This document shows positions 1 to 64,000 of a stretch of DNA of 64,000 nucleotides, in pieces. Under the pieces are notes generated by a model, which was not told the DNA's origin, ran no database searches, and saw only the letters and a list, made by a program, of their open reading frames with translations. Numbering within the stretch: position 1 is the first letter of the stretch; the number at the start of each line of letters is the position of its first letter. The translations under genes and the position numbers were made by a program. The stretch is from Piedraia hortae CBS 480.64 (lineage: Eukaryota), in contig MU005969.1 in assembly GCA_010093745.1 (NCBI GenBank), positions 124,001-188,000 of the forward strand, given 5' to 3'.

Positions 1-294
1 CCAGCCACATTTGCCCCTCAGGCTGCCGCACCGCCCACGTTGGGATTTTGGATCCCTTGCTTTGGACCCTTCCACCATTCCGTGTTCGGTCGGAAAGTAG
101 TCTTGATCATGGGACAACTGGGAACGCACCATAAATTGCCTTGATTTCCACATGACAAAAGCGGTGCGATAACACTCACAGTCCACCGATACTCGCCGAA
201 ACGGCATGCTATTCTCTTAATCACAAGTGGCGTCCAAGATGTCCCACGACAACCGCAGAATGTTGTCGAGCGCCATATCAAAAGCGGCTCAACT

Positions 295-1225
295 GTGCAA
301 GGTCCAGCAAGAAAGCAGTCCGATGTGGTATTCAGACTAACCTTCGTGCGTGATGGGGATGAAAAGTGTTCCAACCGGACCACGGCAAGTGTTGTACCTA
401 TGTCGCAAGAGGCAGCTCCGAGACAAACTACTGCCTTAAAGCCTATGTGTGTCTCAACCCTAATGGGACGCATAATGCTGTATATCAGGAGTGGCCTTGA
501 CTTCGGTGCCGAAACAGTTCGAAAAGCCTTCAAGGAGCCCGGTTCAGAGCAATAAATGAAGAATGCGCCAGCACTGTCGAAGAATTCCATGGCTGATCGC
601 CTTCGGTGGGCCACTGAACACCTGTACTGGACCGTGGAGAATTGGAAGAAGTTCTTATTCTCCGATGAGACCAAGATCAGCCGTATAGCATGTGATGGTA
701 TGCAATGGTTGTGGGCTTCCCCTCACGAAGCCGGATCTGAAGAACACAATGTGCGGGACCCTATTCAATACGGGGGCGGCCGGTCCATTGAGTGCAACGT
801 TGTATTCCACCAGAATTATTCCAACCCGCTGAAACTAGAGTTGCAAATGGCGGAATTTGCCATTTCACTTGGCAAAGCTACCCTGATTTGGGGGTGCATG
901 TCAGAAGCCCGGATGGAAAAGTTCGACTTTGTTGTCGGACGAGTGAATGCAACGCAGTGCGCTGGCATACTGCGTAACAGTCTTCGGGGAAGCACGCGCT
1001 CTCTCCGCTGCTGCAAGTTCCAGCAGGACGGAGACAGCAAGCATATTTCCAAGCTTGCCCGGAACTGGTTTGAGGGTAAAGGAATCATCGTTCTGGACTG
1101 TCCCCTTACTTCCCGGGCCTCAATTCCATCGAGGCCCTGCGGGAAACTGTGAAGAGGCTCAATATGAGGCCATTGCCAAGAGCCAGGAAGCTTTGAAGGA
1201 GAGAATAGACAAGACATGGGCCTTC
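295..1225 (+). mobile_element. Degenerate Tc1/mariner (DD34E, Tc3-like) transposase pseudogene
   Basis: Tc1 motifs read across ORFs 295-555 and 556-1152: 'AETVRKAFK' (HTH end), 'RLRWA..H..WTVENWKKFLFSDETKI', 'GGG...LIWGCMS', 'FQQDGDSKH.SK...WF', 'VLDCP'. In-frame stop at 553-555 and a frameshift near 1105-1130. No TIRs identified. Confidence 0.88.
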
Positions 1226-1613
1226 GTCACACCTTGGAGGTCGACAGGGAAATCACTAACCCACCACAACACCAATCCTCCGGCAACTCAAATAATTCAA
1301 GAACAGCAGGCGGCTTCTGATGCTGAACGGAGGGTGGAGAACTTGAATGTGAAGCTCGAAGACAAGTGGGCCTATGATACAAGTGATGATGCGCACGTTA
1401 TCAGCCTCTATGCCAAGGTAAACTTCATCGTTAGATCCACGCCAAAGAACTACTTCGTGGTAGCATGGCTTAGCGAGTTCTCGGTAGTAGTTATAGGCAC
1501 AGCCACTATTCTCGTCAACGATGTGACATTCCACCTGAGCGATGTTTGGTAAGGCATCGTGCCGATGTGGTAAAGGCCAAGGGTGATATAACGAAGTATT
1601 CTGACCGCTAATC

Positions 1614-2867
1614 ATGTCGCGCAACCCATCGAACTGCATATTGGCCACTGCAGCAGTTGCTTCATCGGCTCCTGTTGTCGCCGCCGTTGTCGAACAGTCG
1701 CTCATCGACGAAGAAGATGATGATGTTCCTTACTCTCCTCCAGACGCACCGACCACGCTGGACAATGTCGGTGCCGGTGCAGTACCCACACGTCGTCTAG
1801 TCACTGGCCCATACGAGTACTGTGGTGCGCACACGCGCTCGAGGCAGAGCACCTTCCAGATCCTGATGGACAAGCTCATGGTGTTAGGCTTGTGGAACAC
1901 ACGGTTCAACGCGGACGAGAAGGTTTGCATGTTCTTGACCTACAGTCCAAACAAGAGAGCCCATCGCCAGCTGCGTAGCCTGTACCTGCATTCCTTGAAA
2001 TCTTTCACCCGGTTCATCAAGAAGGTCCTTGCTGCACTAATGCAGTACCAGGCGGCCGAAGGTCGGCAGCAACACTCATTGAAAACTCTGCCCGAGTCGA
2101 TGGAAGGCACGTATCGCTATTTCTAGGGCGCCTTAGGCGCGCTGGATGGCACGCACGTGCCTATTAGGATCCATGGTGAGGCTTCGGAGTCTAACTCCCA
2201 CCGCAACCGTCATGGTTTCCTCTCGCAGAACGTTCTGCTGGTCTGCACCTTCGACATGAAAATTACCTTTGTTCAGCCTGGGTTTGAAGGATCCGCAAAT
2301 GACAACAGATATTCGGCGAGAGCCGTCGAACACGGTTTCGACGTCCCGGAGAACCAGTTCTATCTCGCAGATGGTGGCTATTCCAGACGCAACCGCGTCT
2401 GGTTCCGTACTAACCCACTAGGTACCATCTTCGCGAGATTGAGAAAAGTCCACACTGGGATAGCGACAAAGAAGGGGTCGCGAGGGATTGGATTTCTTGC
2501 AATGATAACGTTGTCCGTACGTAGACCCTCCGTGGAAAAAGTCGGGGGTTTTGTACACTGCCGGCTTTTTCTCCTTAGTATCCCGGGCCCGTATCATCAT
2601 CGAAAAGGAGCACGTCTACCCCGCTCGCTTTCTCACCTGAAGGAGCGAAACAATGTCACGCTTCCCGCTGTGAAGATGGAGAAACGAACCGTGTCGCTCC
2701 AGCAGCCTAGTGCCAAGGACAAGCTCTTTAACCCATGTCACTTAACTCTTAGAAATGTCGTCGAGAGGTTGAACGGCGTTCTCAAGAAGAGGTGGAGGGT
2801 ACTCCGGGATCGGCCAGAGGAGGGCGTCACATTACAAAAACAGACCATGATCGTGTACGGATTCTAG
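1614..2867 (+). mobile_element. Degenerate PIF/Harbinger (DDE_Tnp_4) transposase pseudogene
   Basis: 'GALDGTHVPI', 'RNRHGFLSQNVLLVCTFDMKITFVQPGFEGSAND', 'FYLADGGYS', shifted-frame 'RYHLREI', then 'LFNPCHLTLRNVVERLNGVLKKRWRVL'. Stop at 2124-2126, frameshift near 2395, ~250-nt insertion at ~2450-2695. Confidence 0.9.
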
Positions 2868-3933
2868 GCCGCCTCGTCGTTGCAAGATCAGGGCACGGCG
2901 ATTTCAAGACTTGCCATGATTGTGGCATGTCACCAGTGTAGTACGCGATCATACCACACAGAACGTGCTTTTGTCCAGATATTTCGACCGCCTATCCAGC
3001 ATTCAGACTTTGCCTTTCCAGCCTGATGGCTTCGATTACTTCAGGAGTGGAATGAGGTCCAGGAGTTATTGGTATTGAGCTGGAAGGGCGGCCGCGTTCC
3101 CTGACAGGTTGAATGAATAGAAGCCCATCGCCTATTCCTGTAAAGTTCGATTGCGTCGATGAACAAAACCAGAGTGAGGGCGCGTCGTATATCTATAGTC
3201 GTAGTGCAGCATTTCCTGTTCTCCACGGATGGGGTTGCTTTGCCAAACGAGGCGAAGTTTTGCTGTTCATCTCACAAAGCACTTGCCGCCGGTATCCAGC
3301 TCGAGAAGATCCGTCGGGGTGGCTACACTTTGAAAGCCGTAGTGCATGGATATGGCCTCACGAGCCCGTAGAAGCCATGGCTGAGTTCATGTCAATTTCT
3401 GTGTATCCTTTTTCGCTGCCTCATGAGGGAGAAGGCAGTACATGAACGTGAATGTGGAAGGTCCGGATGTTAACAGACGGGTGACCACCCTGGAGCAGGA
3501 TTGCGCTTGGCCAAATCGTCTCGGTCAGGGGGTGGCGGTCAGATGCAGCGTCTGGCGGAGCTCTTATCGACACTGGGCTGAGAACAGAAGGTCCAGAGAT
3601 AGTTTGCCCTTTGCTATGCTCAGTTACATTGTTAGACTCATGAAATGGAGGGTTTTTCAACGGAGACAAGAGACTTTCTGTTGCGATAGCGGCAGCCCGA
3701 GCCTTATCGTTTCGGCACCATTCCACAAATAAATCGGCCAGTCCATGCATCTGCACGAGCCGTTGAAGATAGCTTCTTACAACGGTTACTGGAAATATGC
3801 ATTGCGAAATACTAGTATTCTATCCGTTCAGTGTTCGCGATGAGCCATCAGAAGCCAGCTGCTCATATTCTCCATCTGGGGTGCTCCAGAGTAAGTATAT
3901 TTAGATGTCCATAAAATGCCTACACGTTTAGAT

Positions 3934-4014
3934 CTCATCGTAAGCCACCCAAGACCCATGGCGTGCTGATGAAATTTTGCATCTGGGATGTGGGCGGGAT
4001 GAAAAAATTTCGCG
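3934..4014 (+). promoter_or_regulatory. Ribosome-biogenesis (RRPE/PAC-like) promoter motifs upstream of BRX1
   Basis: CTCATCG (reverse-strand PAC core GATGAG) at 3934-3940; TGAAATTTT at 3970; TGAAAAAATTTC at 4000-4011; ~120-195 nt upstream of a Ribi gene ATG. Confidence 0.5.
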
Positions 4015-4128
4015 CACAAATTTTGTGTGAAGATCCCACGAGCAGACCGTTCCGACACTAAGCCCAATACGGTATGAGAGACAACGTCCCACGAATTTCT
4101 CAATTCTCAACGAAGACAGAACTCCGCC

Positions 4129-5062
4129 ATGGCCTCAGTATACAAGACATTATCGAAACAGACCAGGCGACAGGACGGGGAGTCAAATGGACAAAGCCAG
4201 GCCATCTCCAAGACGCGCCAAAAGGTATTGATGCTATGTTCACGAGGCGTCAACTATCGGTATGTTGATTCTAACAGCAGGTTTAAGTCCATACTGATAT
4301 CTTAGCCACCGCCATTTATTAGCTGATCTCCATGCACTCATGCCACATTCCCGCAAAGAGTCCAAGCTGGACTCCAAAAACCGATTGAACCAGCTTAACG
4401 AGCTCGCGGAGCTGTACAACTGCAACAACGTCCTGTTCTTTGAAGCACGAAAGAAGACTGATCTCTATCTCTGGTTCTCCAAACCTCCAAACGGTCCAAC
4501 AATCAAAATGCACTGCCATAACGTCAACACGATGGAGGAACTCAACTTTCCGGGCAACTGCCTCAAGGGTTCACGGCCCATACTCAGCTTCGACGCCAAG
4601 TTCGATGCAATGGCGCATACACGACTAATCAAAGAGATGCTGACTCACACTTTCGGCGTGCCCAAGAGCAGTCGTAAGATCAAACCTTTTGTGGACCACG
4701 TTATGAGCTTCACCATAGCAGACGGCCGGATATGGGTACGATGTTATATGATCTCAGAGACTGACGCAGAGCGCAAATCGGGCGATAGCGATGTGTCTTT
4801 GCAAGAGATTGGCCCGCGGTTTGTCCTTACGCCGATTGTTATCCTAGAAGGCAGCTTCGGTGGACCGGTGATTTATGAGAATAAAGAGTTCGTCAGCCCC
4901 AATCAAATCCGATCAGATTTGCGCAGGGCAAAAGCTGGACGACACAACCGACGTGTTGAGGGTCTGGTAGAGCGAAAGGTGAAGAGGAGGGAATTGGGAC
5001 TTAGGACGGGAGAAGGAGGCAGGCAAGTGGACGAGCTGGACGATAGAGTGCTCTTTGCCTAG
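4129..5062 (+). CDS. BRX1: Brix-domain ribosome biogenesis protein Brx1 (2 exons; intron 4260-4305)
   Basis: Spliced product MASVYKTLSK...QKVLMLCSRGVNYR|HRHLLADLHALMPHSRKESKLDSK...'GNCLKGSRPILSFD', 'EIGPRFVLTP...GSFGGPVIYEN'. The GTATGT...TAG intron restores the frame. Confidence 0.96.
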
Positions 5063-5359
5063 GTTGCCTGAAGTAACAAGCAAGTACCGCTTCAATTCAG
5101 GGCTCGTCCGTACCTGTCATGACGACTGACAACCCGGTTCCCCGGTGTAGCGGTATGCAGTCTAGTCCAGATTCGCCTAAAAGATATGCAGACTAGTTGG
5201 TATGCGGTTAGTCGCACAGGGATCAAGCCCTTTGTGGGTATGCACTAACCCGAAGCAGCGCCGCACTGATGGAACGTCTTTGGTAACCACGACACGTGCT
5301 GCTACCTACGGAACGAGACCGGACTTTGGAGGTTCACCCCACAAACTCGCACCACCGCT

Positions 5360-5983
5360 ATGGCGGCAAAAATCCTCAGCAACGAATTTCAATCGTTGAG
5401 CAAGCAGCCCTGGACCAACATCTCTCTCATTGACGACAACATCTTCGCTTGGAGCGTTGCGTTGATAGTGCTTGATCCCGACTCACTGTACTATGGCGGC
5501 TACTTCAAGGCCAAGATGACTTTTCCAGAAAACTATCCCTACGCCCCGCCCGAATTCAAATTCGTAACGCCGCTCTGGCATCCAAACATCTACCCGGACG
5601 GCCGTCTGTGCATGAGCATCCTGCATCGGCCAGGAGAGGACCAGATGAGCGGGGAGCTGGCCGCCGAGAGATGGAGCCCCGTGCAGCGGGTCGAAAGCGT
5701 ACTTATCTCCGCCCTCAGTCTGCTGGATGATGCGGAAACAAGCAGCCCAGCCAACGTCGACGCCAGCGTGCAGCTGCGAAGAAATCCCCAGGCTTACCGC
5801 GAGCGCGTCCGGCAAGATCGGGACAGAAGCAGGGCCGACATACCAGAGGGCTTTGTGATGCCGACCCACGAAACCGCATTCAAGCACAAGGTAGAGACGG
5901 AGACGCCGGACGAATTCAGTTGGTCTGACAGTGAGGTGGAGGATTTTGGCCTCAGCGAATCGGAGGATGAAACAAAATCCTAA
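5360..5983 (+). CDS. Ubiquitin-conjugating enzyme E2, Cdc34/Ubc15-type with acidic tail
   Basis: 'YYGGYFKA...FPENYPYAPP...HPNIYPDGRLCMSILH', the Cdc34/Ubc7-type loop insert 'PGEDQMSGELAAERWSPVQ', and an acidic C-terminus. Confidence 0.93.
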   Translation: MAAKILSNEFQSLSKQPWTNISLIDDNIFAWSVALIVLDPDSLYYGGYFKAKMTFPENYPYAPPEFKFVTPLWHPNIYPDGRLCMSILHRPGEDQMSGELAAERWSPVQRVESVLISALSLLDDAETSSPANVDASVQLRRNPQAYRERVRQDRDRSRADIPEGFVMPTHETAFKHKVETETPDEFSWSDSEVEDFGLSESEDETKS

Positions 5984-6127
5984 CCCTATCTGTAGACAGA
6001 CGTCACATCAGCATCACATTAACAAACTCACCGGGCAAGCACCATGTTCCGTGCCCTTGTTCCACCGCCTTTTCCGTGCAAAGTGTAGTTTCCCCCAATT
6101 TGCACCACCGTTTTGTAGACGCCCACA

Positions 6128-8155
6128 ATGGCTGCAGAACCGACAGATGAACAAGTGGCTATGCTGCAAAGCGTTTGCGAGTGTGATGATCGTGCCCTGG
6201 TGGTGAGGGCATTAAAGGCCTGCAGAAATGATACGAACGAGGCTGCCAACATGATTTTCAGCAACAATGTACCGCCAGAGGATTTGAACGTCATGTCTGC
6301 TGAGCACGTTGGCGATATTGAAGAGGGGCAGGTTGAAGAAACGCCGTCTAAGATTCCGTCTCTACGCACTCCGCCTTCTCGACGCCCGTCGCGGACCTCT
6401 ATGAGGCCCCAGAATTCCACGTACGATGAGTCAGAAGGGAAACAACTGAAGCAATTTGGTGTGCAACTAGGAACATGCCTTCCGTCTTCCTCAACGGAGA
6501 AACCATTTTCGGAACTGCCTGAACAGCGAGTTTTGGACCGCATGATCGGTCATAACGAGCCGAGAATGCTGAAGCCCACTGACGAGGCCCAATATCTCGC
6601 CAATTTCCTGACCATCTGCCATTTCACTCCTGGCGCGCGGAACGACTTGCTCTGGAGCCTCCACAAGCTGGAGTACTATGGACAACACGACATGTGGTGG
6701 AGAGGCAGTCCCATCTCGTCCCACCGGTTCGATTCATCCGGCACGGAAAATACTCCTGCTTCTGATGTCGTGGCTGAAGTGCAACGCCTTATGGCCTATC
6801 TGGATATAAGCGATCGTAGCTACGCATCCATTATGGCTTTGGTGCAGATTGCAGCCCTGAAGGACCATAATTCGCGTCAAAGCCCCATCGAGCTGTTTCT
6901 GACAAAATGGCTGAAAGCAATTGAGCAGCTGCATGATGAACCGCGCGACAGCATTTTCCAGCTGCGGCCTGAATCAATACCGCTGTCTGGAGAAGAATCT
7001 AGCACCGAACACGCTGCCGATACCTGCTTTGTGCGCCTGGATCTGTCCTCGTTGCCAGAGGGGAACGACAAGGACCTTGCAATGGTCTTGTACTCTTATC
7101 TGTCCGAATCGGAGAAGCCGAATCAGTACTTCCGCAAGCCTCAGGGGCTCCTTGTCTTTGAACTGTGCCGCACCGGAGCAAACAGACTTGATATGCAGGC
7201 TCCTTATACTCTTTACGTGGACGGCTTCGAAGACGTTGCCAATTCTGCTGGGGAGATGGGGCCGCTTCGTAAGCGTAGCCAATTACTGCGAACTGTGCGG
7301 GAGAAGTTGGAAAACTACAAAATGCCAGAGGATGGCAACGTGGATGCCCTAACCATGTCGACAATGGCCGTCAAGTTTCTATCTGGCGACAACCTGCCCG
7401 TAGATGAAGGCCTGGAGGCGCGTCCCGAGCATCATGCCAAGCTCGCAAAACGTTTAGAACAAGTCAATAGCAATATCCAGGCCAGAATCGCAGAGATCAA
7501 ATCGGCTGAAGCCGAGACGTTGTCCCGTATTCGCAAACTCGTGAATCCAAAGGAAGGGAAGCAGAGATATACGCTCTATGGCATAGCCACGAAGCCGAAT
7601 GCCATGTACATTCTGCAGCCGTGTGAAGACGAGGAACACAGAGAGAGAACGCACGACGAGCCGGCTTCAAACATGCAGTGGTGGCGACTCGATTTTCAAC
7701 AAAGGGCGACTGGAGCTTCAGTGAACAAGAACACGGTCGACCATGACACCGTACTGCAGGCCATAGGGCTCGAGCACGACGAAGCGCTCCTGGTCTATGC
7801 CAGTGATGAAGTCGCCTCTGCGGACCCGAAACCACTTTCCCAAGAGCTAAAGGACTTCATCACAGCCGACAACGCCCTCTTCGCTACGGAGATGATCGAC
7901 GCCGAGACTGCTGGACATGAGGCGACGACTCCCTCGCCGAAGCAGATGTTCCCCGGCAGCCGACGACGACAAAACAGCATGGACTCTATGATCGCAATGA
8001 ACGATTCTGACAGTAATGGGGATTCGCCCTTCCGCTGTCCGGTTCCTCTGCGAGTGCCCGGTGGCGACATGGACATGAGCGCTGATGACCCCGCTAACGA
8101 AATTGTGCATGAAATCAAACTCGACGATAAGCCAATGGAAATGGTGGAGAAATGA
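6128..8155 (+). CDS. Rup1/Ucp6-like ubiquitin-associated protein (N-terminal UBA-like segment)
   Basis: Intronless 675-aa ORF. N-terminal 'ALKACRNDTNEAANMIF' is UBA-like; family-like blocks 'LKP....YLANFLTICH..P.ARN.LL', 'YG....WWRG', 'EVQRLMAYLD.SDRSYAS', 'QWWR'. Confidence 0.7.
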   Translation: MAAEPTDEQVAMLQSVCECDDRALVVRALKACRNDTNEAANMIFSNNVPPEDLNVMSAEHVGDIEEGQVEETPSKIPSLRTPPSRRPSRTSMRPQNSTYDESEGKQLKQFGVQLGTCLPSSSTEKPFSELPEQRVLDRMIGHNEPRMLKPTDEAQYLANFLTICHFTPGARNDLLWSLHKLEYYGQHDMWWRGSPISSHRFDSSGTENTPASDVVAEVQRLMAYLDISDRSYASIMALVQIAALKDHNSRQSPIELFLTKWLKAIEQLHDEPRDSIFQLRPESIPLSGEESSTEHAADTCFVRLDLSSLPEGNDKDLAMVLYSYLSESEKPNQYFRKPQGLLVFELCRTGANRLDMQAPYTLYVDGFEDVANSAGEMGPLRKRSQLLRTVREKLENYKMPEDGNVDALTMSTMAVKFLSGDNLPVDEGLEARPEHHAKLAKRLEQVNSNIQARIAEIKSAEAETLSRIRKLVNPKEGKQRYTLYGIATKPNAMYILQPCEDEEHRERTHDEPASNMQWWRLDFQQRATGASVNKNTVDHDTVLQAIGLEHDEALLVYASDEVASADPKPLSQELKDFITADNALFATEMIDAETAGHEATTPSPKQMFPGSRRRQNSMDSMIAMNDSDSNGDSPFRCPVPLRVPGGDMDMSADDPANEIVHEIKLDDKPMEMVEK

Positions 8156-8332
8156 GCGTGGCCTTGATACAATCACGATTAGACGTGTAAACAGATGTAA
8201 TAGTAGTGGATAATCCTGTGCATTCTCATCAATGGCATACTGTATGTACTTTCATGGAAGCAATTGAACCATCTAAGAGAGTTTAACAAAAGCAGGACGC
8301 CTCTTCACATTACCATAGTCTACCAGACAGTC

Positions 8333-9849
8333 CTACTCCCCTTTATTAAACTGCACAAGAGCAAACTCCCCACTCCAAGCCCACTCCCTCGCCTTCTTAC
8401 CACCCCTCAACTCCTCATCCTTCCCTTCCGGCAAACCCACCACAACATCAGCCTTACAAGTCCTCAGTGCAAGAACATTCCCCCTCTTCAACGGCCCAAT
8501 CGCCTCCCTAAAACCCGTCGTGGGCTCCCACATACAATCCCCCACAAGCTTCCTATAATTCAAATCCCCCTTAAACACCACCAACCCCGACGCACACAAC
8601 TCCCCGTACAACCCCCTCTCCGCGTGGGGCATCCGCCAAAACGAACCCGGCTGCGTCCAGAACGCATTCGGCCTAAGAACCAACTTCCCCTCAGCATGCA
8701 GCTTGGTCCAATGACCCACCAACTCCCCCAACACCTCCCTCTCCTTCCCATCCAACTCCCACACGGGACTGGCGAGCGCATTGATCAACCCCGCAAAATC
8801 CCTCGGCACCACATCGGACACAAACCACGGAATATCCTTCGGATGAAGCACCACTTCCCTCGCCAACCCCGCCTCAAGCAAATACCCCGCGAAAATCAGA
8901 TCCGCAAAGAGCTCGAAACCGGCGTTATCGAGGATGATATCCACCCTACCGGGAGGTTCGGAAGTTAGGTGGACAAACGCGTCCGCGGAGTCGTTGACTA
9001 GGATCTTTGAGTCGGAGGATGTGCGATGGTTAGAGCTTTGGAGGTGGGTTAGTTGGTCTGGGGAGAGGGAGGTTAGGAGGCTTAGGTCCGTAGCGTTGCC
9101 CCAGAGGGAGATTTTTAGAATCTCGGTGAAGAGGGTTTCGGACGCTTCGAGGGTGGGGGGTTGGGTGGAGAGGGTGTGCAGGATGGAGACGTAGCGCTCC
9201 GCGAGCTCGAGAACGGCGGAGCGAGAGGAGTGGAAGGTTTGGGTTTTTTGGGTGGAGAAGACGTCGTATCCTTGCCAGCGTTGCGATTGGGAGAAGAGGG
9301 TTGCGAGGCGGCTAGGTGGGTTAGTTTCCGTTAGTTTTTTTTTTCCCTTGGGGGGAGATTGCGGATGGTATACCGGTAGAGGTAACATTCGGCATAAAGC
9401 CAGGAGACATTGAACCATTTTGGGTTGCCGCGTTGAGAGAGCTCGTGGTTGTAGATTTCGATGTCGGGTCCGTTGCCTTCGAGTGGGCTGTGGCTATGTT
9501 AGTTGGGTGGGTTTTGGTTGAGATGACGTACGTTAGCCGTCGGTCGTGTTGGACTTCGTATTTGAGGGTTGCAAGAGCTTTGGTGATGTGTTTGCCTTCT
9601 TCTTGACGGCTGGGATCTTCAGTTGCGGAGACGGCTTTGTGCAGATCGTCTATGGCTCCTGTCTGTATTACTTAGCTTGGTTGTTTCTGCGGTGGGAGGC
9701 TGCCCACCAGAATGACTGGCCAGCGGTCCCGGGCAGAAACATAGGCAAACGATGTCTTGTCGCTTGTCGAATACGGTTCTTCGGGAATCAGTATCTTTCC
9801 AGCTATATCGCCTCTTCCATTACTGACCAACGGGAGGATCAAACTCCAT
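8333..9849 (-). CDS. DUF89 / ARMT1-like damage-control metal-dependent phosphatase (5 exons)
   Basis: Spliced N-terminus MEFDPPVEPYSTSDKTSFAYVSARDRWPVIL|TGAIDD...; motifs 'WLYAECYLYR', 'SLWGNATDLSL', 'IILDNAGFELFAD', 'PWFVSDV', 'FKGDLNYRKL', 'LRTCKADVVVGL'. Four short GT-AG introns between ~9310 and 9830. Confidence 0.95.
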
Positions 9850-9951
9850 GTCGAAGTCGAAAGTTAAACTTTGCTAGTCTGGAAGATAAATACAGTAATC
9901 TTTTACAAGAAGAAGAGAAAAAAAAAACCCCCCCACCATCAATCATTCCAT

Positions 9952-10710
9952 TTACCGATATGGCTCTGCAAAAACGCTCTGTGAAAACGTGCGGTCGTGT
10001 GAACGCGGACTTAATGCACTGGGTGCGACATAAGTGGAACCTCCAGCCGGCCACGACGTTGAAATCTGCATACTGTTCCGCGCACGGCCCTGGTGAAGAG
10101 ATTCTTTTAAGTCGTCGTCCGCTGACGGGCCGTTGCTTGAACGATACCAATGTTTTGTGTAGGGCTTATCCTTGACCGGCTCAGCCTGGACCGGGATATT
10201 CCATGTATCTGGAAAAACGGGTGGCTTTGCGCGAGGTAGTTCGCCTGTTCGTCGATAGTCCAGGACCAACTTCGTACTAATAATGGTCGTGCCCACGAAT
10301 AAAACACATATGAGACCTGCCAGGCCGATTCTGCCGATCCGAACGTGTTCAAAACTAGTGACTTGGCCCTTGGACACGGCTAAAGTGATGACAACGACTG
10401 CTATGAACCAGAGGATGGCGAAAACGAGATCGACGACAGCGTGGATATAAATGCTGCGTCCTGTCCAGGCCGCATTTCGCAAAGAACCCATAAGTTGGTA
10501 GATCAAAGCAATCACGGTACAGAAGCACTATAATCTGGTTAGTTGGACGCCTCAATGTTCATACATAACTCTTACCAGGCCCAAGAGATACTGAGATTCG
10601 CCTGCAAACCTTACGCTCTTGGCCACAACCACAATCCCTGCACATCCTTCAATCGTCATAAAGAGGCTCTGAGCCGCATGGAGGCCAGCTTTGACCTTTA
10701 GAATCGGCAT
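9952..10710 (-). CDS. MARVEL-like 4-TM membrane protein (intron 10528-10575)
   Basis: Exon 1 MPILKVKAGLHAAQSLF... splices in frame to the 9952-10515 ORF; hydrophobic helices and 'AVVDLVFAILWFIA', typical of fungal MARVEL proteins. Confidence 0.7.
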
Positions 10711-10987
10711 CGTGTCTAGTAAGCAGATCTACTGCGAACAGAGAGAGTGATACAGGAGAAAAGAGTGTGAGTCTCTGGGGGAAAAGAGCCCGCTGCACAG
10801 GCCTGGTCATGCTTTATTTGGTTCCCCCCCTCTCGAGACATGGCCGTGTTCCCAATTTGAGACAGGGCAGTGCTTCAAAGGCTGCGACAGGAATAGGGGC
10901 GGATAAACGGTGCGGGCCGCCAACGTGCGGCGGTCCGACCCGTAGCTGATCCTGGCCCAGATGTTGAACGGCCAAACGACTTACGCA

Positions 10988-11605
10988 ATGGACACCTACA
11001 CCCACTATCCGCTGCACGTTGATGCAAACAAGGCTGTCTCAGCCTCTGACGCGGCCATTGCAGAACATGTCGAAGCTGTGAACCGGACACACCGCCAGAT
11101 CCAGGCGCTGGAAACGCCGATGCCGATGCCTCCGCCTCCCGTACACGTAAACCCCAAGCGGTCCGTACAAATCAAGAAGCTAAAGGACACTGGAAATACA
11201 AGCTTCAAGAAGGGCGCGTATGCCGAAGCGCTGAAGATGTACGACCTGGCTATCCGTATGGCGACTGAGCGGCCGCATTGGGAACCGTCCAATCTGTTCC
11301 GGGAAGAGCTCTGTCAGCTGCACAACAACCGGGCGCAGGCCTACATGAGCCAGCAAATGTGGCCCGAAGCCATGATCGATGCCGACGTCAGCATAGAGTG
11401 CAAGCGCGTGGGAAATGCAAAAGGCTGGTGGCGCAAGGCAAAGTGTCTGCAGAATATGGGACGCCTGGAAGAGGCTGTTGAGTGCACAAACACCGGACTA
11501 GAATACGAGTCTTCCAGCCAGAATGCCGACAAAGCCGGTCTCGCGGAGCTCACCACCTTGGTACGAGAGATCAATGCTGCCATGCAGAGCAGGCCGTCGA
11601 CTTAG
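10988..11605 (+). CDS. SEC72: Translocation protein Sec72 (TPR subunit of the Sec62/63 complex)
   Basis: 'PPPPVHVNPKRSVQIKKLKDTGN', 'RPHWEPS.L.REEL..L..NRAQA', 'KGWWRK'. Confidence 0.92.
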   Translation: MDTYTHYPLHVDANKAVSASDAAIAEHVEAVNRTHRQIQALETPMPMPPPPVHVNPKRSVQIKKLKDTGNTSFKKGAYAEALKMYDLAIRMATERPHWEPSNLFREELCQLHNNRAQAYMSQQMWPEAMIDADVSIECKRVGNAKGWWRKAKCLQNMGRLEEAVECTNTGLEYESSSQNADKAGLAELTTLVREINAAMQSRPST

Positions 11606-11940
11606 ACATAAGGCAGCCCAATCTGATAGCGTTGCATCCTCCTCTGGCATGATACCACTACTTCCATATTTGATAGCAATCATCCCCAGATTATGGCGCA
11701 GCAAATCTGAAAGAAGCGATAGACGGGGATCAACGTGGTTCGACGATCCTCTTATGGTTAATCGTCCGTCATACTTTGACATGAATCCGGCCTTGCCCTC
11801 TTTGTCTCTTGTACCGACGCAACGAAATTAACACAAATCTCCTCTGGCTTGCCCATGTTTCGACATGTACACGCGTCCAGTTGTGATATCTGAAACGTCT
11901 CAGCTCGTTGACCATCAGGTGTTCCACACCGCTGCCTATC

Positions 11941-13314
11941 CTACGAGCGATAGTCGGCGTTGATAGAAATGTATTCATGCGATAGATCACACGTCCGGAA
12001 GACGCATTCCACTGTGTCTCCCTTGACGTTGCCATCAGCCAGATCAACCAGTATTTCCACCTTGTCTGCTTCCAAAATTTCACTCGCCCGCGCCTCATCC
12101 ACCTGCTCAGGCGTCCCTCGCGTGACCAACGGCAGCGGCGCCGATCCATCTGCAGGAGCGAACGAAACCGTAGTCTGGTGCGGAACTACCTCCTCCACTT
12201 CTTGCATTGGCACGTCAATTGCGCCGATAGCGCTGAGGATGCGGCCCCAATTTGCATCCTTGCCGTAGAGAGCTGTCTTGACGAGCAACGACCGCGCGAT
12301 GCGGGACGCTGCACTCTTGGCCGACTCCATGCCACGCGTAGTTCGGACCCGGATGGTGATGAGTTTTGTTGCCCCTTCACCATCACACACAACGAGTCGA
12401 GCGAGGTCTTGCATTACCTCGCTGAGAACGCCCAGAAGAGCCTTGGCATCGCCATCTAGTGTCTTAGATGTAATATTCACTGCTGCGACATCTTCTGGGG
12501 CAGCGGCACCGTTGGCTAAAAGGGCGACAGTGTCGTTTGTGGACATTTCGCCATCGACAGAAATACTGTTGAAGCTCCCGGCGTTGGCCAGGCTGAGGAG
12601 TTTCTTCAGCGTCTTCTGCTCGACCTTAACGTCGGTACAGATGACGCCGAGTAATGTGGCCATGTTTGGGTGAATCATTCCAGCCCCTTTGGTCACTCCA
12701 GCTATTCTATACTCTGTTTCCGGATCGGAAGGCAGCCTGAAGCTTCGTGAGACGAGCTTGGGAAAGGTATCAGTTGTGCAGATAGCTTGAGCAGTCTTCA
12801 TCCAGTGCTGGTGATCGGAGCCGAGGGCTCGGGCGGCTTCTGCAATTGCGGGAACGATTTTCTCAATGGGAAGCGTCTGTCCAATCACTCCCGTTGACAT
12901 AACCAGAGTGCTGGGGAGTTCATCCCCAAAGCATTTACTCGCCTCCGCTGCCATCTCCTTGGCGTGCTTCATTCCAACATCTCCAGTCACAGCGTTTGCA
13001 CAACCGGAATTAATAACAACCCCTCGGATATGTGATTCGTTATTTTTGAGAAACTTCATCGAATATGTGACTGGAGCTGCTTTGAATCGGTTCGTAGTAA
13101 AAACTGCAGCAGTATGACATGGCTTTCTGGTAATGATCAAGGCAACATCATCGTATTCCGTGTTGGAAGGCTTGACACCAGCGTGTGCAGCTCCCACGAT
13201 GAAGCCTTTGGGATAAGACCCCGAAGATGGAACATATTTCTGCTTCGCAACTGGAATCGACCTTTGGGTAGAGTAGCTTCGTATCCTCGTCGCACCTCGA
13301 ACAAGCACTCCCAT
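11941..13314 (-). CDS. ARG7: Mitochondrial ArgJ ornithine acetyltransferase
   Basis: 'INSGCANAVTG', 'MSTGVIGQ', 'ICTTDTFPK', 'KGAGMIHPNMATLLG' (autoproteolysis site), 'STNDTV', 'DGEGATK', 'CDLSHEYISINADYRS'; basic N-terminal presequence. Confidence 0.97.
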   Translation of the reverse strand: MGVLVRGATRIRSYSTQRSIPVAKQKYVPSSGSYPKGFIVGAAHAGVKPSNTEYDDVALIITRKPCHTAAVFTTNRFKAAPVTYSMKFLKNNESHIRGVVINSGCANAVTGDVGMKHAKEMAAEASKCFGDELPSTLVMSTGVIGQTLPIEKIVPAIAEAARALGSDHQHWMKTAQAICTTDTFPKLVSRSFRLPSDPETEYRIAGVTKGAGMIHPNMATLLGVICTDVKVEQKTLKKLLSLANAGSFNSISVDGEMSTNDTVALLANGAAAPEDVAAVNITSKTLDGDAKALLGVLSEVMQDLARLVVCDGEGATKLITIRVRTTRGMESAKSAASRIARSLLVKTALYGKDANWGRILSAIGAIDVPMQEVEEVVPHQTTVSFAPADGSAPLPLVTRGTPEQVDEARASEILEADKVEILVDLADGNVKGDTVECVFRTCDLSHEYISINADYRS

Positions 13315-13423
13315 CTTCAAAGGAAAAAAAAAAAAAAAAAAAGTTGCAGCTCTGAAGCTGTCATCCCATCTTCAAAGGAAAAAAAAAAAAAAAAAAAGTT
13401 GCAGCTCTGAAGCTGTCATCCCA
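13309..13423. repeat. Perfect 55-bp tandem duplication containing an A19 tract and the ARG7 start codon
   Basis: TCCCATCTTCAAAGG-A19-GTTGCAGCTCTGAAGCTGTCA starts at 13309 and again at 13364. Confidence 0.95.
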
Positions 13424-13498
13424 AACAGGAAGCTGTCGGATTCAGCCGTGACGTACCGGATATCGCCGGCTGACGCCATAACCGACAAACAGCTCTCC

Positions 13499-15420
13499 AT
13501 GTTATCCCGTATCTCGCGATATCTGGCTCGCGGGATTTCTACACGCGAAATGGAGGCGGTTGACACTACTGCCCGTCTCAAGGGCCTGAGAAGCCTGATG
13601 AAGGAGCACAAAATCGACGTCTATGGTAAGATGACGTGAACTGTCAGAGTCCTCTGACAGCCATAGTCGTTCCCAGCGAGGATGCACATAGTAGCGAGTA
13701 CATAGCTCCCACTGATGCTAGAAGGGAATTTATCTGTGGATTCACGGGCTCGGCAGGGACGGCGGTAATCACGCATGATAAGGCTGTCTTGGCTACCGAT
13801 GGAAGGTACTTTAACCAAGCGAGTAAGCAGCTCGACCATAACTGGGAGCTCTTGAAACAGGGCTTGCAGGATGTTCCCACTTGGCAGGAGTGGACCATCG
13901 ACCGAGCTGCCGATGGTGGCGTTGTTGGTGTTGATCCGACTACGATATCATCTGCCCAGGCTAAACGGCTGTCGGAGAGTATCCAGAAGAAGGGCGGGAA
14001 GGAGTTGGTGGCTATTGCACAGAATCTGGTCGATCAGGTCTGGGGAAAGGATAAGCCCTCACGGCCTAATGAGCCTGTCAAGGTGTTGGATCAGGAATAT
14101 GCTGGAAAGCCTTTCCAAGAAAAGATAGAAGACTTGAGAAAGGGGCTTGACAAGAAGAAGGCAAAGGGCTTCGTAGTCAGCATGCTGGACGAGGTTGCTT
14201 GGCTGTTCAATCTCCGCGGGAATGACATTCCGTATAATCCAGTCTTCTTTAGTTATGCGCTGGTAACGCCAACTGCAACGACTCTGTTTGTCGATGAATC
14301 CAAGCTGCAAGGGAATGTCAGGGAGCATCTGGAAAACGTTCAACTGAAACCGTACAACGACATCTTCGACCATCTCTCTGCCATGAGTAAAGACGATGCA
14401 CCGTCCAAGGAAAAGTACCTTGTTTCAAACCGAGCTTCTTGGGCTCTGCAGCGTGCTCTCGGTGGAAAGGATAAAGTTGACGAGGTTCGCTCGTCCATAG
14501 GCGACGCAAAAGCTGTCAAGAACAAGACGGAGCTTGAAGGGATGCGACGATGCCACGTACGAGATGGAGCTGCGTTGGTCGAGTATTTTGCCTGGCTTGA
14601 GCATTCCTTGATCGAGGAGAAGCAGACTCTGGACGAGGTTCAGGGTGCAGACAAGCTGGAGGAGATCCGGCGGAAGCAGGACAAGTTTATCGGTTTGTCG
14701 TTTGATACTATCAGCAGCACGGGACCCAACGCCGCCGTCATTCACTACAAGCCCGAGCCGGGAAACTGTTCGAAAATCGATCCAGCAAAGATCTATCTTT
14801 GCGACTCTGGTGCGCAATATCTGGACGGCACAACAGATACTACGCGGACACTGCACTTTGGTGAGCCCAGCGACAAGGAGCGTGAGGCTTATACACTGGT
14901 CTTGAAAGGGCATATCGCTCTCGACCAGGCTGTGTTTCCCAAAGGCACAACTGGATTCGCCCTCGATGCCCTTGCCCGACAGCACCTCTGGGCGAGCGGA
15001 CTCGACTACAGACACGGAACGGGACACGGCGTCGGTTCGTATCTCAACGTCCACGAGGGACCTATCGGGATTGGAGCTCGCGTTGCATACGCCGAGGTTC
15101 CCCTATCAGTCGGTAACGTCATTTCCAACGAGCCGGGCTATTACGAAGATGGCAACTTTGGAATCCGAATTGAGAACATTTTCATGGTCAAAGAGACGGA
15201 AACAAAGTACAAATTCGGCGATAAGCCATACCTGGCGTTTGAGCACGTTACCATGGTCCCATGCTGCAGGAAACTGGTCGATCTGAGCATGTTGACCAAG
15301 CCAGAGCGGGAGTGGATTGACGCATACCACGAAGAAATCCTAAATAAACTGCGCCCCTTCTTCTCCAAGGACGAGAGGACAATGAAGTGGTTGGAGAGGG
15401 AGTGTAAGCCATTAGAATAA
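13499..15420 (+). CDS. ampp: Xaa-Pro aminopeptidase P (M24B); intron 13626-13666
   Basis: '[13 protein letters not shown]...[13 protein letters not shown]', 'TDGRYFNQA', '[16 protein letters not shown]', '[17 protein letters not shown]', '[18 protein letters not shown]'. Confidence 0.96.
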
Positions 15421-15532
15421 TCCTAATAGAAACTATCCAAACCGATGAAAATCCAAATGCCATCCAAAACGAAAATACCCCGACGCCAAGCAAACTGGAA
15501 AGTTCCGTCCCAACCTCACCCACCCCCCAAAC

Positions 15533-16804
15533 ATGCCCCCAAAACCAACCAAAACCCAAACCCTCCGAATCCTCTTCCTCTCCCTCCTCCTCGACCTCTT
15601 ATCATTCACATTCATCCTCCCCCTCTACCCCTCCCTCCTGCACTTCTACCAAACCAGCACCCCTCCCTCCCCCCTCCTCCACAAAACCCTCCTAACCCTC
15701 CAAACCTACAAATCCACCCTCTCCCTCCCCCCGGGCGAGAAATACGATACAATCCTCCTCGGCGGTGCGCTCGGCTCATTATTCTCATTCTGCCAAGCCC
15801 TCACCTCTCCCTTTATCGGAACCTACTCCGACAAATATGGCCGACGGCCCGCTCTTCTCCTCAGCCTTGCGGGGAACATTCTCTCCCTCATAACATGGAC
15901 CCTAGCCCCCAACTTCGAATTTTTCCTCCTCTCCCGCGTAATTGCTGGCCTAAGTGAAGGGAACATTCAAATCGCACTGACGATTGTGTCGGATGTTTCG
16001 TCCGAGAAGGAGCGAGGAGGAGCGATGGCGCTCGTGGGCGCGTGCTTTAGCATTGCGTTCACCTTCGGCCCGGCGTTGGGGGCGGGATTGAGTCGCTTCG
16101 CGGTCGTGGAGAGGAATCCGTTCGCGGTTGCTGCCGGGGTGGCGTTGGGGTTGGTGATGCTGGAGGCAGGGGTGGTGTACGTCTATCTGCCGGAGACGAG
16201 GGCGGGGGGGAGGGAGGCTCCGCATGGGAGGGATGCTTCGCGGAATAGGCATGCTTCACGGACAAACTCTCACGCATTGCTGAACACCACGCAGCTCCTT
16301 TTCGTCCTAGTGTTCAGCGGGATGGAGTTTTCAGTTCCGTTTGTCATGTTTGAGATGTTTGGGTTTTCGGCCGAGCAGAGGGGTCGGGTGCTTGGTTATA
16401 TTGGGCTTGTGGCGAGTTTGCTCCAGGGAGGGGTGGTGAGGAGGATGAAACCGCTACGAGCAGTGCAGGTTGGTGTCGCCGCTTGCGCGGCTGCGTTTTT
16501 TACCCTGGCGGGATTGGAGACTCAGATGGGGTTGTACGCTGCGGCGACGTTACTGGCTGTTACGAGTGCGACTGTTGTTATGGGACTCAATTCGTTGAGT
16601 AGTTTGGAAGCCGGGAGTGGAGAGAGGGGGGAGAGGTTGGGGAATCATAGGAGATTTGGACAGGTTGGTCGGACACTTGGGCCGGTGGTGTTTTGTTCGG
16701 TTTATTGGTGGGTGGGAAGGGAGAGGGCGTTTATCATTGGGGGGTTGGGGATGGTTGGTGTTGGTGTGTTGGTCGGGATGTTGAGGCAGCCGGTTGAGAG
16801 GTAG
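15533..16804 (+). CDS. MFS transporter (TetA/MFSD10-like)
   Basis: 423-aa hydrophobic ORF; MFS motif A 'GTYSDKYGRRP', 'SRVIAGLSEGN', 'FTFGPALG'. Confidence 0.93.
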   Translation: MPPKPTKTQTLRILFLSLLLDLLSFTFILPLYPSLLHFYQTSTPPSPLLHKTLLTLQTYKSTLSLPPGEKYDTILLGGALGSLFSFCQALTSPFIGTYSDKYGRRPALLLSLAGNILSLITWTLAPNFEFFLLSRVIAGLSEGNIQIALTIVSDVSSEKERGGAMALVGACFSIAFTFGPALGAGLSRFAVVERNPFAVAAGVALGLVMLEAGVVYVYLPETRAGGREAPHGRDASRNRHASRTNSHALLNTTQLLFVLVFSGMEFSVPFVMFEMFGFSAEQRGRVLGYIGLVASLLQGGVVRRMKPLRAVQVGVAACAAAFFTLAGLETQMGLYAAATLLAVTSATVVMGLNSLSSLEAGSGERGERLGNHRRFGQVGRTLGPVVFCSVYWWVGRERAFIIGGLGMVGVGVLVGMLRQPVER

Positions 16805-16863
16805 ATATATTCGATACAAGAAGAGGAATTACGCCAAGTAAACACCTTCCCACCTCCCATGCT

Positions 16864-18018
16864 CTAATACCCCCTCCTGAATGAAACGTATTCCCCTCTC
16901 AACTCCACCCGAGCAGTATACATCCCCCTCGCCCCAACCTCACCTGCGTGGAATACAAAGTGTTTCCCATCAGGATCGAGATCCGCACCACCCGGGGCCC
17001 TCAACCCAGATACACCAGTCTGTAGCAGTGGCTCCGCCGCCTTCTTCCACCCAGAAGTCAAATTCTCTGAAACGGCGTAGTTGACCTGGTACCTGTCCGT
17101 GGTGAAGCATCCTGAGGAGTAGAAGAGGTAGTACCTCCCTCTCGATTTGGTTAGGGAGGGAGCTTCCAGGACGCCTTCGTCTGAGGAGCCGGCATTGTCG
17201 ATTAGTGTTATCGCTGGGCCGGTGAATGTCAGCCCGTCGGTGGAGACGGGCTGGAGGGTTAGAGGCGTAGGGATATATGGTGCTACTGTGAGAAGGGTCA
17301 GTCAGGTTAGATTCGGGGATTTGGGTTCCGTTGGAGGACGAGGGTTGGCATACCATCATTCCCACAAGCACCTCCATGTCCGATACTATTCCCATCGACT
17401 TTGTACACGATATACCGCTGCTTCGTGTCTGGATCTTTGAATCCCGAGGCGTCGATAGCTCCGCCCGCGGATAGGGGGCAGATTAGTGGTTCGTTCTCAT
17501 CTGTGGGGATGTAGGGCCCCGTTATCGATGTGGACGTTGCAGCCCCGGTGCAGTGTTTCGTTGTGTCGTTTACGATTCGCGCGCTGTAGTACATTATGTA
17601 TTTTCCGTTGTCCTTGTGATTTCATGTTAGGAGGGTGTGAGTATGATGATGGCTCTCTTACTAGTCGACTAACGTCCGGTGCCCAGGTGGCAGAGTCGCC
17701 AGATTGATCTACCCATCGGGGTAGGTTTGGAAGAGCGTCAATGGGAAGGACTTCCCATGTTTTAAAATCGTGTGACCGTGCTACTTGTATGTGGATATAA
17801 CTGCCCTTTGTACGGGTTGCGAATGAATACCAGTTCTTGCCGTCGTTGATTATTGATGGGTCTGATTGGTGTTAGTCTAGTTGTGAAATTGGTAGGGTTC
17901 ATCGACCTGGAAAGTTCGTGCCGTTTGCTACCGGACCTGTTATGAAATGAGGTGGTGGCAGAGGAGCTGCAGAACAGAAAAGCACTGCTGCGGCTGCTAT
18001 GATTAGGTGATCAAGCAT
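16864..18018 (-). CDS. Secreted glycoside hydrolase family 43 (arabinanase/xylosidase-like; 4 exons)
   Basis: Signal peptide MLDHLIIAAAAVLFCSA; spliced catalytic motifs 'NFP|DPSI', 'TWAPDV', 'GGAIDAS', 'VLEAPSL', 'YYLFYSSGCF'. Three GT-AG introns near 17860-17905, 17615-17660 and 17290-17355. Confidence 0.9.
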
Positions 18019-18984
18019 GGTTGGATAATGTAAGAAAGAAACGTGATAGCAGAGTGGCCAGGGAATGGATCGCCAGGTCCATCCTCATGGGAGAAAAGGG
18101 TTTTAACGATTGATGAATCGTTGCACAGCCAGATGAACAGGACGGACCTTTTTTAACAGTGCCTTCTCGCGTTCGGCTGTTGAAAATGTTCAAGGGCGTT
18201 TCCTGGCTTGAGGTCAACGCCACGAGGGAAGCCCACTCGCACGCAATACTCGTACTGCTCAAAGAATGACAGAATAAGAAATGGGAAACGCGAGTATTCG
18301 GGAACTTCGAAGAATGTCGACCCATTTTCGTCTCTCGCTTTCAGACGCCCGACACACGCGCGTTATCACCCCACGTTATGAATTGAATGAGCTGCAGCAT
18401 CAAGTAACAGCAATGGCAGCGGCGCGTTTGAGAGAGAAGCCTTGTTGAAGTGGCGTTCCACAAAAACAAGTGAAGCTCAACGCGTCAAAAAATAATGGGA
18501 CGTCTTGCCTCGTCCCCTTTCCCTACCTCTTCCTTCTCGCTCGCATCCCAGAAAGGATTCGTGCCCTTTATTTGCCCGTCGCAAGAGGAGGGTACAGTTT
18601 TCCCGACCGCGGTAAGGCGTCATGCAGCATGTCACCGGGACGTGATTGCCAGCCGCCGGGATGAGGCGTCGATCAATTTGCGGATAGAGCCGTAACGGTT
18701 CATCGTGAACCGAACGCCTCGTGGACGAAGAGAGCCGACTATCTGGTTATCTTTTCTTTTGCGGATGTTTCACAATCCCTCGTGCTGTTCCAAAACCTGA
18801 TCTGGTTCGTATCCTCCTGGACCGGCAAAATTTACCCGAGCCTTACCATGCCGCTACCCACTAACCGCATATTCGGTGGGCTGAACTGACCTCGGCGATC
18901 GCTTACCCGATCTCTATCACTTCTTCCAGCACTGAAACAGAGGCTAATGGAGGGCGCCACCCACCACGTTTGAAGCCGATAACC

Positions 18985-20064
18985 ATGTCGGCGCTGCAAG
19001 GGACTCGGGCGCTGGACGTGCAGAAGCCTTCGGAGCCGGCCGGCCTGGCCATCGAAGCGTGGGCCCAAGGGTATCTTGTGGGTAGTCTCATCATAATGGC
19101 GTCCATCACGGTCGCTAATATGAGGAAAAACGTCCTCTTGCATAAGCTTATCCTGATTGAGGTATTCACATGCTCTCTTTAACGGTTCAGGCGCTGACCC
19201 ATAAGCTTGTGTTTGGTATGCTACATGGCACCTTCATCTTCACAAACCCTCCGGTATATGCATGGTATCTCAGCACAACAGCTATATTTCTTGTAAGAGT
19301 TTCGGTAGAAGCCAGGCTTTTGCTGACCGAGTCAGAATACCAGTTGGTCTCTACACAACATCATTGCTTGGCTGAAAAATCGGCCGTTTTTGCCAAGATG
19401 GGGCAGCAGACTATACCTATTCACCGTTCTTCTCGTGCAGCCTTATTGGGTACTCGAAATTGTGGCCAACTTTCTCTATTTTGGTCAGCGAAGCCGGCTC
19501 TTTGTCTACACGAGGCCTTGGGAGGCTCTTTTCAGAGACCCTTGGTGGGTCTTCACCACCTGCAGCCTGCTCTGGAACATCAAGACACGATATGAATTTG
19601 GGTTTTGGGAACTCATCAGGCTCTCGCCCCGGTTTGGCGTGCTGCTCGCTGCCATGGGGCTGAGCCTCTGCTTTATTCTGGTCGATATTCTTTCTGTCAC
19701 GAACGTATTCCACGTCGCCGGGAACCCAGAAGGCATCAACCCATTTTGGAAGCTGGCGTTTGTGTTCAAGTGCCTCACCGATTCCATCATTCTCGATGAT
19801 TTCAAAACCGCACTGGACCGCTTCAAAGAGCACAAGCTTAACCTGATCGCAGGCACCGCTTTTGGGAGCCAGGTTTTGATTAGTGGCAGCGAGAGACAGC
19901 AGAACTTTTCGAGTCCACCTAACGATAGCAGCGTTCCCATGCCACGCCCAGTGTCTAATCGTAGAACAACTGATGGGCGCCATGATTTGAGCAATATGGA
20001 TCTTGTTTCAGCTCTAAGAATGGATGGAAAGGGCGTTACCACGGAGTTACGAGACACGCTTTAG
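18985..20064 (+). CDS. Conserved fungal multi-pass (7TM/GPCR-like) membrane protein; introns 19162-19205 and 19293-19335
   Basis: Spliced product 'EAWAQGYLVGSLIIM...NMRKNVLLHKLILIE|LVFGMLHGTFIF...|N.SWSLHNIIAWLK...EALFRDPWW...GINPFWKLAFVFKCLTD'; both introns keep the frame. Confidence 0.85.
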
Positions 20065-20276
20065 CTTTGTAGAGTAACCCACTTGTACAGCGTTTTGGTT
20101 TCTGACTCAGGTGAGCGTAGGGTTAGGACTGCTAATATGCTGGATAGAGCAGTTCGAAACTTCCCACGGTCCCTTTACCCAGCCATCAGAGGAGGTGCTA
20201 ACGTTTTTCCGGAAGCCACGTCGCAGAGAAACATCCCCATCAGTCATCCCAACTTCCATTCCTTTCCCAGAAATAT

Positions 20277-22256
20277 ATGGCAGGCAAGCGCCTCGTCGAT
20301 GCCACCGCCTTCCTAAACGCCTCTTCTTCCATTGCGAAACAGCATTTCAGCCTTAGGAGAGAGCAGTGGGAGGTTCTAAAGAAAACTTCGTCGGTGGCGA
20401 AAGCCGTCAAGGCGCAAACTGATAGGGTTACCGTTACCGCTCGTGCGGCTGCTGAGTTGGCAAAGCGGTTTAGTGGGCCTGAAACAGGAGCCGGAAGCTT
20501 CTATGGTGCTCCATCCAAGGATGCAGAGGCGCAGGAATGGAAAACATCCTGGCAGAGAGATGATGCAACCGTGTCAGCTGGGGACGTGACAGCACAAACA
20601 CAACCGGAGGCAACGATCCTCACCGAGAATGTCTTTCCAACAGAACCTCAATTCGTTCATGAGCCATTCCTGGATGAAATCGAGGCAACACCAGGGCTGT
20701 CGCATAGGATCGTCAAGCCCAGCCATCGAAGTCCCTATGCAGGCAGACAGAAACTACCGCCCCAGCCTTTGCCAGAAATGGTAGAGGCTGAGGAAAAGTG
20801 GCGAAGAGAGGCACAGGCAAGGGACGATATAACACTTGAGAAAAGCGGTGTTGCGAAGGAAGGAAACATCTCAAAGACCGCGGTGCAAATGACACCTCCA
20901 AGTCGCGATTATGAGCTGCGAGAATCAAGCGTACCTTCGTCCCGGTTTGGGCGTTTCTGGCAATATAGTAGCTTAGCCACAAGCATGACGTTTGGAGCTG
21001 TGGGCGAAGGCCTCCGGCGTGCGGTTGGAGGCCAAGGCTCGGGAGCTCTGATGTTCAGCGAGAGTAACGTCAACCGCCTCGTGGCTGGCCTCAGTCGGAT
21101 GCGCGGGGCGGCTCTCAAGCTCGGCCAAATGATCAGCATACAAGACTCCAAAGCCCTACCTCCTCAGATCCACACCATTTTACAGCGTGTGCAAGACAGT
21201 GCCGACTACATGCCTGCTTATCAACGCGACCGAGTTCTGGTCCAGAACTTGGGGGCGGACTGGAGGAGCCTTTTTTCCAACTTCGAAGAGAAGCCATTTG
21301 CGGCAGCATCAATTGGTCAGGTACACCGGGCAACGTTGGCATCGAACGGAAAGGAAGTCGCTGTCAAGGTGCAGTATCCTGGAGTCCGGGACAGTATCGA
21401 TTCCGACTTGAATAACATCTCGTTGCTTCTCACAGCCAGCAAGGCTCTACCAAAAGGATTGTTTTTAGACAGAACGATTGCAAATGCAAGAGTGGAACTG
21501 GGGTGGGAATGCGATTATGAACGCGAGGCCAAGGCTTGTAAACACTTTCGAGGTCTGCTAAAAGACGACAGCCAACATTTTACTGTGCCAGAGGTGTACA
21601 CTCATGCGTCGGGCCCTGGCGTGCTCACCGCCGAATATCTGAAGGGAGCCACTGTGACCAAAATCGCAGATCTTTCGCAGGAAGAGCGAGATCGGATCGG
21701 CACACAGGTACTCCGTCTCTGTCTGCGGGAGCTGATGGAATGGCGCTACATGCAGACAGACCCCAATTGGACAAACTTTCTGTACAACCGCCAGACGCAA
21801 AAGTTAGAACTCCTAGACTTTGGTGCCAGCCGGTCTTATCCGGATGAGTTCATTGAGCCCTACGTGTCCCTGCTGATAGCAGCTTCAAAAGGTGACAGGG
21901 AACGCTGTGTAGAGCTGTCAATTCAACTGGGCTACCTGACAGGCCGAGAAAGCCCGGCAATGCTGCAGGCACACGTTGACAGCATCATGACACTAGCCGA
22001 ACCCTTTGTGCTCTCGGCACCGGAGACGTACGACTTTAAAGACCAGACTATTACAGAGCGAGTGCGCAGCAACATCGGACTTATGCTGCGGGAGCGGTTG
22101 GCGCCGCCGCCCGAAGAGACTTACAGCCTGCATAGAAAGCTGAGCGGGGCATTTTTGCTGTGTGCGCGGTTGCAGAGTAGAGTCAGGGCGCGCGCCTTGT
22201 TCGCGAATGCAATTCGGGTATGGGAGCAACGGGCGGGTAAAGTAGATAGTCCCTAA
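20277..22256 (+). CDS. COQ8: ABC1/UbiB atypical kinase Coq8
   Basis: 'LSRMRGAALKLGQMISIQD' (KxGQ), 'PFAAASIGQVH', 'VAVKVQYPG', 'MQTDPNWTNF', 'LLDFGA'. Confidence 0.96.
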   Translation: MAGKRLVDATAFLNASSSIAKQHFSLRREQWEVLKKTSSVAKAVKAQTDRVTVTARAAAELAKRFSGPETGAGSFYGAPSKDAEAQEWKTSWQRDDATVSAGDVTAQTQPEATILTENVFPTEPQFVHEPFLDEIEATPGLSHRIVKPSHRSPYAGRQKLPPQPLPEMVEAEEKWRREAQARDDITLEKSGVAKEGNISKTAVQMTPPSRDYELRESSVPSSRFGRFWQYSSLATSMTFGAVGEGLRRAVGGQGSGALMFSESNVNRLVAGLSRMRGAALKLGQMISIQDSKALPPQIHTILQRVQDSADYMPAYQRDRVLVQNLGADWRSLFSNFEEKPFAAASIGQVHRATLASNGKEVAVKVQYPGVRDSIDSDLNNISLLLTASKALPKGLFLDRTIANARVELGWECDYEREAKACKHFRGLLKDDSQHFTVPEVYTHASGPGVLTAEYLKGATVTKIADLSQEERDRIGTQVLRLCLRELMEWRYMQTDPNWTNFLYNRQTQKLELLDFGASRSYPDEFIEPYVSLLIAASKGDRERCVELSIQLGYLTGRESPAMLQAHVDSIMTLAEPFVLSAPETYDFKDQTITERVRSNIGLMLRERLAPPPEETYSLHRKLSGAFLLCARLQSRVRARALFANAIRVWEQRAGKVDSP

Positions 22257-22360
22257 TCATAAACAAACTAATCTCGGGGCTTAGAGTCAACTGCAGGGCG
22301 GCCAGTTTTTCCAACTCCGGGCCCAACGGTTTAGATAAACGGCTGAGAGTTCATCTCCAG

Positions 22361-22398
22361 ACGCGTCGAGTACGCGCGGTTACGCGCTTTTGACGCGT
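22361..22398. promoter_or_regulatory. Cluster of MCB (ACGCGT/ACGCG) cell-cycle boxes upstream of the forkhead gene
   Basis: ACGCGT at 22361 and 22393; ACGCG at 22372 and 22382. Confidence 0.65.
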
Positions 22399-22752
22399 CG
22401 CCAATTTGCCGCCAGAGGACCGTGGGCCTGTGGGGATGACGCAAGGATGCGCCTTCCGTGCGCCGCGCTTAGCCAATCGCTGCGCCACCCGGTCAAGGTC
22501 GCTCCTTCCTTGCTGGACTGAGCTGCCCCACAACCCTTGGCTTGGCATTGGACCCGAGGTGAGGCCCCACTTTCTGCGGCACAAGCAAAAGCTTTCTCCT
22601 CGTCTTCCTCTTCATCAGGGCTTTCTTCCCCGCTTGGAAACGACTGTCGTTGACTATATCGAGAATATTGTTTTGGAGGCTGCACTGCAGTTTACGTCAA
22701 CATCTACTCTGACACTTGACACCTTCCCCAATTGGGCGCAAGCGCGTCCAAA

Positions 22753-24957
22753 ATGAGCGCGATCCGTCAAACTTCACCGTTGCGCGTGTATAGAGACGGC
22801 GACGCGTCGTATACGCGCAACGACTACGGCGTGTCACCCGCGCAACAGCAACGCAGTGACGTAGAGGTTGCCCTCTTCAACGCGCTGAGGCCGCTCGGTG
22901 ACGCTTCGGCCAGACAGAACATTCAATTCCACCCGCTCTCGACACCTCCCCGTGCATTTTCCCCGGTCAAGTCCTGCAGTACGCCGCGGCAGCCGATGGC
23001 TACGCACGGCCTTGAGGACCTCGACATTCCCCCGCCTGCACCCGTTGGGCCTCCTACGGACTCGCTCCAGAAGCGCACACCAGCATCGGGCAGCTTCCCG
23101 TATTTGCAGACCACCGAGCAGCCTGCCACCGACAAAGAGAACGAGTTCGCGATGTACGCGCCCCAACCGATGGGAGGCGCGGGAAGGAGCACGATGAAGC
23201 GGAGTCGGACTGAGACGCCTCCGTCCGGCGAACGCAGCAATGCGAAAAAGATGCGCACCGACCTTGAGTCTGTTGGCTTGCCGGAACCTGAGGAAATGCC
23301 GCCCGTGTATGACGAGGCCGATGGCTCCAAGCCAAACTACAGCTACGCGCAGCTGATTGCCATGGCCGTGTTGCGTGCGCCCACCCGCCGTCTGACGCTA
23401 GCGCAGATCTACCAGTGGATCACCAGTCACTTTGCATATTATCGCACAACGGACACGGGATGGCAGAACAGCATTCGCCACAACCTGAGCCTCAATAAGA
23501 GCTTCGTGAAGGTAGATCGCCCAAAAGACGACCCTGGCAAAGGCCATTACTGGACCATTGTGCCTGGCGAAGAGCGCCTGTTCCTTGTCGAGAAGAAGAA
23601 TGCAGTGCGCCGCACCGTCCATCCCGAGGTTCCGGCCCAGATGCAAATGATGGCGCAGGAACTCGACTTCCGTCCCTCGACCGCGCCGGCCATGAGCCAC
23701 TTCCCGCTTGTGCCTCGGATGAACACGAAACTCATCGACTCTGCCCGCTTTCCCGACGAGGCGGAGCTTTCGTCCAACGGAACGATTCCTGCCTCTGATC
23801 CAGCTCTCCAGGAGGACGAGGCCACGGCTCCGCATCATACCAGCTTTCGTTCTTCGCCGCCTCCGGTGCATCTCGCTTCATCTCCTCCGCGGGCTCCCGT
23901 GCATGTGCAGCGCAAGGCGACGCCTCCTCCGAAGCCGCACTTTCAGCCTCCCAGTCGCTCCGGAGACCATCAGAAGTTTGGAGTTCCCGGCGACAGTGGT
24001 TACTGGTCGTCTATCGAATCGTCAGTAGCGCGCGCGAATGCCCACCAGCTGCTATCTGAGGCGGACAATGGCAAGGCCGGTCGCGCCGAGGTCGAAATCG
24101 CACGCCTTCGTAGCTCGTCGTTCGACCTTAGCCCGACGAAGGGCGCGCGTTTTATAACGTCTCCCACTGACGACACGCCGACCACTCCGGCTGTATATCG
24201 TCAACCTTTACGCCCTCCCCCAACCGTGTCCCCGAACACGAACCTGAAGAATCATCGCATGCGCATGAAGGCCATGCTAGGTTCGCCGCTCAAGGGCCAA
24301 AGCCCCCAGGCCGAACACGTCTTCAGTCCTGCCTTGCGCGATGACAATTTTGCTCTAACTCCGTACAAGTCGCCGTGCAAATCCGGCAATCTTGGCCCCG
24401 AGGGCTACCTTGACTTGGCTGAGGGCCCAGCTTCAGCCAACACTTCTCCAGTCAAGCAGCCCATCAAGCGTCCGTCTCTCACGCGTGCTGCCACCAGCGC
24501 CAACCTCCTCGCCACCGTGACCGGCAATTTGCTGAAGCAACACAACATCAACCTCAACCCTCCTGTCGATCCTGCCATTCAGGATGAGGGTTCCATCACG
24601 CCCAATCACGGCCAGGATGCGCAATTCTTCGGGTCTGTGCTACGTCATCGTCCCGCTCAGGAACAAGCGAATACTTGGCAGGCGCAGAACCATACGGAGT
24701 ACAGCGACGTTTCCGAGTCCCGTGAACTTGTAAATCAGACGAATAGCGGCGTAATTCTCAGCGACGACGATCCTGTTGTGGACGTTACACAGAACTTCCC
24801 CGCCATCGGAGGTGCGTCGGCGCAGTACACCCACCACCAGGCCGGAGCCGCCATGAAGGGTTCCGGAGGCTACTCCAATCAACCAATGGGCCCTCCTCCC
24901 CAGCCGCAGCCTCGTCCCTCTGGTGCGCCTCTCCAGCGCAGCAGGAGCGGATGGTAA
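22753..24957 (+). CDS. Forkhead transcription factor, Hcm1/Sep1-like
   Basis: '[13 protein letters not shown]...[10 protein letters not shown]...[28 protein letters not shown]'; no FHA domain; many SP/TP sites and a KEN box (DKENE). Confidence 0.92.
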
Positions 24958-25599
24958 ATCCTCCTCTGCAACCTCTTTAACGACTGTTTACGACTCTTTA
25001 CCCGGGAAAGAAAAACCAGCTAGGCTTGCTTTGCATCAGGATTGCGGTTTTTTGGTTTTATTTTTGCCTTGTACCAATTGCAAGACCCTTTTGACGAAGA
25101 TTACGGGGCTATGACGAGCGGGAGTTCTGTAATGATGGTCGGGAATGGGGCGCAAGGAGTTTGTAATGACTATTTAGGTTCTCTTGAGGGAGTTTCCTAT
25201 GATTGTATGTGCCTTTCTTTTTACCCGACTTTGGGGAGCGTGTGTGAACGTTGAACTGCGCGCGGGAGCGTGTTAAGTGCATTTGAGTCAATATTTGGTA
25301 CATTCTACTCGTGGGCGTGATAAGTTGAGAATGCTCTTATGTCATTTTTATCTCGCTGACCTTGCTCAGATGAGATTGTGCGATGCCAAGAAAACGGCGC
25401 GGGCCATCTTGTATTCTTTCAGTACTTCCCACAGACGGCTCAAAATCCTCAAACTGTAAACCCTTGAGAATGTCATTCTGCAGAAGCATGGAAGAGGATT
25501 TTGCTCACATGCCATTTTACCTGGCCCTCTCTAATCCGGAACCCAGCTGTTTCTAAAAGTCTGATGCTACCAGAGAAGACAAGCGGATGTTCTATTAGC

Positions 25600-27240
25600 G
25601 ATGAATGCGCACCTAGAATACGAGATCGCACCTGACGTTTACACTTGGTCCAGCTTTGCGGAGCTCGAAGGAAATACGCACGGTCAATTTGAACGATTGC
25701 AATTTTACATTCTGTGGTATAGCGGGATCTTGCAAAATCTGTCAATGCAACTTTGGGGGCAGCTTGGAGTCTCCGGCAATAGCAGGAGAGAACATTTAGT
25801 CTGCCGTAAACTGGGCGGCAGGAACTGTCAATGCGGGTACGCATGTTGCTTCTGCATGGAATTTGATGGGCTTATAAGTATCGGTCTCTGCCTGGCGAGA
25901 GTGCTGTGCGATCGAAAATACCGCCCAATATCTGCCAGAGAGCTCGAACGCTCACCAAGAGCCTGTTCACGCAAATCTTTGGATCTCGATCTCGATCATA
26001 TGTATTGTGGACCTAATCCTACTGGAGAGCAATAAATTTGCAATGTACCGATCAAGCAACTTCATTTCCGGTAAGGCACCTCTGCTCATGCGGACCAGAT
26101 GCTTGTGCCTTGGCAGAATATTTGCTGTGCTGTCGTTTGCACACGCAGAAATGTTGGCCTGCACCGGCCCGATTCGCTTGGTACATCACTTGACAGGGTT
26201 CAAAGCGGGACTCTAAAGATGGTTTGCTTGCTTGTACACCGCGCAAGTATTAAGAACGACGATGGCTTTCCGCTCAGCCTTGGCGGCACCGCAATGGCCA
26301 AATGGGTGCCCCAGTTAAACGCACCACAGCTACCTGGAAAAGCAGCTCCATATCAGGAAATCCGCCCTTCCTCTCGCAATGGGTTGAAGTACATCAAGAG
26401 TTGCTCGATAGCCTTAGTTTCTCTATCGCGCACGAGAGGCTAAAGGCCCCGAGCTGCCTACTGAGTTCGCACACTCGAGACATCGGCAGTGACAAATCCA
26501 CTATTGTGGTTCCAACTTGTGGTGAGTTGATGAAGTTCGTCAATAATCACGTTTCTTGCAGCAGGCGGCGTAGACATTATGGAGGACCAAGATTTGCAGA
26601 ATAAAGTCAGCAAGGCTGCAGTCAGGCGTTATTCTACATTGCCGGCGGCAATCATCTCCGGGCTGTCTTGTCCGATGAACTCTACCTGCTGTCGCAACGA
26701 CATCACTGTTCCCGGAGCGACGAGCCATGCGGCATCTGCGGCGTCGTGAACGAGGACCCTATCGCCCCCAGAGGTGACCACATGACACAAGCAACCCACC
26801 CCCGGCCTCAAACTCTCAACCACCGGCGCTTCGAATGGATCAGGGAAATGGAGTGCCTGGATGCAAATCTTTCGGCCGTCGGCAAGCGTTGTGCTCACTG
26901 TTTCATCGACGGTATCCCACCACGTCAGTCTCCGGAACGATGTGTAGACTTTCCAGAGACCAGAGCCGTTCGGGAGGCCATGCATTTCTAAGAAAAGACA
27001 TTGCCATCATTGCCTCATGCCCGACGAATATTACCGCGGGCCAAACTGCATATACAAGAATATGGTGTTGCAGGTCTGTCTCGGCTGCTGGGTGCATGAG
27101 CCCTGTCTCCTGGTGGAAGATGCACTTTTGCGAGCAAGATCCCCGAGCTTGCTCAAGTCTTGCCCTTCATCACTCCATCTTCCACTTCATTTGAGCGAAA
27201 CTGGTCGACATTCGGCCACGTTCACTGCCTCTCGGCGGAG
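25600..27240 (+). pseudogene. Probable decayed telomere-linked helicase (TLH/RecQ-type) gene
   Basis: Fragments in shifting frames: 'VSAWRECCAI', 'KSTIVVPT' (helicase motif Ia-like), 'HLRAVLSDEL...HC....EPCGIC' (RecQ Zn-binding-like), and Cys-rich C-terminal blocks 'RCAHC', 'HCHHCLMP...CIYKNMV'. Many stops; the helicase core is mostly missing. Confidence 0.45.
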
Positions 27241-27250
27241 GCTATAATTC

Positions 27251-27481
27251 ATACAGCAAAACATCGATGCTCTCGAAGCCAACACGAAAAATGTAAAGAT
27301 CGCAGCTGCAAATGTACGAAAGAAGTATGTCAGTTTAATTGAGAGACTCCGCAGCACCAGAAAACTCCCTGAGGCGAAACTGTCCATAGAGGACCTCGAG
27401 GGTGCTGTGAGTGGATTGGTAGATGCTACCGACAGACATGCCAATGCCATTAGGGCCCATTCTATGTCACTGGTCCTATGA
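27251..27481 (+). pseudogene. 5'-truncated coiled-coil ORF at the left edge of the foreign-looking island
   Basis: Open frame IQQNIDALEANTKNVKIAAANVRKKYVSLIERLRST...HSMSLVL*, with no ATG at its 5' end; stop lies 9 nt before the next ATG. Confidence 0.5.
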
Positions 27482-27490
27482 GCAAAGAGT

Positions 27491-28138
27491 ATGTCCGCTC
27501 CGAATCAGAGTGGCAAACAAGGCAACGTACCATCTTCCAGTTCCAGCATTGTGAGCTCCAATACTATTCCTGTGGCTCCATCTCCTGGTCCTACAAGGCG
27601 TGTTGTACGCAGGGTCATGCATGCACCTAGCACTACTGGAACTGTACCGGCTACCCCCATCGATGAAGAGAAACCAGATTCTTCATCGGTGGCCCCGGAG
27701 GATACAACGAGTCCGACGGCACCAGAAGCCCCTGTGGATACTCCTCCTGTATCATCGGTAAGGCGCATTGTATGCAGATCTGCTTCATATGTCCCAAGTA
27801 TTTCCGAGACTGAGTATACGGAAGCGTCGCCAGCACAAAAGTCCAGGCTGCCATCTATCGCGAGGGAAAGCATTAATCCTTTAGAGGCAGTCCATGCCAA
27901 ATTTATCGCCCAGTGGTTTGCAGAAAATATGGGTGGAGATGCTACCTATTCGGAAATGATACAAACTACTGTGGAGGAAAATGTAGTCGGGACAGACTTC
28001 TCCCAGAGTGTTCTCTCCTATATTAGGTCTCGTCTAAGAGAATCTACTGGGTATGATGCATACGATGAGTTTCAACAGCCAGAATCGGGGACTACTGCAT
28101 GGTGCAAAAAGTCTTTTAATGAGATAGTTGGGTTGTAG
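27491..28138 (+). CDS. Hypothetical protein (S/P/T-rich N-terminus, helical C-terminal domain)
   Basis: Intronless 215-aa ATG-started ORF; no family recognised. Confidence 0.55.
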   Translation: MSAPNQSGKQGNVPSSSSSIVSSNTIPVAPSPGPTRRVVRRVMHAPSTTGTVPATPIDEEKPDSSSVAPEDTTSPTAPEAPVDTPPVSSVRRIVCRSASYVPSISETEYTEASPAQKSRLPSIARESINPLEAVHAKFIAQWFAENMGGDATYSEMIQTTVEENVVGTDFSQSVLSYIRSRLRESTGYDAYDEFQQPESGTTAWCKKSFNEIVGL

Positions 28139-28157
28139 TCATGCGCATGTTTCAAAA

Positions 28158-29230
28158 CTATTTGGCAGATGGTGATTGCGCTTGTGCATATGCCTGTGCC
28201 ATTGTCTGACCTTTTATGGCAGCTTGGATAAAGATAGTTTTCTTTGATGGCGGCAGTGTACTGAGTAGATGGGACATGGGATTGGTAGCACGAGGCTCCG
28301 GTACAGAGGGATCCCAATTTAGTTCGTTTTCAGAACCAGGTACAATAATCAGAGACTTGATGGATTTCAGCATATCTATTTACTGTGGAGAAAGCAATCC
28401 ATCTAGGTACTTCATTCTCTCAATCAATCTCACCACTGCTTCCATGATTGGGCGTGTCAGTGGTCTCGAAAGTTCGCCCACCCTTGACTCTGGAAGCACG
28501 GTAGGTGTATCTGGATCTGTTGGTGCTATGAGAGGCATGAGGGAGTCGTGGAATTCTACCACATTCTTTACGAGGCGGTGACTAATGTCGATCGTATGAT
28601 CGAAATTGTTGTTCGCTGTTAGATTAGTTGTTTTTTGCACATAGTTCCGCCTGCCGGCTTCGGCGGGCAGTCGCGTCGTCTTTCTTTCATCGCTGTTTCC
28701 TGTCAACACCAGTGGTATTCTTGAACTGCACACTCGGGATGCTGTACCTGACCTTTGAGCTGTCTTCTACACAATATTCGAGATTGGTGAAGTTGGCGTC
28801 GACGCTATCGTGGTAGAAGATACTTCTATTCTCCATTCGCAATCGGACAATCTCAATGAGATGTGATATGATACATGTGCATATTTTATACTTGTTGATC
28901 GTCTTAAATCCCTGATGATACCAAGTACCTTCTCCTGATGAAGTCTGTCTGCGTGATTGAAGGGATTCAATACTTGGACGTGCATCTATGCTTGCATTTT
29001 GGTTCTGGGAGATGATTACATTCTGTAGCTCCATCAGTTCACACATCCTCTCCATCATATCTGTCTGTCCTGCAACAACACCTTCTATGCGCTGTATTCT
29101 GGCGTCCATCTTTGCTACTGTGTCTGCCATTCTCTTGGATTTAGTGTGGATTGAGGAAAGCAGCATATTATTAGACGGTCCTCCCATTTCCTTCATCACA
29201 TCACCTATGTTGTTGTAGGAGCCGTTGATC
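28158..29230 (-). pseudogene. Disrupted unknown gene with N-terminal coiled coil
   Basis: Collinear ORFs 28687-29199, 28380-28733 and 28158-28373, separated by one frameshift and one in-frame TAA (28380-28382). Confidence 0.55.
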
Positions 29231-30473
29231 GCATGTCGTGTCTTTATGAATTTTTAAACGAGAAATCCATTTGATCGTGGGTTTTAATGTATTTAGTTGT
29301 ATATCTTGGCTTTTTGTCAGCAGTAAGAATGTGGTCACTAGTCCTCCGCAGTGGGGGCAACTCCCTCTATGTCCTAGCATGCCTTTGTATAAAGTCTGAT
29401 AACGTAGACGAAGCAATGACAGAGATCCAAATTCCAACTGTGCCTGCTCACAAAACATCCAAGCACACTCTCGGTATAGTGATTTGGTCGATAAAGAAAG
29501 TAAGGCGTCATAGTCCGAAGGACTCGAATTGCCCCTGGTAGCAGTGAGGATATTTCCCGAGGCTCTGAACCCCTTTCCAGTTGTACAGTGTTGTATGGAA
29601 AGAACTGCCTACATTGACCCCTTGCCTTTCGTTGCCTCGGAGCTTGAACCAGGAGAAGCACGACCCGGGCATGCCTTATAGGTATGTTTGGTATCGAATC
29701 CTGATATTATGGCCCAAACTCATTTTTATCCCGATGAGGCCGGAGATGTTGGACCTTAACCACACATAACACAGTCCTGAAAAAAGCGTCACAACTTCCT
29801 ATAAGCGTCATGACTCCATGAAAATTCTTATGCGATTTCCTCAATCATGTGACTTCCGGAGATAACACAGTTCTGCAAGAAGCGGTACACCCGTTTAGGA
29901 AGCGTCGTGACAGCATGAGAATTTTTATGTAAGTTCTGCACTCAATTACGTCATTTGGCATCATATCATGGCGTTGTAGGAAATAAAGTTTAAGAATATA
30001 AGCGGTAGTACGCTTTATGACCCATCTGTGCAGGTATAGCTCCCAACCAGTTTTCATCCCGAGTAGCAACCGTCACTTTTGGAGACACGAGGTCTTTTTG
30101 TCAGCTTTGAATGCTCTGATTGCTACGAACTGACGCTGGAATTAATGGAGCCAAACTATGGTAGCACATGATAAGGGCGTGTGGTTCTTGTTGTCCTGGT
30201 AGGACAGCCCTTTCACGACTGCTGTGAATGACTTCAACCTCGAGCCAAGCTACGTCTGTGATGGTATTTGACGTGTTAAATCGCTATCAATACCACGCCT
30301 TTGCAGCAGATCTCAAGCAATCCAACAAGCGCAAACGCACACGAAAAACTTTAAATTATTATAGCAAGCAAATAGCAAATCCGTAAAGGGACATCCGAAC
30401 CTCTGACAAAGAAAAAAACAATTAATACTTTTGTACCCCAGTCATGCCCGGAGTCAGCGATAACATCCATCAT

Positions 30474-30580
30474 CTACACCCACCCGTCCTAGTGCGTGTG
30501 CACTAAACCCCCCATCTCCACCGCCAGTTCATGCCCACGGCGAAAGGCGAAGGACATGTCCATCTTGGTAACCTCCCTCA
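30474..30580 (-). pseudogene. Paralogous 3' fragment of the adjacent cyclin
   Basis: EVTKMDMSFAFRRGHELAVEMG aligns with ELTKIEMAFCFLLGFELGVGMG of the cyclin; both end in TGGGTGTAG (read on the minus strand). Confidence 0.75.
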
Positions 30581-30600
30581 ATCAGCCTACAATCATCGAA

Positions 30601-30610
30601 NNNNNNNNNN
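30601..30610. other. Assembly gap (10 N)
   Basis: Run of n characters. Confidence 1.
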
Positions 30611-30614
30611 CTCT

Positions 30615-31199
30615 CTACACCCACTCCTCCCAGCCCGGAGTACATTCCAACTCCCCCATCCCCACCCCCAACTCAAACCCAAGCAGGAAGCAAAACGCCA
30701 TCTCAATCTTCGTCAACTCACTCGTCTCCATGTCCACAGCCATCGCAACCGTCTTATGTGCATGAATCGAATCGATCAAATACTTCTCCGCGACGCGCAC
30801 AGAAGCGACCGCAAGGGCATAAACCGTCTCCTTCGTAATCGGAATCTTCTTCCCTAGCACGCAGAGGCGGTAACAGTATCTCTTCGCGATGAGGTAGACC
30901 GCCGCTGGGAAATGCGCGTGGCAGTGCAGGTTTACGAGGATGTTGCGGATGCTGTAACGGTTTGCGTATGTGGTGGTCATGGATTGCCATGCGGATTGGA
31001 CGAAGGGGTTTTTGGAGGTGTATTTGAAGGGTTTGCGGGAGTTGTGGTCCGCGGTGTTTTGAAGGGTGCAGGCGAAATCAAGCATGGCGGTCGTAGGGTC
31101 GAATGTTAAGGGGCTGTTGGGTGGGGATGGGCTTGGCGTGAGTGGGAAGATGTCGAAATGGTATGATGGCGCTGGGCGCGCGTATGCGACTGGTGCCAT
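30615..31199 (-). CDS. Divergent Pho80/Pcl-family cyclin (possible extended start at 31493)
   Basis: Cyclin-box pattern 'PAAVYLIAKRYCYRL......IT..TVYAL..ASVRVAEKYL.D.......A........EL..IE..FCFLLGFEL.V'. Confidence 0.75.
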   Translation of the reverse strand: MAPVAYARPAPSYHFDIFPLTPSPSPPNSPLTFDPTTAMLDFACTLQNTADHNSRKPFKYTSKNPFVQSAWQSMTTTYANRYSIRNILVNLHCHAHFPAAVYLIAKRYCYRLCVLGKKIPITKETVYALAVASVRVAEKYLIDSIHAHKTVAMAVDMETSELTKIEMAFCFLLGFELGVGMGELECTPGWEEWV

Positions 31200-31339
31200 G
31201 GTGAAGGTGCTGTTGAGGTATGTCCTGATGAGGTATGGGAGATGTGTAGTGGGTTGGATGGGGTTATGGCTTGGTTGCTGGAGAGTCATCGTGGTTGCCC
31301 CTGCCACTTTTGGTGGGATTGTTGGCCTGGGTGGATGCT

Positions 31340-31472
31340 GTGGTTGAGTTAAGTGTGCTGCTTGCATGGTCCGAGGTTGGGTGAAGTGTACTAGTCGCAC
31401 GGTCTGTGGTTGGGTAAAATATGCTACTTTCATGGTCTGCGGTTGGGTCAAGTGTGTTACTTGCGTGGTATG
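31340..31472 (-). repeat. Degenerate 33-bp tandem repeat, about 4 copies
   Basis: In frame: TQVTHLTQPQT / MKVAYFTQPQT / VRLVHFTQPRT / MQAAHLTQPQH. Confidence 0.8.
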
Positions 31473-34374
31473 CTGTACACTTGAACCAGCCATTTCCTAA
31501 CCCATCGCCTTGGTTCGGGCGTGGATTGGCTGATCGGAGATATAGAGAGAGAGAGAACAATTCTAGAATTTTGTGCTGGTGAAAATACTTACATACATCC
31601 GTGGCGATCCACAATCGACTCATCGGGAGATGAGTAGAGTCTGTCCCGTAGAGGCTTCAGGAGTCACTCATGGGAAGGGCGCCGGTCCTGAATCATTAGT
31701 TTGACAGCCTCTTCGACGTCTTTCGCGTGGGGCTCAACTGCCATATTCCAGGGACACAGGAAAATTTGAGAGGATTGCACTATGGGAGTAAATCGACGAA
31801 ATTCCTGTGGCGCGGGGCATCACGTGCCATTGGCAGATGCAGCAAAATGCAGATTCGCGTGTGCTGATTGATCTGCACGTCCTTCAGCAACGGATAACCA
31901 CTATCCAATGGCAGCCGGCACTAAAGTGCCATTTTTGCGTGTGGCGTCGCTGAGCGGGAAATGCTTTTCATCAAGATGGCTGATGATTAGCGCTTACTGA
32001 AAGTGGGATTATCCATCACTAATGTCATTGATCAACCTTAAATCAATGAGCCACCTTAACATACAAACGGACAAGGTGTCTCCACAGCATTGAAGATTTC
32101 CGATAAAAGCTTTCCAGGCGGCTTTAACACGCAGTTCTGTTACGGGATGACATTCATATGATCGGTGTCATTGCTGCTAACCACGCACTGTGTGGCACAG
32201 ATCGCTCTAACCGATTTTTCTTTATGTGCGGCGGTTGTCCCCAATTTCCCGCACTGACCAAGACCAAGGTGCCTTATTAATCAAGCTTCATTCTTGTTGC
32301 GGGAAAATTCTCAACCACCCCCCCTACTGGGTGGTAAGCCGCAGGAAGACCTTGTTGGGAAGGCTTGACTCCCAACTGCAAAATCTGAATTTCGAAAAAT
32401 ATCCAAGCGGAAGACGCCCAGGGTGCGGGGTGGAAATTCTCGCCAACCCACTTGATGGGTGGCAAGTCCCTGACTCCCTTTTGTGGAGATCAAATGCTTG
32501 CCACAACACGTAATTCTCGACTGAGTTGAGGAGAAGACATCCTTAATGCGGGATAATTCGAGACTAGTCCATGATGAAACTTACAATTTAGCTGAGCACT
32601 CTGAGCTGCCCACTTGGCTTGAAAAACTTCCTGAGGAATCCAGGAGCCATTACATATCCCTGGGTGAAAGCCACCGATCGAAGTTTGAAACGGATCGAGA
32701 TTCAAAAGAAGACAAATCGTGGCTAAGGCAAACCACGTGGATTATTGAATTAGAAGAAACCTCAGAAGGTGGCAAAGCTGAGGGCAAGATCCAGGTTGGT
32801 TTTGCGTTGGAAGCATCTGCAAGACTTAATCAGAAAAAGTAGATGGCTCTGGACTAAGCCACAAGGACGTTAATCTACATCCTGAAAGAGGGACAACGGA
32901 AAGCCCTTTTCGAGTGCAGCACAAGGGAAGATTGCCAAACTTTGCAAATTGTGACTATTAATTCTTTGTAAAACCAAAGAAATATGCAGATCCAACACGG
33001 GCCTTCACATCTCAACCTTCTAGAGGTAATCTGAAAAGCGGGCAAGCTTATGTTACCATTGGCTAGCGTTGCAGGGTTATCAGCGAGTACTAAACAGAAA
33101 GCCATCCCGCTGAGTCGTTTGCACACAACATACGCTGGGCATTGTAGAAATTCTGGCAGAAGCACTAATGCTCAAAGATCCCATAAGACACGTCGAAAAG
33201 TTTCAAAGATCAGACACTGGCATCCCCGAGCGCTGACTATTCTCCATGATCTAAGCACTATTCACATATGATGTTGCCAATTATCACAGCAACAGAGTGT
33301 GTGCAAAGGCAGGCCCAATGAGAGCTCATATGGCATGGTGATACGAACGCTTGTCAACTCCCTGAGGTCAATAATCTTCCCAAGCTGGCGTAGGAGGCTG
33401 AGCATATGAACACTGCACCATCAAAAGGCTCAACACGATCCCAAACCTGCCGAACCCGCCAAAGGCAAATACGTGTAACCACCTGGGATTCAATGCTTGT
33501 ATATCAATTTGGCCAAATTGCTGGACATTTGATCAGTCTAAACTTTATAAGTTCCCCACACGCAGACCTCAAACCCGCCACAGAGAGCCTCTCAGTCTCC
33601 TGCGGAGTTAGAGCTACTACATCAAGTCACTTGGCCCAGCACCGTGTTCTAATTATGAATGTCAAGGGAGTGTTGTACAGTTCAAGTCTGTGTACGGATG
33701 TCGTTTCAACCCGTTCCGAACCCGGAACCAGACAATCCAATCTTGAAGCTAGTAACCTCAAGCATAGACATATGCCGAGCCTGAAGAGCGGTGTCTACAT
33801 GTAGCCAGCACAGCGGAGAAACTCCCTGGATAGTAAAATCGATCTTGTGGAGACTGTTCTAATAAGTAGCGGCACCTCACAGGTGTGTCAGTATACACGC
33901 GTCTCTAGAGCTATACAAGAAAATTTCTGAGTACTCGAACCCTGGTCAGGGATATGGGTCATCACCTACGGATCGCTCCGTGGCGACCTGCACAACAGAG
34001 ACGACATTTGAAATTCAGAGCCAAAGGTGAAGTCGGTTATTCAAGTTGATTGCTCGCCGCGGTTTCATGGTGGGTTTGTGCGCATCGTTACGTATCTGAA
34101 CCTTTTGGTTGGTTTCTGGTTCGTCGAAGCCGACGTCATAGAACGTATATTTTGCGGATAGACAGGCCACAATTACTTTTCGAGGATTGGGGGAGATGGG
34201 CTAAGTGGCAGTGTTCTGGGGACCGGTCTCCTAGCAAAGCCCTCAGACCATCGAATAGCTGTCCCGTGCAGATTGGCGATACAGGATAACCAAACCAAGG
34301 CTTCTACGATCTCAAAAAGATAAGCCACGTCTTCCACAAGACTCCTGCAAATGTATACAGCATATCTGCATGAG

Positions 34375-35539
34375 CTAGCTCTCCTGCTCCTCCTCATCAG
34401 AGTCATCACTCTCCCTACCCTCACTGGAGACGAAGTGGAGATACTTCCAATCCTCAATTTCCTCTATAACGCTCCTGAGTCTATCCCTCACAGATTCCAC
34501 CGCGAGGCTTCCCAAGAGGAGTCTGAGCGGGGGATACTTGCAATGACCAAGCTGCCAGACAAGCTCGCCGCAGCGGGTGACAGAGGTAGGCTGGCGATCA
34601 CCGAGCCACTGCATGACCCTCTGGGCATGGGCAGCGGGGGAAGTAGGGTTGTTATAAGGGGCGGAGGGGGATTTGATGAGAAATTGGCCGTAGCGGCTCT
34701 GCTGCGAGGGGGAGTTATTTACGGGCTCTTCAAGCCGCAGGTGGCCGGGCTCCACGAGAGTGGCCTTGATATCGAATGCATCCACTTCGTACAGCATGCT
34801 CTCGATCATGCCTTCGATTGCGGACTTGATTGCGTAATAGGGACCCAGGCCGGGCACGCCGAGGGCTCCTGCTGTGGAGGAGAGGATGAGGTAGCGGCCT
34901 GCATTGCCAATGGGTCGCTTTTGCCGGTCCAAAGGGCGGAGGGAGGATCGCTGGCGGAAATAGGGGAGGGAGAGTTGGATAATGTTCAGCGTTCCGAGGA
35001 AGTTATTTTCGAGTTGTGAGCGGAGATCGCTGGAGTTTTGATCCTCGCAGGCTCCGATGATGCCGTAGCTGGTTGCACTGCCTGTCTTAGGCGAAAGGAG
35101 TGTGTGCTGCTGGGGTGTTGCTTACTTGACGATGATATCGATGCGGCCCCAGTGCTTGATGCTGGTGTCTAGGACGATCTGGATGGACTCCCGTAGACGC
35201 ACATCACAGAACAGGCCGAGACAGTTCTTGTGCCAGTTTTGCACCTCGGGGAGGGCGTTGCCCTGGGTGCAGCCGACGGCAGTTACGCTCTTCTGGTTCA
35301 GTCATCTATCTAGAGGGGCACAGACTACGTACATCGCCATGGTCCAAAGCGGCCTGAGTGATTTTCCGGCCAATCTGGCCCGTAGCCATGAACACAACCC
35401 ATACTTTTGGTGTGGGCAGGTTCTGGGCTGTTAGCAGCAGGGCAGAACAGGTGCAGACATCACCTACCGTGTCGGACGGCGGGCCCGTCGACGCAGGCAG
35501 CCTCAATTTCGCATGAGCACGCGTTGGCGGCAAGTCCAT
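34375..35539 (-). CDS. Short-chain dehydrogenase/reductase (multi-exon)
   Basis: 'VWVVFMATGQIGRKI', 'CDVR...SI......HWGRIDIIVN|ATSYGIIGACED', 'SSTAG..G.PGLGPYYAIKSAIEG' (YxxxK), 'LVEPG'; short GT-AG introns. Confidence 0.9.
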
Positions 35540-35624
35540 TGTGCGAGTGCCAAGCCCGCCCGGTTATGTCTCGCGCAAAGGCACAACAGGAACACGGCAT
35601 GTTTGACCATATCTTGCCCGACTA

Positions 35625-36911
35625 ATGCTGACGACTGCAGCTCATTCGTCACAGCCGACGTATGGCTTCGCCGCCGGTTTCCTGTGCGGGCAGCTGGTGC
35701 TGGCCTTGATCCTGTTCGCCTTTATCAAGTTCTTCATCTTCGGCGAGCCACCGTCGGCTGATGAGCGTGCGCAGCAGCGGGCGGCGTCACGAAAGCAGCG
35801 CACACTGACCCACACGCGCCGCCGCACGCTGTCGACGGCGCTGCGCCCGCGATCCAGCCGCGCATTGGTCAAGGGCCGCGACGGGCCAACGGTACAGAAG
35901 CTACTGGAGAAGACGTTCTACGGCGCAGAGCGACAGCACGAGGCAGAGAGCCTCGACTGGTTCAACGTCCTCGTCGCGCAGGCGATTGCGCAGCTGCGAA
36001 CCGATGCGCTCGAAGACGAGGCGGTGCTCACGTCGCTGAATGCACTGCTAAACTCACCATCCAAACCAGACTTTGTCGACGACATCCGTGTCGCCGAGGT
36101 CAGTCTCGGCGATGAGTTCCCAATCTTCAGCAACTGCCGCATCATCCCGGTGGACGAGCACGGCGTGCAGCTCGCGCAACTCACTGGCAACGTTGGCGAG
36201 CGGCTGCAGGCGCAGATGGACGTTGAACTCAGCGATGTCTTGACGCTGGGCATCGAGACGCGATTGCTGCTAAACTACCCAATGCCGTTTGTGGCTACGC
36301 TGCCGGTTGCGCTGGCGGTGACGGTGGAGCGGTTCTCGGGCACATTGTCCCTCTCCTTTCTTCCGTCCAGCTCCCCGACGGCCGACCTTTCCTCCCCTTC
36401 AGCCACCCCGACGACGCTTACATTCACCTTCCTCGACGACTACCGTCTGGACCTAAGCATCCACTCCCTGATCGGCTCCCGCAGTCGTCTGCAAGACGTG
36501 CCCAAGATTGCGCAGCTGGTTGAAAACCGCATTCACCAGTGGTTCGACGACCGCTGTGTCGAGCCTCGGTTTCAGCAGATTGTCCTACCGTCGCTGTGGC
36601 CAAGGAAGAAGACGACCAGGGGAGGTGATGAGGCCGCTGTAGATGACGACGGAGAAGTGCCCCCTATGGACGTACTCCCGAGCAAAGGGCCTGCTGCGGT
36701 GCCTGTCTCGAAGAAGGAGACCGCCCTGCCCGTCTCGAAGGAGCCTGCCATCCTGGTCAACGGATCAGAGACGAATTCGGAGCAGAGAACACGCGAATGG
36801 GCGGCCAAGCACGGTAAACCCCGGGATGAGATGAGCGAATTGGAGCTCGCGGGGGCGGAGATGAGGGAAGCGGATGAAAGGAGCCGAAGGAAGGTGATGA
36901 GGGCTGCATAG
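35625..36911 (+). CDS. MMM1: ERMES subunit Mmm1 (SMP domain)
   Basis: 'GFLCGQL......FIKFFIFG', 'ESLDWFNVLVAQ.IAQLR', 'LGDEFPIFSNCRI', 'SLIGSRSRLQDVPKIAQL', 'LPSLWPRKK'. Confidence 0.96.
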   Translation: MLTTAAHSSQPTYGFAAGFLCGQLVLALILFAFIKFFIFGEPPSADERAQQRAASRKQRTLTHTRRRTLSTALRPRSSRALVKGRDGPTVQKLLEKTFYGAERQHEAESLDWFNVLVAQAIAQLRTDALEDEAVLTSLNALLNSPSKPDFVDDIRVAEVSLGDEFPIFSNCRIIPVDEHGVQLAQLTGNVGERLQAQMDVELSDVLTLGIETRLLLNYPMPFVATLPVALAVTVERFSGTLSLSFLPSSSPTADLSSPSATPTTLTFTFLDDYRLDLSIHSLIGSRSRLQDVPKIAQLVENRIHQWFDDRCVEPRFQQIVLPSLWPRKKTTRGGDEAAVDDDGEVPPMDVLPSKGPAAVPVSKKETALPVSKEPAILVNGSETNSEQRTREWAAKHGKPRDEMSELELAGAEMREADERSRRKVMRAA

Positions 36912-37059
36912 ACGATTCACTCTGACAAGTGTTCGATTAGCGGGCGTTTTTGATGACATCTTTAGTCTTACACTACACGACTTCTCTCCCTGTGCTCTCC
37001 CTGTCTTCCTGAACGCCGTGTAATCCTGTTTAACAAACAAGAACTATCCTACCACTTCC

Positions 37060-38850
37060 CTAAAGAACTGGAATGCTGTTGCTTGGTACTGCAGGAATGC
37101 CAGACGAGTCCGTAGCGGGCGGGAGACACGAGGGAGCTACGTGTCCAGGCTGCTGAGACCCGGGGTCGGCAGGCTCTTTCTCATCCACCACGGGGGCCTC
37201 GGTCTGAGTCTGTCCTGGCTGGAGCTTCGCCAGGAACGTCTTTGGCACCTTAAGCTTGACGACGAGACTGGTCGGCTTGATGTCGAGGTCGTCTTCAGAC
37301 ATGTCCTGATCAGCTTCCACCTCGTCGTCCTCGTCGGGTTCGCTCTGCTGGCTGTTCCACTCGTCATCCGGCGCTTCTTCGTCACTCGTCTCGTCCTCAA
37401 CAATCTTCCGCTTGCGCGGGTTGCTGTTGGCGGGCACCCTTCCACCCGACCGCGTGGCGTGTTTATGGTGGACGGCGTCAAACTCTTCTTCCATCGTAGC
37501 TGGCAGCTCAAGGAACTCTGCATGGTCTGAGTCGAGACCCACGAGGCCCTCTCCGTACTCTCCCCTTCTCGGCTGTCTGGAGGCGCGGCCACTGCCTGTG
37601 ATATAGGTCGTACCCGGATCAGTCGGCGTGCTGCGGGTAGAACCCACCCTGTTGGACCGTCGTGTGCCTACATCAGACACTTGATCGATGTCGTCGAAAG
37701 TGTAACGCATGCGCTTCCCACGTGTGCGCCCTTCGTAGATGCTGACTCCAGGCTCTGGCCGACTGAATGCCGCCTTTCTAAGCTGGCGGTATTCGCGCTT
37801 CTTAATTCTCTCGTCGCTAGCCTCAAACGTAGGTACGGCCGAGTTCATCCGGTTGGCAAGCGTGCGCGCCTGCTGTCCGCCGTCTTCATGCTCTAGTTTC
37901 GTGGCAAGAGCCTTCATCTCGTCAATGTTGCCGGCAACACTGTACCATTGGGCCTTTCCGCTGTATCTGTCGGCTTCGCGGTATATGCGGAAAAACGTGT
38001 CGTCCAGGCCCTGCACCAGGAAATAGCGCCTCTTATGGCTATCTGACCCCCACGGCTGGACTGAGAGAGGCTGGTTCTCGTCGCTGTTATGGCGTGCCTG
38101 CTTGTACTTTGCCTTGACCACGGCTTGGACGGCCTGAGAGGCTGATAAAGACCAGATGATCAGCGTTCGTAAAAGATGCAGCTGCAAACCAGTTAGCATA
38201 GTACAATGTGAATTCCATCAAACACACCCTTTCGGCTGGAGTTATCTTGTTGAAGTCTCTGCTGCCGTACAGAAAGCTCCTTCCCTGCCAACTGGACGGC
38301 CACGCCGACCTCTGCGCCGATATGGCTTCTTCTAGCGCCCGTCCATAATGTCCCCGCCTGTACAGATTGTCAGTATTCCACTGTATGCCCTGCACGATGA
38401 CTCACTCCACAGCCTTCTTCCGGTTCAACACCAGGCCAATGAGCGCACATAAAAAGTCCTCTATCTTTTCGCTGGGCGGCTCCTCCTGGATCCCCTGCTC
38501 AATGTCCTGAGGACCGAAATTTGGCAGCTTGTTCGGTAGGGCCTCGTCAAATCGTGAGCGGAACATGACAATGACCTACATGTCGACGTTAGCTATATGC
38601 GCGTTGTTTACGCGTTTTTACGCGATCCGAGACGAGAGCATCGACTTACGGCGATGTCAGGGTTATCGGCGAGTGTTTCTTCGCGAGGCGGCGTTACAGG
38701 TCGCTTGGGACGTGCAGCGGTCTCCTTAGGAGGCGGGCATTTTATCTTAGTGGCCGATTTGGCTCGTAAGAATATAGGCGCCAGCTTGGCCATTTCCTGG
38801 TCGCTAGCGGCCGACGATAGCGGTGAGCTGTCGGGAGAGTCGGTAGCCAT
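37060..38850 (-). CDS. WHIM1-domain ISWI-associated (Ioc3-like) protein, 4 exons
   Basis: Spliced 'LADNPDIA|VIVMFRSRF...FGPQDIE.G...LCALIGLVLNRKK.VE|RGHYGRALEEAI...ER|LHLLRTLIIWSL', 'PWGSDSHKRRYFLVQG.DDT.FRIYRE', 'YEGRTRGKRMRY'. Confidence 0.82.
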
Positions 38851-39862
38851 GGTGGCGAGTGTCTGGGGTTGGAAGTTTTGAACGTGCGTGGGAAGTCAAA
38901 GGAACAGGGTGACAGCTATGACTAAGCCCAGTGAACTCGGGTGAAATACTCTTCTCTTAACTGCTATATACTCCACAGGCTAGGCGACCATGGGCGAATA
39001 TTGGTGCTGTGAACAAAAGGGCCCTTCACAGGGTCGATTCGGGACCTAAAGGGTAGAAGCCAGGCCCACTTGCGGAGCCCCAGGTAAACCGAACGCAATG
39101 ACGTGTTTTTAGAGCTGAATTGTGTCTGTACATGTCAAACAGGCCACAGTTGCTAGCGACGTCTCGTTCATGTCTCGTGGTCTATTCTGAGCCGTCAAAA
39201 GGATCGCCATCTGGACGCCAACGTGCTGCAAAGTGTATGCTCCCGAGAGAGCGGACGTCCGCGCGTGCCGTGCTGGGCGGAATGCAGATCTATGAGGCCA
39301 GATGACTGCTGTGTCCATCTGCACCCAGCCAAAAGCTCGGACCAAAACGATGGGTTGACTGGTCTGCCCATCTTCTTATGAGAGACGAAGCAATCAAGCT
39401 GTTACGACCGCGCGCTGAACTTGTGTTTGTTTCAGAATCTTAGCAATCGATTGGTGCGGGATTTGTCCGCTAGAGAAAGTATCGCGGCAGAATGTCACTG
39501 CGGCTAAAGCAGCAATTCAGATTTAGCTTGAGTACCGTTAGCATGCAAAGAATCCGCCGCAGCAGTCATTTGACAATCAGTATGTGAACTTGTCCGACGT
39601 AACTTGGCCATCTCTGGAGGAGTGGCAGGGTTTCTGCAGCTGCGGCATTTTCAAAATCGAGCTCGTACTCATGCGGTTTGAACATAATTGAGCCGCAGAC
39701 AGATGTTTACTACAGTACTCGCTCCGAGAATGTGATGCGAAAAGGCAGAGGTGAGGTCCCGGGGGTTGCGGGAGCGCCCCGGGCCGCGCCGCACTTGCCA
39801 AGCCTTTGGCGACCGCGTCCACCTTGCAAAACCCACACCCTCGCCCAACACATCGCAGCACA

Positions 39863-40725
39863 ATGGTAGATAACACTGCAAGTGCAGCAAGACAGTATTG
39901 CTGACAGCAGTAGGGACGCGTTATCCGCAACCAGCGCAAGGGTCGTGGGTCGATTTTCACGGCTCACACCCGCCTGAACAAGGCACCCGCCAAGTTTCGC
40001 ACGCACGACTACGCCGAGCGCCATGGATATATTCGTGGCATTGTCAAGGACATTGTCCATGATGCCGGTCGCGGCGCACCGCTAGCCAAGGTCTCCTTCC
40101 GCGATCCCTACAGGTTCAAACTTCACACGGAAACCTTCATTGCAAATGAAGGCATGTACACCGGCCAATTTATCTACGCCGGCAAGAATGCGTCCCTCAC
40201 GATTGGCAACGTTCTCCCCCTTGGCTCCGTCCCCGAGGGTACCGTTGTTTCTAATGTGGAGGAGAAGGTTGGAGACCGTGGCGCATTGGGCCGTACGTCG
40301 GGCAACTACGTGACAGTTATCGGCCACAATCCGGACGAAGGAAAGACGCGAATCAAGCTTCCGTCAGGTGCCAAGAAAGTGGTGAAGAGCTCTGTGCGCG
40401 GCATGGTCGGTATTGTCGCTGGGGGCGGACGTACGGACAAGCCCTTACTGAAGGCGTCCCGCGCCAAGCATAAATTCGCTGTAAAGCGAAACTCGTGGCC
40501 AAAGACGCGTGGTGTCGCCATGAACCCTGTGGACCATGTAAGGCAGACCCAGTTGACTCTTCTGACAGATGCTGACATGATCTATAGCCTCACGGTGGTG
40601 GTAACCATCAGCACATTGGCAAGGCCTCGACTATTTCGCGCTACGCTGTGCCTGGTCAAAAGGCTGGTCTCATTGCAGCCCGGAGAACGGGTCTGCTCCG
40701 GGGTACGCAGAAGACAAAGGATTAG
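39863..40725 (+). CDS. RPL2: 60S ribosomal protein uL2 (introns 39866-39913 and 40538-40587)
   Basis: [16 protein letters not shown]...'GRGAPLA', '[26 protein letters not shown]'. Confidence 0.98.
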
Positions 40726-40958
40726 GGGACTGTCGTGTTCGTTTCTCCGTAGAGGTATCCATGTCGTCACCTACCGTTTGCGACCTTCCCCACAAATTAG
40801 GAAATCAGGGTCTTGCCCGTGAATGAGGGGCGACTCCTTGCCTCACCAGTGCACCAGTACACATCAACAGTCGTTGCAACTTGCAACCCATCGTTTCCAC
40901 CGTTTCTCTCTGTCTCCCTCCCACTCCCACCCCAACCTCTCCCTTCGCTTCCGCCAAT

Positions 40959-42249
40959 ATGATTGTCAACAAGAAGCTGGACCGCCTGAAGCAATGGGGT
41001 CGCGAGCGCATGGGCAGCGAGGTCAAGACAGATTCGACCGACGAGTTCAAGGCGTTGGTGGTGGAAATGCAGCTGCGGCAGGATGGTATGCGCCCTGCAC
41101 TGGAGCGCTGACATGCAGCAACTGACAGGCGCCAGGCATGGAGCGACTCAACAAGGCGACAACGGCCTATATCAAGTCTCTTTCGCGTCGCGACGCTGGA
41201 GAAGACAAAGAGAAACAGCTGCCGGTGGCTTATTTTGGCTCCGTCTTGAACTCCCACGGTGACGACTTTGAACCCGAGTCAGACTTTGGCCAATGTTTGT
41301 CCTCTCTTGGCCGGGCAAATGAGCGCATTGCGCGCGTGCAGGAGACTTATGTGGCCAACGCGACGGCTAGCTGGGTGGAGTCAGTCGACCGGTCTCTGGT
41401 GCAGATGAAAGAATATCAAAGCGCACGCAAAAAGCTGGAGGCCAGACGTCTGGCGTTTGACACTGCTAGCGCTAAAGTGCAAAAGGCAAAGAAAGAAGAC
41501 TTTCGCATCGAGGAAGAGCTGCGGTCGCAAAAAGCAAAGTATGAGGAGTCAAGCGAGGATGTCTATCGGCGAATGCTGGATATCAAAGAGGCCGAGCAGG
41601 ATAGCATCGCTGACCTGACCAATTTCCTTGATGCGGAGCTGGCCTACTACGATCGCTGTCGCGAGATCCTCATGCAGTTGAAAAGAGACTGGCCTGGGTA
41701 AGTTGTTTTTATATCGTCTGGTCATAGGCTTACCAGCGTCTTAGTCAACGTAACAATGAACGTTTGACAGACGACAGCCCGAGCGGAAGTCGTCGCAACA
41801 CGCGCACCGCCTCGGCTGCACAGCGCTATGTGGTGGATGACGATCTTTCCGACCACGTCAGTCGTCCTACTATCAGCTCTCGCACAGTGTCGACTCAGAA
41901 CTCGCCGCGCCGGGAGGCGGATCTTCCCATTCGGACACAGCGCACCATGTCTGGAATACCACTAGACGGGCATTCTAGGGAACATTCCCCAGCTGGTATT
42001 CCAAGGCTCTCCCGTGTGCCAACCGACCCCACGCATCTGATTGGCGCCCGGTCTCAGCTAAGGGTAACTAAGCGAGGGCCAGCCGGGGACTTATATGAAG
42101 ATGACCCCTCGTCCAGCACGGAACAAGTCGGAGATGTCGGATTCAAGAAGGCTCCCCCACCGCCACCCCCGTCTAGGGCAAAGAAGCCTCCTCCACCGCC
42201 TCCTGTCAAACGCGGAGTCATCAGCTCGAATGACGCGGCCCGGTACTGA
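40959..42249 (+). CDS. N-BAR domain protein with Pro-rich tail (introns 41086-41135 and 41698-41744)
   Basis: 'KKLDRLKQWGRERMG.E.KT..TDEFK', 'EYQSARKKLEARRLAFD', 'LTNFLDAELAYYDRC', C-terminal 'KAPPPPPPSRAKKPPPPP'. Confidence 0.9.
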
Positions 42250-43824
42250 TCGACTATCCCTGAGTTTGTTTTCGATTGTTAGCCTAGAGTCTATAGAGCA
42301 ATCATTCGTGAGAATCAACCACGTTCGGCCCATATCCGTGTCGGCTGCACCAGGGCAGGCTTAGGGCTCTCCAAATTATCCGTGGTGGAGGCAAAGCCGC
42401 AACCACGGATATCGCGCCATAAAGGTCACGGAAATTATGCAATATGACATCATGGCGCTGCTCTTAAAATACACACTTGTGGAGCCTTATTCATGACTGC
42501 AGAAAAGTCGAACACTGCGTACTTCCCAGCGTCCGTGTTCGTCGCACCGCCATCCATTTCGCTATAGGCAAACGATCGACGTCCATCTCCGGCAGTTCTT
42601 TATCACCTTCATCGAGTGCAGAAATGGTAGTCGTTGCCCGTTTACGGACGACCCTGGCCATGGGGTTTCGACACCACGCGCTAGCGTATCGAGGGTTGGT
42701 TTGATGGTCCAGGAGTCGGAGCAATCCCCAACAGACTATCCCCGGTGTTGGTGAGCGCCGAGAGCATTTGCGTTTCACCATGTGTTCCGTCGAGCGGCGG
42801 CGTGGCACCGGGAGGGGAAGGCGCACACCGGGGTGCGTCCCAGCCTCCACGTCAACTGGCTTCTTCGTTTTCAACCTCGCCGTTCATTTTGCCATACAAA
42901 AACGTTCAAGCCGGTTGCGATTTCAATGAAGCCAACAATTCCCACGATATCTAAAGGTGTCGTCTTGACTACCATTCGTTAGTTCCCCGACACGAATCGC
43001 AAAGTGCAGCTGCTTAACATTGCAAATATGATGGTAGGTGTGAGGGAGAGAAGAAGACAGGAAGAGACAAAATAGCGAAAGGATGACGTAGAGCCACCAC
43101 TTGTACGAAAGGTGCGACCCGCCTGTTTGAGGCAGGAGTATCCGTTGTTCTGCTGAATTGACTAGCTAACGCCGCTGCCGATTAAATGATTTGACGATCG
43201 AGTTTGCAACCTATTCACAACAATCTCAGTCAACCCACCATAACCTGGCTAACCATTCATGATTCGACTATTGTGAACGATGTGCTGGGAGCCAAAACAG
43301 CACCATGAGTCTATTTGTTCTGGTGATACGTGGATCAACATCCTCCACGTCACTCATTATAGCTTACTGTAAGAACTCTCCAGGATTGTACCAACCATTT
43401 GCTTTATTATCCGCACGTCTGTGTCTCTTCATTATGAACTTAAAAGCTCAGGCCAACAAAATCTGGTGGAATCGTGGCAGGATTAGCTTGCATTCTTGAT
43501 TGGGGAAGCTTGTTCGCCGAGCTTAGGACGGACAATGGGCAAACTGCGTGTCAGCGAGCTGGTCGAAGCTCAGGCAGCGTGGCTATCTTTCGGCACGAGA
43601 TTGGGGCCTGTACACGTTTAGCAATGGCTTCCCAGACCTTGAAAAGCCTTCACACATCTGTCCAGACTGTTTGAGCAAGCAGCGGGCATGTCACTTCAGC
43701 CACGACTAAGATGGATGAGGTCAGCGAATTGCGGGGAAGCTTCAGATGACAGCGGAATGTTTCCGATGTTACGACCTCACCTCCAGAGTCGCATCCAGAT
43801 TGACCAGTCGGCGCATTCGAAGCA

Positions 43825-44548
43825 ATGCCCGAGAACGAGAGCTCTGCAGCCTCACCTCTAAACGCCAAACTCTCGGCATCAAGTCTGGACTTCCTCCTCA
43901 TCGAGCTCGTACCCTTGGCACAGCGAATCTCTGAACAGGTACAAGCGCGCGACAAAGCGCTACGGGAAGAATACGACCGCAGCCGCGTCTTCAATCGCCA
44001 ACGTCAAAGAGCATCGTCGAATGCAACAACAGATGGCAAAAACAAATCCGAAGTCACCTCTCTCGGCTTCCCTGTCCTCACACCGCCCCTTGCCAACGCC
44101 ATGACCAAGCGCCTCGAGGAAGTGGGATATCGAGTCGGCCAAGGCTTGGCGGAAGGACTAAGCGCATTCAAACCTCGACCAACCTCCCCGCTGGATGTCA
44201 TTAAATTCATATGCAAAGACCTTTGGACTGCTATCTTCCAGAAGCCGATTGATAACCTCAAAACAAACCACAGGGGTGTTTTTGTCCTTGCAGATAATTC
44301 TTTTCGACCAATTGCAAAGATGAGTATGGATCTAAAAGAAGGCGTGAGAGGGAGGGAAGAGGGGCTAAGTCGAGCGCAATTGGTAAGTTGGAAGTAACCG
44401 TCCATCTTCTTATGGCTGATGAAGGAAACAGTATCTCGTCTTTCCCAGCGGGATCATAAGAGGAGCTTTGTCTGGACTGGGGATAGAAGCCACAGTCGAG
44501 GGCAACACGACCGACATTCCCGTCGCGACGTTCCAGATCAAGACTTGA
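43825..44548 (+). CDS. TRS33: TRAPP complex subunit Trs33 (intron 44383-44431)
   Basis: 'LDFLLIELV', 'RLEEVGYRVGQGLAE', 'LDVIKFICKDLW..IFQK.IDNLKTNHRGVFVL.DN', exon 2 'YLVFPSGIIRGALSGLGI'. Confidence 0.93.
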
Positions 44549-44600
44549 TGAAGTTACGATTACCCTGTATTTGTATGGAAAAGAATTGTATGAAGATGTG

Positions 44601-45452
44601 TCATGAGCCATATAGAATCTCGCATACTCCCCCAATGGGGATATCCATCACGGCATCTGTCCCCTCGTTCCACATGGTCTTCCAATCCGGCGTCTTCCCT
44701 TGGGCACTCAGCCCTTGGTGTTTAGGCGTATCCTTGCCCTTGCCTCTTTTAGCTCCCTTCCAAGACGAAGTTGGAGCCTCGTTGACGACCCTACCCTTGG
44801 AATCGACAGCTGCCACGCACGCTGCATCGTCGACTATACATTGCAGATCCTTAAGCGGCAGCGTCAGTCTCCCTACATTGTACGCCGCGAGCGCAACGTA
44901 AATGTAAATGACGGCCATGACGGTCCAGGCGGGGATGGCCAGCGCCCACCAGCGATTGGGGTAGTAGTGAATGCCCAGCTGATGGAGGAATGGCGACGGT
45001 AAAAAAGCCCAAAGCAGGTAGAAGATAAAGGCGAGGCTGCTGCTGAGGTAGAGAGTGAAGCCGTAGTATTCGTATGTCGGCACGCGTGGACTCGCGCGCG
45101 GTATGAGTTTGCTGGACCGTAAGGTCGTCAGCGTCGACGCTGTGGCTGAGCTTGGTGTGTGGAATGATGCCCCAATGCCCTCATCGCTGGATGGATCGGG
45201 GGTCGAGGGTCGGCTACTGGTGAAACTGGGTCGTAGTAGGCTGGTCAGCGAGGGCGAGGGCGGTAATGGTGTCGGCGGACGGTTGTAGAATGGAGGCGCA
45301 AACGCTAGAGGCGCCAGATGGCTGTACGAGCGTCGATAGTATTTTCCCTGCGGTTCGCTGCCGTTGCCGTCAGATTCTGATTGCGATTCGTCCGACTCGG
45401 AGTCGGCCTGGTGCAGGTCTGGCGCTGATTGCGAGACCAAAGTCGGAGACAT
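44601..45452 (-). CDS. GPI19: PIG-P subunit of the GPI-GlcNAc transferase
   Basis: 'APPFYNRPPTPLPPSPSLTSLLRP', 'PTYEYYGF.LYL', 'LWAFLPSPFLHQLGIHYYPNRWWALAIP', 'GTDAVMDIPIGGVCEILY'. The only upstream ATG in the ORF is at 45452. Confidence 0.92.
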   Translation of the reverse strand: MSPTLVSQSAPDLHQADSESDESQSESDGNGSEPQGKYYRRSYSHLAPLAFAPPFYNRPPTPLPPSPSLTSLLRPSFTSSRPSTPDPSSDEGIGASFHTPSSATASTLTTLRSSKLIPRASPRVPTYEYYGFTLYLSSSLAFIFYLLWAFLPSPFLHQLGIHYYPNRWWALAIPAWTVMAVIYIYVALAAYNVGRLTLPLKDLQCIVDDAACVAAVDSKGRVVNEAPTSSWKGAKRGKGKDTPKHQGLSAQGKTPDWKTMWNEGTDAVMDIPIGGVCEILYGS

Positions 45453-45459
45453 TGCCACA

Positions 45460-46344
45460 ATGTGCCTCGCACTACTTCAGTTTGCGCCGGAGCTGGGAAA
45501 GGTTGAGGAGAATATCAGGCGTGCCGATGAGTTGTTGCGAGAATGTGCTGCTGTCGACCTCTTGGTGCTGCCGGAGATGGCGTTTTCGGGCTACAACTTC
45601 CCGTCTCGAGACGCCATTGAGGCCTTTCTCGAGCCGTCTGCCGCCGGTCCTACAACTCAGTGGGCGGTCCATACAGCACAGCGGCTTCACTGTCATGTCC
45701 TAGTAGGTTACCCCGAGAGGACAACGTCTGGCAAGGCCTACAATGCCGCTGTCACCGTTGGCCCGAATGGGGACGTTGTCGCCCACCATCGCAAGACCTT
45801 TCTCTACTACACTGACGAGACGTGGGCTGAGACCGAGTATGATCCGCCCTCTGGCCCTCCGCCATTCTACTGCGCTCCAATGAGGGGTCTCGGAGACGGC
45901 GCTCCCATCGGCGTTGGCATCTGCATGGACATCAACCCCCACCGCTTTGAAGCGCCATGGGCTGCGTACGAGTTTGCCAACGCCATGGTCAGCGGTGGGG
46001 CAAAGCTCGTCGTTCTGTCGATGGCCTGGCTGGCGCAGCCAACACAAACAGAGCTACCACACGCCCCGGACCAACCGGATCTCAACACCATCACGTACTG
46101 GATCAACCGCTTTGTGCCTTTGCTCACCAACGACACTCCCGTCGACGTCGTCTTTGCAAACAGATGCGGCAGCGAGGACACTGTAACCTATGCCGGCTCC
46201 TCCTGCGTCATGCGCTTCAACCGTGGCTCCGTGAGCATGTACTCTCGCGAACAAGGCGGAGTCGCCGTCCTCGGCAGAAACGAAGAAGGCCTCCTCATCG
46301 TAGATACCAGCACAGCACCTCCGTTCTCCCTAGTGCACGCGTAG
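45460..46344 (+). CDS. NTA1: Protein N-terminal amidase (nitrilase/CN-hydrolase fold)
   Basis: 'MCLALLQFAPELG', 'LLVLPEMAFSGYNF', 'VGYPE', 'HHRKTFLYYTDETWA', 'GICMDINP..FEAPW..YEFA', 'LSMAWL', 'FANRCG.E....YAGSS'. Confidence 0.93.
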   Translation: MCLALLQFAPELGKVEENIRRADELLRECAAVDLLVLPEMAFSGYNFPSRDAIEAFLEPSAAGPTTQWAVHTAQRLHCHVLVGYPERTTSGKAYNAAVTVGPNGDVVAHHRKTFLYYTDETWAETEYDPPSGPPPFYCAPMRGLGDGAPIGVGICMDINPHRFEAPWAAYEFANAMVSGGAKLVVLSMAWLAQPTQTELPHAPDQPDLNTITYWINRFVPLLTNDTPVDVVFANRCGSEDTVTYAGSSCVMRFNRGSVSMYSREQGGVAVLGRNEEGLLIVDTSTAPPFSLVHA

Positions 46345-47949
46345 AAAAAGAGGAAATCGTTTGAATAGGATGTAGACAGCGACGACGAATCTAATCAACG
46401 CACTCAGCGTTTGTCATGATAGAATCCCCGCCCGCTTGACTCATCCCCTTAGATGCCGATACGAGTCTTGCGCCAGTGACGTCTCTTCGCGTTGTAGCTT
46501 CATGTCTGTTAGCAATGCGCTGCGCACAGAGTGTGTGCTGTTTCTCACCGGATGGTGTTTCCCGTGCGGAGACGAACCCACTGCGGGATCGGGCGGTTCT
46601 GCTTCTGCGCTTTGGCGAGCTTCTGCTTCGTGCGGAATGTTTTGTGGGACTGGTGCATGTTAGGTCTCCTCGATGTAAACCATGGCAGGAGTACCTACCG
46701 GCATGATTGTAGCGGCCGTGAGGTTGGATCAGTGTGGTGGGAGCGTGGTGTGGTTTTGGTGGAGGTGGGACATGCCAAGACTTTGACGCTTGGACCACGT
46801 TGACTTCACCTTGTGACGTCTCACCACTTTGGATAGACTTGCGAAGACCACGCACCACGCATATAAGTGAGGGTTTGAAAGGAATTCATTGTTTCCAGTG
46901 TCCGCTACATCCAGATTCGACTGAACGAACAAGTCGTTTCCAGCCACATCTTTTGCTCGGCATGACTTCTCGGTACACAGCTCCCCACGGCAGGAACAGT
47001 CCTTGTTGCCTCGACTCACTGCCACCGTAAACCTCGACTGGACTCCATCCTGTCTTCTCGACCGATTATCGATGGGTCACCATCGATGAAGCCTTTCCGC
47101 ACCACTCTCGACGAAGACCATAAACAAGGATGAGCGATCAGCTGCCGTCAAAGATCGTGACAAAGAAGAGTTCCAACCAAGCGACCTGGAAGAGAATTTA
47201 ATCAGGAAGAGCGTGGGTAAGGAGCTTGTCCAGCACGAATGAGTCCATTCCATAACCGAGGCAGCGAAGGACATATCAGGCGAGGTAATGGCACAATCAC
47301 AGCTCCCAATGTTTGACATGCTATTTCGAATCAGACAACCTTGTCGCATATGAAATGTGGCCACGACTCTCATCAGGTGCCCTATCCCGAACTGTTCGAT
47401 ACCAATCAGCCCAAGAAAGCCCCGAGCGATGTAGTTGGGCCAGGCCTTCCAGGACTGGAACGGCCACAAGCTACTTTGATGCGGCCCACATACTTCGATA
47501 GGCGGTATAGAAATCTTCCCCACCGTGGGCACTCACCCCTCTGGTCGAGGTAAATCTTGTTCTCGACGCCGGTTGGTGGGGTTTCACTCACTTTCTTGCG
47601 CTGCCAGAATTAGGACTGATGTTTTGGTTTCGAGGGTTGAACACTATTCGGTGTGAGGGGGCTAAGTCTGTGTAGAGTGCTAAGTTAAGGGATCGGACAT
47701 AGAGACTAGTTTGCGGGCCATTGTGGGTATATGCAAGCCGTTAAAGTGATAGGTCGTCCTATCGTACTCGTGCTTTCCCAAGTTTCGTACAGCGCTAATG
47801 GCGCTGAGGGAGATTCGATATCCAAGGCGAAGACTGACAGGGACCTGATGAAAGTACATGGCAAGGATTGGAATCAATACAGTGTGTTGCTGCAGTTGGG
47901 AAAAAAAAAACCCCACGCTAAGATCTATTTGATCTTTGCAAGTCTTATG

Positions 47950-49690
47950 CAGATATGGAGAAGGAAGGCTGACCAGACCCTGGTTTCAAGATGGTGTACA
48001 GCAAAATCATACGTCCTCTGTCAGAGACGAACCGATTGGTCTTGTGTATTAGGAACTGATAGGGGCAATAGCTGCCCACAATCCGAACTTCTTCTTTGGT
48101 GTTGCTTACATGTCCAATCTTGTCAGAACATTGCTCAGCAAGTATATGCTTTGTCGTCTAGAACATAGCAAAACGATCCTGCGTAGTTGGTTTACTTCTA
48201 ATTTTGTGCGATATTTTCTCTTTGTTCCATTGTCTTGCGAACCAATCATCAAATTCCAATGACGAGGGGAGACAATGATTGTTCTCTTTCTTCGGTCACT
48301 TTCATTATTCATGGGATGAATAAATTTTGCTTGTAGACTCGGTCAAGGCAAAATTACAAGATGTTTGTATGTGCCCAGCTTGCATCACATCACAGGAATT
48401 TGTGGACTCCAATTGCCTGTTCTGTTCAAGTCTTGTAGCCAACAAAAAGTAGGTCAAATGGCAAACTCATGCTCGTACCTGGAAAAACAGGCAAAGCTTT
48501 CTGCTTCAGGTTGCATGTAACCCAAGTCAGTACCCCTTCAGACATCACTCTTCACACGTTTTACTTTCATCCCCACAGTCTATATACGGGGTGATTTCCC
48601 CTTCTTTACAGCAAACGAAACTGTAAGCCTCAGACTATCCTGTGCACAGACTATGGTGATGCCATGATGAATACAAGGGAACGATCGGCGCATCTTATGT
48701 GGGATAAATCACCACGCGCTACTGCATACAGTCGCTAGCTCCTCACTCCTTCACCTCTATGGCAGACGGGACAAGCAGCACCTCACACCGCATGAGCCAG
48801 CAAGAAATAGCGCAAACAGCTTTATACCAGCGCTTTGCGTTCTTCTCTACGGCATATGGGACGGAATGCTTGGTCTAACCTCCCCCCCCCCCTCTTCTGA
48901 ATCTAAAATGTAACAAGACATCTCGTAACTCAAACTGAACGGGCCTCCTCGTACCATTATCGTCGGCCTCTATTGATGCCTTGCACCTCTATTTGCGGCA
49001 GACGGAACCAACTACATTGTCTCCCATCATCCTATCCCGAACGCATATCACCCCACCGCGCAGCCCTCCACCAGCTTCAACGACATCTAGTAGCATGGAA
49101 GTCACAATCACGGGCGCAGAAACTATCCCAAAGAACTCATCCGACCCATGAGCGAAAAACAATTCACGCTGTTACAAACTATAGTTTGTAAATAATCCTC
49201 TACCGTACTGTTATCAAGATATTCGACCCCTTGCTATTAATTGCGTATTCTCCGGAACTTAGTTGTGCGTCACAAGCGTGATATGAATAGAAAGATTGGA
49301 CGACTGTGGAGGAGTAAAAAAGATAAATTGTAAGTCGCTCAATTTTCCTCTTAAGGACTGACTTATATACAATAAACTCCAATGCCTCCCAGCCTTCCGT
49401 TGAGGAACCCAACCTCTTTATAACCTCTTCACCAGCCTTTTCTCTAGCCACCCCAACCTCTGCAGATCATTTGTCTTAGTGCGTAGGGCAACTTGGTGCT
49501 GGGCGCTACCGAGGAGCAACATGACCAGCGTCGGCTTAGTCACAACAAAGCGGTCCCCGCTCCGGACCCAGCGTACATGCAAACTACTAGTTGCTTGTCT
49601 TGGAGTACTTTTCCGACAGACAATTGCTCTTCGCTCCTCGTAGTGAAGAAGCGAAAGGGAATATATATCCATGGCTGTAGCTCGCATCTT
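47950..49690 (-). pseudogene. Probable second decayed TLH/DUF3505-type gene
   Basis: Minus-strand fragments in the expected order: 'LLHYEERRAIVCRK' (DUF3505 N-terminal Zn-finger-like, ~49610-49660), 'RYEHEFAI' (48457-48480), 'DVMQAGH' (~48371-48391), 'SPRHWNLMIG' (~48242-48272). Confidence 0.4.
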
Positions 49691-50330
49691 GGATCACCAC
49701 GCAACAAAGCCTGAAATTGCAGAAGCGGACTACAAACCTACAGAGGCTCAAAAGACATAAGAGAGACAATCAGGCATTCCTCCAGAGCACTGAGATTTTC
49801 ATCCGTCGCCAGCGAAAATTTAGAGAAAAATTTCCTGCGCACAGGAGAATGATCCGTCTCATTCATTGGTCGGAGCCGTCGTAGTTGGGTGGAACTGCTA
49901 TGGTCCCAAAGAATGCATCTCTCTTCCCTCCGCTATCTGATGAGGATATAGAGCACCTCGCTGATGCGGTCTCTCCTCACTCTCGGAAACAACATCCTGA
50001 CAGCAAATCTGTGCAGTCGACTCGCCATCCTCATACTGGGCAAAGCTTCAAAGGTTTCTCGACTACAGCGCACATGCGTACATATAGTCGCCTGTCTTGG
50101 AGGACTTTCCCGTCAGCCAGTTGCTCTTCGCTCTTCGTAGCAAGCGCACGCAAAAATTCTACGCATAAGCCTCGCGCTTGAGTTCTTTGTGCAGCAAAGC
50201 CTTAGTACCTATTCCGCAAGACACAAGAGAATATAGGAAAGACGATACAGCATTCGCCCAGAGCGTCTTATAAAGCTATAAGCGAACTCTTAGAAAGACT
50301 ATGTTCGCAGCCTCGCAGAAAGAGATGTGC
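49560..50330. repeat. Diverged direct duplication (~49560-49860 vs ~50060-50330)
   Basis: TGTCTTGGAGTACTTTTCCGACAGACAATTGCTCTTCGCTCCTCGTAG vs TGTCTTGGAGGACTTTCCCGTCAGCCAGTTGCTCTTCGCTCTTCGTAG, plus the downstream GCATTC..CCAGAGC block in both copies. Confidence 0.8.
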
Positions 50331-51079
50331 GCTGCGCACCCATTGAAGCGCCGCAGAACCGAGGACACGTACGCGTTTCGCGGGCCCAGAACGAACTGCT
50401 CAATCCCGTTTTACGATGGATCAAGAGTTTAAGGTCTGGTCAAATGTGCCTGTATTGCAGTAAGCTGTTCGGCTGTGCCAGGACAAATGAGGTGTGGCTG
50501 TCGGGAACTTCAAGAGTCAACGTCGTCAGGGCCTGACTACAAAAATTTGGTCTTTAGTTATCGCCTGGTGTGGTGAGGAGTGTCGGAGTGCGATAAAGAC
50601 AAGTGGAGGATGCCCACATTAGGGGGGTGGGGAGATTGGCGGAGCTGGATAGAAGTTGGATGATTATGTAGGTGGAGAGATTGAACAGTGATTGTTGTGC
50701 TACTTTACACCGCGTGATATTACCCTACGGGAGATCAGTTCCACGGGTGCAGAAAGTGTGTGGAAAAATCGCGTAAAACTATAGTTGTTGACCCATAGCA
50801 GCCAAAAAGCACATAGTTCAAGATCAGATTAAGATTCAAGCTAGTTTGAACTCTATTTCATGTGGCCCACGGATAGAGATTATCTTATGAGAGATTTTTT
50901 GTTTGTGAATAAGACTCAATGGCGCTATCTAGTACCAGTCTAATCGTGTTGGTCCAGTGGTAAATAAATGTCAGGCGAAAAAATGGTGCCAGTCGTATAG
51001 TCAGGCTAAAAGTTTCTTTACCATCTTGCAACGTGAAAGGCGGGAGGTTATGCCTGAGAGAATGTGGAGAGAGCTTGTT

Positions 51080-51691
51080 GCTTCACATGCAAAGACATTT
51101 CTTGGCGCACGCACATTACGTGCATGAGCACATTAGCCGGCTATACTGAATGTTAATCCAATAGCCTGTTTTATGATCACTCCCATTTCCTAGCAATATT
51201 TTGTAGAACCCATCCCGATGTTTTTGACAATGGTGACGCATACTGTAGACCGAAAATCTCTAGTTGGGAATCACTATACGTTTAGCGTCACTAATACTCT
51301 ACGTTCGATTTCTAGACCTGGTTCCCTTCCATACCTCTCTTCCTTCCACACTCTCCACTGCCAGTTCCTCACGTCGTTCTTCCGCAAACAAGAGTCACAT
51401 CTTTTATCTTTGTTCTCTACGCAAGAGAAGTCATCTAGTCAATTACTACCATCTGAGATGTCTTCAGTCCGTAAGTACTCAGCAAACATAAAGCAGGCTG
51501 CCCAAGCCGTCCATGGCACGTACGAACCCACTTCCAGAGCTTCGCAAGCTCCCGCCTCAGTGGAGGTCGAGGACGCCGATGCTATGGAGGCTGGCAACGG
51601 CGCTGCACACAAATATGAGACAGACTCTATTGGAGCCGACCTGGATGCATTGTCTGATTTGATCTCTCCGGTTTCCTTCCGCCCGGCATAA
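51080..51691 (+). pseudogene. Truncated paralog (promoter plus 5' coding part) of the 55370-57229 gene
   Basis: DNA 51085-51360 aligns with 54955-55275 (e.g. TTCCCTTCC.TAC.TCTCTTCCTTCCACA); peptide ASQAPASVEVEDADAMEAGN vs AAQTSTAVAVEDAGTPETGK. Confidence 0.75.
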
Positions 51692-52138
51692 TCATTTAAA
51701 GCCACCACTAAGAGTGCTACCGAGTCCCGAGGCAAGGCACAAGGGCATCATCCCTCCACTAGCAGCAGTAACACTGAACTGGCCATCCAAACGACACCTC
51801 TCAGTAAAGCCTTCCTGGAATGCAAGGGCCACCCGACTGGACGTGAAACATCTTCCGTCGCACCATTTATTACCTGATGCCTCATGGGTCAGCCAATTAG
51901 GCCAATAAGATCTCAAACCACGATCAGCCCAGGGAGCAACAGAGGTAATCCGCAGGAAAAGTGAGTCTTTCGCAGGACAGTAAGGCAGCATGTTTCACTC
52001 CATCTTCCTCGCCATCAGCCTCAAAATCTCTCAATACCACGCCCGCTCCTCGGCAGCGGTACCCATAACTTAATCATCGCCTTCCCTTCCAACGACGGTT
52101 CTTATATCCACGAACCTCCGGCCTCCATAACCACCTTC

Positions 52139-52750
52139 ATGAACCTGACCCCCACCGTCAACCCCATCATCAGTCGCCCAATCCCCACCAGCATAAAAAA
52201 CGCGGCCATAATCTTCCTGGCTACAAACTTCCTCCTTCTGCTGCTTATCCTCGGCCTACTCCTCGCCCTCGTCGTCTTAATGACGATTGCAGTGTGGCGG
52301 GAATATAGAAAACTGGAACATCGCAAGATGATGTATGCTCTGGAGGCTATCATGGATCATGTAGAAATAATGGCTTTTCGGATTGATGCCCTGGCGCGCC
52401 GGCTCCGTGAGCAGGGGCCTCTGCAGCTTATGATGTTGCGTGAGCTTGAGAAGCGTTACCAATATTCGGTTAGGTTTGTACGTGCGTTGGTGGGGGAGAT
52501 AGGTAGGCAGGAAGATTTAATTCGCGTGCAGGGGGTGGAATTAGAGCTAGCGAGGGAGGAGTCTGTGGAGTTTGCGAGAATGATTAATAGGAAGGTGGAA
52601 GAGTTGGGAGAAAGGCTTGCGGGAATTCAGAATGCGGTGAGGGAGCATGTCCACGAAGGCTTCCTCATCTACTCCGTTAATCATCCCAGCTCCTGTGGAA
52701 CCTCTGGAGCCGATGACCCTTGCGGACTCAGCGACGGAGGCAGTATGTAG
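52139..52750 (+). CDS. Hypothetical single-TM, coiled-coil protein
   Basis: 203-aa ATG ORF with a long hydrophobic stretch followed by heptad-like E/R/L-rich helices. Confidence 0.55.
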   Translation: MNLTPTVNPIISRPIPTSIKNAAIIFLATNFLLLLLILGLLLALVVLMTIAVWREYRKLEHRKMMYALEAIMDHVEIMAFRIDALARRLREQGPLQLMMLRELEKRYQYSVRFVRALVGEIGRQEDLIRVQGVELELAREESVEFARMINRKVEELGERLAGIQNAVREHVHEGFLIYSVNHPSSCGTSGADDPCGLSDGGSM

Positions 52751-55369
52751 GATTGCCTTTATTCTCATCTTCAATTCAAGACGTCCCCTTTTTTCCAGCA
52801 GCCAGCAAGAATACCCGCGGCAGATCTTAAGCTCGTTCGCAATGAGTACTCTCTCATCCGCGCTGGGTGCGAGCTTGCTTTCAAAAATCACCGTCGTCGT
52901 CCACACCAGCCACCATCCACGACCTTGTCCAAGACAACTTTCTGTCTTAATTATCATCCCACCAGTCCGTTGTCCGTCTCATCGCCAAGGTACATTAGAC
53001 GGGGGAAAACTCTTAACTACGGCTTGGATCATATCAGTCGATGCGTATACGGGCATCTGCAGGAGTTATATGCCGGGGCTTACACGCCATCTAAGACTTA
53101 TATGCTGTTCCATAAGGGCAGCATAGTTGGATGTTTGTGCTCGCGTTGTCACTGAGGAATTACAATTCTGGGCAGAGGGAGGGTCGTCACGCAGACTTTA
53201 GTGGAGAAATGATTTCATATGTAACGCTACATCAGTTCGATCAACTTTTGGGTTCAACTTGTATGCCTTATTTTGGGGGTTTTGCGGTTCGTGCTTGACG
53301 AAATTGGATTCATCTACACCATTGACCTCTCAAGACGTGACCTCAGCGACACCCATAACCTTGAAATGTAATTGAGCCGGCGTTAATAGCTTCTCACGTG
53401 CCGATAATTGGTGATAATGGCAACTCATGTTTTGGCTCGGCGCGGGAATTGCCCAGCACAACCTCAATCCTCCTCTTTTTGGGACGACATCACCTTACTG
53501 CGTGTTGTTGGCCGACTTCCCTAGGGTGCAGTTCGGCGGGGGGATTGCTCGTGTACATTTTACACATGTCGTTTCAAGTGCACAGAATATATCACCCCAA
53601 CAGCTTCAATCTCACGGGACTCCTCTCGAGACGTCAAGCAGATAGGTGCATTTTTTGGTGATCATACACTCGTCAGACGAGGCAACATGTGCTCTGACAG
53701 AAGCAGGAAGCAAGGACTTGTCCCACTTCGCCAAAGATGGATCATCTCTGAGAGTTTCCGATAATGCAATCTGTACCTGCATGAAGGTCTCAGATATCCA
53801 CACCAAGTTAGCAACTTCTTTGATACACTCGTTTCCGCTTTATAAAGCTCATAATTTATTGTTACTGGTGCCCTCAAAACAACACCCCGAAGATTCCATA
53901 ACGCCAGCAAATTTTAAGTGTACCAGTTTCATCAGCCTCTCCACAGTCTTCTCTTTTGTTCGCTCCACATATGCGCCGTGTAGCGATTGGGCTCCCATGG
54001 TTGAGAGTGCGCAGCGGCCTGAAGAGGACGAAGCGATAGATGGAAACAAGGACAGGACAGATGTAGATGGATATGAGTCAATACCAGTGTCGATATGACA
54101 GTGTGAATGACTGTATCACTATCAGGGGACGTCAGAATAAATATTTTGTACCGGTGGGCCGGTGACGTCACGTTCTACACTAGCAGGGCGCATTCACCAT
54201 GTGACATATGACATGACCATGAGGGAAAAGCTCTGTGAGAGAAAAACCTAGGGTGCAGCTGGTAGTGTAGGAGGTATCGCTGACTTGCTATGCAAATGCC
54301 CCGCATACGCGCTAGCGACGATGCTTGAATCCAACACGCCGTATGGCTGTCACCAAAAGGAATATTAGTCTGTCGCCCTTCGCGAGGAACCCATGAGTGT
54401 CACCGGACCCTGTTGATGTTGGTCGGGAGCCAGACCTCATAGGGCTAGGGTAACTAAGAACCTCATCTCCTCTAGAGTTTTAGAAAGAGGGTAGCAGCAA
54501 CAAAATTGTCTTTCATGTCACTTCCCATTCCTATATTCACTAGACCCACCAGAGCCCACAGTTCAACCTTTAAGAGGCAGGGGCGTGGTGGAAGAATACT
54601 GGAAGCGAGAGTCTTGGAATAAAACATTATTTGGCTATATTTAAATGGATAGATCTGCACCTGCGGCACGTGCTCAAAGTAGGTGGAGCAGAAGGGTTAT
54701 TTGATTATATCAGTGTCATCACGGTTACTCGCAAAATGAAGGAGAGTATGACTTGAAGAAGTTGAGGAGAGCCTATTTTTTCAGTTTGACTCGGATTCCC
54801 GGAAGTCTTTTTTTGCGCAAACCCAAAGTATACTCGGGAAAGTGCGTTATATGCATGCCTTGAACATTAGTGGCTGCTCTAGACTGCGTCTTCTCTCAGT
54901 ATAAGCTTCTCCTGGCCTTTGACTATTTTCGACGCGACTCTAAGTCAAGTCAAATGCATGTCAAGACTTTTCTTGGCGCGCACACGATATGCGCACAAAC
55001 ACATAAGGCGGGGTATGTGATAGTTTAAGTCAATAGTCTGTTCCATTAAAATCTCAATTGTTTATTAATATGTTGTAGGACGCGTCTCGATACTTTTAAG
55101 AATGGCGTCGTCACACGCGGAGACGGAAAAGGACTGGCTATTAATTTTCTGACAGGTTTGTATCCAAACAACGCGTGACATGATACCCGTTTAGTGTCAC
55201 TGGTGGTCCGTGCCGGATATATTGGCCTGGGCTGATTCCCTTCCGTACTTCTCTTCCTTCCACATCTTCCACTCAATCGCTTCCCTTAACGACTCACCAC
55301 TCTTTGTGCATCTCCTTTGCCACACCATACATCTACATCCCATCCATCAATAGCCTTGATATAACTCCA

Positions 55370-57229
55370 ATGCGAACCCACTCGGCCTCTAAGCGCCTTG
55401 AGGCGCTTGAGGCCGCGCAAACTTCCACCGCAGTGGCGGTCGAAGACGCCGGTACTCCGGAGACCGGCAAGGCTCTGACGCAGGGCAGTGCGAAGGGCTC
55501 AAAGGAAGCTAACAAAGAGATTTCGCGTCTTGCCCGTGGCAGAGCTATAAAGAAAGCCGCCAAGAACAAGTCTAATGACAACAGCACTGCGGCAGGCAGC
55601 AAGACTGTAGATGCAATCAAAATATCCAACGCCATTAACACGTCCAACCAGGCCCCTATCAGGTCTTCTCCTCCAACGAATGGCCCTGAGTCAGGCAGCA
55701 ACACGACTAATGCGGTCAAAACCGCTACCACAGCCGTTAAACATGAAAAGAAGTCCGCTACAGAGCCATCTCCTGACATCAATAACGTGCAGTCCCTCGG
55801 AAACACGGCATCTTTAAAGAAGGCCTTATTGGCCTGTGAAGGCAATCCAACCGGAGAGGGAACGTCGAGTGTAGCACCAATCGGCGCAGAAACCACTGAG
55901 CCTTGGGCTTGTGCCAATTTGATGTGCTCAACCGGCATGACCTATATGACCGGTAGTACTTACAAACGAAGGGCCATAAGCGACCATTTTGGCAGGAATA
56001 AAAAGCAAGCCAAGGAGATCCCGCCACACGTATGGCAGACATTTTGCCGGAAGTGTTATCAACACATGCATGACTCGAAATCGAAGTCAAAAAAACAGAT
56101 GTTTGAGTGGAAGATGGGATGCATGATTGAACAGCTCACCAGGTTCTCTGCTTGGCGCCCAGATATCCGCTTTACTGCCCAGATGTCACGGGCCGTTCTC
56201 CAGAGATCGGAGTTATACAAGAGCCTGCTTAAACAGAATAACAATGATGCAGACGCCGCCATGAAAGCGTATACTGCACCCGGGCAGCCAGGTGCGGTCA
56301 GTGATAAGCTAAACAGCAAAGGGAATCCACGTCCCCCGACCATCACGGGGCAATTTCCAATCGCTCTTGTGGATGAATTTGTCTCTGATTGCTGCCCGGC
56401 GGGACTTTTAGATGCTGATAGCGTGAAGACCATTTTGAAGAAAATCAATGACTACTTTGATGATGGCAAGATACAGAGTATGCCACCGATTGAGTTTATT
56501 CTTTGCGCCCCCGAGCAAGATCATGATGTTGACAAGGGTGTGTCGATCAAGTCAATCAAGTCGGATAAAGCTGAGGAGGCCGCCTATCCACAGGAGCCAG
56601 GCGAAAATGAAGAGCCCTCTGGCATCAGCACATCCACGGCTTTTACAGCCGTCAACTCTGCCAGTGGCAACCAGGACCCTAGCAAGCCCAACAAGTCCGT
56701 GACGAGAAACAAGCGCCCTATGACTGACGATGGAGAGCGTGTAGATGGAGAGTCGAAAGATAAAGAGTTGTGGTTGGTCGCTGAGCCATCCTTACCCTTG
56801 CCTAAAGAGCAGGATCCAGCCAAAGACTTAAAGGGGAAGAAAACTCTTAAGCGTAAGGATCTTTCGGTGACCAAGGATAATGTTAAGGCACAAGCCGGAG
56901 TGCTGCAGGACAAGAAGACGCGCAAGCATACCGATCGTGGCAAGGATCTTGCTGGCGTTCCGGATGACGAGAAAACACGTGATCTTAAGGATCGTGGCGA
57001 GGGCACTATCAAAGACCTTAATGCAAAGGGGACGCGTAAGCGTAAGAGTCTTGACGAGGGTCCTGCTGAAGGCCCGAGTGACGAGAAGACGCCTGATTGT
57101 AAGGATCACCACGACGGTCCTGTTGAGGAACAAAATGACGAGAAGGCTCGTAAGCGCAAGGATCGCAATGTGAGTTTTGATCCATATTCAGATAATGAGA
57201 AGGCGCGCAAGTGTCAGAAGAAGGACTGA
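55370..57229 (+). CDS. ORP1-like fungal protein (Cys/His domain) with a repetitive basic tail
   Basis: 'C....C......RRAISDHFGRNKK....IP.HVWQTFCRKCYQ', '...MPPIEFI', matching the Pezizomycotina 'FGRNK...CRKHYQR' family as recalled. Confidence 0.7.
   Translation: MRTHSASKRLEALEAAQTSTAVAVEDAGTPETGKALTQGSAKGSKEANKEISRLARGRAIKKAAKNKSNDNSTAAGSKTVDAIKISNAINTSNQAPIRSSPPTNGPESGSNTTNAVKTATTAVKHEKKSATEPSPDINNVQSLGNTASLKKALLACEGNPTGEGTSSVAPIGAETTEPWACANLMCSTGMTYMTGSTYKRRAISDHFGRNKKQAKEIPPHVWQTFCRKCYQHMHDSKSKSKKQMFEWKMGCMIEQLTRFSAWRPDIRFTAQMSRAVLQRSELYKSLLKQNNNDADAAMKAYTAPGQPGAVSDKLNSKGNPRPPTITGQFPIALVDEFVSDCCPAGLLDADSVKTILKKINDYFDDGKIQSMPPIEFILCAPEQDHDVDKGVSIKSIKSDKAEEAAYPQEPGENEEPSGISTSTAFTAVNSASGNQDPSKPNKSVTRNKRPMTDDGERVDGESKDKELWLVAEPSLPLPKEQDPAKDLKGKKTLKRKDLSVTKDNVKAQAGVLQDKKTRKHTDRGKDLAGVPDDEKTRDLKDRGEGTIKDLNAKGTRKRKSLDEGPAEGPSDEKTPDCKDHHDGPVEEQNDEKARKRKDRNVSFDPYSDNEKARKCQKKD
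56905..57225 (+). repeat. Degenerate 57-bp (19-aa) coding tandem repeat, 5-6 units
   Basis: QDKKTRKHTDRGKDLAGVP / DDEKTRDLKDRGEGTIKDL / NAKGTRKRKSLDEGPAEGP / SDEKTPDCKDHHDGPVEEQ / NDEKARKRKDRNVSFDPYS / DNEKARK. Confidence 0.8.
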
Positions 57230-58347
57230 TGGCAAAAATGTTCATGGAAGTGACACACTGTCTGGTGTCTGCGAAGGACAAAGTACAGCAACATCTGGGT
57301 GTTCAGTCTGGGTACATTTGGCTCAGGACATGCGCGTTTGCAAACCGGTCTAGAGGAGTCATGTACCTACATAGATTTTTGTGGCTTCAATGGCTTATGA
57401 CCTATCTAATGGCACAAGTAACAGGTTTTCTCCAACCGTGTATAGAAACTCTTCAAAAGCTAATCTACCGACCATAGCACGCTGCTTGCATTCTATTTCG
57501 ATTCAATCCACATGTGTCAAGCCCTGTATACTTTCCTGAGCAGAACCACTGAGGCGTTACCTGAGAACGCCGGCCAGCGGTGTGGGGATGCTTCAACCCG
57601 ATTTGGTAGTGCTAAGATTCTTGCATACTTCTTCCCGCAGAACCGTCAGCGGATTTTAGATTCAATATCTGGTCTTACGCCTCCACATACGGGTCAACCA
57701 AGCTACTAATTCTCGCACGCAAGCGTTAATGCGATTTCTGTCCATACTGGATCATTATCATGTTCGGTTTAAGGTGATAACACAATGTGGGGCGTATGGC
57801 CTGGGGTGCTGCTGGTTGGTGTAGATTAATCATTGGGCTAGTTGCAGAACATCGGCAGAAACATTTGCAGGCCACATAGCGGGCCTTTGCCGCGAACTTA
57901 TGGCTGTAAGGTGGTTTTGAGCGAGTTGGAACGTGATATTTTTGCAGATATTGACGTCGATAAGCGATGAGTTGTGGGTAATTGCCGCTTTGGATCACGA
58001 ATAAGCCGATCTCATCGGTTTATGTGGCGGAAGCCCGAAGAGGTCATTTAAGTGGCTTAAAATGGCATCAAGGGGATTTGCATGGACACAAGAATGCATA
58101 CAAGCTGGCTGATCCGCTCAGGCATTCGCGGTAAAAGTTCAGATTACCGCATTTAGCGAAACAGTTCCCAAAATGTCAATCCGCCAGCGGATTCGCTACG
58201 TAGGGAGGTATACAGAGCTAAAGTCCGGCAGAAGATTCACGAGACACATGACGCGGTCATCTGACTGACGTTAAAAATCAATAAATAACGACTGAATTCC
58301 AAACCTTTGCATTCTTCAGTTACTTCGTCCTTTCCCCACTTTTTATA

Positions 58348-59780
58348 ATGCCATCACCATGGGAGCCCCTTTCACCAGAGAAAGAGTCTGTTTTGGAAAA
58401 GGCATATTTGCTTATGCGACGTGGCAACAAGACTAGATGGACTATTTCTACGTCCTGGTACGCAAGCTCATCGAGCTCGGACACCTTTGAGCTCTTCTAT
58501 CAATTAGTTCGCTTGCCGATTTCACTTGTGAGCTCGAACTCGCCACTAGTCGACGTGCCCGTGAATTTTAAGTCCGCCGAAGCCCTGAAGCATATAGGAA
58601 TGTCTACCATTGGCGCAGCGCTTGTCTGGGGAAGCTTTACAAGTCGCGGCGATGACCACCCACACTCGATCTTCGATTTCGCTGTCGCGAATTCCAAGTA
58701 CCTGCTGGATAAGCCCTTCGTCTCGATGACCCCAGCCAGGGAATGCGGAAGGTTGGCCTGAGTGAGGCGTTCATCAGCGGTATCATGACGCCCCAGTACG
58801 AAGACATCAGAGGAAAGCAGCCCATCCAATACTGGGTGGATGACACGCTTCGGGGGAACTTCAAATGTTTCCTAGACCTGATCGCGTGTTTGAGAGCGCA
58901 TTTTGAAACTCTGTCTGGGAAATGAGGGGGAGGAGGCATGCCCATTGGCGGAAACGGGCAAAGCGAGGAGAAGAGTAGACAAATTGGGAAGAAGAAAGTA
59001 GAAAGTTGGGGTGACAGGAAGTTTGAGCGGGCCAAAGCGCTAGAGGAGATTCTGCAATGAAAACTCTCACGCCGGAAGAGGAATTCATATCGGAGGAAAG
59101 GCCGACGAAGTGCCCCAGATCCCACCACCCTAGTCTGGCCGTTTGAATGGTCGTGAAAGAGCCCCCAAGATGCCACCCCGGCCACACCATCTTGTACATG
59201 GGCATGCGAGCCATCAAGGGCGACGCTTCCAGAAGGCGCCTCTTCGACCCGTCTGATTGTCTCAAGGCGGAGCTCTTGACGTCCCGACCCGGGGGCGATC
59301 TTAACTCGGACCTAAGCGCGATATACACGACGCCGGAATACGATGTTTCCGAGCGTATCGGGGCTACGTAGCCGCACGCTCACAAGAGGCCGAAACCTGG
59401 ATCCTTTGCATGCAGGTCTCCACGAACTGATTGGGTCGGTCTCCAAGCACGAAGTTTGGTTCGGCGAGGGCCTCTGTGTATCATATGTTCACCATTGCCG
59501 CCACAACAAACTCCTACGCGATCACCTGGAGCATCTAGAAAGGCCCGATCTCTTAGTAGGCCATATAATGACAGGATGCACAAACAAGGTGCTGGCATCG
59601 CCGGACCTTGTCACCACTCAGCACCTGCTTCCAGAGATGATCGGCTCCGACTGGGCCTCTCAATGGGTTTGATTGAGTTCGCAGGTAAAGAAGAAATTTG
59701 GGGTAAATGTAGGCCATAAAGTGCACGTGCCCGTAAGCCCCGCCATCCGCACAGGGAAGTCGTACGTGCCTAGGTCGAAT
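58348..59780 (+). pseudogene. Frameshifted gene with a DUF3990/ART-like C-terminal domain
   Basis: Collinear fragments 58348-58761, 58743-58925, 59147-59371 and 59343-59672, with motifs 'PGHTILYMG', 'SRPGGDLN....IYTTPE', 'YVHHCR', 'DLLVGHI', 'SQWV'. Confidence 0.6.
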
Positions 59781-61899
59781 TCCCAAATTTTGGTTTTGCT
59801 GTAGGCACAGAATCAAGTGTGGTTAGTTGTGGCAATGATGTCACTTCAGAATTCCACGTCGTCGCTTGGAATTCCCTGTCAGCTTGATGCCGGCGATCAT
59901 TTCAAGTCGGCATGATGTTGAGAATAGATACCATGTCTAACTCAGGTTCGTGATGGCTGGAACACTCTGTTGTCCTCCAGGAGCTGTTAGCCACTCAGAA
60001 GCCGAAAGCAGTACTAGTTAAAGGGGACGAGCTGATAGTGAGTACACTAAGACATAAATAATTGTATTGTCATGTATACTGTATACATGAAAGGACGTTG
60101 TTCATGATTCCATCAACTGTACTCCCGTAAGCTGCAAAACCGCGCACGCATTCAGTGGTTAAAATGAACTGCATAATGGCCTTGGTCGCATGTCGGCAGC
60201 GCTACACAATTCATCTCCATATGTAACGGCCTGCCCAAGGTAGATAGGGCACCAAAATTCCCAGGAATTTTGCCTCATGAGGATTGTTTCCTTTCGGGAT
60301 GCGGTTCGGGTCATGCCGGAAACTGGGGCAGTCTTGGCACACTAGCCTGCCCCTCACTAACCGCGCATCGCACACGAATATTAAAACGATTAAAGTTATT
60401 CCATGTGGCGGATTTCAAAGCCCAGTCTGCACTTTTCCAGCTTTTCCAACGGTTGAAATCTGCCGAGGATGTCGAATGACATCCTAAGTGGATCGGGCTA
60501 GAGCAAACAATCCCCCAAACATTGCGACAAAAGAAGACAAAAGAGGCAGCGGACAGCCCAAGCGGCCGCTCCCGCACAGGAATCAAATACTACGTACAAA
60601 AAAACAAAGGAAGACAATTCTTCCTGAAAAGACGGTCATGCGAACCGCTCGTTATGACACGGGAACAGCGAGATTTGAGGAGCCTGAACGCCGTGGCGGC
60701 CGCACCACCTGACGGATCAAACTGAGCTACAATGAGCTGACATGGGGAGGTCAGTGGACCCGCCTCGCAGGTCTTTGCAGCAACGAATACCATGCACATT
60801 AGCAGATGGCCAACCTCATGGAGAAATGCACGAAGTGCATTGGTCTGAGCAATGTGCACGATTGGATATCAGTGGCAGCGTCTGGGTACAACTTCATCCT
60901 GAAACGCCAGGAAACATCAGGGTGATTTGCCATTCGTTATTCAGCATCGATGATGAGGCCTACAATGTACCGGCTCGCTTCATAAGCTTCTCCATGGAGG
61001 ACGAGGAATATCACCGCACTTTGATGCAGAACCTCATTGCAGCTTTGCTCATGATTATCAACCTCACGCCGTCAACGGCGACAACCACGGCCAGCAGCCC
61101 GCCCAGGTTTTTTATTTGGCGTGGTATTGCGATCGTCTTTCGGGAGCGCTGCGATGAATGCTAACCCCTCCTACGTTGGCTCCCGCCGTTACAATTTCTC
61201 GCCGCTGCCTCGCAGAAGACGATTAAAGACGGGCCCTCGATTGTGGTCTTGGGGGCACGCATCGGGGCTGGTCTTTCTCTGCCTCTTGAACGAGAGATCG
61301 CGCCTCCGGTGCGCGATAAATATCCTGGCTCCCTTCAGTGCAATAGTGACATTTAATCTGCCTAGGGGAAAAGGCCCGTGGAGATCACTACCACTTTCGA
61401 CTTCGTAAAAGGCAGATTACCTGCGTGGCGGATTGCACTTGCGAACAACTGTGGAGCCCTTGCAGCAGCCCCAGCTCGCCAACTTAGATGGTAGTTTCAT
61501 GGTCTGGAATTCAGAATCACCACGCTGACTGGCCCATAAAAATCACCTCATTTCACCACGACGATACCTGACTGCGGTCCGTGCACTGGAAAATGGTGGT
61601 CCCCATTTTCATGCAAATACGCGTAGGTAAACCGTTAAAGCTCAAGCGCTTGTTGGCGGCAGCATTGAAAAACTGTGTGCAAGTAGCCGTGGCTCTCGAC
61701 CAGATCATACTGGATGCTACTCCTGGCGAGGAGCTCAACTTCCTAACAGGCCTGACTGTGAATATCGTTGCGGTGTCCACCAACTGCATCGTGGGTTCTC
61801 CGAAGCCAACGAACTCAGCAGGGCAGCAGCAGCCCGGGAAAGACGAAAACACCTCATCAGACCTGGGCGTCAAAGGCCAAGGTCAACGCGCCGGTGATG

Positions 61900-63280
61900 C
61901 GCCAGGGAGCTGTTCATGATGGCAGTAAGCCGACGATTTGGACAAACCGCACCCCACCGCGTCAGGCGGACCTGCGGGCTCTGACCATGGAGTGCGTTGG
62001 GATTGCGGCAGTGGCACAAGGCCGAAGTTGAACGCCGAAAAAAGCTTGCAAAGCAATAGGAGGTTACGTTCAAGAGCACCAGTGATGACAAGGCCAAAGC
62101 AAAGATGTTACTGGCCACTTTGAAGCACGATGCGTTGAGGCTGTACACAATAGTGTTTGTCGTGCAACAAGCGAAGTCCTCGACACAGTACCAGCCCAGA
62201 GAGGCGTTTACACGAATGACAGGCGCATGCCTGATGTATTGAGGAAGCAGCGCAACTCCTCCGCTCGGCAACGAAGGACCATGAGCTACATGCATAGGTG
62301 GAGGCTCAAGTCTCTCATAATACCTTTGCAACATCCAAAGGCAAGGAAGTGAAGTCTCCTCAAGCGTAGACTAAAAAGAAAAGAGAGTGCATCTGTGGTA
62401 AGATGCCCCTATGGCAGTCCTTCTCGTATTTAGATAAGCTTCTCCACCCAGCAGGGCCCTCGGGCCTTGATGCTGTCATCGTTAGTCTTGTGCGAGAAAA
62501 GTACCAAACAATGCCACAGGATAGGGTGGAAGGTGTCAAGAATAAGATGCGAGACAAACCTAGTCTAAGTGGACCCACGGTGGAGCGAGATGCGGAAAAA
62601 CCTCAAACGTTCGTCGTGCTCTCAAGAGACTCTGGCCCGCTCATAAGTGACGAAGAGTTCGAAGCGAGTGTGATCCTCGATCAGGGGGCAGAAGTAAATA
62701 TTGCTAACAGTATGAATCGCTTTGTTGGTACCCTTGAACCCGTCGATGAAGGTTCGATCATGATTTCGGAAAACCAGGGCGTTCTCGGTATCGGGTCCTC
62801 AAAGATCAATCTAACTGTATCGAATGAGCAGTCGCTCGAAATAGCTTTACAAAACACGTTGTATGTTCCAGACATGCCAACGGACATCGTGTCGAAGCAC
62901 TGCCTTGAGGTGAGGAACGTGTGGGAAGATCCAAACCAGCGTATTCTAAATTTGCAAAGAGGAGATATCCGCAAAAACATTCTTCAAGGTCAAGCTCACC
63001 TTGTTAACAGTAGCGAACCTAGCGGGTTGTTGGCAATTTCTGACAACAGCAACACCGGTGAAGCCTCAAACTGACTGGCACACCAGAATGGGCCACATAG
63101 GACGCGAAGCTCTTGCCCAGCTACAGGCATCGTAACAGGATGTTAAATTTGTCAAGCAAGCCCACAACGGACTGGGTGCAATCCATGTGTCGAATCAAAG
63201 ATGCACAAAATCGTCCGCAGAGATTCCAAGAGCCATGTACCAGGGGCCTTTGCTGTTACGGTATTCAGAGGAAAAGGTTC
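61900..63280 (+). mobile_element. Truncated Ty1/Copia LTR retrotransposon relic (gag end, protease, GAG-pre-integrase)
   Basis: Decayed Zn knuckle 'ECICGK..WQSFSYL', protease 'VILDQGAEVNIAN...RF', 'LQNTLYVPDMPTDIVS', then shifted 'WHTRMGHIG' (~63075) and 'CNPCVESKMH'. Integrase core, RT and LTRs not seen; left boundary approximate. Confidence 0.88.
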
Positions 63281-63683
63281 AATAAGTCCCAAAAACGAGG
63301 ACAATCCAAACTGCTATCTACTGGGAAGCTGGGATACTATAAACCAATCCAAACAAGTTCAAACATTTATAGGAAACAACTTGAACATTTTTCGATCACC
63401 CTCGCATGTTACCTCCATTGAGCAACCCAAACCGTCACGCTACATTCTCATCCAATCCCACAGTCCATACAAACTCGATCCCAGTGCAGTAAGTCTTCAA
63501 CCTGCTTCGAATTCTCAGTCGGCGCCATTAAGATATTCCCTTTCCTGCGTTTGCAGGCACGCAACACACCACAGCGATAGTAGTCTAGACCGAGTCAACA
63601 CATCTCCGTTCTAGTATTACAAGGTACAGAGAAATCAAATGGGTATCCCACCCAATTACACCCAACACCTATAATACAGCCTC

Positions 63684-64000
63684 TTAAACCTCATGCCTCT
63701 CAACAAGTTCATACCCCTGCCCTCTTCTCCACAATCCCGAAGATCTCTTCTTCTTCCTCCCGTCCGAACCAGCAAAACGCCTATATAGCGAGTACACACA
63801 CGCGCAGACGCAGGAAAATGCCACAAACCCCAGAATCGTAACAAGAAGCCAATGCCTCCCCAACTTATCATCAATTAGCACCAACTTAACCCTCGGAATG
63901 GGAATACTCACCCAAAAAATCACACCCACATCCCAAGAATGCCACGAATCACCTTTACTCCCCCAAAACCAACTCCACGTCTGGCCCGTATACTCGGTTG
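63684..64000 (-). CDS. SUR1: 3' end of a GT32 mannosyl-inositolphosphorylceramide synthase (Sur1/Csg1-like); intron 63864-63911
   Basis: 'EY....WSWF...KGDSWHSWDV.VIFW|LGRHWLLVTILGF', TM helix, C-terminal 'GYELVERHEV*'; gene continues beyond the window. Confidence 0.75.
   Translation of the reverse strand, partial: TEYTGQTWSWFWGSKGDSWHSWDVGVIFWVSIPIPRVKLVLIDDKLGRHWLLVTILGFVAFSCVCACVYSLYRRFAGSDGRKKKRSSGLWRRGQGYELVERHEV

Follow-up and report, generated by a model that had tools for sequence, protein, structure and literature searches.

The window, by which we mean the whole 64-kb stretch of DNA analysed, contains at 27251-29241 (~2.0 kb) two convergent, intronless, AT-shifted genes, both broken, and we consider it highly probable (roughly 0.88) that they derive from a compact dsDNA virus-like element, a fragment of which was endogenised in a fungal chromosome and is decaying. 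Truncation, two nonsense codons and the later insertion of a host repeat were all observed, together with homology to, and collinearity with, a 31.4-kb metagenome contig, L001. A preliminary description had proposed that a 3.06-kb segment stems from a foreign genome and is decaying; homology, collinearity with L001 and the patchy, truncated copies found in other fungi bear this out for 27251-29241. The features are listed below.

27245..27247, + strand: in-frame TAA at the left limit of detectable homology; the frame is open for 99 more codons upstream (26948-27244)
27251..28138, + strand: the last ~290 codons of gene 1, which encodes a UDG-fold fusion; A1 profile positions 243-521 align with 27251-28123, E 3.6e-68
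27479..27481, + strand: in-frame TGA cutting gene 1 into a "coiled-coil ORF" and a 215-aa ORF, with the same frame on both sides
28139..28157: spacer of 19 nt between the convergent stop codons
28158..28556, - strand: 3' part of gene 2; A3 profile positions 199-322 align with 28550-28170, E 1.7e-31
28585..28714: dispersed host repeat of ~130 nt with a G+C hairpin, inside the gene 2 pseudogene, recognised from contig matches and depth
28696..29241, - strand: 5' part of gene 2, coding for a coiled-coil helix and the start of a globular domain; A3 profile positions 18-194 align with 29241-28696, E 2.2e-50
29242..30300: AT-shifted flank, GC 0.446, holding a 135-codon - strand ORF with a CPHCGG motif

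On the + strand, stop codons are located at 27245-27247 (TAA), 27479-27481 (TGA) and 28136-28138 (TAG), and an ATG at 27491; the stop codon of the convergent - strand gene occupies 28158-28160, in agreement with the 19-nt gap originally noted. What had been read on the + strand as two tightly packed ORFs with 9 nt between them is instead a single gene with a nonsense codon, as full-length relatives align over the TGA without interruption, from residue ~242 to their C-terminus. The four longest stop-to-stop frames within 27245-30300 (218, 188, 146 and 135 codons) were matched by 3, 0, 0 and 0 of 1000 mononucleotide shuffles, respectively, and are thus beyond chance. The abrupt change reported near 27245 also holds, since profile homology begins at 27251 (envelope back to ~27209) and the 99 codons upstream are shuffle-like. 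Neither tblastn nor the profile matched the UDG half at any place in the 64-kb window. A MAFFT alignment had hinted at a UDG remnant upstream of 27245; this candidate was rejected on its profile score of -4.9, a value reached by 264 of 500 shuffles. The broken frames said to continue to ~30.3 kb belong, down to 29241, to the one - strand gene; for 29242-30300, including the ORF with the CPHCGG-coding stretch (~29343-29366, - strand), no homology was found (no Pfam family, 0 of 22 L001 ORFs matching by tblastn and no tblastx match). Rfam gave 0 matches for 25000-30590. The left flank had been called RecQ-like, a label that found no support (29 ORF pieces and 4 read-through frames yielded 0 Pfam families above cut-off, and 2 of the frames had 0 PDB-sequence matches). 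With its long + strand frames at 25565-27244, this flank looks like another dead coding region of no recognised family.

The fragment differs from its host in composition. Between 28 and 30 kb, GC values are 0.447 and 0.439 (0.519 for the window). GC3 of the pieces is 0.37-0.50; window pieces at 0.41-0.50 are intermediate between the donor type (0.30-0.42) and the host (0.54-0.75 in 17 long host ORFs), so the AT-richness and A/T-ending codons initially noted are real. RIP is marked by TpA/ApT of at least 0.89 and (CpA+TpG)/(ApC+GpT) of at most 1.03. At 27-30 kb the two indices are 0.64-0.73 and 1.28-1.47, like the rest of the window, and do not fit RIP as the source of the stops and the AT shift. 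The left edge lies ~2.3 kb downstream of a forkhead ORF, and a contig of X1, a possible source of the assembly, runs continuously over 23880-28712, linking the forkhead gene to the fragment. A contig from a separate study, X2, tentatively an RNA run, covers 25408-28340 with 0 differences; 29790-30580 is uncovered by X2 contigs. Among the X1 and X2 contigs aligned to the window, no joints were reported, nor any variant at the TGA. The right edge is ~1.35 kb from an assembly gap (N run 30591-30601), with a Pho80-type cyclin gene on its far side. The fragment is thus physically continuous with host genes on the left, and on the right this gap intervenes.

The gene 1 copy encodes a helical hairpin, a linker rich in Pro and Ser and, at its end, a conserved helical domain of ~85 aa. 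The annotated 215-aa ORF (27491-28138) is part of it and is identical to predicted protein P0001. When 28 family proteins were used as tblastn queries against the window, the gene 1 locus was the sole significant match for every one. On the opposite strand, 28158-29241 is a single ~325-aa gene, now a pseudogene. Residues 29-184 of the corresponding 323-aa protein of L001 match 29205-28717 and residues 183-322 match 28568-28161 (tblastn); no match to the first ~17 residues was found in the window with the A3 profile. A TAA at 28380-28382 stands at an invariant Gln. In the window, 145 nt separate A3 profile positions 194 and 199, and the frame is broken because a ~130-nt multi-copy host repeat was inserted exactly there: pieces of at least 5 other X1 contigs match 28585-28718 alone and diverge beyond, and summed depth over the repeat, present once in the window, is 171 vs ~12 alongside. 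A model of the gene 2 protein (pLDDT 82.8) had 0 Foldseek matches at E<=1e-3 against PDB and BFVD; the VIA-wide match was confined to the long helix 39-98 (Z up to 6.9), and the globular domain, searched within the whole-protein model, had no fold match.

An exhaustive HMMER search with the gene 1 read-through frame detected 29 proteins at E<=1e-3, the ORF itself included (28 relatives). Fifteen members are full-length (505-546 aa), and a further one, the 429-aa P0004, is cut at its N-terminus. A word-based search with the 215-aa ORF recovered it alone (1 of 208 candidates), and a longer one with the read-through frame recovered 0 of 5902 candidates. For gene 2, a word-based search, which differs in sensitivity from the exhaustive one used for gene 1, found 16 relatives with no named fungal protein among them. 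Named fungal copies of gene 1 occur in five Pezizomycotina genomes of three orders (Golovinomyces, Blumeria, Neofusicoccum, Sclerotinia borealis and Phyllosticta). All are open, C-terminal-only ORFs of 203-313 aa that start near one common point in the protein, which is unexpected under random truncation. In the tree, four of them (Phyllosticta was left out as too short) fall at two places among the full-length members, on long branches (1.36-1.99). The window copy belongs to a starred clade (97/90), its nearest relative being P0003 at 48% identity; the contig of P0003, the closest full-length relative, measures 56.9 kb and exceeds in length the other family contigs, several of which end independently at 30.1-31.9 kb, as expected of a complete small genome. 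No relative was found in IMG/VR with the A1 and A3 alignments and the L001 polymerase subunit or in GTDB genomes with A1 and A3, and tblastn against phage and plasmid collections gave no match. In the ESM Atlas, the 188-aa frame reached a best score of 0.81 with no family, and P0003 returned weak UDG leads alone (0.76-0.77).

The window copy of gene 1 is well preserved. Among its invariant columns 8 of 9 are intact, as are 6 of 7 near-invariant ones, and the end branch measures 0.93 (median 1.3); of the 29 invariant columns of gene 2, 19 are kept, 8 are changed (8 of the 27 covered) and 2 are not covered, 11 of 19 covered near-invariant columns are kept, and the end branch is 1.69 (median 0.28). 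The preservation of gene 1, together with the existence of a predicted protein, fits recent arrival or selection better than plain decay. The fungus might keep the C-terminal half, as the 215-aa ORF or as a longer earlier form, for a function of its own, e.g. interference with related elements, with only gene 2 decaying. The open C-terminal-only ORFs in five named fungal genomes, with no named counterpart among the gene 2 relatives, and the status of the 215-aa ORF as predicted protein P0001 would agree with such co-option. However, the two genes do not differ significantly in conserved columns (Fisher p = 0.12), the branch lengths of the two trees are not comparable because the trees sample different relatives, and the family searches were unequal in sensitivity. 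Moreover, the TGA strips the helical hairpin from the 215-aa ORF, and the branches of the fungal copies are long. We therefore regard co-option as improbable, though the most serious of the alternatives to a decaying fragment of a virus-like element.

The full-length gene 1 protein of the donor type was modelled. Its N-terminal 237 residues adopt a UNG fold in the predicted model (pLDDT ~73-93 over most of 1-200). Foldseek returned 16 matches at E<=1e-3, which were UDG chains, and UDGs made up 50 of the 50 matches listed. In VIA, the model matched the Deinococcus UNG with Z 12.7 (rmsd 3.7, 198 aligned), mimivirus UNG with Z 11.0-11.1 and vaccinia D4 with 9.1; the VIA rows for the model, in which the end domain (450-532) was searched as part of the whole, were taken up by the UDG domain and the hairpin. 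The best sequence-profile match among solved structures was mimivirus UNG (4.6e-4). With the UDG motifs GQDPYH and HPSPLS defined as in the mimivirus UNG study (PMC5538708), the water-activating Asp of the former is replaced by Asn (GQNPYP) in 15 of 15 covering members, and the His of the latter by Asn (NPA(A)) in all 16 of the members aligned there; the family retains the Pro-rich motif and the uracil-pocket one (..IN). A more distant copy, in L002, has GQSPYP and HPAA. The donor protein thus has the fold of a family-1 UDG and lacks its catalytic Asp and His. With both catalytic residues of its modelled UDG fold replaced and a long tail added, this protein is a candidate non-enzymatic replication factor.

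L001 carries both window genes tail to tail, as a gene 1 family member at 9986-11527 (+) followed by the convergent 323-aa ORF at 11566-12537 (-), 38 nt apart (19 nt in the window). These two are the only ones of 22 L001 ORFs that match the window. Over the 21.5 kb examined, L001 is 95% coding with 39.6% GC and no sign of introns. It encodes an Rpb2-like RNA polymerase subunit (Rpb2_6 1.1e-13, rpoB_arch 1.6e-13, archaeal Rpo2 1e-8), a P4/D5-type helicase (TIGR01613 2.5e-12, phrog_1156 3.8e-9), a PIF1 helicase (6e-39), an RNase H-NADAR protein and a putative capping-enzyme-like protein, the last recognised by eye from its KxDG and SAM-methyltransferase motifs, with weak Pfam matches (E 0.14 and 0.025). 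The palindrome CAAC-N2-6-GTTG occurs 12 times where 0.71 would be expected. Most copies precede an ORF start by 15-40 nt, and from this placement the palindrome is a candidate private promoter of L001; the window contains 2 vs 5.8 expected, and the fragment 0. The preliminary description had suggested asking whether patchily distributed homologs are syntenic with viral-type genes, and they are, the neighbours being the RNA polymerase subunit, the capping-like protein and the two helicases. Among the 22 ORFs in 21.5 of the 31.4 kb of L001, none was recognised as coding for a capsid, packaging ATPase or DNA polymerase; thus, the donor may be a virus or a capsid-less virus-like element.

It could also be argued that L001-type contigs are themselves integrated chromosomal elements and that the window holds a scrap of one, carried as cargo of a large fungal mobile element. 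The contigs are tied to fungi by integrated copies alone, the left flank of the fragment resembles a dead coding region (+ frames 25565-27244), and the P0003 contig is longer than the others, all of which would suit this reading. On the other hand, L001 is dense in intronless-looking coding sequence and has its own RNA polymerase subunit, a capping-like protein, a primase-type helicase and a private promoter-like palindrome. Such a gene set and palindrome characterise autonomous replicators of the cytoplasmic type rather than the cargo of Starship-like elements or transposons. Independent contigs also end at similar lengths, and no transposase, integrase or tyrosine recombinase was detected among the 22 ORFs, so we think mobile-element cargo a distinctly unlikely origin. 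Least probable by far is transfer in the opposite direction, by which the element captured fungal genes and the window holds their decayed cellular originals: the absence of homologs in viral libraries (0 in IMG/VR, in BFVD for gene 2, and in phage and plasmid collections) could be cited in its favour, but the fungal copies are truncated, without the UDG half, patchy and interleaved with full-length ones, both window genes are pseudogenes with donor-like low GC3, and on L001 the pair is surrounded by genes for replication and transcription.

With the fragment read as endogenised element DNA, a piece comprising the 3' half of gene 1 and the whole of the adjacent convergent gene 2 would have been joined to a gene-dense fungal chromosome, probably by illegitimate insertion of the end-joining type, and would now be functionless. 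In the donor, gene 1 would specify a ~530-aa protein made of the family-1 UDG fold with Asn at both catalytic sites, the helical hairpin, a disordered linker and the small helical end domain, and gene 2 a ~325-aa protein combining a coiled coil with a globular domain. On the model of poxvirus D4, the UDG-fold protein may act as a non-catalytic DNA-binding or replication accessory factor.

To our knowledge, Dikarya are currently thought to be without large DNA viruses or free virus-like elements. It is possible, and we offer this tentatively, that filamentous ascomycetes host, or once hosted, an undescribed lineage of ~30-kb dsDNA virus-like replicators of cytoplasmic type, each encoding an RNA polymerase, a capping enzyme and both P4/D5-type and PIF1 helicases and using a private palindromic promoter, and that the fragment is a relic of one. 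The hallmark would be a catalytically dead UDG fold fused to the hairpin, linker and end domain and working as a single-chain counterpart of the D4-A20 processivity bridge of poxviruses, its C-terminal half having been repeatedly kept in fungi. A literature search, with supplements outside its reach, found no description of the donor lineage or element family, although absence from the literature is no proof. The two-gene syntenic fossil ties anonymous ~30-kb polymerase-encoding contigs to Pezizomycotina hosts, and A1 and A3 provide marker families for seeking such elements in fungal cultures and read sets.

Fungi are known to carry endogenous fragments of Nucleocytoviricota, the large dsDNA viruses (Gong et al. 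2020, PMC7017919), for example in a 1.5-Mb region of Rhizophagus (PMC10640383) and as Mycodnaviridae (PMC13533422). Similar to those insertions, the fragment consists of viral-type genes in a fungal nucleus that are intronless, composition-shifted, decayed and patchy, and the donor type has its own RNA polymerase subunit, a putative capping-type enzyme and a D5/P4-type helicase. Endogenous large-DNA-virus pieces are known in early-diverging fungi; none was found in the literature searched for filamentous ascomycetes, whereas the carriers here are Pezizomycotina. PMC7017919 has 0 mentions of Ascomycota, and the Discussion of PMC13533422 (2026) asks why Dikarya are not infected. The donor-type contigs also differ in being ~30 kb rather than hundreds of kb, and in that no capsid, PolB, A32 or VLTF3 is found among the 22 ORFs in the examined part of L001.

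A second comparison is with the cytoplasmic linear plasmids or virus-like elements of yeasts of the pGKL type, of which integrated derivatives occur in Pezizomycotina according to Heneghan, Salzberg and Wolfe (2026, PMC13348850). They resemble the donor type in being compact, AT-rich, gene-dense dsDNA with their own RNA polymerase, capping enzyme (putative here) and helicase, and in having fragments integrated in Pezizomycotina nuclei. Unlike these elements of 9-13 kb, the donor contigs are ~30 kb and, in the 21.5 kb of L001 examined, have the UDG-fold fusion and PIF1 and P4-type helicases; the text of PMC13348850 has 0 occurrences of "uracil" or "Pif1". With respect to the UNG fold at its N-terminus, the donor protein is like mimivirus UNG (5X55, PMC5538708) and vaccinia D4, the latter being a processivity factor in the E9-A20-D4 holoenzyme, according to the structural report (8q3r; PMC10253040). 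In contrast to family-1 UDGs, it has Asn at both catalytic sites and a ~300-aa C-terminal extension, and it is this extension only, with no UDG fold, that the window holds.

The region at 27245–30300 had been described as a candidate island of foreign viral or element DNA. The coordinates reported for its left part proved correct (TAA at 27245–27247, TGA at 27479–27481, ATG at 27491 and TAG at 28136–28138), and so did the shift toward AT: GC content is 0.44–0.45 at 28–30 kb versus 0.519 in the whole window, and GC3 is 0.37–0.50 in the pieces versus 0.54–0.75 in 17 long host ORFs. RIP indices of the region resemble those of its flanks. The longest four frames in 27245–30300 have 218, 188, 146 and 135 codons, which were equalled in 3, 0, 0 and 0 of 1000 shuffles, respectively. 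The frames are arranged as follows.

26948–27244, 27248–27478 and 27482–28135, + strand: a single shared reading frame of 397 codons, interrupted solely by the TAA and the TGA (gene 1 lies at 27251–28138)
27505–27945, − strand: 146-codon antisense frame inside the 215-aa ORF of gene 1, probably a side effect of a coding strand rich in Ser/Pro/Thr
28158–28160, − strand: stop of the convergent gene 2, with a 19-nt spacer to the gene 1 stop
28158–28379 and 28380–28766, − strand: two pieces in the same frame, one TAA between them
28687–29253, − strand: third piece, in a different frame

Pfam and word-based protein searches returned nothing for gene 1. When the read-through frame served as query in an exhaustive HMMER search, 29 proteins scored E≤1e-3, of which 23 reached E≤1e-10 and 9 reached E≤1e-30. 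Besides the window's own 215-aa ORF, the best matches were proteins of 505–546 aa; their sequence from residue ~242 to the C-terminus corresponds to residues ~101–393 of the query. This range begins directly after the TAA and crosses the TGA uninterrupted. Because the frame is shared and the relatives align across the TGA, the coiled-coil ORF and the 215-aa ORF, placed correctly but taken for two genes in the preliminary description, form a single truncated gene that carries a premature stop. A profile built from 16 members had a sole match in the six-frame translation (27251–28123, profile positions 243–521, E 3.6e-68). The 99 codons upstream of the homology scored the same as shuffles, and the N-terminal half of the family, searched with 28 family proteins, was absent from the whole 64 kb. 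In the C-terminal half, 8 of 9 invariant columns and 6 of 7 near-invariant ones are preserved in the window copy, which consists of the hairpin, linker and end domain only.

A metagenome scan with this profile returned a 2.4-kb piece (L002) and a 31.4-kb contig (L001), 21.5 kb of which were read. In L001 the family gene (9986–11527, +) is followed 38 nt on by a convergent 323-aa ORF, which matched the minus strand of the window in two pieces. A second profile, built from 16 relatives of gene 2, aligned to 29241–28696 (positions 18–194, E 2.2e-50) and 28550–28170 (positions 199–322, E 1.7e-31). Thus, the broken minus-strand frames reported previously are one gene up to 29241, whereas 29242–30300, including the CPHCG ORF, had no Pfam family and no match to L001 (tblastx, 22 ORFs). 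The window copy of gene 2 is a pseudogene. It has a TAA at 28380–28382, a position at which Gln is present in all 16 relatives; of the 27 invariant columns that it covers, 8 are altered, and 145 nt occupy the place of 4 residues expected by the profile. A structural model of the protein (pLDDT 82.8) has a long helix and, after it, an alpha/beta domain, and fold searches with the model matched only coiled coils.

The surplus DNA in gene 2 coincides with a short dispersed repeat of about 130 nt (28585–28718), which contains a G+C hairpin closed by TTCG and was negative in Rfam. It is single-copy in the 64-kb window and multi-copy in X1, a DNA run that is possibly the source of the assembly: pieces of at least five other X1 contigs match 28585–28718 only, at about 88–94% identity, and diverge beyond. 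As a dispersed host repeat, the surplus DNA was therefore inserted later than the fragment's arrival.

The remaining long ORFs of the window belong to common eukaryotic housekeeping families (Forkhead, ABC1, MFS, prolidase, MMM1, uL2, PIG-P, ArgJ and Brix). In a comparison with solved ribosomes, the uL2 protein gave its highest scores with 7r81 (414 bits) and 7olc (410 bits), which are Neurospora and Chaetomium structures, followed by 384 bits with 7pzy and 370 bits with the next group, yeast entries; the host is therefore probably a filamentous ascomycete. One X1 contig joins the forkhead gene to the fragment without a break, and a contig from a second study's run spans 25408–28340 with zero differences. 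On the right, an N run (assembly gap, 30591–30601) precedes a Pho80-type cyclin gene (30615–31496), and linkage to this host gene is therefore by scaffolding only. Elsewhere in the window, a 55-nt unit including a run of 19 A is perfectly duplicated in tandem (13309–13418). The left flank (25.4–27.2 kb) gave no support for the proposed RecQ-like identity: its ORF pieces and read-through frames had no Pfam match, and two frames had zero matches to solved-structure sequences. Its plus-strand frames (25565–26443 with 2 stops, 26254–26991 with 1 and 26948–27244 with none, the last in frame with gene 1) include Cys-rich CxxC stretches, and 25565–27244 is probably another dead coding region.

In the 21.5 kb read, L001 has a coding density of 95%, a median gap of about 40 nt, a GC content of 39.6% and GC3 of 0.30–0.42.

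Features of the donor-type contig L001
Rpb2-like subunit, 806 aa
P4/D5-type helicase, 462 aa
PIF1 helicase
RNase H-NADAR protein
691-aa protein: TFIIS-type zinc ribbon; weak mRNA_cap_C and methyltransferase matches; KxDG and SAM-binding motifs by eye
Two proteins with F-box-like N-termini (weak matches)
CAAC-N2-6-GTTG copies: 37–47, 1035–1045, 3696–3706, 8236–8246, 9011–9021, 9963–9972, 19570–19579, 20480–20490 and others

No tRNA, capsid, packaging or DNA polymerase genes were found in these 21.5 kb of the 31.4-kb contig. The CAAC-N2-6-GTTG palindrome occurs 12 times versus 0.71 expected (0 of 100 shuffles had as many). Most copies lie 15–40 nt ahead of an ORF start, often in the gap separating two divergent genes, and the motif is a candidate promoter for the polymerase that the element encodes. 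The longest contigs with either gene family cluster at 24–34 kb (several at 30.1–31.9 kb, one of 56.9 kb), suggesting a donor genome of about 30 kb.

Gene 1 copies also occur in other fungi.

Fungal copies of gene 1
Golovinomyces cichoracearum, 313 aa
Blumeria graminis, 294 aa
Neofusicoccum ribis, 294 aa
Sclerotinia borealis, 249 aa
Phyllosticta citrichinensis, 203 aa

All five (P0006, P0008, P0015, P0027 and P0039) are C-terminal-only, the UDG half being absent. In P0006, P0008 and P0039 the first residue falls no more than about 15 residues from one point, the start of the helical hairpin, and the window copy starts there too; the remaining two start further in. A further cluster (with P0024) comes from third-party assemblies, where it is labelled as hypothetical proteins of "Listeria monocytogenes" and sits on contigs of about 6.6 kb; apparently, the element or its host had contaminated the bacterial read sets. 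A tree was built from the 22 rows in which 200 or more residues cover the C-terminal half (eight shorter ones, including the Phyllosticta copy, were excluded). In this tree the S. borealis copy pairs with a full-length member (support 86/89), and the window, mildew and Neofusicoccum copies form a clade with four full-length members (97/90); the nearest relative of the window copy is P0003 (48% identity). This pattern fits two or more insertions of element DNA into fungal genomes.

The foreign-element interpretation is upheld by the homology to both profiles and by the tail-to-tail gene pair, arranged as on L001. The region very probably (about 0.88) contains a genuine two-gene fragment, endogenised from a virus-like DNA element, and this fragment is probably dead or nearly so. 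Searches of the literature on fungal giant viruses and virus-like elements turned up related themes but no description of this family, and the donor lineage appears undescribed. Endogenous giant-virus pieces are reported in early-diverging fungi (PMC7017919, PMC10640383, PMC13533422); Ascomycota are unmentioned in the accessible part of the first, and the Discussion of the last asks why Dikarya are not infected. Other portions of this literature concern yeast-type virus-like elements (PMC13348850), a putative Ascomycota-giant virus link from single virions (PMC9894930) and an endophyte survey by read classification (PMC12297863).

One source names five family members "uracil DNA glycosylase". 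The family profile matched a solved structure, 5X55 (4.6e-4), identified as mimivirus UNG in PMC5538708, and the L001 member matched TIGR00628 "ung" at 4.5e-6, under that model's cut-off. An AlphaFold model of a full-length protein (mean pLDDT 74, high at residues 1–200 and 450–532) has an alpha/beta domain (1–237), a helical hairpin (240–328), a disordered stretch (328–444) and a five-helix end domain (450–532). Foldseek with residues 1–237 gave 16 matches at E≤1e-3, and every one of the 50 matches listed was a UDG; VIA Z was 12.7 for Deinococcus UNG, 11.0–11.1 for mimivirus UNG and 9.1 for vaccinia D4 (E9-A20-D4 holoenzyme). The sequence and structure matches all speak for an N-terminal half with a UDG fold. 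With respect to the five UNG motifs listed in PMC5538708, the water-activating Asp is replaced by Asn in all 15 members covering the site, and in 16 of 16 members Asn stands in place of the intercalation-loop His. Both the Pro-rich and the ..IN motif are retained. A remoter member on L002 (1237–2433), with GQSPYP and HPAA, keeps the loop His, unlike the 16 aligned members, and the catalytic state therefore differs across the wider family. We predict a non-catalytic, DNA-binding role for the UDG-fold protein. It may be analogous to vaccinia D4, a UNG that doubles as a processivity factor (PMC10253040).
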